Source: Macrostomum lignano | Lineage: Eukaryota | Direction: 5' to 3' | Assembly (NCBI GenBank): GCA_002269645.1 | Contig: NIVC01001918.1 | Span: 62,001 to 126,000, forward strand | DNA length: 64,000 nucleotides | Shown: in pieces, positions 1 to 64,000 of the stretch | How the letters are laid out: every line of letters starts with the position of its first letter | Position numbering within the stretch: the stretch's first letter is position 1 | Notes under the pieces: generated by a model | The model's input: the letters and a program-made list of their open reading frames with translations, nothing else | What the model was told of the DNA's origin: nothing | The model's database searches: none | Translations under genes and position numbers: made by a program

Positions 1-1
1 C

Positions 2-2350
2 ACGGAGAAGGGTCTCTATCGGTACAAGCGGGTTTGTTTCGGTCTCAACAGCGCTCCGGCAGCTTTCCAGAAGGTGCTGAGCAAGATTCTGCACGGCTGT
101 TCAGGAACGGTGCACTACATCGACGACATAGTCGTGCACGCTGCCAGTGAGGCTGAGCATCACAAGCGACTCACTGCGGTGCTCGACAAGCTGCTGGCCC
201 ACGGCGTCACTCTGAACGCAGGCAAGTGCCAGTGGGCTGCTGAGTCTGTGCAGTTCCTGGGCTACATCGTCTCTGGAAGCGGCCTGCGACCGATGCAGTC
301 AAACGTGGACGCTATCGAGCAGGTGCCGGAGCCGAAGAGCGCTGAGGCGGTGGCGGCATTCCTTGGAATGGTGAAATTTTACGCGAACTTTCTTCAAAAC
401 CTGTCGGATGTCGCCGAGCCGCTGCTGAGGCTGCTGAGGAAAGACGTGCCCTGGCACTGGTCCGCAGTCTGCCAGAAGGCCTTCACAACGCTCAAGAAGA
501 TGGTGCTGGCGCCGACCTGTCTGAGGTTCTTCAGCCCGGATGAGAAGATCATCGTTGCCTGCGACAGCTCGGCGCACGCTCTGGGCGCCGTTCTGCTTCA
601 AGAAGACGGCGCCGGCGTCCGGAGACCAGTCGCGTTTGCGTCCAGAACTCTGTCAGCGACTGAGCGCAAGTACTCCGCGTCTGAAAGAGAGGCATTGGCA
701 TGCATCTTCGCCTGTGAGAGGTGGCACTATTTCCTGTTCGGCCGAAGATTCGAGCTGCACACGGACCATCAGGCGCTGACTACGTTGCTGACGGCTCAGG
801 GCAGCGGCCACCGGCCATTGAGACTGCACCGGTGGGCCGACCGCCTGCTCGCGTATGACTTCCAGGTCTGCCACGTTCCGGGGAAAAAGAACACCGTTTC
901 GGACTTTTTGTCGCGACACGGCGCCCGCAACGACAGCATCGAGGAGGACCCGGCGGAGCTCCAAGTGAACGCCGTCCTGCTGTCTGGCGCGCTGCAGATC
1001 GTGAGCCCAAGCGAACTGGCTGAGGCATCTCTACAGGACCCGGTGATCAGCCAGGCGATCGAGATGACGCTGGAGGGCTGGCCAAGTTCCATCAAGCAGT
1101 TGAGGCCGGAGCTGCAGCCGTTCTGGCGGATCAAGGAGCAGCTCACAGTCTGGAATGAAGGCAAGTGCCTGGCGAATGGGTTGCGCGCGGTGATCCCCGC
1201 GTCGTTGAGAGAGAAGACGCTGCAGCTGGCGCACTTTGGGCACCTCGGAGTGAGCAGAATGAAACAGCACTGCCGGGACTCGGTCTGGTGGCCGCAGATC
1301 GACAGCCAAATCGAGGAGTTCGTGCGGCACTGCGAGGCCTGCCTGCTCAGCGAGAAAAACTTCAAGCCATCCAAGACGGTGCTGACTCCGACGAAGTGGC
1401 CGACGCGACCTTGGGAGGAGCTTCAGCTCGACATCTTCGGGGAGCTGCATTCGGCGCCGAACTCATGTCGCTTCATTCTGGTGCTGTACGACCTGCATTC
1501 GAAGTGGCCAGAAGCAGCCTGCATGTCCACAGTGACCACAGCTGACGTGATCGACGCCCTGACGACGTGGTTCAGCCGCTGGGGACTCCCAAAGAGCATC
1601 AACACGGACGGCGGGCCGCAGTTCATGTCCGGTGACTTCAAAGACTTCCTCCAGCGCTGCGGCATCCAGCACCGCCAGTCGCCGCACTACCACCCGCAAG
1701 GCAACGCTGCAGTCGAGCGCTTCAACCGGTTTCTGAAAGACGGCCTGAAGACGCACCTGCAGGACGGTTACGGCTTCAAGGATGCGGTGAGGGCACTGCT
1801 GTGGTCATACCGGGCCACCCCGCACGCACTGACGGGGGTGTCACCGGCGGAGCTGATGACGAGCCGGAAAATCAGCACCCCGCTGACCGCACTGCAGCCA
1901 AGGACGCCATCGCAGCACAACCTGGCAGGCAGCATCAGGCAGAAGCAGCAGCGAGTCTTCAGCAAGCTCAACTCGGCCAGGAGGCCTCCGCCGGTGTTCA
2001 AGGTCGGCGACTGGGTGCGCGTGAGGCGGCCGTTCGCGCGTGGCAAGCTGAGCAGCCGGCTGTCCGAGCCACTGGAGATCTCGAGAATCGCGAGCGCCAC
2101 CACAGTGATCCTCAGTAACGGCTCTCGGTGGCACGTCGACAACTGCGTGCGGGTGGAGCGGCCGGCGGGAGCGCTGCCGCAGTGGCCCGCGCCAGCCGCC
2201 ACGACCGCTCCGACACCCGCGGCGGCGGCGGGAGCGGCGGCGGAGGCGGCCAAAGAGCTGCCGCTGCATGAAGGAGCACCGACGGCAATTCGAGCGAGTG
2301 TGAGGAGTCGGGCTCCACCGCAGTGGTACGGGGATGTGGTGACTCATTGA
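2..2350 (+). CDS. pol: Gypsy Pol polyprotein (RT C-terminus, RNase H, integrase), 5'-truncated by window edge
   Basis: Frame open from base 2 (TEKGLYRYKRVCFGLNSAPAAFQ). RT HYIDDIVV; RNase H ACDSSAHALGAVL and ELHTDHQAL; integrase zinc finger H..GHLG...C..C; D-D-E core (LDIFG, TDGGPQF, ERFNR); GPY/F-like FKVGDWV. No stops or frameshifts. Confidence 0.95.
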   Translation, partial: TEKGLYRYKRVCFGLNSAPAAFQKVLSKILHGCSGTVHYIDDIVVHAASEAEHHKRLTAVLDKLLAHGVTLNAGKCQWAAESVQFLGYIVSGSGLRPMQSNVDAIEQVPEPKSAEAVAAFLGMVKFYANFLQNLSDVAEPLLRLLRKDVPWHWSAVCQKAFTTLKKMVLAPTCLRFFSPDEKIIVACDSSAHALGAVLLQEDGAGVRRPVAFASRTLSATERKYSASEREALACIFACERWHYFLFGRRFELHTDHQALTTLLTAQGSGHRPLRLHRWADRLLAYDFQVCHVPGKKNTVSDFLSRHGARNDSIEEDPAELQVNAVLLSGALQIVSPSELAEASLQDPVISQAIEMTLEGWPSSIKQLRPELQPFWRIKEQLTVWNEGKCLANGLRAVIPASLREKTLQLAHFGHLGVSRMKQHCRDSVWWPQIDSQIEEFVRHCEACLLSEKNFKPSKTVLTPTKWPTRPWEELQLDIFGELHSAPNSCRFILVLYDLHSKWPEAACMSTVTTADVIDALTTWFSRWGLPKSINTDGGPQFMSGDFKDFLQRCGIQHRQSPHYHPQGNAAVERFNRFLKDGLKTHLQDGYGFKDAVRALLWSYRATPHALTGVSPAELMTSRKISTPLTALQPRTPSQHNLAGSIRQKQQRVFSKLNSARRPPPVFKVGDWVRVRRPFARGKLSSRLSEPLEISRIASATTVILSNGSRWHVDNCVRVERPAGALPQWPAPAATTAPTPAAAAGAAAEAAKELPLHEGAPTAIRASVRSRAPPQWYGDVVTH

Positions 2351-2576
2351 TTGCAATGACTGAAAAGGACTTTTGAGTTGCAAGCCTTTGGTTTTCGAGT
2401 TTTCTATTTGAGGGTTTTGAAATTGGAACTTAATGTCGAACTTTTTCAAATATTTTATTCCGATATCAAAAAAATATTTTATTCCTAATATTCATGTCTG
2501 TTTTATTGCTCTTGAATATGTAATCGATTTTCGAATATTTCATCGACAAGGCAACTCGTTCGCGAGGGAGAGTGAA

Positions 2577-2740
2577 TGTTGTGTAGTTGGTTTGCAGATA
2601 TGTACATATGCTATGTACATCTGTTTTCCGATATTGATCTGTCGCAGCTAAATGAATATATAAGTATAAATATACCAGTCGGTAGGCCAACTTGGGCTAA
2701 GTTCGTGTGTACCCCTAAATTCAGTCTGACTTTCTCAACA
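2577..2740 (+). repeat. 3' LTR (164 bp)
   Basis: TG...CA ends with 5-bp terminal inverted repeat TGTTG/CAACA, directly after the PPT. The partner LTR is not in the window. Confidence 0.75.
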
Positions 2741-2754
2741 CCAGACTTACATGT

Positions 2755-3602
2755 ACCTGACACAATCGATTCCTGACATTTTTGATCCACCTGACACAAT
2801 CGATTCCTGACATTGTTGACCAACTGACACACAATCGATTCCTGACATTGTTGGCCAACCTGACACAATCGATTCCAGACATTTTTGATCCACCTGACAC
2901 AATCGATTCCTGAAATTTTTGATCCACCTGACAGAATCGATTCCTGACATTTTTGATCCGACTGACACACAATCGATTCCTGACATTGTTGACCAACCTG
3001 ACACAATCGATTCCTGACATTGTTGACTTACCTGACACAATCGATTCCTGACATTGTTGATCCAACTGACACAGTCGATTCCTGACATTGTTGACCAACT
3101 GACACACAATCGATTCCTGACATTGTTGGCCAACCTGACACAATCGATTCCTGACATTTTTGATCCAACTGACACAATCGATTCCTGACATTTTTGATCC
3201 AACTGACACAATTGATTCCTGACATTTTTTATCCAACTGACATAATCGATTCCTGACATTTTTGATCTAACTGACAGAATCGATTCCTGACATTGCTGGC
3301 CCAACTGACAGAATCGATTCCTGACATTGTTGATCCAACTGACACACAATCGATTCCTGACATTGTTGAACTAACTGACACAATCGATTCCTGACATTGT
3401 TGAACTAACTGACACAATCGATTCCTGACATTGTTGGCCCAACTGACACAATCGATTCCTGACATTGTTGGCCCAACTGACACAATCGATTCCTGACATT
3501 TTTTATCTAACTGACACAATCGATTCCTGACATTGCTGGCCCAACTGACACAATCGATTCCTGACATTGTTGATCCAACTGACACACAATCGATTCCTGA
3601 CC
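2755..3602. repeat. 34-36 bp minisatellite (CTGACACAATCGATTCCTGACATTTTTGATCCAA-like)
   Basis: Visible period of 34 with +AC variants; about 24 units. Confidence 0.95.
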
Positions 3603-4510
3603 TCGCTGACAAACTGGCCACTGATTCGCTATACCTTCAACTCATGACCCCTTGACCCTGACCTTTTGACCCTAAACCTCCTGAGGCGCCTTGCAGAGCC
3701 GATTTGAAAAAATTGAATGTTCAAGAAAGATCTCTACCAAGATTATCTACTTAGATAGTCCCTACGAGTAGCAAGATTCTTCACGGCGATTTCCCGTCAG
3801 GCGTCTCCCGCACTCGCAGAAGCCGACTGATTCGCCAGTAGATAGAGCTGGCCAAGCGGCCGCATTGATCTCCAGGTCCGGAGTCTCAAGCCCGATCCGA
3901 GGCTCCCGCGCCACCTGCAGTTTCTCCCACGACCCAGCGGCGCACACGGCTTCCGCCAGTGACATTCGGCTTATTCCAAATTAGTGCTCCGACATGCCCT
4001 GATCCCCGAGCTGCCCTCAGTTCCCAGACTGTGACTTTGCTGGGCAGTTGGAGCGCTGGGATTCTGGGGAACACGAGAGAAAAGGGGAATAAATCAAAAT
4101 ATTCGCCCTCCAAAATGCCCGGTTTCTCTCCCCCCAACCCGACATCAAATCCTCAATCTAAAGCCTCTGAGCCGGGAATCTTCTCTTCCTTATTCCCATT
4201 CCGCTCTCTTCTCAGATGCTGCGACACCTCTAGGGATATTGGGCTCGCAGAAGTTTCAAAAGAACGTTTTTCGAGCCTCAAAACCCGATCGGGTTTCCGA
4301 ACTTTCCCGGCTTACAGAAGATCGAGCTGTTATGAAATTTTCAGTTTCATTCACCTATACTCGTAAAATAGCACCAACATAACACCATATTCGAGGGTGA
4401 CTAATCTGCACTTCTTTAAAATAATCATTATAATAACTAAAGTATTAAAACTAAGTTTTAAGTTTTCCTACTGGCGGATCCATCTGGTCAACTACTCGTA
4501 CTTTACCAAT

Positions 4511-5105
4511 TAAATCGCTTTTAGCCCCTCCCCACTCTCTGTACAGCAGCCCCCTCACTCCTTGTCCCTCGCCCGCCAATCAAATTGCTTTTAGACCCTC
4601 CCCACTCTCTGTACAGCAGCCCCCTCACTCCTTGTCCCTCGCCCGCCAATCAAATTGCTTTTAGACCCTCCCCACTCTCTGTACAGCAGCCCCCTCACTC
4701 CTTGTCCCTCGCCCGCCAATCAAATTGCTTTTAGACCCTCCCCACTCTCTGTACAGCAGCCACCTCACTCCTTGTCCCTCGCCCGCCAATCAAATCGCTT
4801 TTAGCCCCTCCCCACTCTCTGTACAGCAGCCACTCCACTCCCTGTCCCTCGCCCTCCAATCAAATTGCTTTTAGACCCTCCCCACTCTCTGTACAGCAGC
4901 CCCCTCACTCCTTGTCCCTCGCCCGCCAATCAAATTGCTTTTAGACCCTCCCCACTCTCTGTACAGCAGCCCCCTCACTCCTTGTCCCTCGCCCGCCAAT
5001 CAAATTGCTTTTAGACCCTCCCCACTCTCTGTACAGCAGCCACCTCACTCCTTGTCCCTCGCCCGCCAATCAAATTGCTTTTAGACCCTCCCAACTCTCT
5101 GTAAA
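4511..5105. repeat. 70-bp tandem repeat, about 8.5 copies
   Basis: GCTT anchor at 4517, 4587, 4657 ... 5077. Confidence 0.95.
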
Positions 5106-5208
5106 GCAGCCGCCTCTGCAGCCACTTCCTTCCAGCCAATCAACTCGCTCCCAGCCTGATCCTCATCAAGAGCTCAATCAACCTTGCTAAACGCAGACAA
5201 ATGCGAAG

Positions 5209-8200
5209 ATGCCGCTTCCATGTCTGCCGCTGCTGCTACTGTTGCTTCTTAATCCGCTGCCGTCCCGAGGGGTCGCCTCCGCGCGATTCGCTCTGACCAC
5301 GCCAGAGGAAACGGCGCCGCCGTACAGCTTGGGCAACGCAGCCGACTACCTTGGCGGCAGCTTCGCCGGAATTGGCAGCGGCGAAGGCGGAGGCAACGGC
5401 AGCCTCCGCTACGCGATGGAGAGCCGCGACCCATTCGTCGATGTCCACCCAACCAGCGGAAACATTCGTCTGCTGTTTCGAATCGACCTGGAGTCAATGT
5501 GCCGCCAGCAATTGCGAATGAGCGCCTCCACGAGCTGCCCGCGCGGCGCCGAGGTCGGTCAGCACCGGTTCACCATCGCAGTTCGCCGCGAGTCCGCATC
5601 ATCTGGCGCCAGCGCTGCCGCAGCCTCGCCAATTGTCCGACTATCGTTTCTACTGAACATCACGGACGTCAACGATCATTCGCCGCAATTCCCAGCCAAC
5701 ACTGTCGACATTCGCCGCGACGAGTCGGTGTGCATCGTCATCCCGCAGCCGTGCCAGAATCGGCGAATCGACCTGCCGGTAGCCGAGGACGCCGACTATT
5801 CGGGGGAGTTCAGCCGGGTCGCCTACGCGGTCGCGCCGGAGAGCATGAGCCCCGAGACCGCCGAGACCTTCGAGCTCAAGATGGACGACTTCGGGGCGCC
5901 GTTTCTCTATCTGCTGCGCGGCCTGGATGCAGAGAGGCGCCAATTCTATCAGTTTGACCTGCTGGCCCGGGACAGCCGCGGCCGGGAGGGCCGGACCCAC
6001 GTGCGCGTCACCGTGCAGGATGACAACGACAACAGCCCGAAGTTCGAGACGCGCCACACCGTCATGTCCGTCAGCGAGAGCCAGCCGGTCGGCTCCATCG
6101 TAGTCAAGGTGAGGGCGCGGGGACCGGGGTAGAGGGAATGGGGCGGAAGTCGGTGGAGATGGGGGCGGAAGTCGGTGGAGATGGGGGCGGAAGTCGGTGG
6201 AGATGGGGGCGGAAGTTCGGTGGAGATGGGGGTGGAAGTTGTGGAAGTGAGATCAGAGATGGAAATGAGCTGAGATCAGAGACGGAAGTGAGGTGAGATC
6301 AGAGACGGAAATGAGCTGAGATCAGAGACGGAAGTGATGTGAGATAGACACGGAAGTGAGGTGAGATCAGAGACGGAAGTGAGGTGAGATCAGAGACGGA
6401 AGTGAGCTGAGATCAGAGATGGAAATGAGGTGAGATCAGAGATGGAAATGAGGTGAGATCAGAGATGGAAATGAGGTGAGATCAGAGATGGAAATGAGGT
6501 GAGATCAGAGACGGAAGTGAGCTGAGATCAGAGACGGAAGTGAGCTGAGATCAGAGACGGAAGTGAGCTGAGATCCGAGACGGAAGTGAGCTGAGATCAG
6601 AGATGGAAGTGAGCTGAGATCAGAGATGGAAATGAGGTGAGATCAGATATGGAAATGAGGTGAGATCAGAGACGGAAGTGAGCTGAGATCAGAGACGGAA
6701 GTGAGCTGAGATCAGAGACGGAAGTGAGCTGAGATCCGAGACGGAAGTGAGCTGAGATCCGAGACGGAAGTGAGGTGAGATCAGAGACGGAAGTGAGGTG
6801 AGATAGACATGGAAGCGAGCTGAGATAGACACGGAAGTGAGGTGAGATTAGAGATGTGAACTGTGTGGTACCAGTGGAGAACATTTTTAAAACCGAGATG
6901 CTCTCTGAGATTTTGTTGCTGATTAAAATGCAAGGCTAAGAGTCTCAGTCAGGGCGCATTCCCATCACTTATGATTCCCCAGTCACCGGAACCCCTCTCC
7001 AGACCTCGATTGAGCCATAATAAAAATTAAAAAATTGCTCTCAGACACGAGCTATCTCTTCCCCTACCGCAGCAATCGCCTCGGTAAGCGCGTGAATTTT
7101 CAGAAAAAAAGATTTTTTTGGAAAATGAATAAAATTATTTAATAAAAATATTTCGTCCCCCACGCCAGCTTTATCTCTCATCTCGCGCTCACCTGCCCGT
7201 TTTTTGAGGGGGGGGGGGTCGATCGATCTCTTCATAGGCGTCTAACAGTCGGCCACGACGCAGCATTCTGGTTGGCAACGGTAGCTCTAAAGTCCCTCTA
7301 AGTCCCACCCATCCCCCCCCCCGACAAAAAATTCAGGAACTAATAGAAAAGGATTTTCAGTATAGGGAGGTTGCAGCTTTGCCGCCGCCGCCGCCGCCGC
7401 CGCCGCAACTGCGCTGGGCCCGCGAGGCGCCAGCCGGGGCACCCATCCATCAAAATTGGATAAACCAATCTACAGGCTTACTGTGTCCACCGCCTTCCCC
7501 CCAGAGAGACAGACAGACAGGCAGCCACTAGAGAGAGGAGGATGGAGATGGCACACGCGAGCAGTGCTGCACCGATATGCGCACAGAGCACAAATCTATG
7601 CAGAGATAGTGCGAGTGATCCCTGATTTATCCTCCCTTGCTCAGCTCCACTTTCACTCAAACAAAACTGCCCAACCAGTTGAATGAAAACTGCATAGTTA
7701 TTGCTGGGGTGGCCTGGCTAAAGCTTAGTCCAGGTGTTTTCTAACGGGGATTAATTTCCTGGGAGAAATTCAGATCGCTGGGACCTTGCCGAGTGTTTCA
7801 AGAGTCTTGGCTGACTCCAATTCTGTCTGCGAGTCAAGAGGCAGCTATATTCCTTATTTACCTTGAGTCCGTCTGACTCAGAAGAAAAAGAAGAGTATTG
7901 TTGCAACATAAATAGCTTCATTTTCTTTTTGGGTCATCCGGTTTGCCCTTCATTTTGGAAACAAGGAGTCAATGTACTCGTGTACTACCATTACAAAATC
8001 CAATTGCACAACCTAAACTCTAATTGATTGCGCAACCTAAACTCTAATTGATTGCGCAACCTAAACTCTAATTACACAACCTAAACTAAAACTGCACAAC
8101 CTAAACTCCAATTACACAACCTAAACTCCAATTGCACAACCTAAACTCGAATTACACAACCTAAACTCCAATTACACAACCTAAACTCCAATTACACAAC

Positions 8201-11200
8201 CTAAACTCTAATTGCACAACCTAAACTCGAATTACACAACCTAAACTCCAATTGCACAATCTAAACTCCAATTGCACAACCTAAACTCGAATTACACAAC
8301 CTAAACTCTAATTGCACAACCTAAACTCGAATTACACAACCTAAACTCCAATTGCACAACCTAAACTCGAATTACACAACCTAAACTCCAATTGCACAAC
8401 CTAAACTCCAATTGCACAACCTAAACTCCAATTGCATAACCTAAACTCCAATTGCACAACCTAAACTCCAATTGCATAACCTAAACTCCAATTGCACAAC
8501 CTAAACTCGAATTACACAACCTAAACTCCAATTGCACAACCTAAACTCGAATTACACAACCTAAACTCCAATTACACAACCTAAACTCTGACTACACAAC
8601 CTAAACTCTAATTGCACAACCTAAACTCGAATTACACAACCTAAACTCCAATTGCACAACCTAAACTCGAATTACACAACCTAAACTCCAATTACACAAC
8701 CTAAACTCTGACTACACAACCTAAACTCCAATTGCACAACCTAAACTCGAATTACACAACCTAAACTCCAATTGCACAACCTAAACTCTGACTACACAAC
8801 CTAAACTCCAATTGCACAACCTAAACTCGAATTACACAACCTAAACTCCAATTGCACAACCTAAACTCGAATTACACAACCTAAACTCCAATTGCACAAC
8901 CTAAACTCCGGTTGCAGCTGGTCGCAACAGACGCCGACCTGCACCACAAGTTGAGCTACTCCATCGATGCCGGCTCGCCAGAGGAGTCCCGACGACATTT
9001 CAGCGTCCTGCAGGACGGCAGCGTGGTGATCAAGCAGCCGTTGGACTACGAGGCCCAGGCGGAGCACCAGTTCCTCGTTCGCGTCGACGACGGTCGATTT
9101 GACGACAAAGCCACGGTGCGCGTGCGCGTGCTGGATGCCAACGACAACCCGCCGGAGTACACGGAGACCGGACCATTCCAGGTGGATGAGGGCGCACCGA
9201 CCAACCAGCTCGTTGGCAGCGTGAGAGCCTCCGACAGGGACACCGGGCCGGGCGGCCAGGTGCACTGCTCGCCAATTGACGACGCCGAGAGCAGCGGCCT
9301 CCGTCTGGTTCCCAGCGACGTCGGCGTGGCGAATGTGTTCAACATCCTGACTGTGCGCAGCTTTGATCGGGAGCAGCATCCCGTGGCTCTGGCCCGGCTT
9401 GCCTGCGCAGACAGCGGCCAGCCCAGCCTCAGCAGCACGCACACGGCCACCGTCCGGATCCTGGATCTTAACGACAACTCGCCCGTTTTCTTGGACGCGG
9501 ACAAGTGGGGCCAAATTGGAGTCAGCGTGTCCGAGGCCCGACAGCCGGGCGCCAAAGTGACGCAACTGCGAGCGCACGACCTGGACGAGGGCAAAAACGC
9601 CCTGCTGGCCTACCGCCTGATCGACGACGGAACCGGTGACGCCAGATTCTTCGCCGTCGACAGCGCCAGCGGGATGCTGCGCGCCGCGGTCAGTCTGGAC
9701 AGAGAGACGCGCGCCACCTACCAGATCCGGGTAGAAGCCGCCGACTCAGGCCAGCCACCGCGCAGTGCCGTGGTAGTTATCCGCGTCAGGGTCCGGGATG
9801 TCAACGACAACGCGCCGGAGTTCGTCGGGCCGCGAGAGCTCGCGCTGCCGGAGAACACGGAGCCACCCGTGGTTCTGGGACGTCTGAACGCCACTGACGC
9901 TGACGAGGGTGAGGAGTGCAATGAATTCTTGGCAGTACATGCACCTCTGCAGTATCTACACTGCAGCACTCATTGTTTGGCTGACAAGGATTTAGACGTC
10001 GACTCTCGCGCCATGACCCTTGGTTTGATTCCATGCAAGCCACATTCATTTGGGGCTTGAAGGAGTTGCGTTAGGGTGCCCACAGCTCTTCTCAAAGTTA
10101 TTGAAATATTCTTAAGTACGCTCGTAGCATCTCCACCCCTTCCCTGTGCAGGTGTCAACTCCCAGGTGTTATTCACGCTTGTGCAGCCGACTCCGGACTC
10201 ATCGCCGCTGTTCCGCGTGGATCCGGACGGCACCGTCACGGTGCTTCGTCGGCTGGACCGCGAGCAGCTCAGCCAGCACCACCTGACTGTTCGGCTTGCC
10301 GACCGCGGCCAGCCGCCAAAGCTAACCGACGCCCAGCTGACCGTCCGCGTGCTGGACGAGAACGACTCTCCGCCGAGGATTGTTCAGCCGGCACCGAACT
10401 CCAGCGCCCCGGCCGCGCGAATCAGCATCTACACGCATCCGCCTGGCAAGCCGGTGCTCACCGTCCGCGCCGACGACGCCGACGAAGGCGCCAACGCTCG
10501 CATAGAATTCTCCCTGGCTGCGCCCGACGCTTTCCCACCGCGGTTCGGCGTCGACGCGGCAACCGGCCAGGTGCGGGTGGCTCGCGAGCTCGGCTTGGCT
10601 GATGTTCGCCGTCATCGCCTGCTGGTGAGGGCCAGCAACCCGGGCACGAGCCTGGCCGATACTGCGGTGCGTACAAACTCTTCGATTCAAGCACTAGAAG
10701 TATGTCGCTTTCGTGTCCCGGTTTCCATTGGAGGCATCCAAGCTTATGCAGGATTAATTCATGCTATTGATTTTTAATTTTAGTCTACGAGCGTATGACG
10801 GAAAACAGAGATGAACAACCAACCCTAAATCCCGTGGATGAACGAAAGAAATGGGTTGCTAGATGCTCAATTTATTTCAGGACTTGCTATAGACATTGCC
10901 ATATCACAGCGGCTTACCGCACTCACAAAGGGGCTGAATGACATAGTGGTAAACGCGATTGACTCTCGCGCCACTACTCCCAGCTTCCCCCAACCCCAGA
11001 CCCAAGGCACAGAGAGTGTACATGCCCGACGATATTGGGTCGCGGTACACCATCCCTGTGTGTGCGTGTGTACGAGTACGCGTCTTTTTTGTACAATGCG
11101 AATAATATTGTCCGTAAGCTTGTCTCTAGGGCTTTTAGGCTTGCCAGACAATATGTCTACCCTATCCCTCCTCATAGATTCTGCACATCGACGTGGACAA

Positions 11201-12429
11201 TTCGGCTCCGACGGCCAGCCAGTCGGATGACGCGGAGCTGGCGGCCGCCCACACCAGGCGCAACGTCCTCATCATCGCCGTGCTGGCTGGCGTGTCCGCC
11301 GTCCTCGCCGTCACCCTCATCGTGGCCATCACCTGCGTCAATCAGCCCTGCGGCGACGTTGGCAGCCAACTGACTCGCTTGATGGCTGCCGCAATGCGGC
11401 GGGGTAGGCGACAGCGGCGGCGCCAGAATCAGCGCCTCGGTGGTTCTCGAAAGTTCTCGCAGGCCTCGCTCTCTGAAGCTGGCTGCGGAGGCGGCGGCGG
11501 CAACGGAGGCGCCTCAACTCTCGACGGCCAGATCGACGAGATGTCTGGCCTGCAGCTGACGGACCCGGCCTGGACCACTGGCTTGCCGGACCCTCTGCTG
11601 TGCCGCACTCTTGAGGTAAAATACCCGTGCTGAACTTCTGCTGCTGGAGTCGTGTTTCTATAATCATGCTGAAGCAGCAAGTAAACTTTGCAACCCCGAG
11701 TGTGACAAATGTGATTTCAAACTGAGTACCAAAGAACGTCATATCAGTTACGTTCCATTCATCGTGGAGCTCTGTTCTTCATAAGCAGTCTGCGCCAATC
11801 AAATTTCAGTTAGAAAGTCTCAACTGCCTCATCATTTTCAGTGCCACCGGCAGCTGCTCACGTTGCCCAGCAGCTGCGGCCACCGCTGCCAACAGCAGCG
11901 ACGCTGCCAGCATGTTGACGGCAGTGCCAGCAGTCGCAAACCGCTGCCCAGGCCGGCGTCGGCGGCTTTCGTGCACCAGCAGCCGCACCAGCACCATCCG
12001 GCAGCCAGCAGCTACTGGCTTCAGCAGATTAGCGAGGACTCCGTCAGTCCGCCCTCGGCAGCGGGCACCCTGACGACGTCAACGGACGTCACGGAAGTGT
12101 CCCGGTGTTCCACTAGCGCCGCGGCAGCTGCTGCAATTGACGGCGCCCAGTCTGATAGCGGCCGGGGCTGCTCAGACGAGGATCTATCGTGGCCCCCGGC
12201 TCCGTCCGCTGGCGCCGCGTGCCAGACGACGCTTCAACCGACAGCGGCGCTAAAGGCCGCATTTGGCCGACGGCTTCAGCAGCAGCAGCCGCAGCAGCCG
12301 CAGTCAACCTCGTTGGCGCTTGGCATCGATGGCAGGCAGCTGGCGCAGAATTCGTTGGGTCGGTCGAACTCCGCTGAGCGAGCCTGTCGCCAGATTGACA
12401 CCCTGTTCTTTGGCGATCTCAACACCTGA
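5209..12429 (+). CDS. pcdh: Protocadherin with 7 EC repeats, TM and cytoplasmic DSGRG motif; exons 5209-6108, 8918-9908, 10152-10666, 11178-11615, 11842-12429 (about 1143 aa)
   Basis: Signal peptide and six DxND linkers (DVNDHSP, DDNDNSP, DANDNPP, DLNDNSP, DVNDNAP, DENDSPP). GT-AG joins restore cadherin motifs across junctions (IVVK|LVATDAD, DADEG|VNSQV, ADTA|ILHIDV). TM VLIIAVLAGVSAVLAVTLIVAITCV; tail SQSDSGRGCSDED. Exon lengths sum to 3432 nt, in frame. Confidence 0.9.
6139..6240. repeat. 22-bp repeat (GGGGGCGGAAGTCGGTGGAGAT), pcdh intron 1
   Basis: About 4.5 units, starting about 30 nt after the donor at 6109. Confidence 0.85.
6245..6855. repeat. 23-bp minisatellite (GAGATCAGAGACGGAAGTGAGCT)
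   Basis: About 26 units; shares the CGGAAGT core with the adjacent 22-mer. Confidence 0.95.
8010..8910. repeat. 20-bp minisatellite (CTAAACTCCAATTGCACAAC) abutting the pcdh exon 2 acceptor
   Basis: About 45 units; the last unit reads CTAAACTCCGGTTGCAG|exon. Confidence 0.95.
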
Positions 12430-12966
12430 AATGTTTATTATTCTATATTACAATCGAAGCAAAATCGAAACAAGTTTTATATTTCCTTGCATTAAGTATA
12501 CGATATTGATACTAATTTGTTTGTCGTTGTCAGTGAGGCCTACTATATTTACATATCCAACCAGCATTATCTCCAGCTCTTGGTTTTAATGCAACGCCTG
12601 ACTCAAATTTAACTTGTCATACTTCTGAATGCATAGATTGTACACTTGCATTTTATTGGTACAATTTTCAGGTAGATGCCATCGTCTATTGCCAGAACGT
12701 ACTTTACCTATTCAAATACCTTGTCTATTGAAACATTTTTGAGAGTCACAATTTTGGTCGAATCGTGTGGTCCAGCTTGTTTTCAAACCAACTCACCAAC
12801 TCTGAAGCTATTTGAACAATAAATTCTTTCCTTTAATCAAATTTCCATTAGTATTCCTCAGCTAAGAATTATATTGTTCAACTGTTTTTTTGCTATTTGT
12901 TTATTGTGCACAATTTTGTTTATTGCAACATTTCAAATATGACTGCATTGTATTTTTGTACATGTG

Positions 12967-12976
12967 AATAAATAAA
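12967..12976 (+). terminator. Candidate polyadenylation signal (overlapping AATAAA x2) for pcdh
   Basis: AATAAATAAA about 540 nt after the stop codon, followed by a T-rich tract. Confidence 0.5.
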
Positions 12977-13916
12977 ATACTTTTTTTTTGCTATTCGAAT
13001 ATAGCGATTTACATACGCTCGTACATGTACCAGTCACTATTCACTAATTTGGATAACAGATTGGCTGAATACCTAGCTACGGATGTAATACTAGCAATTT
13101 AATTTGCTCCTTGACGTCGGGATTTATTTGAAAAAAGGAGGCTGCTTCATTGTTCAATTGGGAAAAGATCGACGGAAGGATTAGAGAAATAGCTAAAATA
13201 ACCAGTCATGCTTCTCAACCTACGCCTAAAATAGAGCAAGTATAAAAGTTTTCTGATTGTTTCTGTATTATTATTAGACAGTTACGTATGTACGCTCGTA
13301 TATAATTCTTTCTATTCATACAGGCATTGACTTTGTGATACTGCATGGACTTGTTGCAAACTGCAGGTTTGTTGCACAATGATAAAGTAGTGCACTATCA
13401 GTGTGTACCATTTTAATTACCAGATGTATAACTTAAAATCATTCATATCTCAAGCATAGCGTACTTTATTACATTAATAATTAGTATTGAAATATTAGTG
13501 TACCGATTCACTCGTTTCTCAGATATTGATTGTCTACGTTTACTGGCCATTGGAAATTGGATGCGCTCAACGCTTAGCCAAAATAAAAGCTTAATTTCAT
13601 TTATTTTAGTTAGCAATTTCCTGTCAACCATTTTTTTCATAAGAATAGTTAGTTACATATTTAAGCGAAACATATTTGTTAAAGGTCTGTACGTACTCAA
13701 ATGGAAAACATTCCTCGAAACCGTGCGAAAAGAGCTTTAGCGAATGTACGACAATAAATTGCTATCGAAGTTTTTTTCGATTATCTAATCTATTAGAGTA
13801 AAATTTTCCTAGTAAGAATCATCTGAATAGCACAAGTGCATATTAAAGTTTTACTCAAAACATAACTACAGCATTTAGCAGCATCACACAGCCGTAAGAA
13901 AAGTAGAAAACGAAGT

Positions 13917-16900
13917 ATGAGGAATAAAGTCGGATTCTGTATAGCCTTCCTAATAGGACTTATATATGCTATATTATTTATTTTCAAACTCTTGCTGTCA
14001 TGTATTCTTTATGGCAAAAAAGCAGTTGCTAGTCCAAAGTTTCGAAGCAGACCAAAAGTTTTAACAAAATGGCAATATGGAAAATCATGTTTTCTTCATC
14101 TGCAGGTAAGAAAGTTCTAATGATATAACCTTCATTGTCCTAGACCTTCTTTTATTTTAAAACGATTGCTGTGGCCTAAAGCTAAAGTGTTAATGACAAT
14201 CATTCTGCTTTGATTTAAATAAAGTAGCTTAGACTGATATGCTATGCTAGGCCTATATGCCTATACTATATTCTATGTATAGTATAAGTATATAAACTAG
14301 GGCCTAGCAATCCAGTGCCCCCCTTTGGGTGCGCAAATAAGCAAGGAGCAAAAAGAGTTGTTGCTCAAGATTAGGGATTCCAAAATCCCGACAATTTACA
14401 ATCCCGGGATTGAGAAATCCTGAAATCCCAATGGTTTAAAATCCTGGGATCACTAATCCCAGAAAATCCCAACTGAGAGTAATCCTGGGATCCCACTTCG
14501 AAGTTAAAAAAATCCCGGGATCCTGGGATCCCGATATCAAATATATTGACACATCTGCATCCAGCTTTTACCACGACCACAAAGTATAATTATGATATTT
14601 ATAATGATAGCTAATGGTTCAAACTGGTATATTTACGCAATAAACTTATCTTTGCTTAGTTATTGTACAAGTAGAAATAGAAAATTGTTTGATAATAATA
14701 AATAATATTTATCCATAAAAGATAACTGATAATAATTGATTACAACAATAATAACTTGTTTTAATATAGGTTATATAGCAAGATGCAATATCAATGAAAA
14801 TTATCAGAGTGAATGTCATGTTTAATGCCACGTTACAGTGTTAGACATCATGCAACTGACGAACATGTGAAATTAAATTACACCTTACAAAAAAAAATTA
14901 AATTTCTGCTTAACAAACTGCTCTAACAAATTTTGCTGCTTTTTATGTGTGATTTTGATACAGACATGTAGGCTGCAGTTGTATTTTTTTATATTTTTTA
15001 AAGTTGAATCTTTTTTTCCAATTTTACATGATTATTTTACTAAAATTTTTAGTTGAAAAAAAAGAATTAAAATCAGTTTGAATCCCAAAACAATCTTGGG
15101 ATTTAAGCCTTACAATCCCGGGATCCCAATCCCGCACTGTTGTAATCCCAAGAATCATAAATCCTGAAATTTCAAGTCCTAAAAAATCCCAGGATTGAAA
15201 TCCCGTTTTTTGATTCTAAATCCCGGGATCCTGGGATTGGAATGCCTACTCAAGATTGATGATCAAGATTTCTCAGGAAAGCAAGCAAGGCAAGAAATCT
15301 TTCAGGATCCATCCCAGTCCTTCCTACCTTGTCCCTTTTAAAAAACAGGGAGCAATTGCAGGTTTTCGTGATAGACATAGACTTTAGGCCTAGTCATCTC
15401 AAACTAGTAACTATAGTCATAACATTGATGTGATTGAACATTGAATTAGTTAAAGTAGTTTAGCTACTTTAATACCATAGTATATGTAGTATCAAATTAC
15501 TTTTCATTTGAATTTATATTAGTGCCAATCAATGATAAATAGGCCTAGTCTAATGCTAGTAGTCCTATATATCTGGTAAATTCTAAATAGGGAAAATAGC
15601 AAAAACATATTTACGAGGGGTGTCCAAAAAGTAGTGATACTTTTAACCGTAGCTCTCATTCTGTAGCTTCCTGTGATTTAAAATTTTATGAACTGATAGC
15701 GGAAAATCTCTTCTACAGACTGCTTTTTGAATTTTTAAAATTGATACTAGAGAACCAAAGTTATACCCACGAAAGTAACAGTACCTGTACCATAGAGTTA
15801 CACAAATTATATCGAAATTTATAATAGTTGACTTCTGCACTCATTCATTAAGAAGGCGTCAATAAATGTCTTGTTTAAGCAATACCAAACCCCAATTGCA
15901 AAATGATGCTCACTGTGACTGACTGAAATTTATCTATGGACGGGATCAGGCCCAGAAAAATAAAGCATTAAATGCATTACTTTACTTGCAAACAGAGGAG
16001 CTTGCATTTTGCGATTTGTTCATGATTTCATTGCCCATACTCGACAACACACATGAATGTGCACTCAGTTGTTGCTCAGCAAAGTACTATCTTCACTCTT
16101 TGGGGCGCTGGCCATGGTGCCTCAGAAATTCACGCAAAACTTTGCTCTGCGCACGGATCCTCTGCGGTCAGCAAAATGACAGTTTATCAATAGATGGAGC
16201 AGTTCAGCGAGGGAAGGACTGACTTGGCAGATCAGCATCGGACGGGGCGGCCATACGTTCATCGACCTGATGTACTGGCGGACTCCATTCTGAATCTTCT
16301 TGACGAGGACTCCCGAATGACCATTAGAGAGATCGCTGACAGGTTAGACAAGCCGAAATCAACAATTCATCGAAGCTTACTCGGCATGGATCTCGTGAAG
16401 CTCAGCCTATAATTTGTGTAACTCTATGGTACAGGTACTGTTACTTTTGTGGGTATAACTTTTGTTCTCTGGTATCAATTTTAAAAATTCAAAAAGCAGT
16501 CTGTAGAAGAGATTTTCCGCTATCAGTTCATAAAATTTTAAATCACAGGAAGCTATAGAACGAGAGCTATGGTTAAAAGTATCACTACTTTTTGGACACC
16601 CCTCATATTAATAATTATACTAAAGCATAAAGAATTCTAAAGCATATTTTACCTCTGACAAAAATGCCTAGAGTAGGCCTATTAATCTATATTAACTATT
16701 GAATTCCTTTTTGGTGCATAGTAAAGATAGAGAAGAGAGCTAAGACCATTTAGTCTCTCTCCCTAAAAAGTTAAATACAGTTGTACATCGATGCAAGAGA
16801 GACTACAATCTTTTCCACTATTGGCCTAAGCTTGGCAGTAGGCTTGGGGCTACAGAAAAATGTTGCCCAGGCATTAAATTGAATCTTTGCATTCAATTAC

Positions 16901-19900
16901 TTTACTTTTTGGAGAGACAGAAGGTAATAGATAAAATGTCATCCATATTTTTCTGTATTTTTCTATGTATATATCTGCTATAATTTGACTTAAATCTTTA
17001 CAAATAGAGCCTATATATTCACTTTCATTCTGCAATCATTTAAATATAGAAATTGTATTAAAATGGTTGTAGGAAAAAAGTAAGGAAGATCTATTTTGTT
17101 TTATAATCATCTATATTGTATAAAATCACATGTAAGGGATTATAGTATAAAAAATAAAGTTGAATGTAATTTGCAAAGTAACAAATTTTAGTTAGTCATT
17201 CTAGAGACAAAGTCCCAAGTAATGTCAGAATATCAAAACTAAATGTATAGGCTTATGTTCATATTTGATTTTCAGCATGTTTTGTACAGAGATGCATGCT
17301 TTCCTTCATGTTCATCTTATGATACCTTCAATAGAAATTAAATATATTCTATAATTAGATAGAGTTTTATGATGAAAGTAATAGGTGGCACACATGTTTA
17401 CACAAAAATATGTAGAAAAATAAACATGGCATAAAGCATGTGTTAAATTTGACTAAATTTGACTGACTGAAATTTGTTTGCTCAAAAACTGCATTCTTTT
17501 TTTTACTTTTGTACTACTATTGCCTACATGTAATTTTACCATTGAGGTAATAGAAAATAAAATAGATATCTTTTACTTTCATCTTACAATCATTTATATA
17601 CAATCTCTCCATTTAAATGATCAAACAAAAGTAAATTTATAGGCCCCCATTCTTGGTTTTGCTGTTTTTTTGTTTGATTGTGATTCTTAAAGTGAAAATA
17701 TGGAACAAAAAACAATTATTATATGATAATCTTTTGATAAACTATAGATAAACTTTGATAACTTGATAAACTCACAGACATCTTGAATCAATATTTTTAT
17801 TTTTATTCAATATTAATATTATTGTTTTTGCTATTATTGTCACTTGCAACAAAGCAAAGTTCAACATAATATATTCATATGTTGATCAAGCCTTGAAATA
17901 GTTGAATATATGTGTATAAATGAGCATACTTAAAAATTATAGTTACATTTCTTTTGAATATCAAAAATGGTTTCTTTAAAATAAATATATTTTTTGCTGA
18001 TTAACTAAGTACAAGTATAATAAAACCTGGCAGAATGTAAAGCAGTTTAAAAAAGTACAAATGTCAGTTTCTTCTTAAATTTTTTTCAACACTTTAGTTA
18101 AAAAAATTCTTATCTAACTTTTCATTTAATTATAAGTAGCTTGTACTTATAAGTAATCAGAGCTAGGCTAGTCTGGGTTGAATGCTGTGTAGGAGCACAC
18201 AGTACTTTATGCTTAAAAATCAAAAAATGAACTCACCATAAATGCAGCTGACTATCGCTCTCCATTCCCAAACCAGAACTTAACCATGCACTGTGTTGCT
18301 AATGGAGACCCAAGCAAGCCTCTGCTACTTCTGCTGCACGGATTTCCTGAATTTTGGTTCAGCTGGCGGCATCAGCTGAACAGCGAATTGGCAAAACATT
18401 TCAGGCAAGTCTCATTGCTGACCCTAACCACCTTATCGTGACGCTTTGGGTAAACGGTGGGAGTAACTATGACACTATTAAAATAACATAAATGCCTCGT
18501 CGTCTTATTAGTGCTTAGTAAATATATTTAACAGGAATTTCACTTGTCACACTGAGCCATTATCTGCATATATATTCTCATTGGACAATATTCTAACTCC
18601 ATTTCAGGGTTGTGGCTGTAGACATGCGTGGCTACGGAGACACCGATAAACCCACAGGTATAGAGCGATATCGCATGGTTCATTTAGTGGACGATGTTCG
18701 GCAAGCCATTCTGGCTCTGGGTGAGTTGTGCGAAACTTTATTGACAATAATCTCTGACTGCTACTTCTAATGTTTACCAAACTTTGTTGACAAGCATCTG
18801 GAAATCTCCCAGATTGGGGATCAGCATCTGGAAATCTCCCAGATTGGGATCTGCATCTGGAAATCTCCCAGATTGGGGATCAGCAACTGGAATTCTCCCA
18901 AATTGGGGATCTGCATCTGGAATTCTCCCAAATTGGGTATCTGCATTTGGAATTCTCCCAAATTGGGTATCTGCGTCTGGAATTCTCCCAAATTGGGTAT
19001 CTGCAACTGGAATTCTCCCAAATTGGGGATCTGCATCTGGAATTCTCCCAAATTGGGTATCTGCGTCTGGAATTCTCCCAAATTGGGGATCTGCAACTGG
19101 AATTCTCCCAAATTGGGGATCTGCATCTGGAATTCTCCCAAATTTGGGATCTGCAACTGGAATTCTCCCAAATTAGGAACAGCATCTGGAATTCTCCCAA
19201 ATTGGGGATCAGGATCTGGAAATCTCCCAAATTGGGGATCAGGATCTGGAAATCTCCCAGATTGGGGAGCAGCATCTGGAAATCTCTCAAATTGGGGAGC
19301 AGCATCTGGAAATCTCTCAAATTGGGGAGCAGCATCTGGAAATCTCCCAAATTGGGGATCAGCATCTGGAAATCTCCCAGATTGGGGAGCAGAATTTAGA
19401 AATCTCCCAGCAGCGCAATGGGATCTCCAATACGCCGTTCCCAGGCTACACCCGGTGCCACCTGGTCGGTCACGATGTCGGTGGCGCGGTGGCCTGGTCC
19501 CTGGCCGCGGCCCGGCCCGCCATGGTTGACCGCCTGGTGCTGCTGAACGCGCCGCACCCGCTGGCCTATCACACCTGCCTGCGCAGCACCCGGTCGCAGT
19601 TCTTCCGCGCCTGGCACCTGTTCTTCTTCCAGCTGCCCCGGCTGCCCGAGTGGCTGGTTGGCCGTCAGGACTTGGCCGCTCTGGCCGACTCGCTCACCGG
19701 CAAGAGCCAGGGGGTCAAGCGCGGTGCCGTCTGCAATGATGAGCTCGAAGCTTATAAGTTTATGTTCAGCGCTCCAGGTGAGTGCCCCTGCTGCTTGTCT
19801 CACTGTGCTTCTCTCTGTTGTCTCACTCTGCTTCTCTCTGTTGTCTCACTGTGCTTCTCTGTTGTCTCACTGTGCTTCTCTCTGTTGTCTCACTCTGCTT

Positions 19901-20926
19901 CTCTCTGTTGTCTCACTGTGCTTCTGTCTGTTGTCTCACTGTGCTTCTCTCTGTTGTCTCACTCTGCTTCTCTCTGTTGTCTCACTGTGCTTCTCTGTTG
20001 TCTCACTGTGCTTCTCTCTGTTGTCTCACTCTGCTTCTCTCTGTTGTCTCACTGTGCTTCTGTCTGTTGTCTCACTGTGCTTCTCTCTGTTGTCTCACTG
20101 TGCTTCTCTCTGTTGTCTCACTCTGCTTCTCTCTGTTGTCTCACTGTGCTTCTCTCTGTTGTCTCACTCTGCTTCTCTCTGTTGTCTCACTGTGCTTCTG
20201 TCTGTTGTCTCACTGTGCTTCTCTCTGTTGTCTCACTGTGCTTCTCTCTGTTGTCTCACTGTGCTTCTCTGTTGTCTCACTGTGCTTCTCTGTTGTCTCA
20301 CTGTGCTTCTCTCTGTTGTCTCACTGTGCTTCTCTCTGTTGTCTCACTGTGCTTCTCTCTGTTGTCTCACTCTGCTTCTCTGTTGTCTCACTGTGCTTCT
20401 CTCTGTTGTCTCACTGTGCTTCTCTCTGTTGTCTCACTGTGATTCTCTCTGTTGTCTCACTCTGCTTCTCTCTGTTGTCTCACTGTGCTTCTCTGTTGTC
20501 TCACTGTGCTTCTCTGTTGTCTCACTCTGCTTCTGTTATCCCACCCTACTTATTTTTTCTCTCTAAATCTTTCTCTCACCTCACTACGCTCCTGGCCCCG
20601 CAGGCGCCCTGACTGGCCCCATCAACTACTTCCGGGCCAGCCTCCGCTACCCAGACGACAAATTCGAGCTTGAGGGCCGCCGACGACCGCCAATCGGCCA
20701 GCCGACTCTGCTGGTCTTCGGCTGCCGCGACCGCTTCGTCACGGAGACGGCCGCCCGCCTGTCCGGCCGCTACTGCCGGCCTGGCCGCTTCACCTACCGG
20801 CCCGTGCCAGGGGGCAGCCACTGGCTGCAGCAGGACTGCCCGGACCTGGTCAACCGCCTGCTGCTGGAGCACCTGCTGCCCGCCAACGGCAGGCCGCCTG
20901 CGCTGCTGTCCGAATCGGACGAGTAG
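13917..20926 (+). CDS. EPHX4: Epoxide hydrolase 3/4-like alpha/beta hydrolase; exons 13917-14105, 18277-18404, 18608-18720, 19445-19777, 20604-20926 (about 361 aa)
   Basis: N-terminal membrane anchor ([21 protein letters not shown]). Motifs [33 protein letters not shown], nucleophile elbow [35 protein letters not shown] and GSHWLQQD. Phases 0/2/1/1 are consistent; total 1086 nt. The start codon is less certain, and the symbol is family-level only. Confidence 0.85.
14372..15248. mobile_element. hAT-type MITE (877 bp) in EH intron 1
   Basis: Perfect 8-bp TSD CTCAAGAT (14364-14371 and 15249-15256). TIRs TAGGGATTCC / GGAATGCCTA match 9/10. Dense subterminal AATCCC/GGGATT repeats at both ends; no ORF. 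Confidence 0.88.
15614..16605 (+). mobile_element. Non-autonomous Tc1/mariner derivative with about 198-bp TIRs
   Basis: TA at 15612-13 and 16606-07. Inverted repeats 15614-15811 and 16408-16605 (CGAGGGGTGTCCAAAAAGTAGTGATACTTTTAACC...). Confidence 0.92.
16053..16412 (+). pseudogene. Mariner transposase remnant, N-terminal HTH DNA-binding region only
   Basis: [30 protein letters not shown]...[27 protein letters not shown]...[22 protein letters not shown]. In-frame TAG at 16191-93 where W is expected; no DDD catalytic domain. Confidence 0.85.
18796..19410. repeat. 30-bp minisatellite (GAATTCTCCCAAATTGGGGATCTGCATCTG), EH intron 3
   Basis: About 20 units, each with internal dyad CCCAA-A-TTGGG. 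Confidence 0.95.
19795..20535. repeat. 21/23-bp minisatellite (CTGTTGTCTCACTGTGCTTCTCT), EH intron 4
   Basis: Starts about 17 nt after the donor at 19778. Confidence 0.95.
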
Positions 20927-20929
20927 AGA

Positions 20930-21350
20930 CTAGTCTTTGTCTGAGCATTCCATAGTCTTTGTCTGAGCACGCCTGAGTCTTTGTCTGAGCACCGACTTCT
21001 CGAGTCTTTGACCTTCCAAATCTTTGTCTGACCCGAGTCTTTTTCTTACCCCATGAGTCTTTGTTTGACCTCATAAGTCTTTGTCTAACCTTATGAGTCT
21101 TTTCCTAACCCTATGAGTCCTTGTCAACCCTGTGAGTCTTTTTCTAATCTTACGGGTCCTTGTCTGAACTCATACTTTTTCCTATGAGTCTTTGTTTGAC
21201 CTCATAAGTCTTTGTTCAACCTTGAGTCTTTGTTTGAACTCATGAGTCTTCCTATGAGTCTTTGTTTGACCTCATAAGTCTTTTTCGTACCTCGAGTCTT
21301 TGCCTGACCCTAGGAGTCTTTGTCTAAAACCATGAGTCTTTGTCTGACTC
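20930..21350. repeat. Degenerate ~20-bp repeat (GAGTCTTTGTCTGACC...) just after the EH stop codon
   Basis: Recurrent GAGTCTTT core. Confidence 0.75.
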
Positions 21351-22011
21351 CATGGGTGTTGTGTGTGTAAATTGCATGAGTATTTTTTTACCTGTCTCTA
21401 TCTTACTCTCCGCGTCTCGCCTGTCCGCCTCTGTGTCCCTGGCCTCGCGTCCTGCCAGCGTGCATTTTCTAAGCCGCCAGTCTCCGCAACAGAAATTTTA
21501 GCAATCAAAAAATAAGTTTTACTAATTAGCAGATCTTATAAAAGTGCTTGTCTTCGCATTTTAATTCTAATAGCTGGCCTGATTAACATCAAGCGCTTGC
21601 TTCTTCCGCTTAATTGAATGTGCAATTACCCCCCCATTGCCTGTAGATTTACCTATTTTGACTACTGGTAGAGCGGACGATTTTACTAATTAGATTCTGA
21701 TTATTTTCTTCAGATGCAAAATATCGTGTGGGCAGAGCGCCAGAACAATTCTATACGTATAATAATGGTAGATATATTTGCACAGTAAGATATAATTTGC
21801 AAATGCAGAGATTATCAATTTGCTAAAAATTAATATATTTCTCCATTGCTGGTAATATTATTTTTTTAAACTAATTATTACATTTTTATGAAAAAAATTT
21901 GAGAACTGCAGAAACAGTGCAATACTCGTACTGTACTACTGAACAGTTATAAGTCGCAAAAGTAGTATTACGTAGAAAAAGTGAAACAAAGATTTGGGGT
22001 AACAAATTGAA

Positions 22012-22017
22012 TTTATT
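22012..22017 (-). terminator. Candidate polyadenylation signal for the TRPC gene
   Basis: TTTATT on + (AATAAA on -), about 430 nt past the stop codon. Confidence 0.4.
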
Positions 22018-22445
22018 TTAAAGTACACGGCGCGATTAAAATAATTAAAACAAAATATACCACCTCTGAGCGGAATTCGCTACTCACCGCAGTTTGTGCA
22101 GTAGTATAAAAAGAGAATTTTACAATTTAATTCGCAATTAGGGCCAAATTGATATGGAGAATTGCTGATGAAACCGTATTACGAGACAAAGAGCACACGA
22201 AGCAATGTGTGCGTGTGTGTTGGTCCCTCAACGATAAGAGAAGTGCTTGTACAAGTAGGTCAATTAAGGTCATGTCGACGTCGGTCTGGGAAATTCAAAG
22301 TCGATTTTAAAACTCCGGGGGAGAGTCGCCCGGAGGTACTCGGACGACTCGAGTACTCGGATTTACTCGAATCCGAGGTACTCGGATTTACATGCATTGC
22401 GCTATGGTTGTTGACGTCGTACAAAGTTATTTAAGGACATTGGGG

Positions 22446-25400
22446 TCAAACAAGGTCGCTGCGCCTTTCGATACTCGACGTTGTCGATGTGGTCGACTTC
22501 GGTGGCGGCGTCGACGGTGTCCTAGTCCGCTTCCTCGGCGACTTGTCTTCATCCGGGAACACTGCGCCGTCCTCGTCAACCGATTCCTCGCCGCCGAAGG
22601 AGACCTTCTTGGTTACCACCCCGCCGCCGGCAGCAGCTGCAGCGGTTGACTTCTTCGACAACGCAGTCGGTGAGCCGCCGCCTTCCTGCAGTTCACCGGT
22701 CCTTAGCTGGGACGCGTTCAGCGTCAGCTCCGGTCGAGTCGCGCAGTCCTCGAAGCCGCCGGGCTGGGAGAAGGACCGGATCGGCGCCCGCTGCTCGCCG
22801 GGGGAGCCGAACGCGTTGCAAGTGAAGCCGCCGCCTCCTTGCTGCTGCTGCTGATCGAGTGCCAGACTGCCGGCGCTGCCGCAGCTGCTGAAGGCGCCGG
22901 CGCCGCTCTCTTCGCTGATTGCGTCGAACTTTCCTAGCCGGCGGCTCTGCATCGACCGCTTGCTGCCGCGACGGCGGAGCTTCGCTGTGGGGTTGCGACG
23001 GATTCGGTAGTATGAGCTAGGATAAGACAGCAGGAAAAGCCGCGGGAATTCCGTGGGCTCCTGAGTGAAAGTACATTGAAGCATGTGTTTTCCACCGCAG
23101 GGAAAGCCCCGGCAATTCCGTAGGCGCTCAAGGGAGAGCAACACCATTATGGGATGCAATTCGACAACTAATGGGGATAATATTGAGCACCGTAGTTTCA
23201 CCTGAAAGGATCAAACTGTAGTGACGGACTTTTAACGGTCTAGGAATATTGATTACGCCAGCTTAGAGACCGCAAAAATGAAGGATACATATAAATGCTA
23301 GAAATTCATAGAAATTGGCAGAACATCCTGCGCTAAACAATGAAAGCTTCAAAGTTCAAAATATGAAATCATGATTAATTATAGACCACCAGATTTTAAT
23401 TAGTTAAAAAAAACAAATTAAAGCAAAAGCAAGGCTTTAAAGCTAGACTTTCTGGTCCAGCTAGAGCCTGCAATGCAGTTCCACATTTCCGGTTTAGGCA
23501 ACAGAATCCAAGTGGGTGGCTTGATGGCGCATTTCCGGTCAGCTGATTCTGACAGAATTTTCTATTTGGAGCCAATTTTCAAGATAAAATTTGCGTGTCA
23601 CAGTGCACATAGGTTAACCTGGTGTTTTCTGCGTGTAACAGGTTGATGAGTGTGTCTAACAGGCTGATGAGTGTGTCTAACATGCTGATGAGTGTGTCTA
23701 ACAAGCTGATGAGTGTGTCTAACAAGCTGATGAGTGTGTCTAACAGGCTGATGAGTGTGTCTAACATGCTGATGGGTGTGTCTAACAGGCTGATGAGTGT
23801 GTCTAACATGCTGATGAGTGTGTCTAACAAGCTGATGAGTGTGTCTAACAGGCTGATGAGTGTGTCTAACATGCTGATGGGTGTGTCTAACAGGCTGATG
23901 AGTGTGTCTAACATGCTGATGAGTGTGTCTAACAAGCTGATGAGTGTGTCTAACAGGCTGATGCGTGTGTCTAACAGGCTGATGAGTGTGTCTAACAAAC
24001 TGATGAGTGTGTCTAACAGGTTGATAAGAGTGTCTAACAGGCTGATGAGTCTCAAAACAGAGAAGGCAGCGCAGCACTCACTCGCCCTGTGCTGCGTGTA
24101 AGCCGGTGTTTTCATTCCGTTGGTCCGAAGAATTTCCAGCAGTTCGAAGCGGAAGGCGGAGATGTCGCCCTTGATCTCGTTCAGGTCGTCCTCCGTGACG
24201 CCCTGCCGTTCGTCCAGCCTCTGGCGCACCATCAGGTAGCGCTTGACCAGGTCACGCATCACCGTCTGGTAGCGAGCCTCGCGTTCGTTCACGCGCTTCA
24301 CCACCTTCTGCAAAACGGGGTGGAGGAAGAAGGTTTGAAGAATGCTAGCTAGGTGATTGTGAATGGTTGCTAGGTGATTGTGAATGGTTGCTAGGTGATT
24401 GTGAATGGTTGCTAGGTGATTGTGAATGGTTGCTAGGTGATTGTGAATGGTTGCTAGGTGATTATGAATGGTTGCTAGGTGATTATGAATGATTGCTAGG
24501 CGATTGTGAATGGTTGCTAGGTGATTGTGATTGGTTGCTAGGTGATTGTGAATGGTTGCTAGGTGATTGTGAATGGTTGCTAGGTGATTATGAATGGTTG
24601 CTAGGTGATTGTGAATGGTTGCTAGTTGATTGTGAATTGTTGCTAGGTGATTGTGAATGATTGCTAGGTGATTTTGAATGCAGTTGCTAGGTGATTGTGA
24701 ATGGTTGCTAGGTGATTGTGACTGGTTGCTAGGTGATTGTGACTGGTTGCTAGGTGATTGTGACTGGTTGCTAGGTGATTGTGACTGGTTTCCTTCCGCT
24801 CTCACCCGGATGCTCTGCCACTTGCTCCGCTGGTGCTGCTTCGAGCAGGAGCAGAGCCGCTCTTTCATCCAAGTCGCAATGTACAGGAAGGACTTCGGAC
24901 TCGGAATGATGTTGAATGGCACTGGCAGGGTGCCGCCCTCCTCGAAGTAGCTGATCCACAGCTTGCTGCGCGCGAACTTCCACTCCGTGTCCGCTTGCGT
25001 CTGCGGGATGGCGGCGGGTTGAAGCTGCGATGTGCAGGAGGGTCAGAGAGAGGGGGGTAGCGGGAGGGTCAGAGAGAGAAAGGGGTAGCGGGAGGGTCAG
25101 AGAGAGAAGGGGGGTAGTGGGAGGGTCAGAGAGAGAAAGGGGGTAGCGGGAGGGTCAGAGAGAGAAGGGGGTAGTGGGAGGGTCAGAAAGAGGGGGTAGT
25201 GGGAGGGTCAGAGAGGGGGGGTAGTGGGAGGGTCAGAGAGAGAAAGGGGGTAGCGGGAGGGTCAGAGAGGGGGGTAGCGGGAGGGTCAGAGAGGGGGGTA
25301 GCGGGAGGGTCAGAGAGAGAAGGGGGTAGCGGGAGGGTCAGAGAGAGAAAGGGGGTAGCGGGAGGGTCAGAGAGAGAAAGGGGGTAGCGGGAGGGTCAGA

Positions 25401-28400
25401 GAGAGAAAGGGGGTAGCGGGAGGGTCAGAGAGAGAAAGGGGGTAGCGGAAGGGTCAGAGAGAGAAAGGGGGTAGCGGGAGGGTCAGAGAGGGAGGTAGCG
25501 GGAGGGTCAGAGAGGGAGGTAGCGGGAGGGTCAGAGAGAGGGTTGGTTGAAGGGCCAGGCAGGGGCAGGCGGTGCTATACTAACGCAGTATTTGATTTGC
25601 CTGTATAGACCACAGGATCACAAACAAAGCAAGCAGAAAAAAGCAACCCAGCTTCTCATCCATATTAATTTTTTGCTAAGTCAATAAAAAAACCAATCTG
25701 CACTGCACAAAATTGCTACCAGAGCCACTTTTTCTGTCTCACTGCCTCTTCTTCGCAAGCAAACTAACTGCGGGGTGGCGGAATGGCAGCCTCGGCTTGT
25801 AGCGGGCTGTGCGAACTGCGGTTTCTGCCGTGCTACTGAAGGGTCAATCGAGCAACTTTCTAGCAAGCCAACTCACTACAGATCTATTCCACTCTTTCAC
25901 CAACCCACACTCCTTTACCAACCCACCCACTCTTTCACCAACCCACACTCCTTTACCAACCCACCCACTCTTTCACCAACCCACACTCCTTTACCAACCC
26001 ACTCACTCTTTCACCAACCCACACTCCTTTACCAACCCACCCACTCTTTCACCAACCCACACTCCTTTACCAACCCAACCACTCTTTCACCAACCCACAC
26101 TCCTCTACCAACCCACCCACTCTTTCACCAACCCACCCGCTCTTTCACCAACCCACCCGCTCTTTCACCAACCCAACCACTCCTCTACCAACCCACCCAT
26201 TCTTCCACCAACCCACCCACTCCTTCACCAACCCACCCACTCCTTCACCAACCCACCCACTCCTTCAGTGAGCATACTTTAAGCATCTCAAAAGTCCCAA
26301 TCGAGAACAGCAAAGGCGGCGGGACTCACTGCAATGGACTCGTAACTGCAGTTCATCATAGCGATAAGCATGTTCAGCAGCACAACAAACGTTATCGCTG
26401 AGAAGACGCCGTACATGAGCTTGCCTGAAATTTCGAAGATTAGTTTTAAAATGATTACGTAATCCAGTTTTATTCATTCTGTATCTCAGCTGTTGCAAAA
26501 TGAACCCAAGGCATCCAAAATCTCAGTTCTTGGGGTTAAAATGTTTTGCTTCATTGCTTCAGTCTCCCTCTCTCTCTGCCCCTTATCTATCTGGCACTGG
26601 AAACCCAAAGCGAACTGGGGTGGCTGGGGTGCTAGCATGAAAATTTCGCCATTTCAACACCGAATAATACGGCTACACCCCCCCCTACAGCCTAGCGCCA
26701 GCGGCCATATTAGTTGGAAATTAGATAAATACACAGATATCAACCAGCGGAAAAGGAAAACTGGTCTTGAAAGAAGCCAACAAGAAATTTCCTCTAGTAG
26801 ATTATATTTTAATAATTTCCTTGTGCGAGCATTTTCTTCAGCGCGTAGAGAATCGGGAGTTGTTTGGTTTCAATATTTTTCCTGACTCTCAGAGATGCCT
26901 TCTGTCTGCCTCGGCTGTCTGTCTGTTCTGGCCGTTGCGACCTTCATCGCACCGCACCTGCAGCTCACTGCAGCGGTGAGTTTATGGCTGTGGTTCATAT
27001 TGACAGCCTGTTTATTATACCTGGGGTTAAAGCAGAGATTTAGAATGGATTGCTAGTCTATAGCTTACATGGATAAAGGATTAGAATGGATTGCTAATCT
27101 ATAGCCTACATGGATAAAGGATTAGAATGGATTGCTAATCTATAGCCTACTTGGATAAAGGATTAGAATGGATTGCTAATCTATAGCCTACACGGATGTA
27201 GGAATAGAATGGATTGCTAATCTATAGCCCACATGGATAAATGATTAGAATGGATTGCTAATCTATAGCCTACATGGATAAAGGAATAGAATGGATTGCT
27301 AATCTATAGCCTACACGGATGTAGGAATAGAATGGATTGCTAATCTATAGCCTACACGGATGTAGGAATAGAATGGATTGCTAATCTATAGCCTACATGG
27401 ATGTAGGAATAGAATGGATCGCTAATCTATTTGCCTACATGGATAAAGGATTAGAATGGATTGCTAATCTATTTGCCTACATGGATAAAGGATTAGAATG
27501 GATTGCTAATCTATAGCCTACATGGATAAAGGATTAGAATGGATTGCTAATCTATAGCCTACATAGATAAAGGATTAGAATGGATTGCTAATCTATAGCC
27601 TACATGGATAAAGGATTAGAATGGATTGCTAATCTATAGCCTAAATGGATAAAGGATTAGAATGAATTGCTAATCTATAGCCTACATGGATAAAGGATTA
27701 GAATGAATTGCTAATCTATAGCCTACATGGATAAAGGATTAGAATGGATTGCTAATCTATAGCTTACGTGGATAAAGGATTAGAATGGATTGCTAATCTA
27801 TAGCCTACATGGATAAAGGATTAGAATGAATTGCTAATCTATAGCCTACATGGATAAAGGATTAGAATGGATTGCTAATCTACTTCCCGCTGACATTCGA
27901 ACAGAACACAAAGTTCTTTGTGCGGCTGGACCACTATGAGAACTACAATAACCAGCTGCAAGTTCATGCCCGGTGCGACAGCGGCAACGTCTGCGACCCC
28001 CTATTTGTCATTCGAGTCAGCGGAAGCTGGTGAGAATGCAACCTGTCTACTTTCAGTAGGAAGTGTGCAAATGTGTTCAAAATTTATAAGAATCATTTAT
28101 TGTGTAGAAGTAATAAAAAATTAATAGCATATTACAAGAATCTTTTATACAAAAAAAGAGAATCGCTTCTATAGGAATCTCACCCAAGAGAATCGCCCCT
28201 ATAAGAATCTCACCCAAGAGAATCGCTTCTATAGAAATCTCACCCAAGAGAATCGCCCCTATAAGAATCTCACCCAAGAGAATCGCCCCTATGAGAATCT
28301 CACCCAAAAGAATCGCCCCTATAAGAATCTCACCCAAGAGAATCGCCCCTATGAGAATCTCACCCAAGAGAATCGCCCCTATAAGAATCTCACCCAAGAG

Positions 28401-31400
28401 AATCGCCCCTATGAGAATCTCACCCAAGAGAATCGCCCCTATAAGAATCTCAACCAAGAGAAGTACCCCTATAAGAATCTCACCCAAGAGAATCGCCCCT
28501 ATAAGAATCTCACCCAAGAGAATCACCCCTATAAGAATCTCACTCAAGAGAATCGCCCCTATAAGAATCTCACCCAAGAGAATCGCCCCTATAAGAATCT
28601 CACCCAAGAGAATCACCCCTATAAGAATCTCACCCAAGAGAATCGCCCCTATAAGAATCTCACCCAAGAGAATCGCCCCTATAAGAATCTCACCCAAGAG
28701 AATCACCCCTATAAGAATCTCACCCAAGAGAATCGCCCCTATAAGAATCTCACCCAAGAGAATCGCCCCTATAAGAATCTCACCCTAAACTTGATCCTCA
28801 AGGGGCCAGAGCGACGCGGCATCGGACTGCATCTCCAACAAAATGCAGATCACATTCGGTGATAAAATTGGTACAAATCTGACCAATCCGCTGCATTTCG
28901 TTGAGCAACCATCTCTGGTAATAAATCAATTCATAATTCATCTCGATAAAAACACAGTACAATATGACTTTTGATATTTTCCTAATTGTTTCAGCATCCA
29001 GTGTTAATTCATGTCTGGATCAAGGACTGCTACATGGACAGAGCCATGGACGACATTGGCGAGTTTCACGCGCAAATAGCGCAGCTTCCCAGACCATTTT
29101 TATTCACGGATCGGGTCGACTTTAGCGACTCGGAGCGAACGAAATCGATCGAATTGACGCCATCGTTAAACACCCCGCTATCGACCAAGTGAGCCTTGAG
29201 CTGGTGCTACTTACCTGTGTTCGAGTCGGTTTATTGGTTTATCAGTTGATAATTTGATGAGTTTATCATTCTATCAGCTTATCAGTTTATCAGCTTATCA
29301 GTTTATCAGCTTATCAGTTTATCAGCTTATCAGTTTATCAGTTTATCAGCTTATCAGGTTATCAGTTTATCAGTTTATCAGCTTATCAGTTTATCAGCTT
29401 ATCAGTTTATCAGCTTATCAGTTTATCAGCTTATCAGGTTATCAGGTTATCAGTTTATCAGCTTATCAGTTTATCAGCTTATCAGTTTATCAGCTTATCA
29501 GGTTATCAGCTTATCAGTTTATCAGCTTATCAGTTTATCAGTTTATCAGCTTATCAGGTTATCAGTTTATCAGTTTATCAGCTTATCAGTTTATCAGTTT
29601 ATCAGTTTATCAGTTTATCAGCTTATCAGTTTATCAGCTTATCAGTTTATCAGTTTATCAGCTTATCAGCTTATCGACTTGATAAACCGACTGCTTCACC
29701 CCCTCAGGCTGCGAGTCACAGTATGGCGCCAATGTGAGCAGTTTTATTACGGCCAGGATTGCTCAAAATTCTGCCGACCCCTGCCGGGCCTGAGCTGCCA
29801 CCCGGAGACTGGGGAGATGCTGAACTGCAGGGGATCCGTGTGCAACACCGGGATGGCAGCGCCCGCCACTTCTGGGCCCGCTGCAGCTCAGCAAACTGCT
29901 GAACCAGTGGGTGTCGCTGTGCAGTCCAACGTTAAAAAGCAGAAGGTGCTGCTTCATACCGTTTCATTTTTTATGGACTGGGATTGACGGATAGAGTGAC
30001 AGCTAGAGTGACAGTTTGAGTGAAACTTAGTTGATGGTTAGAGTGAATCTAGAAAGACCAATAGAGTGAATCTAGAATGACCAATAGAGTGAATCTAGAT
30101 TGACAGATAGAGTGACAGATAGAGTGACAGCTAGAGTGACAGCTAGAGTGACAGCTAAAGTGACAGATAGAGAGTGACAGATAGAGAGTGACAGCTAGAG
30201 TGACAGCTAGAGTGACAGATAGAGTGACAGCTAGAGTGCTTTGGCCGATCAGGTGAAGCTAGCATGGCAGACTAAAAAGAAGCCCTCTCGAGTGCCGAAT
30301 GCGGTGAAGAAGGTATTGAAGAACTTTATTGAAATCCGCAGGCGCAGCAGGCCAATCTGACCCTGATAGTCACGCTGTCATGCTTGCTGGCCCTGACTAC
30401 AGTCGCCGCTGCCTCCATTCTAGTCATCGTGCGCCGGTGTGTAAGGCCAAAAAAGTGAGTTGCCTCATACAGTTTGCTTTCGGTTGCTAATGGGTTCCAG
30501 TTATTATCACAAGTAGTGAGTTGGCTGCAGGAGGGACTTGGGAAACAGGGAGTGAGGTGGCTGCAGGAGGGGTTGGAGTAAACAGGGAGTGAGGTGGCTG
30601 CAGGAGGGGTTGGAGTAAACAGGGAGTGAGGTGGCTGCAGGAGGGGTTGGAGTAAACAGGGAGTGAGGTGGCTGCAGGAGGGGTTGGAGTAAACAGGTAG
30701 TGAGGTGGCTGCAGGAGGGGTTGGAGTAAACAGGGAGTGAGGTGGCTGCAGGAGGGGTTGGAGTAAACAGGGAGTGAGGTGGCTGCAGGAGGGGTTGGAG
30801 TAAACAGGGAGTGAGGTGGCTGCAGGAGGGGTTGGAGTAAACAGGGAGTGAGGTGGCTGCAGGAGAGGTTGGAGTAAACAGGGAGTGAGGTGGCTGCAGG
30901 AGGGGTTGGAGTAAACAGGGAATGAGGTGGGTGAAGGAGGGTTTGGAGGAACAGGGAATGAGGTGGGTGAAGGAGGGTTTGGAGGAACAGGGAGTGAGGT
31001 GGGTGCATGAAGGGGTTGGAGGAACAGGTAGTGAGGTGGGTGCAGGAGGCGGTTGTAAGTTTTGCTCAGTCAGGCCCTAAGCTGGTCGAAGACCCCGTAC
31101 AGTCTGTCTCTCTCCCCCACAAGGCGACCGCGCTGTCATAACCAGGCCCTGATCCCGCCCACGCACTCGATGGCTGTCGGCCTGCGAGACGCCGAGGCGG
31201 GCTCCGACCCGGCCTCTCCGCTGCAGCAGGACTTTGTCAACGGCTGCTACACCGTCCAGACGAGGCCGCTGCCGGCTCCCGGTGGCGTTGTCACTGCCAC
31301 TGCCGTCGCCAGGGAGGCGCACCGGCCAGAATCGGACGTGTACGAAACCCCGGAGGAGCCGGCGCTGCCGCCCGGCGTGGCCGTTCCGCCGCCGCTGCCG

Positions 31401-34400
31401 GCCAGGGACAACCTGTTTGGGCAGTTCCAGCGAACTCCGCTATCAAGAAGCTTCAGCAAGCCGAATAAGTGATTGATGGAGATCTGGCAGACCGGCTGCT
31501 GAATCGGCTCGCTCGCATTGCATCATATTAGCGCTTCATTCAAAGTTCGCGATGTACTTTTATGCTCACATTGCATTGGGTGAATATTAGCTCTTAATTC
31601 AAAGATCACAATGTACTTTTATTCTGGCATTGCATTGGATGAATATTAGCGCTTCATTCAAAGATCACGATGTACTTTTATTCTGGCATTGCATGGGATG
31701 AATATTAGCGCTTAATTCAAAGATCGCAATGCGCTTTTCAAAGTTCACTTTAAATTTCGGCCTTCAAATTCTATTTGCTGACAAATTGCTCATATTGATC
31801 ATTGACCTTAGTCAATAAAAATTAGTTGGCCATTTTTTGTCAAAGTTGACTACTTTGTCTCGATTGTACTCTGAGTAGTCTGTTTATTTCATTCCATTCT
31901 TTCATGTCAGCATTCGCCCCAGTAGTTAGTCGGTATGGTATATGGACGTTGAAATATTAAAACGAATTTGATTGTTAACAAACCTATGTACATATTCGAT
32001 AATGATTTAAATTTACAGATTTTTAACACCTTTTTCAGATTCTCACAAACTTAAACGAGTTTGATATCAATAAGCTGTATTCTGTTGAGTAAGTAAAGCT
32101 TGGTTGCAGCTGTGAGAACTCCTTTCGATAACTGAATCCATAAAAATAATAAAAAATTAAATCTGTTTATCAATGCAGGAAATGTGTTTATCTATTGTTA
32201 TTCTTAATATTCTGTCAATAAATCTGCTATGTGCATATTGCAATATTTTAAATGCAATTTTTGTTTATAGATGCGTGCAGTGTTTAATGCAACCTCATAT
32301 GCCATCGATTGTACTTTTTTGTTTGTTAAAAGTAAAAAAACTTTTTGTCATTTGTGTTGCCCAAGTTAAAGATTAGCAATCCATTCTAATCCTTTATCCA
32401 TGAAGGCTATAGATTAGCAATCCATTCTAATCCTTTATCCATGAAGGCTATAGATTAGCAATCCATTCTAATCCTTTATCCATGAAGGCTATAGATTAGC
32501 AATCCATTCTAATCCTTTATCCATGTAGGCTATAGATTAGCAATCCATTCTAATCCTTTATCCATGTAGGCTATAGATTAGCAATCCATTCTAATCCTTT
32601 ATTCACGTAAGCTATAGATTAGAAATCCATTCTAATCCTTTATCCACGTAAGCTATAGATTAGCAATCCATTCTATTCGTTTATTCATGTAGACTATAGA
32701 TTAGCAATCCATTCTATTCCTACATTCATGTAGGCTATAGATTAGCAATCCATTATGTCCTGAAACTATGACGGCTATACATGACTGATTCAAAATTGCA
32801 CTTCTGAGTACATGAGTACAAAAAACAAAGGAAATCTGATAGACGGACTCACCGACAAACTCCGTGAAGGAATGCTCATACTCCAGATCCGTGTTGGATA
32901 AGTCAATGAGGCCGTAGGTGGACCAATACAGAGTCTGGGTGATCTCGAACAAGCTGCGGCATGGACAGAGGTGGGTCAAAAACAGTATTTTAACACTCAT
33001 CATGCACTACTGTTAGTAGATGATACTAAATAGTGTCAGAAAGTTCTCAGAATGCTTTCGAAGACACGACTTGAAATCAGATTTGGGGTTTGCCAAAAAT
33101 TCTCGGAGCGCAGCTGATTCTGCAAGAAGATTGTCTGCAGGGGGGGGGGGGCAGAGAGAAGCTGGGAAACGGAGAGATGAAGAGGCCCAGATAAAAGTGG
33201 CTTCTGGGGGCTTCCTCTGTCTTTTCGAAGCCTACCACCTCTCCTTCTCTCCAGAGTCATGGAGACCGGGAACCAGAACCTGGATTAGCGACCCCTTCCT
33301 GAACCTTCATCATTCTAAAGATGGAATTTATTATAACTTTTGGTTTTGTTTAAAACAATTTCTGTAAACTTGGGTCTCATTGTTAAGTCTAGGAGGTGGG
33401 GTCTGCAAACTCCGGCCCGCAGCCTGTGAGCCTCTCTATCCGGCCCTCGGGTCCTTTGAAATTTTACAATAGCAATCCTTCTAAGTCTGGGTTTGTGTGC
33501 TCAAGGTTTGTGTCTCTTCTCAGCTCTCTTATCTCTTATCTCCTCTCCTCTCCTCTCCTCTCCTCTCCTCTCCTCTCCTCTCCTCTCCTCTTCTCTCCTC
33601 TCCTCTCCTCTCCTCTCCTCTCCTCTCCTCTCCTCTCCTCTCCTCTCCTCTCCTCTCCTCTCCTCTCCTCTCCTCTTCTCCCTTCCTCTCCTCTCCTCTC
33701 TCCTCTCCTCTTCTCCCCTCCTCTCTCTCCTCTTCTCCCCTCTCCTCACCTCTCCCCTCCTCTCCTCTTCTCCCTTCCTCTCCTCTCCTCTCTCCTCTCC
33801 TCTTCTCCCCTCCTCTCCTCTCCTCTTCTCCCTCTCCTCACCTCTCCCCTCCTCTCCTCTTCTCCCTTCCTCTCCTCTCCTCTCTCCTCTCCTCTCTCCT
33901 CCTCTCCTCTCCTCTCCTCTCCTCTCCTCTCCTTTCCTCTCCTCTCCTCACCTCTCCTCTCCTCTCCTCTTCTCCCTTCCTCTCCTCTCCTCTCTCCTCT
34001 CCTCTTCTCCCCTCCTCTCCTCTCATCTTCTCCCCTCTCCTCACCTCTCCTCTCCTCTCCTCTTCTCCCTTCCTCTCCTCTCCTCTCTCCTCTCCTCTTC
34101 TCCCCTCCTCTCCTCTCCTCTTCTCCCCTCTCCTCACCTCTCCCCTCCTCTCCTCTTCTCCCTTCCTCTCCTCTCCTCTCTCCTCTCCTCTCTCCTCCTC
34201 TCCTCTCCTCTCCTCTCCTCTCCTTTCCTCTCCTCTCCTCACCTCTCCTCTCCTCTCCTCTTCTCCCTTCCTCTCCTCTCCTCTCTCCTCTCCTCTTCTC
34301 CCCTCCTCTCCTCTCCTCTTCTCCCCTCTCCTCACCTCTCCTCTCCTCTCCTCTTCTCCCTTCCTCTCCTCTCCTCTCTCCTCTCCTCTTCTCCCCTCCT

Positions 34401-37400
34401 CTCCTCTCCTCTTCTCCCCTCTCCTCACCTCTCCCTCCTCTCCTCTTCTCCCTTCCTCTCCTCTCCTCTCTCCTCTCCTCTCTCCTCCTCTCCTCTCCTC
34501 TCCTCTCCTCTCCTTTCCTCTCCTCTCCTCACCTCTCCTCTCCTCTCCTCTTCTCCCTTCCTCTCCTCTCCTCTCTCCTCTCCTCTTCTCCCCTCCTCTC
34601 CTCTCCTCTTCTCCCCTCTCCTCACCTCTCCTCTCCTCTCCTCTTCTCCCTTCCTCTCCTCTCCTCTCTCCTCTCCTCTTCTCCCCTCCTCTCCTCTCCT
34701 CTTCTCCCCTCTCCTCACCTCTCCCCTCCTCTCCTCTTCTCCCTTCCTCTCCTCTCCTCTCTCCTCTCCTCTCTCCTCCTCTCCTCTCCTCTCCTCTCCT
34801 CTCCTTTCCTCTCCTCTCCTCTCCTCTCCTCTCCTCTTCTCCCCTCCTCTCCTCTCCTCTTCTCCCCTCTCCTCACCTCTCCTCTCCTCTCCTCTTCTCC
34901 CTTCCTCTCCTCTCCTCTCTCCTCTCCTCTCTCCTCTCCTCTCCTCTCCTCTCCTCTCCTCTCCTCTCCTCTCCTCTCCTTTCCTCTCCTCTCCTCTCCT
35001 CTCCTCTCCTCTCCTCTTCTCCCCTCCTCTCCTCTCCTCTTCTCCCCTCTCCTCACCTCTCCTCTCCTCTCCTCTTCTCCCTTCCTCCCCTCTCCTCTCT
35101 CCTCTCCTCTTCTCCCCTCCTCTCCTCTCCTCTTCTCCCCTCTCCTCACCTCACCTCTCCTCTCCTCTCCTCTCCTCTCCTCTCCTCTCCTCTCTCCTCC
35201 TCTCCTCTCCTCTCCTCTCCTCTCTCCTCCTCTCCTCTCCTCTCCTCTCCTCTCCTCTCCTCTCTCCTCCTCCCATCCCTGTGCTAGACTCTCGGCACAA
35301 AATTTAAGCAACAACCGTTTGTCGGTACATTAAAGAACTGCGGGCAAACCTGAAACTATCTGAAAATGGGGATTAATTTAGGGAAAAGTGTTTCTTGGCC
35401 TCCATGGCCTGCGGGCTCGCCGGTAAACTTAGAATTTGTCACAGCTTCGATGCATACAGATTTCCCTGCCGTTGGTTGTTTGCAGTGGCCACAGAGGCAG
35501 CCGCAGGCCCCCACTGCAACCACGCGGAACACACGCAGCGCAAGGACCGGGGGTGTTGATAGACAAAAATTTCACTGCCGCAGCCTGCAGAATCTCCTTC
35601 TTTCTCCTCTGCTAGCAGCAGATTTTCAACAAATTCTCTTCCGCTAAACAGCCGCCCAGCTGGACGGGAAAAGTGCTAATCTGTCACGACATTTATGAGA
35701 GCATCATCAATAGCCGAAATGCAAGAATTTGGGAAATTATCCCTCCTTTTTAGATTCCTAATTTGGAAAGTGATTTGCAATACATATCGGAAGTGCCCCA
35801 GGGAAGAGTTTGAGACTTGGAAACCGCTTGGGAACAACGGTGACTGCCAATACTGTTAATAACCTGATGTTCTCTTTTCCAATTGGAGGGAAATTTGTTT
35901 GGTGATTGCGTCTGATGTTTGCACTCTTATTCATCTCCCTCTCCCTCTCCCTCTCCCTCTCCCTCTCCCTCTCCCTCTCCATCTCCCTCTCCATCTCCCT
36001 CTCCCTCTCCCTCTCCCTCTCCATCTCCCTCTCCATCTCCCTCTCCATCTCCCTCTCCATCTCCCTCTCCCTCTCCCTCTCCCTCTCCCTCTCCATCTCC
36101 CTCTCCCTCTCCCTCTCCCTCTCCCTCTCCTCTCCATCTCCCTCTCCATCTCCCTCTCCCTCTCCCTCTCCATCTCCCTCTCCATCTCCCTCTCCCTCTC
36201 CCTCTCCCTCTCCCTCTCCATCTCCCTCTCCCTCTCCTCTCCCTCTCCATCTCCCTCTCCATCTCCCTCTCCCTCTCCCTCTCCCTCTCCATCTCCCTCT
36301 CCATCTCCCTCTCCATCTCCCTCTCCATCTCCCTCTCCCTCTCCCTCTCCCTCTCCCTCTCCATCTCCCTCTCCATCTCCCTCTCCCTCTCCCTCTCCCT
36401 CTCCATCTCCCTCTCCATCTCCCTCTCCCTCTCCCTCTCCCTCTCCATCTCCCTCTCCATCTCCCTCTCCATCTCCCTCTCCATCTCCCTCTCCCTCTCC
36501 CTCTCCATCTCCCTCTCCCTCTCCCTCTCCATCTCCCTCTCCCTCTCCCTCTCCATCTCCCTCTCCATCTCCCTCTCCATCTCCCTCTCCCTCTCCCTCT
36601 CCCTCTCCCTCTCCATCTCCCTCTCCCTCTCCCTCTCCCTCTCCATCTCCCTCTCCATCTCCCTCTCCCTCTCCCTCTCCCTCTCCATCTCCCTCTCCAT
36701 CTCCCTCTCCATCTCCCTCTCCATCTCCCTCCCTCTCCCTCTCCCTCTCCCTCTCCATCTCCCTCTCCATCTCCCTCTCCCTCTCCCTCTCCCTCTCCAT
36801 CTCCCTCTCCATCTCCCTCTCCATCTCCCTCTCCCTCTCCCTCTCCCTCTCCATCTCCCTCTCCATCTCCCTCTCCCTCTCCATCTCCCTCTCCATCTCC
36901 CTCTCCATCTCCCTCTCCATCTCCCTCTCCCTCTCCCTCTCCCTCTCCCTCTCCATCTCCCTCTCCATCTCCCTCTCCCTCTCCCTCTCCCTCTCCATCT
37001 CCCTCTCCATCTCCCTCTCCCTCTCCTCTCTCCCTCTCCATCTCCCTCTCCATCTCCCTCTCCCTCTCCCTCTCCCTCTCCATCTCCCTCTCCATCTCCC
37101 TCTCCATCTCCCTCTCCATCTCCCTCTCCCTCTCCCTCTCCCTCTCCCTCTCCATCTCCCTCTCCATCTCCCTCTCCCTCTCCCTCTCCATCTCCCTCTC
37201 CATCTCCCTCTCCATCTCCCTCTCCCTCTCCCTCTCCCTCTCCTCTCCATCTCCCTCTCCCTCTCCCTCTCCCTCTCCATCTCCCTCTCCATCTCCCTCT
37301 CCCTCTCCCTCTCCCTCTCCATCTCCCTCTCCATCTCCCTCTCCATCTCCCTCTCCATCTCCCTCTCCCTCTCCCTCTCCCTCTCCCTCTCCATCTCCCT

Positions 37401-40400
37401 CTCCATCTCCCTCTCCCTCTCCCTCTCCCTCTCCATCTCCCTCTCCATCTCCCTCTCCATCTCCCTCTCCCTCTCCCTCTCCCTCTCCATCTCCCTCTCC
37501 ATCTCCCTCTCCCTCTCCATCTCCCTCTCCATCTCCCTCTCCATCTCCCTCTCCATCTCCCTCTCCCTCTCCCTCTCCCTCTCCCTCTCCATCTCCCTCT
37601 CCATCTCCCTCTCCCTCTCCCTCTCCCTCTCCATCTCCCTCTCCATCTCCCTCTCCATCTCCCTCTCCCTCTCCCTCTCCCTCTCCATCTCCCTCTCCAT
37701 CTCCCTCTCCATCTCCCTCTCCCTCTCCCTCTCCCTCTCCATCTCCCTCTCCATCTCCCTCTCCCTCTCCCTCTCCCTCTCCATCTCCCTCTCCATCTCC
37801 CTCTCCATCTCCCTCTCCATCTCCCTCTCCCTCTCCCTCTCCCTCTCCCTCTCCATCTCCCTCTCCATCTCCCTCTCCCTCTCCCTCTCCATCTCCCTCT
37901 CCATCTCCCTCTCCATCTCCCTCTCCCTCTCCCTCTCCCTCTCCCTCTCCATCTCCCTCTCCCTCTCCCTCTCCCTCTCCATCTCCCTCTCCATCTCCCT
38001 CTCCATCTCCCTCTCCATCTCCCTCTCCATCTCCCTCTCCATCTCCCTCTCCCTCTCCCTCTCCCTCTCCCTCTCCATCTCCCTCTCCATCTCCCTCTCC
38101 CTCTCCCTCTCCCTCTCCATCTCCCTCTCCATCTCCCTCTCCATCTCCCTCTCCCTCTCCCTCTCCCTCTCCATCTCCCTCTCCATCTCCCTCTCCCTCT
38201 CCCTCTCCCTCTCCATCTCCCTCTCCATCTCCCTCTCCATCTCCCTCTCCCTCTCCCTCTCCCTCTCCCTCTCCATCTCCCTCTCCATCTCCCTCTCCCT
38301 CTCCCTCTCCCTCTCCATCTCCCTCTCCATCTCCCTCTCCATCTCCCTCTCCCTCTCCCTCTCCCTCTCCATCTCCCTCTCCATCTCCCTCTCCCTCTCC
38401 CTCTCCCTCTCCCTCTCCATCTCCCTCTCCATCTCCCTCTCCATCTCCCTCTCCCTCTCCCTCTCCATCTCCCTCTCCCTCTCCCTCTCCCTCTCCATCT
38501 CCCTCTCCCTCTCCCTCTCCATCTCCCTCTCCCTCTACATCTCCCTCTCCCTCTCCCTCTCATCTCCCTCTCCCTCTCCATCTCCCTCTCCCTCTCCCTC
38601 TCCCTCTCCCTCTCCCTCTCCCTCTCCCTCTCCATCTCCCTCTCCCTCTCCCTCTCCATCTCCCTCTCCCTCTCCCTCTCCCTCTCCATCTCCCTCTCCC
38701 TCTCCCTCTCCATCTCCCTCTCCCTCTCCCTCTCCATCTCCCTCTCCCTCTCCCTCTCCCTCTCCCTCTCCCTCTCCCTCTCCCTCTCCATCTCCCTCTC
38801 CCTCTCCCTCTCCATCTCCCTCTCCCTCTCCATCTCCCTCTCCCTCTCCCTCTCCCTCTCCCTCTCCATCTCCCTCTCCACTCCCTCTCCATCTCCCTCT
38901 CCCTCTCCATCTCCCTCTCCATCTCCCTCTCCCTCTCCCTCTCCCTCTCCATCTCCATCTCCCTCTCCCTCTCCATCTCCCTCTCCATCTCCCTCTCCCT
39001 CTCCCTCTCCATCTCCCTCTCCCTCTCCCTCTCCATCTCCCTCTCCCTCTCCCTCTCCATCTCCCTCTCCCTCTCCCTCTCCATCTCCCTCTCCCTCTCC
39101 ATCTCCCTCTCCCTCTCCCTCTCCCTCTCCCTCTCCCTCTCCCTCTCCATCTCCCTCTCCCTCTCCCTCTCCATCTCCCTCTCCCTCTCCCTCTCCCTCT
39201 CCATCTCCCTCTCCCTCTCCCTCTCCATCTCCCTCTCCCTCTCCCTCTCCATCTCCCTCTCCCTCTCCATCTCCCTCTCCCTCTCCATCTCCCTCTCCCT
39301 CTCCATCTCCCTCTCCCACTCCCTCTCCATCTCCCTCTCCCTCTCCATCTCCCTCTCCATCTCCCTCTCCCTCTCCATCTCCCTCTCCCTCTCCATCTCC
39401 CTCTCCCTCTCCATCTCCCTCTCCCTCTCCATCTCCCTCTCCATCTCCCTCTCCATCTCCCTCTCCCTCTCCCTCTCCCTCTCCATCTCCCTCTCCCTCT
39501 CCATCTCCCTCTCCCTCTCCATCTCCCTCTCCCTCTCCCTCTCCATCTCCCTCTCCATCTCCCTCTCCATCTCCCTCTCCCACTCCCTCTACATCTCCCT
39601 CTCCCTCTCCCTCTCCCTCCTTCCCCCTCTCCCCCTCTCTCTCCCTCTCCTTCTCCCCCCTCTCTCCTTTTCCATCTTCCTCTAAATATGAAACCTTCCA
39701 CTTGAAGTGCATTGTAAATTAAATAAATTGTAATTGCACTTAACAGTTATAGCTCATGCTCGTACTTTGCCGATTAGCGTTTCCCTGTTATTTCCCCATT
39801 CATTTATGTCTATGGCTACAACCTTAGAACCCTTGTTATTGCCTTCCCCCGAGCGTGTCTCCTCTCTAAGCAACTCGTCCGCACGAAGCTACTTGTATTG
39901 CGACGCAAGTATAAAGAGTGAAAGATTACGCGACATAGCAATCAAATATAAAGCACAGGATCACAAGACATAACACCACTCCACCTGCATCTTACTCCCC
40001 CCAAGGGCTCACTTTGAGAAGGTGCGGCCTCTCGTGACGCAGTACTGATACTTCTCCAGATCGGAGCCAGTGATGCCGAAGCCCAGTTTCACATCTTTAC
40101 AATACTTGTTCCTCTCGTACGCATAGAACCAATAGAGCTGGTTGAAGCCGCAAGCGAAGCTGCTGAGCACTAGCACAACTACAAATAGAAATTTGAGTAT
40201 GTCCGACAGCATCCGGCCTAATGAGATCTGCAGCGGGCCCAGGTGCGGGTTCACCGTGAAGATGTACACCAATTTGAGCATGGAGAATATGTTGGCCGTG
40301 GCGAACAGGCACTCAGAGATCAGGGTGGGGTCGTACGCGTCCCAGTACTGTCGGTGAATATTAGCCAAGTTGCCGTCCTGCCGCACCTGCCAACGGCCGT

Positions 40401-43400
40401 TTTAATAGGGATGGCTTTGAATGAGATACCAACGGTTAGCTGGGGCTTTGAGACAGGCTCGGAGAGAGAGAAAGAATAGAATAGGGAGTGTGTGGGAAAA
40501 ATGCAGATTGAGAAAGAGAGAGAGTGAGAAGTATAGAGTGAAAGTAGAGGGGAAGGGGAAGATAGGGATCGGGTGAGAGGAAGAGGTTGAGAGGGAGAGA
40601 ATGAGAGGAAGAGGTTGAGAGGGAGAGGGTGAGAGGGAGAGGTTGAGAGGGAGAGGGTGAGAGGGAGAGGGAGAGGGTGAGAGGGAGAGGGAGAGGGTGA
40701 GAGGGAGAGGGAGAGGGTGAGAGGGAGAGGGAGAGGGTGAGAGGGAGAGGGTGAGAGGGAGAGGGTGAGAGGGAGAGGGTGAGAGCAAGAGGGTGAGAGG
40801 GAGAGGGTGAGAGGAAGAGGGTGAGAGGAAGAGGGTGAGAGGGAGAGGGTGAGAGGGAGAGGGTGAGAGGGAGAGGGTGAGAGGGAGAGGGTGAGAGGGA
40901 GAGGGTGAGAGGGAGAGGGTGAGAGGGAGAGGGTGAGAGGGAGAGGGTGAGAGGAAGAGGGTGAGAGGGAGAGGGTGAGAGGAAGAGGGTGAGAGGGAGA
41001 GGGTGAGAGGAAGAGGGTGAGAGGGAGAGGGTGAGAGGAAGAGGGTGAGAGGGAGAGGGTGAGAGGAAGAGGGTGAGAGGAAGAGGGTGAGAGGGAGAGG
41101 GTGAGAGGGAGAGGGTGAGAGGAAGAGGGTGAGAGGGAGAGGGTAAGAGGGAGAGGGTGAGAGGAAGAGGGTGAGAGGAAGAGGGTGAGAGGAAGAGGGT
41201 GAGAGGGATAGGGTGTCTCTCCGACAAGAAGAGAAAGGGGAGAGAGCAATCAGTCAGGCTGGTGCACGCAGTGATTGCACAGCATTGGCAGCACTCTACA
41301 AAACAGAAGCAGTCGGCGGCACAACAGACCCGGTACCAGGCGACGCCCCTCAGCGTGATGGTGGCAATGTAGAGCGCATTGGTGGCGAAGTCCAGCAGGT
41401 TCCACATGTCGGTAACATAAGCCTTGGCGCCCTCGTTCCACAGCTGCTTGATCTCCTGCCAGACAAAGCCTGCGGGTGGCGCGTACGGTGCGCGGTAGTA
41501 AGCGCGCGTGTATGCAGGGGGCGCGCACTGTTGCATTGTCCTTAAATAAATACTTTAAAACACTTGTTGGGTTCAAGATGGTCAGCTGGCACCCTTGCCA
41601 AGAAGCTTAGCAGTATCATGACCCTGGTGAAACTGAAAAAATCAAAATTAGCCAAAATTAGTTTGACAGGCTAGGGGTGGGGTCAAAAAAGGGGTGGGTT
41701 GACCTCCAGAAAAATTCTATAGATTCGCCTCCGTTTTTAATAATTTTAACTTACGCTCGTAGTTTTTTAAAAAACTTAATGCCAAGGTACAATGTACTTT
41801 GTGAACAAGTCGATAGGTTTAGTTGCTTTCACAAGCTCGAAACTTCACAAGCTCGAAACTTCTCAAGCTCGAATATTCTCAAGCTCAAATCTCCTCAAGC
41901 TCAAAACTTCTCAAGCTCGAAAGTTCTCAAGCTCTAAACTTCTCAAGCTCAAATCTTCTCAAGCTCGAATATTCTCAAGCTCAAATCTCCTCAAGCTCAA
42001 AACTTCTCAAGCTCGAAAGTTCTCAAGCTCTAAACTTCTCAAGCTCAAATCTCCTCAAGCTTGAAACTTCACAAGCTCAAATCTTCTCAAGCTCAAATCT
42101 CCTCAAGCTCGAAACTTCTCAAGCTCGAAACTTCTCAAGCTCGAAACTTCTCAAGCTCGAGTCTTTAAATCGTTGAAAAGTACAGTCCGACTACAGTAAC
42201 TTTGGCTGTTTCCATCTGCCAGTGAAAATTTTGCGCTAATATTTTACGAGCGACGCGCACCCGCTTCCATTCTGCTGCATCATAAATATTTGGCTTCTCA
42301 GACTGACAGGTCCATCTGCCATCTTTTAAAAACCATGATTTATTCGATTCAATAAATAACATTTTATTCAATTTATTTCGATTTATAATTTCCATACAGC
42401 CTTCCGCTGGTAATGCTTCGCTTATTCCGACATTTCTTCTGGGGAATTTTCCTGCGTGTCGGATATCGAATAATTAATTGCCATGGGATTCGGCTGCGAC
42501 GGAATGGCCAGAAATGAATCAAAGATAGAGAGATGAAGGCTGGAATTTAAAAAATCGCCAAAATAGGGAACCCAAACCCGCTGGGAGAGAGAAAGCTATC
42601 GACTGCTAGCAATCCAACTTCTGACTTTCTGGGAAATGAGAATTAAAAGTGATTATCGCCGACGGCGCCTGGATGAAGGGGGTTAGGGGGAACGGGATCA
42701 ACAGGCTGGGAGCTTGGGGAGAGGAAGCGAGCATGAATTTCGCCCTGGAGATTCTCTAGCGACCCAGTGAGGATTAAACAGAGCCAACTGCAGTCGGCTT
42801 TTATAGAGATTTAAACTCCGCAGGGTTCCTGTTTATTTCAACGGGTATGCGATGGCGAAGAAATTGATTGCTGGGATCCTCCTCTCTTCACCCCCTCTGG
42901 CCCCTCCCGCAGTCTCTTCACCCCTCTGGCCCCTCTCACAGTCTCTTCACCCCCTCTGGCCCCTCTCACAGACTCTTCACCCCCTCTGGCCCCTCCCGCA
43001 GTCTCTTCACCCCCTGTGGCCCCTCCCGCAGTCTCTTCACCCCCTGTGGCCCCTCCCGCAGTCTCTTCACCCCCTCTGGCCCCTCTCACAGACTCTTCAC
43101 CCCCTCTGACCCCTCTCACAGACTCTTCACCCCCTCTGGCCCCTCTCACAGACTCTTCACCCCCTCTGACCCCTCTCACAGACTCTTCACCCCCTCTGAC
43201 CCCTCTCACAGACTCTTCACCCCCTCTGACCCCTCTCACAGACTCTTCACCCCCTCTGACCCCTCTCACAGACTCTTCACCCCCTCTGACCCCTCTCACA
43301 GACTCTTCACCCCCTCTGACCCCTCCCGCAGTCTCTTCACCCCCTCTGGCCCCTCTCACAATCTCTTCACCCCCTGTGGCCCCTCCCGCAGTCTCTTCAC

Positions 43401-44581
43401 CCCCTCTGGCCCCTCTCCGCAGTCTCTTCACCCCCTCTGGCCCCTTTCACAGTCTCTTCACCCCCTCTGGCCCCTTTCACAGTCTCTTCACCCCCTCTGG
43501 CCCCTCCCGCAGTCTCTTCACCCCCTCTGGCCCCTCTCACAGTCTCTTCACCCCCTCTGGCCCCTCTCACAGTCTCTTCACCCCCTCTGGCCCCTCCCGC
43601 AGTCTCTTCACCCCCTCTGGCCCCTCCCGCAGTCTCTTCACCCCCTCTGGCCCCTCTCACAGTCTCTCCACCCCATCTAGCCGCTCCCCTCCCCAACCTG
43701 CCTCCTCTCTCTCCCCTCAATCCCACACTAGCCCGAGTCTCCAGCTCAGCAAATTGAATTTCTCCTATTTCTTTAAGCCACTTTCCCCTCAGATTTCTCT
43801 CGTTTCACTTGACCGCCAGCTTCTCCTCCCAGCGCCTTTTCTTACCCCAAAGTTTGCCAGTGCATTTAAACTCCACATTAATTGGAAGCAGAAAGGCGTT
43901 CCTTCCTTTTAATTTTAGGGCTCGCTTGTGTGCTGTCCTCCTCTGCCAGTGTTTCTTCCGCTGTAGAGAATAGGCTCAGGGAGGCTTTTTTAGTTGAAGG
44001 CCTTTGGTCGAATTTTTTTGGTCGGTTTGGGGAGTTCAGGAGAGGAGAGGGACAGAGGAGAGAGCAAGTGGAGCGAAACAGAAGAAGACTTGAGTAGTAA
44101 ATCTGGAGCATTCTCCCTCGCCTGCTCAACTCAAATACCCGTACGAAACGGACAGAAAATGCAGCTCTCGTGTCGCCTGGGTGGTTAACTTTCAGCCCCC
44201 TCCCCCTGCCGCCTGCTCAGCCAATAATTGCCGACAATTTTATTGCTCTAGAATTGACTTTTTCTATGATGTATTTTTCTATGCTAGCTATAGATAATCT
44301 GGGCTACAGTACTGTTGGACCTACAGAAGAACTCTGCTGACAATGAACTGAAATTGGGGATGGTGTTTCTTTCTTCAATTTCCTTCACTTCTCTCTCTTC
44401 ATCAGGGTATTGGGGCAGATGAAAGCTCTCGCCCCTATGTTTTCTTTACACATTTCCTTACCTCTCTCTACTTCTCTCTCTCTCTCTCCGTCTCCCTCTA
44501 CTTCTCTCTCTCTCTCTCCATTTCACCTCTACTCCTCTCTATCCGTTTCCCATCTACTTCTCTTTCTCCGTTTCCTCTCTA

Positions 44582-44666
<85 letters not shown>

Positions 44667-44874
44667 CTCTCTCTCCGTCTCTCCTCTACTTCTCTCTCCG
44701 TCTCCCCTCTACTTCTCTCCTTCCACCTCACCTCACTTGCCCTGACGAAGAAAGATAATACAATAATTTCGAAATATCGGCAATTCAATTAAACTGACTT
44801 TCTTCAGTCCTTTCTACCGCTACTGTGTCAGTGCCTGAGATTGGAGGTGCCCTCCTCTCTCTCTCTCTCTCCCC

Positions 44875-44911
<37 letters not shown>

Positions 44912-44918
44912 TCTCTCC

Positions 44919-44953
<35 letters not shown>

Positions 44954-45484
44954 CCTCTCTCTCCGTCTCTCCTCTACTTCTCTCCTTCCACCTCACCTCT
45001 ACGAACTACTTGTCTTTCCATCTTCCTTCTACTTCTCTTCCTACTTCTCTCCCTCTATCTCACCTCTACTCTCTCTGTCTTTTTTTCAACTCTCTCCCTC
45101 TCTACCGCTATATCTTAACTTGTAATTTTCAGCCTCCTAAAGCCGCTGAATAACCGGGCAGGATTGCAGAGCGGACCGACCATCACTAAAAGTCTGACTT
45201 GGCCACATCTCCTAATAGAGAACTGCGGTTGCTAGCAGGACAGGCCGGCAGGCGAGCCTTCAGGCTACGCCGGGGATCCGGGATCAATCCATGCCGTCTT
45301 CCCCCCCCTCCCATATTCCCGACGTAGCGGCCTGAACTCGCCCCAAAACTGACATATACTATCAAAATCTCCATTCCGACAAATGAGAATTCCCAGGCTC
45401 ATATTCTGGCTGTGTGCATTGCTAGAGGGGCCCCGAGGGCTGAATGAGAGAGTGATGGGGGAAGAGTGGGTGCGAACGGGACCG

Positions 45485-45535
<51 letters not shown>

Positions 45536-46072
45536 CCTCTCTCTCCGTCTCTCCTCTACTTCTCTCCTTCCACCTCACCTCTACGAACTACTTGTCTTTC
45601 CATCTTCCTTCTACTTCTCTTCCTACTTCTCTCCCTCTATCTCACCTCTACTCTCTCTGTCTTTTTTTCAACTCTCTCCCTCTCTACCGCTATATCTTAA
45701 CTTGTAATTTTCAGCCTCCTAAAGCCGCTGAATAACCGGGCAGGATTGCAGAGCGGACCGACCATCACTAAAAGTCTGACTTGGCCACATCTCCTAATAG
45801 AGAACTGCGGTTGCTAGCAGGACAGGCCGGCAGGCGAGCCTTCAGGCTACGCCGGGGATCCGGGATCAATCCATGCCGTCTTCCCCCCCCCCCTCCCATA
45901 TTCCCGACGTAGCGGCCTGAACTCGCCCCAAAACTGACATATACTATCAAAATCTCCATTCCGACAAATGAGAATTCCCAGGCTCATATTCTGGCTGTGT
46001 GCATTGCTAGAGGGGCCCCGAGGGCTGAATGAGAGAGTGATGGGGGAAGAGTGGGTGCGAACGGGACCGACT

Positions 46073-46105
<33 letters not shown>

Positions 46106-49100
46106 CTCAAGCACTTGTGAATAAGAGCATAATCCCATGACCGAGAGAGAGAGAGAGAGAGAGAATAGTATGGAGAATCAGGATTGTTAAACAGCCTCAA
46201 TCCTGATTCCACAATATCAGTGCTCAGCCTGATGGAGTTTAAATTGGAGCGAATGAGAATGAGCATCTCTTCCTGTAGAACAGCCAGGGCCAGTCGGGCA
46301 ACTCACCCATAACGTAGGTGACGATGATGAGCTCCACTGCGAGGGCCCGGCGCCTCTCTCCTTCATTTTCAACTCCATAGTGTCGAATAGGAGGTCCTCG
46401 ACTCGAATCGCGGCCAAAACCAGAAAACCTAATTTCAGGTGTTGTTGAGGGGAAATTGATTGCACTAGCCAATAATAAATAAATAAATAATAATAGTAAC
46501 AATAACTGATTACACCTGCCCCAATGGCCAGATGTGCAACCGACAGCTCAGCCGCAGCTATTGCGCGGCGCATCTGAAGGCTGCGTACGGCTGTTCAGTC
46601 CAAGGACTGGGGGGTCGCCACACACACTCAATTACCCCAGCTAATGCTGGCACCCACTTTACAGCTGGGTGACCTGAAGCAATGCAGAGTTAAGTGTCTT
46701 GCTCAAGGACACAAATTGTTCCGAGTGAGTCGAGAATCGAACCCCCGACCTTTCAGTCGTGAGTCCGACGCTCTGACCACTAGGTTGCAAGCCTAGTAAA
46801 GAAACAAGGAGTTGGTAAAATATTATACAGGCTAAAATTATTAAAAACCAAAAATATTGAGGCCAAACATTAGGGAAGGTCAAAGAGGGTCAGTAGCCCC
46901 CCCTCCGACTGAAAATGGTTAGTCACGTGACGCTAAAATATTGATTTGCTAATACAAATAAATCTAACAAGAAGACAAAAACACACACGGAGCCGGTCCT
47001 CACCGAGAAACAGCAGGTAGGAGGCGCTGTGACAGATGAACTTTATGAAGGGCTTCCGCATTTTCTGGCCCATTTCGGAGTGCGGGGCCAGCAGGTACAT
47101 GAACGCCAGAGCGGGGAAAATCCCGGCAAAGGTGGCAATCATGCCCATCTGCAGGATCAGGTGCTTGCGCCGGAAGCCGGGCAGACCGTCGTACCACAGC
47201 GCCGCCAGCAGCTGCTGGCAGTGGGGATGCGCCACGAACTGAGGGATCGGGTTTTATGGCGAAGTTATTGGCGACACTTAAGTTGGCGCCCACCTGACAC
47301 TTAAGTTGGCACCCACCTGACACTCAAATTGGCGCCCACCTGACACTCAAATTGGCACCCACATGACACTCAAGTTGGCACCCATCTGCCACTCAAGATG
47401 GCACCCACCTGACACTCAGGTTGGCACCCATCTGACACTCAAGATGGCACCCACCTGACACTCAGGTTGGCACCTACCTGACAATCAATTTGGCACCCAT
47501 CTGACAATCAATTTGGCACCCACCTGACACTCAAGTGGGCTCTCCCTGACACTCAAGTGGGCACTCCTTGACACTCAAGTTGGCACTCCCTGACAATCAC
47601 GCGCTATGCTGGCATCCCTAGCTGGAGTTGGCGCCCCTAGCAAGATTATTCACTCCAGCTTCCGCATCCCCATATCCTTGTCTCAGTCCAGACTACTTAT
47701 AAGCCCACTTATGAGCCAGCAGAGTGCTTCAATTCCATATACAGATCGGACTAGCGGAGGCGCTGTTTACGCTCCATCTCCATCTCCATCTTCCTGTTGA
47801 CAATTGGTCCAATTTGGTCAACGGGCCAGAAAAAAAGGATATCATTTTTATGCAGGTACGCTAAACAGCTCCACCGACAATCGCGGTTGTAAAGCCTCAG
47901 GTAAATGGGATTTATTGTACTATAAGAACAAATTATTGCCGCAGGCTGGGGTAAACCACAGATACTAGAATAACTAGATGGGCCACTCAGCACATTTGCG
48001 TGTAAGCTACTTTCAGTTCAGTAGTATAGGTTAAACAAAAGATTTTAATGTATTTTAATTTAAAGCGAAGGCTCATTGACTCATTGACCCCCGCCCCGTC
48101 CCAATTTTTATTGCCTTTCTCGGAATTCCAGCCTATAGCTGCCATGTACATTTCAGTGGACTGGCCAATGTACATTATCGCTAAACCAATTAGCAAGTTG
48201 TTTACGCCTAAAAGCTTGGGCTTCTAAACTTATCAGTCATTTCAGCTGCCTTACTTTCTTTAAAATAGCTTATGTATTCTTCTTTGCTACTGAACTGAAA
48301 GTAGAAAGCTGTTTTGCTACGCATATATGCCTGAGTGGCCCATCTAGTTATTTTAGTATCTGTGGGGTAAACTGGGTTTAGGCCTTTTAGGGGGCAATTG
48401 GGGGCAGTCAAGTCAGGCTTTTTGCCTCAAGGGCCAACTGCTGCAGCTAGTCAGGCTCCTGGCTTCTAGTAGGCGAAACAGAAGATGATAGGCTAAGACT
48501 TTTGGAGACAGCTGACTGCCCCCCCCCCCCGATATCTGCGGCTGGTAGCTGCGGGGTGGGGAGTACACACATCAGTCAGATCAGGCTGCCTTGTCTGGTG
48601 AAGGCATCTGTCACAGTTAACTCTCCTCTCCTCTCTCCTCTCCCTCCGTTCCTAATATTCGCATTTTCAAGAAGATAAAAGACCCAGACCAGCGCCCAAC
48701 CCCCCCCCCCCACAGCTCGACTTGAATATGATGAAGCCATATATTCAATAGCTCATATAATATATGAGATATGCATAATCTATATACACACACAGTGGTT
48801 TCAAGACCCGCTGTCACTCCGCTAGACAGATAATGAAAAAATTCGAGAATAAGGGAGAGAGAGAGAGAGAGAGAGGAGGAGAGCGACAGCGGCTGAGCTG
48901 TGTGTCAATACAGAAGCCCCAGACAGGCAGACAGTGTCCCCCAGCTACCGTTCAGGCTGGGCTCATCTTCGTGTATTGAGAGCGCGCAAACTCACGCAAA
49001 TTCCTTCCAGATCTGTAGCCGAATCAATCCAATCAAACTGTCAATCCAATCAAACTGTCAATCCAATCAAACTGTCAATCTAATCAAACTGTCAATTCAA

Positions 49101-52100
49101 TCAAACCTGTCAATCTAATCAAATCTGCCAATCCAATCAAACTGTTAATCTATTCAAGCTTGTCAATCCAATCAAACTGTCAATCTAATCAACCTGTCAA
49201 TCTATTCAAGCTTGTCCATCTAATCAATCCTGTCAATCTAATCAAATCTTCCAATCCAATCAAACCTGTCAATCCAATCAAACTGTAAATCTAATCAAAC
49301 CTGTCAATCTAATCAAACCTGTCAATCCAATCAAACCTGTCAATCCAATCAAACTGTCAATCTAATCAAACCTGTCAATCCGATCAAACTGTCAATCCAA
49401 TCAAACTGTCAATCTAATCAAATCTTCCAATCCAATCAAACCTGTCAATCCAATCAAACCTGTCAATCCAATCAAACCTGTCAATCCAATCAAACTGTCA
49501 ATCCAATAAAACTGTCAATCCAATAAAACTGTCAATCCAATCAAACTGTCAATCCAATCAAACTATCAATCTAATCAAACTGTCAATCTAATCAAACCTG
49601 TCAATCCAATCAAACTGTCAATCCAATAAAACTCAATCTAATCAAACTTTCAATCCGATAAAACTGTCAATCTAATCAAATCTTCCAATCCAACCAAACT
49701 GTCAATCTATTCAAGCTTGTCAATCCAATCAAACTGTCAATCTATTCAAACTTGTCAATCTAATCAAACTATCAATCTATTCAAAATTTTCAATCCAATC
49801 AAACTGCCAATCTATCAACAATGTCACAAGAGACTAAGAGTTGAACTGCAAGAAAACTAACAAGCTTTTATCTCAATTTTATCGCAAAAATTAGAATACT
49901 TAATCCGCAGCATCTGAAAAGTGCAGCGACAAGGGAAATCGAACCCCAGACCTTCAGAGGCGCTCTATCAATTTGAATCCGCTCTCCGACTCTGAACGAG
50001 ACGGGCAGCAAAGAAGAGAGGAAAAGTAGCATATAATTAGGAGGCGGAATCGCTCATAATTATTTAAATTGGCGCCGGGATGCAAATTGGAGGGGATTTT
50101 TTTCCGGAGCTGGAGGGGAAGAAAGCGAGGACGGAAGCGAATTCCTTGGGACAGCCGCGCAGTTCTGATTGCAACGCTGCTCCATCAGTCCAAATCCTAC
50201 AGCCTCCGACTCGACTTCCCTTTTTCGGCCAGTGCAAAGGGTTGTGCAGAAAATTGCCGAGGAGCAAAGAGTAGCCACTGACTGAGGCTGCAGGCTGGCA
50301 TAATAAATCGCTTCATCTTGGACTTTGGGATGCTGGAGACTGTAATACATCAAACAGTACAGTTTCCTAAGGCAGCCTACGACTGCTCAATCATATTCTT
50401 CAGGTCAGAGGTCAAAAGAGTACAAGCTCGCGATAAAAGTGCCAATACAGTTTATCTGTACAATTCTGGGAAAGAATATAAATATGTAAATATTTTATTA
50501 AAAACATAGACCGAATGTATGAGCATTCTTGAGCCCTAACCCTAATCCTCAGTACCCTCCAAACCCTCTGCCCTACACATTCTACATGCACTCCACAGCC
50601 TCCGTACACTCCTGACCTTGAATGCTCTCTTCACCCCTATACCCTCCGCACCCTCTGCACCCTCCGCACCCTCCGCTTCCATGGCTCATCATCGCGGATC
50701 CTCACCTTCTTCTGCTTGTATTTAATCGCCAGCTTCAATCTGGACAGAGTCATCCGTTCTTCATCAGTCTCTTCCAGCGCCTTCTCGTTCACCTTGTGGC
50801 CGCTCTGGCCGATGTCCTGGTTGAGCACGATAGCCAGCTCAGCGGAGCTGCGGGTCTGCTCCAGCAGGGCGGAGGCGTACTCCTGGCACTTGGCGGCCAA
50901 CTGCTCGTACTCGCTCTTGAACTCGTTCTCCAGCCTCCCTAGTCGCTTCATCTCCCAGCTGAGCTCGAAGGCGGTCAGAATTGGATCCTTGCTAGACAGG
51001 CAGATCAAGGAGGGACTCGCCAGGGCTTTGTAGGCGTTGATTCGCGACTTGGAGTGCCGCAGGCTGTCCTCCTTCTGCGCCAGCACGCACTCATCGCAGG
51101 CGCAGCGCAGCTCGTGCGGCTTGGGCACGCGGTCGCCGCGGTCCAGCAGGATCTTCAGGATCTCGTAGTTGTCGATATGAGCGGCCAGGATGATGGGCGT
51201 GATGTCCGGGGTGAAGCTGCTGGACGGCACCGCGCCCATGGGGCCCTGCAGGTTGAAGTGCAAACCAATGCCGAATTTGATGTGCAAAGTCGAAAAATTG
51301 AATTTTTATTCTGCGGCCTTTAATACCAATCTACCTTGCCTAACTACCTGCCTGTCTACCTGCCTGTCTACCTGCCTACCAGCCTATCTGCCTGTCTACC
51401 TTCCTGCCTACCTGCCTGTCTACCTGCCTACCAGCCTATCTGCCTGTCTACCTGTCTACCAGCCTATCTGCCTGTCTACCTGCCTGTCTACCCGCCTACC
51501 AGCCTATCTGCCTGTCTACCTGCCTGTCTACCTGCCTGTCTATCTGCCTGTCTACCCGTCTACCAGCCTATCTGCCTGTCTATCTGCCTGTCTACCTGCC
51601 TGTCTATCTGCCTGTCTACCCGTCTACCAGCCTATCTGCCTGTCTATCTGCCTGTCTACCCGCCTACCAGCCTATCTGCCTGTCTACCTGCCTGTCTACC
51701 CGCCTACCAGTCTATCTGCCTGTCTACCCGCCTGTCTACCCGCCTACCAGCCTATCTGCCTGTCTACCTGCCTGTCTACCTGCCTGTCTACCTGCCTGTC
51801 TACCTGCCTGTCTACCTGCCTGTCTACCTGCCTGTCTACCTGCCTGTCTATCTGCCTGTCTACCCGCCTACCAGCCTATCTGCCTGTCTACCTGCCTGTC
51901 TACCCGCCTACCAGTCTACCTGCCTGTCTACCTGCCTGTCTACCCGCCTACCAGTCTACCTGCCTGTCTACCTGCCTGTCTACCCGCCTACCAGCCTATC
52001 TGCCTGTCTACCTGTCTGTCTACCCGCCTACCAGCCTATCTGCCTGTCTACCTGCCTGTCTACCCGCCTATCAGCCTACCTGCCTGTCTACCTGCCTGTC

Positions 52101-55100
52101 TACCTGCCTGTCTACCTGCCTGTCTACCTGCCTGTCTACCTGCCTGTCTACCTGCCTGTCTACCTGCCTGTCTACCTGCTTGTCTACCTGCCTGTCTACC
52201 CGCCTACCAGCCTATCTGCCTGTCTACCTGCCTGTCTACCCGCCTACCAGCCTATCTGCCTGTCTATCTGCCTGTCTACCCGTCTACCAGCCTATCTGCC
52301 TGTCTATCTGCCTGTCTACCCGCCTACCAGCCTATCTGCCTGTCTACCCGCCTACCAGCCTATCTGCCTGTCTACCTGCCTGTCTACCCGCCTACCAGCC
52401 TACCTGCCTGTCTACCTGCCTGTCTACCTGCCTGTCTACCTGCCTGTCTACCTGCCTGTCTACGTGCCTGTCTACCTGCCTGTCTATCTGCCTGTCTACC
52501 CGCCTACCAGCCTATCTGCCTGTCTACCTGCCTGTCTACCCGCCTACCAGTCTACCTGCCTGTCTACCTGCCTGTCTACCCGCCTACCAGTCTACCTGCC
52601 TGTCTACCTGCCTGTCTACCCGCCTACCAGCCTATCTGCCTGTCTACCTGTCTGTCTACCCGCCTACCAGCCTATCTGCCTGTCTACTTGCCTGTCTACC
52701 CGCCTATCAGCCTATCTGCCTGTCTACCTGCCTGTCTACCCGTCTACCAGCCTATCTGCCTGTCTATCTGCCTGTCTACCCGTCTACCAGCCTATCTGCC
52801 TGTCTACCTGCCTGTCTACCTGCCTGTCTACCTGCCTGTCTACCTGTCTACCTTCCTACCTGGCTGTCTACCTGCTTGTCAACCTACCTCATCTACCAAC
52901 CCAGCTGTTTATATATCTACCTACCTTCCTTCCCTTCATTCCTTAATTCCTTCATTCCCTAATCTGCCTCCAACAATCACCACAAGCAGGGTTTTGTAAA
53001 GCAGTGTGCTAAAAACTAACATGCAAAAAATTGCAATCCAAAACCCTTTCAATTCAAACCATTGATAGCGGCGCATTTTTGCACGCGGCAAAATCGCGGT
53101 TGCTGCAATGCATGCAGGCTGGTTACGAAATACAAAAAAAGTTTGGTGGCGGCGGCAAGGGGGATTCCAACGCTGGGGCTGTCCTCATTTCCGTTTAGCA
53201 CAGCGGGAGGGGAGAGAGGGGAGAGACGAGCCTGAAGGACCGCCCGATTCCCCCAGCACTCGATATAATGAGGAACAAATTGGCTGTCGGTCAGCAAATA
53301 AAATTGGCTGCCAAAATCGCGAGCAGCAGAAGCAGAGCTGGCAGGTCCGGCGGCTTCGCGTGACCGGGCGGTTGCGGCTCGACGCCAAAAATGGAAAGAA
53401 GAGAGAGAGGGAAGGAGGGAGGGAGACTGGATTGAAAAGATAATCTGGATAGAAAGATTTTTATGTGTTCAAGAGGGTAAAGTGCGGGAGAGACCGACTC
53501 GATGACAGGTTTTTAGAAACTGGGAATTAGTGATAGGAAATTATAGACAGGGACTCGGGAATAGGGACTTATAGACAGGGACTCGGGAACAGGGACTTAT
53601 AGACAGGGACTCGGGAACAGGGACTTATAGACAGGGACTCGGGAACAGGAACTTATAGACACGGACTCGGGTACAGGGACTTATAGACAGGGACTCGGGA
53701 ACAGGGACTTATAGACAGGGACTCGGGAACAGGGACTTATAGACAGGGACTCGGGAACAGGGACTAATAGACAGGGACTCGGGAACAGGGACTAATAGAC
53801 AGGGACTCGGGAACAGGGACTCATAGACAGGGACTCGGGTACAGGGACTTATAGACAGGGACTCGGGAACAGGGACTTATAGACAGGGACTCGGGAACAG
53901 GGACTAATAGACAGGGACTCGGGAACAGGGACTAATAGACAGGGACTCGGGAACAGGGACTAATAGACAGGGACTCGGGAACAGGGACTCATAGACAGGG
54001 ACTCGGGAACAGGGACTAATAGACAGGGACTCGGGAACAGGGACTAATAGACAGGGACTCGGGAACAGGGACTAATAGACAGGGACTCGGGAACAGGGAC
54101 TTATAAATAGGGACTCAAAAACAAGTGCTTAGCAGAGACAAAAAACAGTTGAACTTAAAAAAAGCCGCAAGCACCGCTGTTGCCAGGGCCCCATTCTCCA
54201 GAACAAAAGCAACAAATATAATTTGAGCAATGCTCTCGGCAACCGCGTGCCAGAGTCAGGGTGCAAGCCAACTGCACACAGACCGTCTCTTCCATTCTCT
54301 GCTGCAGAAACAGCATTGAGGGAGTGGCAATGCCGCACGTGGGTAGCAATTGACCCTGATAAATGGAATTGCGAGTTCGGCATCATTAGCCTTGTTATTA
54401 GCGTCACTCTGTAGCATCATTATTCTTGCTATTAGCCTCAGTCTGTAGCATCATTAGCCTTGCTATTAGCCTCACTCTGTAGCATCATTAGCCTTGCTAT
54501 TAGCCTCACTCTGTAGCATCATTAGCCTTGCTATTAGCGTCACTCTGTAGCATCATTAGCGTTGCTATTAGCCTCAGTCTGTAGCATCATTAGCGTTGCT
54601 ATTAGCCTCAGTCTGTAGCATCATTAGCGTTGCTATTAGCGTCACTCTGTAGCATTATTAGCGTTGCTATTAGCCTCAGTCTGTAGCATCATTAGCCTTG
54701 CTATTAGCCTCAGTCTGTAGCATCATTAGCCTTGCTATTAGCCTCAGTCTGTAGCATCATTAGCCTTGCTATTAGCCTTAGTCTGTAGCATCATTAGCCT
54801 TGCTATTAGCCTCAGTCTGTAGCATCATTAGCCTTGCTATTAGCCTCAGTCTGTAGCATCATTAGCCTTGCTATTAGCCTCACTCTGTAGCATCATTAGC
54901 GTTGCTATTAGCCTCACTCTGTAGCATCATTAGCGTTGCTATTAGCCTCACTCTGTAGCATCATTAGCCTTGCTATTAGCCTCACTCTGTAGCATCATTA
55001 GCCTTGCTATTAGCCTCACTCTGTAGCATCATTAGCGTTGCTATTAGCCTCACTCTGTAGCATCATTAGCGTTGCTATTAGCCTCACTCTGTAGCATCAT

Positions 55101-57291
55101 TAGCCTTGCTATTAGCGTCACTCTGTAGCATCATTAGCGTTGCTATTAGCCTCAGTCTGTAGCATCATTAGCGTTGCTATTAGCCTCAGTCTGTAGCATC
55201 ATTAGCCTTGCTATTAGCCTCACTCTGTAGCATCATTAGCCTTGCTATTAGCGTCACTCTGTAGCATTATTAGCGTTGCTATTAGCCTCAGTCTGTAGCA
55301 TCATTAGCCTTGCTATTAGCCTCACTCTGTAGCATCATTAGCCTTGCTATTAGCCTCAGTCTGTAGCATCATTAGCCTTGCTATTAGCCTCAGTCTGTAG
55401 CATCATTAGCCTTGCTATTAGCCTCAGTCTGTAGCATCATTAGCCTTGCTATTAGCCTCAGTCTGTAGCATCATTAGCCTTGCTATTAGCCTCACTCTGT
55501 AGCATCATTAGCCTTGCTATTAGCCTCAGTCTGTAGCATCATTAACGTTGCTATTAGCCTCACTCTGTAGCATCATTAGCGTTGCTATTAGCCTCACTCT
55601 GTAGCATAATTAGCGTTGCTATTAGCCTCACTCTGTAGCATAATTAGCCTTGTTATTAGCCTCACTCTGTAGCATCATTAGCCTTGCTATTAGCGTCACT
55701 CTGTAGCATCATTAGCCTTGCATCATTAGCCTTGCTATTAGCCTTAGTCTGTAGCATCATTAGCCTTGCTATTAGCCTCACTCTGTAGCATCATTAGCCT
55801 TGCTATTAGCCTCACTCTGTAGCATCATTAGCCTTGCTATTAGCCTCACTCTGTAGCATCATTAGATTTGCTATTAGCCTCACTCTGTAGCATCATTAAC
55901 GTTGCTATTAGCCTCACTCTGTAGCATCATTAGCGTTGCTATTAGCCTCACTCTGTAGCATAATTAGCGTTGCTATTAGCCTCAGTCTGTAGCATCATTA
56001 GCGTTGCTATTAGCCTCACTCTGTAGCATCATTAGCCTTGCTATTAGCGTCACTCTGTAGCATCATTAGCCTTTCTATTAGCGTCATTCCATAGCTTTCC
56101 TCAGTAGCCCTCGCATCCTCAGCATTAGCATCATATCCTAGGGGTTAAAGTTGGCGGACAAGCAGGCAGAGAAACTGACTGATGATGGGAAAACAGCCCT
56201 CCCCAAGCTATGCATTGGATCGATGCAGACAATTTTCATATGGACCTGTGATTAATTCGCAAGGCTGGAAATACTTCAGACTCTGGGCAGAGGGACAAAT
56301 GTCGCTTCTGCCTAAGTAATTAAAACTGGACGCGTATGCACTTTTCAGCGGATTAAAAAGGTAGAGGAAGACAAGATAGAGTACACAATGAACTTTAGAA
56401 CTCCACTATATTGCCACTGAGAGACCAGGTGTTCAATGTAAAATTCTGTGAAGGGAAATGGCCACCCAATTTAAGATCAGTTTTGTACGCATAAAATTGA
56501 TTTGCCATGGGAGTTTTAGCCGGCTGCTGCTTCTAGAGAGAGACGAAAACAGTCGGACAGAGAGAGATGAAGGAAACTGCTCAAGCGTGCTCAAGAGTGC
56601 CAGCTGCAGAGCTGTAGGACTTCGGAAGCTGGAATTTTACTGGGGGAGTTCGGTTCTGCCACTGCTCTCCTGCCATCCCTGTGGGAGGGTCGGCAACTGT
56701 TGCATCGCTTCGGTTCCTCGTCAATTCGCGCATTTGTTCCCACAGATCGAAGGCAGCGGAGGCCCACTGGAATTTGCCATAGCCGCCTCTACTCGACAGG
56801 ACAACTGACTGACTGACTGACTGACTGACTGACTGACTGACTGACTGACTGACTGACTGACTGACTGACTGACTGACTGACTAACTGACTGACTGACTGA
56901 CTGACTGACTGACTGACTGACTGACTGACTGACTGACTGACTGACTGACTGACTGACTGACTGACTGACTGACTGACTGACTGACTGACTGACTGACTGA
57001 CTGACTGACTGACTGACTGACTGACTGACTGACTGACTGACTGACTGACTGACTGACTGACTGACTGACTGACTGAATGACTGACTGACTGACTGACTGA
57101 CTGACTGACTGACTGACTGACTGACTGACTGACTGACTGACTGACTGACTGACTGACTGACTGACTGACTGACTGACTGACTGACTGAATGACTGACTGA
57201 CTGACTGACTGACTGACTGACTGACTGACTGACTGACTGACTGACTGACTGACTGACTGACTGACTGACTGACTGACTGACTGACTGACTG

Positions 57292-57370
<79 letters not shown>

Positions 57371-57375
57371 GACTG

Positions 57376-57418
<43 letters not shown>

Positions 57419-57443
57419 GACTAACTAACTAACTAACTAACTG

Positions 57444-57498
<55 letters not shown>

Positions 57499-57527
57499 GA
57501 CTAACTAACTAACTAACTAACTAACTG

Positions 57528-57584
<57 letters not shown>

Positions 57585-57585
57585 T

Positions 57586-57676
<91 letters not shown>

Positions 57677-58870
57677 ATAACTAACTAACTAACTAACTAA
57701 CTAACGAACGAATGAACAAAATGCTTGTGTAAATCTTCCTTTCGTGAGTTGCCTATGCAAGCAGCTTCCTCAAATTTGCAAAAAGCCACGGAGCTCAACC
57801 AGACTCCCAGCTTCATCCGGCTCGCAGTCACGCAATTTCCGGGATGCACCGTGACTCTGAGGCTGCGCTACAATCACTACAGCTAAAACGTCTAAATTAC
57901 AATTAAAACGTCTGCAGGCACTGCCCGTTACAGACCAGTGGAGGACAGAAATTCATTAATCCAGAGGCCCAGGGTCTCTATTCAAAATTCATAAGCTGGA
58001 TCTTATTGTTGTTTTTAACCCCGAATTAACAAACTCCCACCGTCTACCTCAATTATGCTTATAAAACTCGCGTAAATCTGGCAACACTTTTAATAGTCAA
58101 AATTAACAATTTCGCTGACCCCTGGGCGCATACAAGCACGCGCCAATACTGTACGCAGGCACACACACACACGCTCACACAGGATGTACAGTGACTTTCT
58201 AATCATCAGGCATGTACACTATCTGTGCCTTGGGGGGGGGGGGGGTTGGCCCTCATGGGACCACCACCCCTCGGCCAGATGAATCAGACGCGTTTACCGC
58301 CTCGTGCATCCTGCTGTAGGTGACAGAAAACTAAAAAAAACATGCCAAGAAACTCACTGGAGCCTGCGGCTTCTTCTGCTGCTTCTCCGCCTGGGCGTGC
58401 AGCAGCATCTCAACGGCAACAACGTTCTCTTCCTGGATGGCGTGCAGCAGGGCGTCGCCCAACTCCAAGAAGCCGAAGCTGAGCAGCATCTCCAGCAGTT
58501 CGATGTGCTCAAACTCGATGGCGATTAGCACAGCCGATCGACCGAGCGAATCCACGCAGTTGACGTTGACGCTCAGCGTTTCGGCGTTTTCAACGTACTG
58601 CCGCACGCTGGTCATGTCGCCCATCTCCACTGAAAGCAGGTAGCGCCGCTCGTTCGAGTTCAAATCGACGTCCTTCTGCAGCAGGCCGCTGCCGCCGCCC
58701 ATGCCGCCGCCTCCGCAGCTTCCGAGGCCGTCCAGTCCGCAGCCAACGCCACCGCCGCCGCCGCCGCCGCCGCCGCTGCCGCCTCCGCTGCACTGATCGA
58801 TGCCTAGGTCCTCCATCATCTGGTACAGCTGGCGGCCTCGCTCGGCGTCGATGGAGCCCGGACTGCTCAT
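22446..58870 (-). CDS. TRPC: TRPC-family (trp/trpl/trp-gamma-like) cation channel; exons 58870-58358, 51245-50706, 47238-47004, 46428-46307, 41469-41330, 40386-40013, 32953-32853, 26424-26330, 25000-24806, 24307-24082, 22984-22446 (about 1026 aa; 1-nt deletion in exon 4)
   Basis: Ankyrin repeats ([30 protein letters not shown]), TRP_2 motif CACDEC, KQKK|[25 protein letters not shown]4-S5 linker [12 protein letters not shown], pore LYWSTYGL, S6 [13 protein letters not shown] box [20 protein letters not shown] junctions are phase-consistent except that exon 4 is 122 nt. The last acceptor (22984) was chosen by phase. Confidence 0.9.
23632..24050. repeat. 21-bp minisatellite (GCTGATGAGTGTGTCTAACAG), TRPC intron 10
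   Basis: About 20 units near the donor at 24081. Confidence 0.95.
24345..24790. repeat. 21-bp minisatellite (TGCTAGGTGATTGTGAATGGT), TRPC intron 9
   Basis: Fills almost the whole 498-nt intron. Confidence 0.95.
25037..25545. repeat. ~27-29 bp G-rich minisatellite (GGGAGGGTCAGAGAGAGAAAGGGGGTAGC), TRPC intron 8
   Basis: Visible periodicity. Confidence 0.93.
25890..26272. repeat. 18/36-bp minisatellite (CTTTCACCAACCCACACTCCTTTACCAACCCACCCA), TRPC intron 8
   Basis: Visible periodicity. Confidence 0.9.
26895..31472 (+). CDS. Nested Delta/DSL-like type I membrane protein without EGF repeats; exons 26895-26975, 27905-28029, 28803-28917, 28995-29188, 29708-29945, 30342-30454, 31124-31472 (about 404 aa)
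   Basis: Signal peptide [28 protein letters not shown]2/MNNL-like [31 protein letters not shown]...[15 protein letters not shown]...[11 protein letters not shown]-like [24 protein letters not shown]...C..TG...[28 protein letters not shown] followed by RRCVRPKKR. All six introns are GT-AG with matching phases (0,2,0,2,0,2); total 1215 nt. Confidence 0.82.
27037..27882. repeat. 41-bp minisatellite (GGATAAAGGATTAGAATGGATTGCTAATCTATAGCCTACAT), left arm
   Basis: About 20 units; reverse complement of the array at 32371-32753. Confidence 0.95.
28158..28785. repeat. 30-bp minisatellite (ATAAGAATCTCACCCAAGAGAATCGCCCCT)
   Basis: About 21 units, ending 17 nt before the acceptor at 28802. Confidence 0.95.
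29265..29672. repeat. (TTTATCAG/CTTATCAG)n array
   Basis: Roughly 50 units of about 8 bp in DSL-like intron 4. Confidence 0.95.
29990..30238. repeat. 12-bp repeat (GCTAGAGTGACA/GATAGAGTGACA)
   Basis: Visible periodicity, degenerate. Confidence 0.8.
30543..31045. repeat. 37-bp minisatellite (GGGAGTGAGGTGGCTGCAGGAGGGGTTGGAGTAAACA)
   Basis: About 13 units in DSL-like intron 6. Confidence 0.95.
31515..31740. repeat. 59-bp tandem repeat (about 4 copies) in the DSL-like 3' UTR
   Basis: GAATATTAG anchor at 31582, 31641 and 31700. Confidence 0.85.
31814..31819 (+). terminator. Candidate polyadenylation signal for the nested DSL-like gene
   Basis: AATAAA about 340 nt after the stop codon. Confidence 0.4.
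32371..32753. repeat. 41-bp minisatellite, right arm (inverted relative to 27037-27882)
   Basis: GATTAGCAATCCATTCTAATCCTTTATCCATGTAGGCTATA, about 9 units. Confidence 0.95.
33535..35275. repeat. (CTCCT)n polypyrimidine array with higher-order variant blocks
   Basis: Direct reading. Confidence 0.97.
35933..39660. repeat. (CTCCCT/CTCCAT)n hexamer array, about 3.7 kb
   Basis: Direct reading. Confidence 0.97.
40590..41215. repeat. 14-bp polypurine array (GAGGGAGAGGGTGA)n, TRPC intron 5
   Basis: Direct reading. Confidence 0.95.
41828..42160. repeat. ~18-bp minisatellite (CTCAAGCTCGAAACTTCT)
   Basis: Visible periodicity. Confidence 0.9.
42880..43675. repeat. 30-bp minisatellite (CTCTTCACCCCCTCTGGCCCCTCTCACAGT)
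   Basis: About 26 units. Confidence 0.95.
44925..46090. repeat. Tandem duplication of a ~582-bp segment bounded by (CT)n tracts
   Basis: ACGAACTACTTGTC at 45001 and 45583. The copies look identical except for homopolymer and microsatellite lengths (C8 vs C11). Confidence 0.92.
46471..46794 (-). mobile_element. tRNA-derived SINE with conserved CORE/V-like central domain
   Basis: On -: A-box-like TAGTGGTCAGAG, B-box GGTTCGATTC (46743-46734), then TGTGTCCTTGAGCAAGACACTTAAC...CACCCAGCTGTAAAGTGGG, and a (TTA/TTTA)n tail. Confidence 0.8.
47270..47600. repeat. 23-bp minisatellite (CTGACACTCAAGTTGGCACCCAC) next to the TRPC exon 3 acceptor
   Basis: About 14 units. Confidence 0.9.
49020..49815. repeat. 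17-18 bp minisatellite (AATCCAATCAAACTGTC)
   Basis: Visible periodicity. Confidence 0.93.
51335..52925. repeat. 12-bp-based composite minisatellite (CTACCTGCCTGT with CTACCAGCCTAT variants)
   Basis: Visible periodicity with higher-order blocks. Confidence 0.95.
53540..54105. repeat. 28-bp minisatellite (TAGACAGGGACTCGGGAACAGGGACTTA)
   Basis: About 20 units. Confidence 0.95.
54410..56085. repeat. 34-bp minisatellite (GTAGCATCATTAGCCTTGCTATTAGCCTCACTCT)
   Basis: About 49 units. Confidence 0.96.
56804..57705. repeat. Compound tetranucleotide microsatellite (GACT)n-(AACT)n
   Basis: Unit switches near 57292. Confidence 0.97.
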
Positions 58871-58999
58871 GACTGCAGCAAACTGCTCAAACTATGGCAG
58901 TGGGCCAGGCCTGCGGACCTGAGAGGGCAGGCGGTGGGGGGGGGGGCGTGGCGGCTGGGGCCTCAGCTGTCTGGATGCCTCGCCTCTCAATTGTCAAGA

Positions 59000-59077
59000 G
59001 TCTGAATGCAACAGTTGCAGAATGGCACTGGGGCTGCAGTCTGAATGCAACAGTTGCAGAATGGCACTGGGGCTGCA
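59000..59077. repeat. Exact 39-bp direct duplication upstream of the TRPC start
   Basis: GTCTGAATGCAACAGTTGCAGAATGGCACTGGGGCTGCA twice. Confidence 0.9.
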
Positions 59078-59254
59078 GTCAGCGGCTGGAAGAGCTTCAC
59101 TGAGAGGCAGAAATTTGACGGCGCGCAACAGACAATGGAGAGAGAAAAATAAAGTTGAGTCGCGCTCAAATCATCCCCTGCCAGCCTGGCTTGCTGTGCT
59201 TCTGTTCTGCCCGCTTTCACTGACGGCTTCACATTGATTTACTCAGCCTAGTCA

Positions 59255-59415
<161 letters not shown>

Positions 59416-60252
59416 AGAGGGACTGAAAGCAGGTAGCGGGCAGTGGGCAGCTGCACAGGAAAGCGGAGTCATCGAGGCTATGCAGGGATGGCTGTGCAGC
59501 GGCGGTGTTTTGGGATCAGAAATCACAGCCAGTGGGGAGGGGGTATTGCAGTCAGCCGCCAGAGATCCGGGAGAAGGCGGCCGCGCCAAGCCAGCTGCGG
59601 GCAACGGCAACGCACTGGGCGGGAAGCTGCACAGAAATAGAAACGATGGAGCTACTGGAATCGAATCCGGGAAGCTGATGGGGGAGGGTAGGATGAAGGG
59701 GAAGGGAAACACTGGAAGTACGGCTGGCTGTTGCAAATTCTAATTAGCATTTCTGCCCAGAGATTCACTGGCAACCCGGGGGGGGGGTGGCCAGCCATCC
59801 AACAAAAAAACATTGGGGCGACGGCTGGCGCAGCGCAAAAATCTCGTCGCAAATGGTTACGGGCAGGCGTGTCGTGTCGGCTTCAATAAAGAAATTGCGC
59901 GTATTGGAATGCGGCTCTATTTGGTTGACGCGGAGAGACACTGGCGGAGGTGGTCACGGGGATCCAGGTGTGACTTCCAGGACTTGAGGGTTAGGGGTGG
60001 GAAGAGGCTTATCTCTACTGGATTGAGGTGAAAATAGTCTGCAGAGCTGCTGAGCATGTCATGATAGTGTTTATCTTGATAAGCATCTCATCTCCCTACC
60101 CAGGCAGTCATGAACAATATCTGGGAATAATTTCCTCTGCTGGTACCCGGCAATGACTGCTTCGAAATTGATTATTATAGGATCAGGAAATGTTAAAGGT
60201 GAGAAAATGGCTTGCATGGATAGAGAAGCTATGGATTAGATTGGATTGGATT

Positions 60253-60650
60253 GGGAGGCAGCGGCGCCCACTGAAGCCTCATGGGAGGCAGCGGCGCCCA
60301 CTGAAGCCTCATGGGAGGCAGCGGCGCCCACTGAAGCCTCATGGGAGGCAGCGGCGCCCACTGAAGCCTCATGGGAGGCAGCGGCGCCCACTGGAGCCTC
60401 ATGGGAGGCAGCGGCGCCCACTGAAGCCTCATGGGAGGCAGCGGCGCCCACTGGAGCCTCATGGGAGGCAGCGGCGCCCACTGAAGCTCCGTGGGAGGCA
60501 GCGGCTAGCGGCGCCCCACTGAAGCTCCGTGGGAGGCAGCGGCGCCCCACTGAAGCTCCGTGCGAGACAGCGGTGCCCGCTGAAGCTCTGTGGGAGGCAG
60601 CGGCGCCCCGCTGAAGCTCTGTGGGAGGCAGCGGCGCCTGCTGAAGCTCC
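60253..60650. repeat. 30-bp GC-rich minisatellite (GGGAGGCAGCGGCGCCCACTGAAGCCTCAT)
   Basis: About 13 units, degenerating to the right. Confidence 0.93.
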
Positions 60651-61399
60651 GTGGAAGGTCCCTCTAACCGAACAAAGCATTACCTGGACCAGCGCTCGAG
60701 CGCATCAACTCAGAGCGACAGGAGTAAAGTCAGCAACAGACTGGCATGCCTCCTTGATCTGAACTCGGTAGTCCTCTCCGGCTGTCCTCTCGTCCTTGCC
60801 AATAACTCGATATTGATTGACTGACAGTTTTATAATGACGATCCCGATCCGCCTTGGCCAACGTCTTCTGTCTCTAGCTCTCTCTCTCTCTCTTGGTCTC
60901 TCTTACTCTCTTTTTCAACTATACGCTTAATCGTCTCTTATTCGTTCCTATATTATACTGTCTAGTGGCGGGCCAAATCCCCTCTAAAGCTTTTTGTCTC
61001 TTTGGAAATTTTTAGCCGCTGCTGCTGACTCGCCTTGGCAAAGAACGGGCGCAGCTGCCCCTCCCGCTCTCTCTCTCTCTCTTCGCTGATCTGTGCACCC
61101 CGACGCACAAGGGTGGGTTGGTCAGTGTTGGCGACCAATGGCAAATCTGGACTGCAATACGGTAACCTCATTGGCTTACTATTCACTGTTTTAGTTTATT
61201 CAATGCCACCTCCCTCCCCACTTCTGACTGGCAGGTTTCAGTTTCTCTGTTCTGTGCTGGGCCTTCTGTTCAATCCTTGCTGCGGATCACTTGGACCCGG
61301 CTTATTTGTCTGGCGTCCTTTCGAATCGGGGAGATGCAGACGGCAGACAGGAGTGCAAGGGAGAGGAGAAACGGGAAGCGGAAAGATGGGGGAGACGGT

Positions 61400-63025
61400 G
61401 CATGGGAGAAGGTGGAGAGGAGATGGCGGAAAGGAGAGGGTGGAGAGGAGATGGCGGAAAGGAGAGGGTGGAGAGGAGATGGTGAAGAGGAGAGGGTGGA
61501 GAGGAGACGGTGAAGAGGAGATGGTGGAGAGGAGAGGGTGGAGAGGAGAGGGTGGAGAGGAGAGGGTGGAGAGGAGAGGGTGGAGAGGAGAGGGTAGAGA
61601 GGAGAGGAGAGGGTGGAGAGGAGAGGGTGGAGAGGAGAGGGTGGAGAGGAGAGGGTGGAGAGGAGACGGTGGAGAGGAGACGGTGGAGAGGAGACGGTGG
61701 AGAGGAGACGGTGGAGAGGAGACGGTGGAGAGGAGACGGTGGAGAGGAGACGGTGGAGAGGAGACGGTGGAGAGGAGACGGTGAAGAGGAGATGGTGGAG
61801 AGGAGAGGGTGGAGAGGAGAGGATAGGGTGGAGAGGAGAGGGTGGAGAGGAGAGGGTGGAGAGGAGAGGGTGGAGAGGAGAGGAGAGGGTGGAGAGGAGA
61901 CGGTGGAGAGGAGACGGTGGAGAGGAGAGGGTGGAGAGGAGAGGATAGGGTGGAGAGGAGAGGGTGGAGAGGAGACGGTGGAGAGGAGACGGTGGAGAGG
62001 AGACGGTGGAGAGGAGACGGTGGAGAGGAGACGGTGGAGAGGAGAGGGTGGAGAGGAGAGGGTGGAGAGGAGAGGAGAGGGTGGAGAGGAGAGGGTGGAG
62101 AGGAGAGGAGAGGGTGGAGAGGAGACGGTGGAGAGGAGACGGTGGAGAGGAGACGGTGGAGAGGAGAGGGTGGAGAGGAGAGGGTGGAGAGGAGAGGATA
62201 GGGTGGAGAGGAGAGGGTGGAGAGGAGACGGTGGAGAGGAGAGGGTGGAGAGGAGACGGTGGAGAGGAGACGGTGGAGAGGAGACGGTGGAGAGGAGACG
62301 GTGGAGAGGAGAGGGTGGAGAGGAGAGGAGAGGGTGGAGAGGAGAGGAGAGGGTGGAGAGGAGAGGGTGGAGAGGAGACGGTGGAGAGGAGAGGGTGGAG
62401 AGGAGAGGGTGGAGAGGAGAGGGTGGAGAGGAGAGGAGACGGTGGAGAGGAGACGGTGGAGAGGAGAGGGTGGAGAGGAGAGGAGACGGTGGAGAGGAGA
62501 GGGTGGAGAGGAGATGGTGGAGAGGAGATGGTGTAGAGGAGAGGGTGGAGAGGAGAGGGTGGAGAGGAGAGGGTGGAGAGGAGAGGAGAGGGTGGAGAGG
62601 AGAGGGTGGAGAGGAGACGGTGGAGAGGAGACGGTGGAGAGGAGAGGGGGGATAGGAGAGGGTGGAGAGGAGAGGGTGGAGAGGAGAGGATAGGGTGGAG
62701 AGGAGAGGGTGGAGAGGAGACGGTGGAGAGGAGAGGATGAGGAGGAGAGGGTGGAGAGGAGAGGGTGGAAAGGAGAGGGTGGAGAGGAGAGGGGTGATAG
62801 GAGAGGGTGGAGAGGAGAGGGTGGAGAGGAGACGGTAGAGAGGAGAGGGTGGAGAGGAGACGGTAGAGAGGAGAGGGTGGAGAGGAGAGGGTGGAGAGGA
62901 GACGGTGGAGAGGAGACGGTGGAGAGGAGACGGTGGAGAGGAGACGGTGGAGAGGAGACGGTGGAGAGGAGACGGTGGAGAGGAGACGGTGGAGAGGAGA
63001 CGGTGGAGAGGAGACGGTGGAGAGA
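61400..63025. repeat. 14-bp-based polypurine array (GAGGGTGGAGAGGA/GACGGTGGAGAGGA)n
   Basis: Direct reading. Confidence 0.96.
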
Positions 63026-64000
63026 TGTTGAAGGATGAGTGAGGAGAGAGTGAATTGAATTCCAGACGGGGGGCATACTAGATGTAGTGGCGAAATTGAA
63101 AGCCAGTTCACCCGAATCAATAGGGTGCTGGATAAACGCCCAGTCCAATTTGTAATGATTGATTTCCTAGAAGCAGACGCAGGGTCCGCTTCTGTTAGGG
63201 CAGCAGACTTTGGTAATATAATAACTAAACTCCGTTGGTTGAGGCTCTCGCTGTCTAACTGTAAATATCTTTGCTTGATTCTGCGACCGACCGTCTGCAG
63301 GAAGAAGATTCTGCAGGGACTAAGTATACGTGGAGAGCATCTCATAATATCTGTTGCTGTTCACCTCAGTCTCCCCTCAGACCGGTTGCGGCTTCCTTCC
63401 TCTGCTTATCGCTGATCTCAACACTCCCCGCCCTCATCCTTGATCCGCGCCAGCGGCTGGAGACTCAGCCCAAGCGGGCGGATTCTACGGTCCCAAGGGA
63501 CTGCCGAACTGGCCTGCTACGTGTAATAAATCACTGGCTGATGGAGGCCGGGATTCAGCAGTTACGGATGCCGGGAGATTTTGAAATTGAAAACGAACCA
63601 GTTTTTTTCTAGAAAACAGCCCCTTAATTTTCTTAGTTAAGCGCTGATGCACTGGTGCACGAATCGCGCATTTCTGTGTGCTGTTCAAGTGCACATTTAT
63701 GAAAATACCACCCAGAGACGGAGTGGCCGGCCCTAATACTCTCTCTTAATTAGCAGCCTAAAGGTGGGACGCAAAATTAATGCGCAGCGCATGGTTTATG
63801 GCATCCGGCATAGTGCGCGGACAATTTTTTCTTGCTTTTGAATTTGTTTTTGTAATCCAGTGCAACCTTTTGTACAATCTTGGGGGAGCGCGCGAGAGAG
63901 ATTTGAAGAGAGGCAAGAGGGGGGATTTCGATTAAACAATGTTTGTATCCCACTCTGGAATTTAAAAATCATGTCAGGCTGAGATCCCAAGGTAGACTAT

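What the first reader, a model, noticed from the sequence alone, without database searches (positions are those of the whole stretch)
26895..31472. Hidden antisense gene nested in a TRPC intron encodes a minimal, EGF-less Delta/DSL-like protein
Seen: seven short exons, separated mostly by minisatellites, splice with consistent phases into about 404 aa: signal peptide, C2/MNNL-like domain, DSL-like module, Ala/Pro/Thr stalk, TM and tail. The DSL keeps YYG..C..FC.P and six Cys, but its end is compressed (CRGSVC instead of C..GW.G..C), and no EGF repeat follows. Established: canonical Delta/Serrate ligands have C2-DSL-(DOS)-EGF arrays and bind Notch EGF11-12 through C2 and DSL. Inference: a stripped-down ligand, cis-inhibitor or decoy of Notch signalling, embedded antisense in a sensory channel gene so that the two may be mutually exclusive or co-regulated. 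This is the best candidate for an undescribed system here.
Basis: partly seen in the sequence, partly recalled or inferred. Interest (0 to 1): 0.8.

Follow-up and report, generated by a model that had tools for sequence, protein, structure and literature searches.

The report
EGF-less Delta-like gene inside a TRPC intron
This is a real, already-annotated flatworm (Macrostomum lignano) gene for a membrane protein that keeps only the receptor-binding head (C2 + DSL) of a Delta-type Notch ligand and has lost all EGF repeats; it is a modestly interesting lineage-specific variant, not a hidden or new system.

Summary
The seven-exon, 404-aa model on the + strand (26895-31472) is reproduced exactly, with GT..AG at all six introns, five of them filled with minisatellites. 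It is not hidden. The protein is 100% identical to GenBank PAA62582.1 (BOX15_Mlig032942g1, Macrostomum lignano), which UniProt labels 'DSL domain-containing protein'. That annotation is built from RNA-seq.

The domain reading holds: signal peptide, C2/MNNL-like domain, shortened six-Cys DSL, about 39-aa stalk, TM helix, 123-aa tail, no EGF. Pfam alone is weak (DSL 17.2 bits against a cut-off of 24.2; no MNNL hit). Stronger evidence:
- BLASTP to M. lignano's own canonical Delta-like protein (E 1e-16).
- Profile-profile comparison (99.5%, E 3e-23).
- Three intron positions shared with that Delta-like gene.
- An AlphaFold ectodomain model (pLDDT 78) whose best PDB matches are DLL4, Jagged and Delta C2-DSL structures.

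A 41%-identical paralogue (Mlig006308g1) has the same EGF-less architecture, so this is a small family. The gene does lie antisense in a TRPC intron, between the pore and S6 exons. The paralogue is not nested, so nothing supports coupling with the channel.

A Notch-related function is plausible but untested, and most of the conserved DSL Notch-binding face is not kept. Verdict: a new variant of a known kind, of moderate interest.

The parts
26895..26975 (+). Exon 1: start codon and signal peptide (residues 1-27)
   Evidence: splice model; hydrophobic residues 1-24; helix 3-21 in the AF2 model
26976..27904 (+). Intron 1, holding a 41-bp minisatellite array (27040-27882)
   Evidence: Only 476 nt long in homeologue L002
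27905..28029 (+). Exon 2: first part of the C2/MNNL-like domain (residues 28-69; Y38, N40, C51, C57-D58-P59, F61)
   Evidence: Intron position after W69 is shared with the canonical Delta-like gene
28030..28802 (+). Intron 2, holding a 30-bp minisatellite (28156-28785)
28803..28917 (+). Exon 3: C2-like domain, residues 69-107 (ITF, N94 sequon, N97-P98)
   Evidence: Intron position after L107 is shared with the Delta-like gene
28995..29188 (+). Exon 4: end of the C2-like domain, residues 108-172
   Evidence: The intron nine residues before the first DSL cysteine is shared with the Delta-like gene
29189..29707 (+). Intron 4, holding an 8-bp repeat array (29229-29675)
29708..29945 (+). Exon 5: shortened DSL module (C181-C217, spacing C8C3C7C9C4C, YYG, FCRP) and the Ala/Pro-rich stalk (218-251)
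29946..30341 (+). Intron 5, holding a 12-bp repeat. It contains an in-frame pseudo-microexon (30253-30312) that is not conserved
   Evidence: In L002 the acceptor is AT, there is an in-frame TAG and a 2-bp deletion
30342..30454 (+). Exon 6: transmembrane helix (about residues 257-281) and the basic stop-transfer stretch RRCVRPKK
30455..31123 (+). Intron 6, holding a 37-bp minisatellite (30515-31055)
31124..31472 (+). Exon 7: cytoplasmic tail (residues 289-404) with the motifs [10 protein letters not shown] and PPPLPARD, conserved in the paralogue; stop codon
31814..31819 (+). First AATAAA after the stop codon (candidate poly(A) signal). The 3' UTR holds a 59-bp repeat at 31525-31738
   Evidence: Use of this signal was not tested
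32701..33003 (-). Open frame holding the host TRPC exon on the 5' side of the intron that contains the gene (pore-side region; exact exon ends not determined)
26330..26440 (-). Host TRPC S6 exon (..[18 protein letters not shown]..) on the 3' side of that intron (approximate ends)

Best explanation
The locus is an expressed Macrostomum lignano gene for a type I membrane protein. It descends from a Delta-like Notch ligand gene and has kept only the N-terminal C2 (MNNL) domain and a shortened DSL module. These are joined by a short unstructured stalk to a TM helix and a proline/tyrosine-motif tail. All EGF repeats, including the DOS-type EGF1-2, are gone. It belongs to a small Macrostomum family with at least two paralogue groups.

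Shown here: the gene model, the homology and fold of the C2-DSL head, the lack of EGF, purifying selection, and the nesting in a TRPC intron.

Inferred: C2 and DSL are the parts of canonical ligands that touch Notch EGF12 and EGF11. The protein therefore most likely still engages the Notch ectodomain, and membrane lipid through C2, but weakly, because most of the conserved DSL contact face is changed. With only about 39 residues between DSL and membrane, it is better placed to modulate Notch in cis (competition or cis-inhibition) or at very close contacts than to act as a strong trans-activator.

The nesting in TRPC is best read as an incidental intron insertion, not a regulatory device.

My confidence that it is a real EGF-less member of the DSL family is about 0.9. 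My confidence that it acts on Notch at all is about 0.45. The overall figure given combines the two.
For: Gene reality:
- The product is identical to PAA62582.1.
- The Mlig_3_7 annotation is assembled from RNA-seq with StringTie/TACO (PMC5730564).
- Homeologue L002 keeps the ORF and all 12 splice sites. There are 16 synonymous and 13 non-synonymous codon changes (pN/pS about 0.27) and none in the DSL.

Homology:
- BLASTP to the M. lignano Delta-like protein BOX15_Mlig028312g1 covers residues 1-196, 27% identity, E 1e-16.
- An exhaustive HMMER search of 1.84e9 representatives returns only DSL-family proteins, apart from one low-complexity repeat protein (P0008) that matches only the tail. One hit, P0011, has Pfam MNNL 9e-13 plus DSL.
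- hhalign of the EGF-less family against canonical N-termini gives 99.5%, E 3e-23, columns 23-220.
- A profile of the family alone hits Drosophila Delta 7alk at E 2e-4.
- The intron positions after W69, after L107 and nine residues before the first DSL Cys coincide with those of the canonical Delta-like gene and of the paralogue.

Fold: the AF2 ectodomain model has pLDDT 78 and pTM 0.75. Foldseek top hits are DLL4 N-EGF1 bound to Notch1 (4xl1, E 3.5e-8, TMq 0.58), then Jagged1/2, Delta and Serrate C2-DSL.

EGF-less family: paralogue P0017 (421 aa) is 41% identical over the ectodomain, passes the Pfam DSL cut-off (26.7 against 24.2), and has the same layout and tail motifs. No EGF pattern is found in the locus.

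Precedent for function: the APX-1 N-terminus with DSL suffices to activate Notch in C. elegans, and 'DSL-only' ligands may inhibit by competition (PMC2504490).
Against: - Pfam does not call MNNL, and the DSL match is below its cut-off, covering only positions 1-16 of 46.
- The C3-C4 and C5-C6 loops are 4 residues shorter than in Delta, and the GWxG motif is missing.
- The counterparts of Jagged1 R203, D205 and F207, needed for trans-activation and cis-inhibition, are not kept (PMC3415683; alignments).
- The DSL part of the model has pLDDT of only about 55.
- EGF1-2/DOS, important for high-affinity binding in canonical ligands, is absent.
- No binding, expression or phenotype data were found.
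- No orthologue outside M. lignano was found.
Confidence: 0.55

Rival explanations
1. The C2-DSL head has been re-used for a job unrelated to Notch. It would be a lineage-specific adhesion or lipid-sensing receptor that signals through its own tail (a YExP phosphotyrosine-type motif and a PPLPAR proline motif).
For: The canonical Notch-contact residues of the DSL are mostly lost. The best-conserved parts between the two paralogue groups include the tail motifs RP[ED]SxVYExP and PPLPAR. C2 domains of Notch ligands bind phospholipid on their own (PMC3888931 and PMC5538765 abstracts).
Against: A similar proline motif (PPPLPPRP) and NPVY/YxxP motifs also occur in the tail of the canonical M. lignano Delta-like protein. 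The tail is therefore inherited, not a new invention. The only known partner of a C2-DSL unit is Notch.
Confidence: 0.3
2. It is a decaying, truncated duplicate of a Delta-like gene with no function, transcribed only as noise inside the TRPC intron.
For: The DSL is shortened and the EGF repeats are lost. No orthologue was found outside M. lignano. No functional data exist.
Against: Three genomic copies keep the full ORF and all splice sites, with pN/pS about 0.27 and no change in the DSL. A paralogue at only 41% identity keeps the same architecture, all ten ectodomain cysteines and the tail motifs, which needs long-term constraint.
Confidence: 0.07
3. The EGF-less architecture is an artefact of the gene model: EGF exons are missed or lie elsewhere.
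For: Older models of the same loci (P0002, P0005, P0006, P0007, P0016) are clearly mis-spliced.
Against: No EGF-like Cys pattern occurs in any + frame from 26000 to 32700. The DSL exon runs straight into the stalk, and the next exon encodes the TM helix. The independent paralogue model is also EGF-less. The only extra in-frame segment (30253-30312) is broken in the homeologue.
Confidence: 0.05

Closest known systems
Canonical Delta / Delta-like Notch ligands (e.g. M. lignano BOX15_Mlig028312g1; Drosophila Delta, PDB 7alk; human DLL4, PDB 4xl1)
   Same: Signal peptide, N-terminal C2 (MNNL) domain, six-Cys DSL with YYG and FC(R)P, single TM helix, and a cytoplasmic tail with proline motifs. Three intron positions are shared with the M. 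lignano Delta-like gene. The predicted fold superposes on C2-DSL crystal structures.
   Different: No EGF repeats and no DOS motif. The DSL C3-C4 and C5-C6 loops are each 4 residues shorter and lack GWxG. The counterparts of Jagged1 R203, D205 and F207 are lost. Only about 39 residues separate DSL from the membrane.
C. elegans DSL proteins (LAG-2, APX-1, DSL-1 etc.)
   Same: They are divergent DSL ligands that lack the DOS motif. An N-terminus-plus-DSL fragment of APX-1 is sufficient for activity (PMC2504490).
   Different: As the paper describes LAG-2 and APX-1, they still carry EGF repeats after the DSL. This protein has none. There is no evidence here for partner DOS-only proteins in Macrostomum.
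Cnidarian DSL-only and MNNL+DSL genes (Nematostella; Gazave et al. 2009, PMC2770060), and the tandem-DSL protein P0010
   Same: DSL-bearing proteins without EGF repeats. P0010 also has the short-loop DSL variant (xPxPGxxSC).
   Different: Those genes have 1-11 tandem DSL units and no demonstrated TM or tail, and their reality was questioned by the authors. This protein has one C2, one DSL, a TM helix and a tail, and the annotation is RNA-seq based.
Mammalian DLL3
   Same: A divergent ligand with a degenerate DSL. It does not trans-activate but attenuates Notch cell-autonomously (PMC2171428 abstract), which is a functional analogy for the cis-modulator reading.
   Different: DLL3 keeps its EGF repeats. 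It is not specifically related to this protein.

Membership tests
DSL (Delta/Serrate/LAG-2) Notch ligand family | Type I membrane protein: N-terminal signal peptide and a single TM helix | tested here: met
   Hydropathy peaks occur only at residues 1-24 and 254-285, with a basic stretch after the TM helix. The AF2 model has helices at 3-21 and 242-284.
DSL (Delta/Serrate/LAG-2) Notch ligand family | N-terminal C2 / MNNL domain | tested here: met
   Pfam MNNL is not detected directly. Support comes from BLASTP to the Mlig Delta-like protein (residues 1-196, E 1e-16), hhalign at 99.5% over columns 23-220, and an AF2 C2 region with pLDDT 82-94 that matches the DLL4, Jagged and Delta C2 domains.
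DSL (Delta/Serrate/LAG-2) Notch ligand family | DSL domain: about 45 residues, six cysteines, YYG motif (Pfam PF01414) | tested here: inconclusive
   Six Cys, YYG and FCRP are present. Pfam gives 17.2 bits against a cut-off of 24.2 and covers only positions 1-16 of 46. Spacing is C8C3C7C9C4C against C8C3C11C7C8C in Delta. Model pLDDT is about 55 here. Paralogue P0017 passes the cut-off at 26.7 bits. The family profile hits Delta 7alk at E 2e-4.
DSL (Delta/Serrate/LAG-2) Notch ligand family | EGF repeats after the DSL (DOS-type EGF1-2 in most ligands) | tested here: not met
   No EGF family appears in the Pfam scan, and no EGF Cys pattern occurs in any + frame of the locus. Paralogue P0017 also lacks EGF.
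DSL (Delta/Serrate/LAG-2) Notch ligand family | Conserved Notch-binding face of the DSL (Jagged1 F199, R201, R203, D205, F207) | tested here: not met
   F193 and R195 match F199 and R201. The stretch RPRDDxFGH is replaced by RPLPGLS, so R203, D205 and F207 have no counterpart (residue list from PMC3415683).
DSL (Delta/Serrate/LAG-2) Notch ligand family | Binds and regulates a Notch receptor | not testable with these tools
   Needs binding and genetic assays. No literature or expression data were found.
TRPC channels (host gene, - strand) | Ankyrin repeats, TRP_2 domain, six-TM ion-transport domain, TRP box EWKFAR | tested here: met
   Ank_2 6.6e-6, TRP_2 1.1e-29, Ion_trans 3e-8. LLNMLIAM and EWKFAR are present. 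The homeologue host model is 1028 aa with the same domains.

The most novel reading that the evidence does not exclude
Macrostomum flatworms have evolved a dedicated family of minimal 'head-only' Notch ligands (C2-DSL-TM, no EGF). These would act as cell-autonomous cis-inhibitors or competitors of canonical Delta. That would give a natural experiment on what the ligand EGF stalk contributes to force-dependent Notch activation. The copy nested in TRPC might be expressed in, or excluded from, the sensory cells that express the channel.
Probability: 0.25. Interest if true: 0.6.

Novelty: new variant of a known kind. Interest (0 to 1): 0.38.

Why it matters
Notch activation is thought to need a pulling force passed along a long ligand ectodomain, and EGF1-2/DOS contributes to affinity. 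A naturally occurring, selectively maintained ligand relative with only C2 and DSL on a short stalk would be a useful test case. It could show which parts are needed for binding, cis-inhibition and trans-activation, in a flatworm that is transgenic and RNAi-tractable.

The find is limited in three ways. The gene is already in the databases. EGF-less or DOS-less DSL proteins have been noted in cnidarians and nematodes. Nothing here shows that it touches Notch. The nesting inside TRPC is an ordinary gene-in-intron arrangement.

Tried and rejected
1. An eight-exon alternative with an in-frame 60-nt microexon (30253-30312, +20 aa). Rejected: it would leave a 29-nt intron, and in homeologue L002 its acceptor is AT and it carries an in-frame TAG and a 2-bp deletion.
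2. Hidden EGF exons. None were found in any + frame from 26000 to 32700.
3. Direct Pfam assignment. MNNL is not found and DSL is below its cut-off, so profile, gene-structure and fold evidence were needed.
4. Full-length AF2 model. It was poor (pLDDT 41.9). Its Foldseek hits pointed the same way but are not relied on. The ectodomain-only model was used instead.
5. Word-indexed protein searches returned almost nothing beyond M. lignano. The exhaustive HMMER search gave only 8 hits.
6. Older WormBase-type models (P0002 'VASt domain', P0007 and P0016 'CUB domain') are mis-spliced or frameshifted versions of the same genes, and their names are misleading.
7. Expression data. The gene IDs were not found in the main text of any paper, nor in the supplements of three M. 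lignano papers.
8. Conservation of the nesting as evidence of coupling. Rejected: the paralogue has no called gene within 10 kb on either side, so it is not seen to be nested, and the nested copies are recent duplicates.


Full report
ORGANISM AND CONTEXT. The window is eukaryotic and extremely rich in minisatellites. The spliced product of the finding is identical to a Macrostomum lignano protein. The locus is NIVC01001918.1:88895-93472 of assembly GCA_002269645.1, and the fetched locus L001 matches the window base for base over the gene.

CHECK OF THE OBSERVATION. I rebuilt the model from the sequence. The seven + strand exons are 26895-26975, 27905-28029, 28803-28917, 28995-29188, 29708-29945, 30342-30454 and 31124-31472. 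Five of the six introns are mostly tandem arrays with units of 41, 30, 8, 12 and 37 bp. Hydropathy shows a signal-type segment at residues 1-24 and one TM segment at about 257-281, followed by [11 protein letters not shown]. The ectodomain cysteines are at 51, 57, 78 and 119 (C2 part) and at 181, 190, 194, 202, 212 and 217 (DSL part).

IT IS NOT HIDDEN. The protein is 100% identical over 404 of 404 residues to GenBank PAA62582.1 (BOX15_Mlig032942g1), UniProt A0A267EP95, which is named 'DSL domain-containing protein'. Two further genomic copies, PAA70297.1 and PAA81639.1, are 97-98% identical. The Mlig_3_7 annotation was built from RNA-seq with StringTie/TACO and from a de novo transcriptome (PMC5730564). 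The model therefore rests on transcripts, although I could not inspect the reads. No paper mentions these gene IDs.

IS IT UNDER CONSTRAINT? Between the window copy and homeologue L002, all 12 splice dinucleotides and the ORF are kept while intron lengths change (929 against 476 nt for intron 1). There are 16 synonymous and 13 non-synonymous codon differences, giving pN/pS of about 0.27. The DSL has no differences, the C2-like domain has 3 non-synonymous against 6 synonymous, and the tail has 7 against 7. The sample is small, but it fits purifying selection on the ectodomain.

A stronger argument is a diverged paralogue, BOX15_Mlig006308g1 (P0017, 421 aa). It is 41% identical over residues 20-205 (E 4e-50). 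It has the same layout: signal peptide, C2-like domain with the same four cysteines, short six-Cys DSL, a Ser/Thr-rich stalk, a TM helix, and a tail with the same motifs RP[ED]SxVYExP and PPLPAR.

WHAT THE DOMAINS ARE. Pfam on the protein alone is weak. DSL scores 17.2 bits against a cut-off of 24.2 and covers only the first 16 of 46 profile positions, and MNNL gives no hit. phmmer against PDB gives Drosophila Delta at E 0.014. Five independent lines then settle the homology:

- The exhaustive HMMER search of 1.84 billion representatives returns only eight proteins. Apart from one low-complexity repeat protein (P0008) that matches only the cytoplasmic tail, all are DSL-family. They include M. 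lignano's canonical Delta-like protein (residues 5-197, E 1e-5 library-wide) and two metagenomic fragments. One of these fragments has Pfam MNNL at 9e-13 plus DSL.
- BLASTP to the Delta-like protein BOX15_Mlig028312g1 aligns residues 1-196 at 27% identity, E 1e-16.
- hhalign of the EGF-less family (A5) against canonical N-termini (A6) gives 99.5% probability, E 3e-23, over 187 columns spanning both C2 and DSL. The family profile alone hits Delta 7alk at E 2e-4. A mixed profile hits it at 6.6e-15 across positions 29-217.
- Gene structure agrees. The introns after W69, after L107 and nine residues before the first DSL cysteine fall at the aligned positions of introns in the canonical Delta-like gene (after G72, after Q109, at N164) and in the paralogue.
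- An AlphaFold2 model of residues 22-223 has mean pLDDT 78 and pTM 0.75, with 82-94 in the beta-sandwich and about 55 in the DSL. Its best PDB matches are DLL4 N-EGF1 in complex with Notch1 (4xl1, E 3.5e-8, TMq 0.58), Jagged1, Jagged2, Delta and Serrate C2-DSL fragments, followed by generic C2 domains. One caveat applies: the six-sequence alignment contained canonical relatives.

NO EGF. Pfam finds no EGF family. No EGF-type cysteine pattern exists in any + frame of 26000-32700. The DSL exon runs directly into the stalk, and the next exon encodes the TM helix. The only additional in-frame piece (30253-30312) is disrupted in the homeologue. The paralogue model is EGF-less too. The family is therefore truly C2-DSL-stalk-TM-tail.

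HOW CANONICAL IS THE DSL? All six cysteines, YYG and FCRP are present. However, the C3-C4 loop has 7 residues instead of 11, and the C5-C6 loop has 4 instead of 8 and lacks GWxG. Five residues form the conserved Notch-binding face of Jagged1 and are needed for trans-activation and cis-inhibition: F199, R201, R203, D205 and F207 (PMC3415683). Only the first two have counterparts here (F193, R195), and RPRDDxFGH is replaced by RPLPGLS. A similar short-loop variant (xPxPGxxSC) occurs in a tandem-DSL protein from a metagenome (P0010).

HOST GENE AND NESTING. On the - strand lie exons with ankyrin repeats, TRP_2 (1.1e-29, diagnostic of TRPC), Ion_trans, the S6 motif LLNMLIAM (about 26.36-26.38 kb) and the TRP box EWKFAR (about 24.98 kb). 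The public annotation also shows the channel gene spanning the DSL gene. The gene therefore lies antisense inside the intron between the pore-side exon (about 32.7-33.0 kb) and the S6 exon. All copies whose contig reaches far enough are nested, but they are products of the recent genome duplication of M. lignano. The older paralogue occupies 2.2 kb, and no other gene is called within 10 kb on either side of it. I see no evidence that the nesting has regulatory meaning.

MECHANISM (INFERRED). In canonical ligands C2 contacts Notch EGF12 and DSL contacts EGF11, as in the structures matched. An APX-1 N-terminus-plus-DSL fragment is active in C. elegans, and DSL-only ligands were proposed to inhibit by competition (PMC2504490). 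The most likely role is therefore a low-affinity Notch-binding membrane protein acting mainly in cis or at tight contacts. The degenerate DSL face, the missing DOS/EGF1-2 and the 39-residue stalk argue against strong trans-activation.

The conserved tail motifs, a YExP-type tyrosine motif and PPLPAR, suggest adaptor binding or endocytosis. Related proline motifs occur in the canonical Mlig Delta-like tail. A rival reading, in which the scaffold has been re-used for a Notch-independent function, cannot be excluded.

COMPARISON AND NOVELTY. The closest relatives are the Delta-like ligands. The protein fails two family criteria, EGF repeats and the conserved DSL face, and meets the others. Precedents exist for DSL proteins without EGF or DOS: cnidarian DSL-only and MNNL+DSL genes (PMC2770060) and the C. 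elegans DOS-less ligands (PMC2504490). None has this C2-DSL-TM layout described, and none has been studied functionally. I rate it a new variant of a known kind, already present in the databases as an uncharacterised protein, and of moderate interest.

Noticed in passing
window 27040-27882 (+) and 32370-32754 (-); L002 10147-10535 and 15152-15440: The same 41-bp minisatellite forms an array in intron 1 of the DSL gene and a second, inverted array about 900 bp past its stop codon. The two arrays bracket exons 2-7. The inverted pair is also present in the homeologue. Both arrays lie in the same TRPC intron and could pair as a long hairpin in the TRPC pre-mRNA. Origin and meaning are unknown.
   Followed up: partly
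window 33539-39683: About 6 kb of (TCTCCC/TCTCCCTCTCCC)n-type repeat with GC skew near -1 fills the next TRPC intron. Related GA/CT-rich arrays occur at 40571-41215 and 61405-63024.
   Followed up: no
window 74-2350 (+): A 758-aa open frame encodes the end of a reverse transcriptase, then RNase H, an integrase zinc finger and an integrase core. This is an LTR-retrotransposon pol gene cut off by the window start.
   Followed up: partly
window 5209-12429 (+): A multi-exon gene with many cadherin repeats (Pfam Cadherin up to 3e-43), a TM-like segment and a tail, i.e. a protocadherin/FAT-like gene upstream of the TRPC locus.
   Followed up: partly
window about 19400-21000 (+); L001 1-4032: The last exons of an alpha/beta-hydrolase gene (Abhydrolase_1 in the public annotation) lie between the cadherin gene and the 3' end of TRPC. 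One of its introns is a 23-bp minisatellite.
   Followed up: no
window 16194-16412 (+): A short open frame with a helix-turn-helix of the kind found at the N-terminus of transposases (HTH_24, HTH_32) sits in an AT-rich stretch (GC 0.32-0.39). It is probably a DNA-transposon remnant.
   Followed up: no
P0002, P0007, P0016 (UniRef entries of M. lignano): Older gene models of this family are frameshifted or skip exons, and they carry misleading automatic names ('VASt domain-containing', 'CUB domain-containing').
   Followed up: yes
PDB 7dbt / 7dbu against the ectodomain profile and model: The C2-like domain also matches the tardigrade Mn-dependent peroxidase AMNP (profile E 2.6e-6; Foldseek TMt about 0.69). 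AMNP is a secreted C2-type beta-sandwich. This probably reflects a shared fold class rather than shared function.
   Followed up: no
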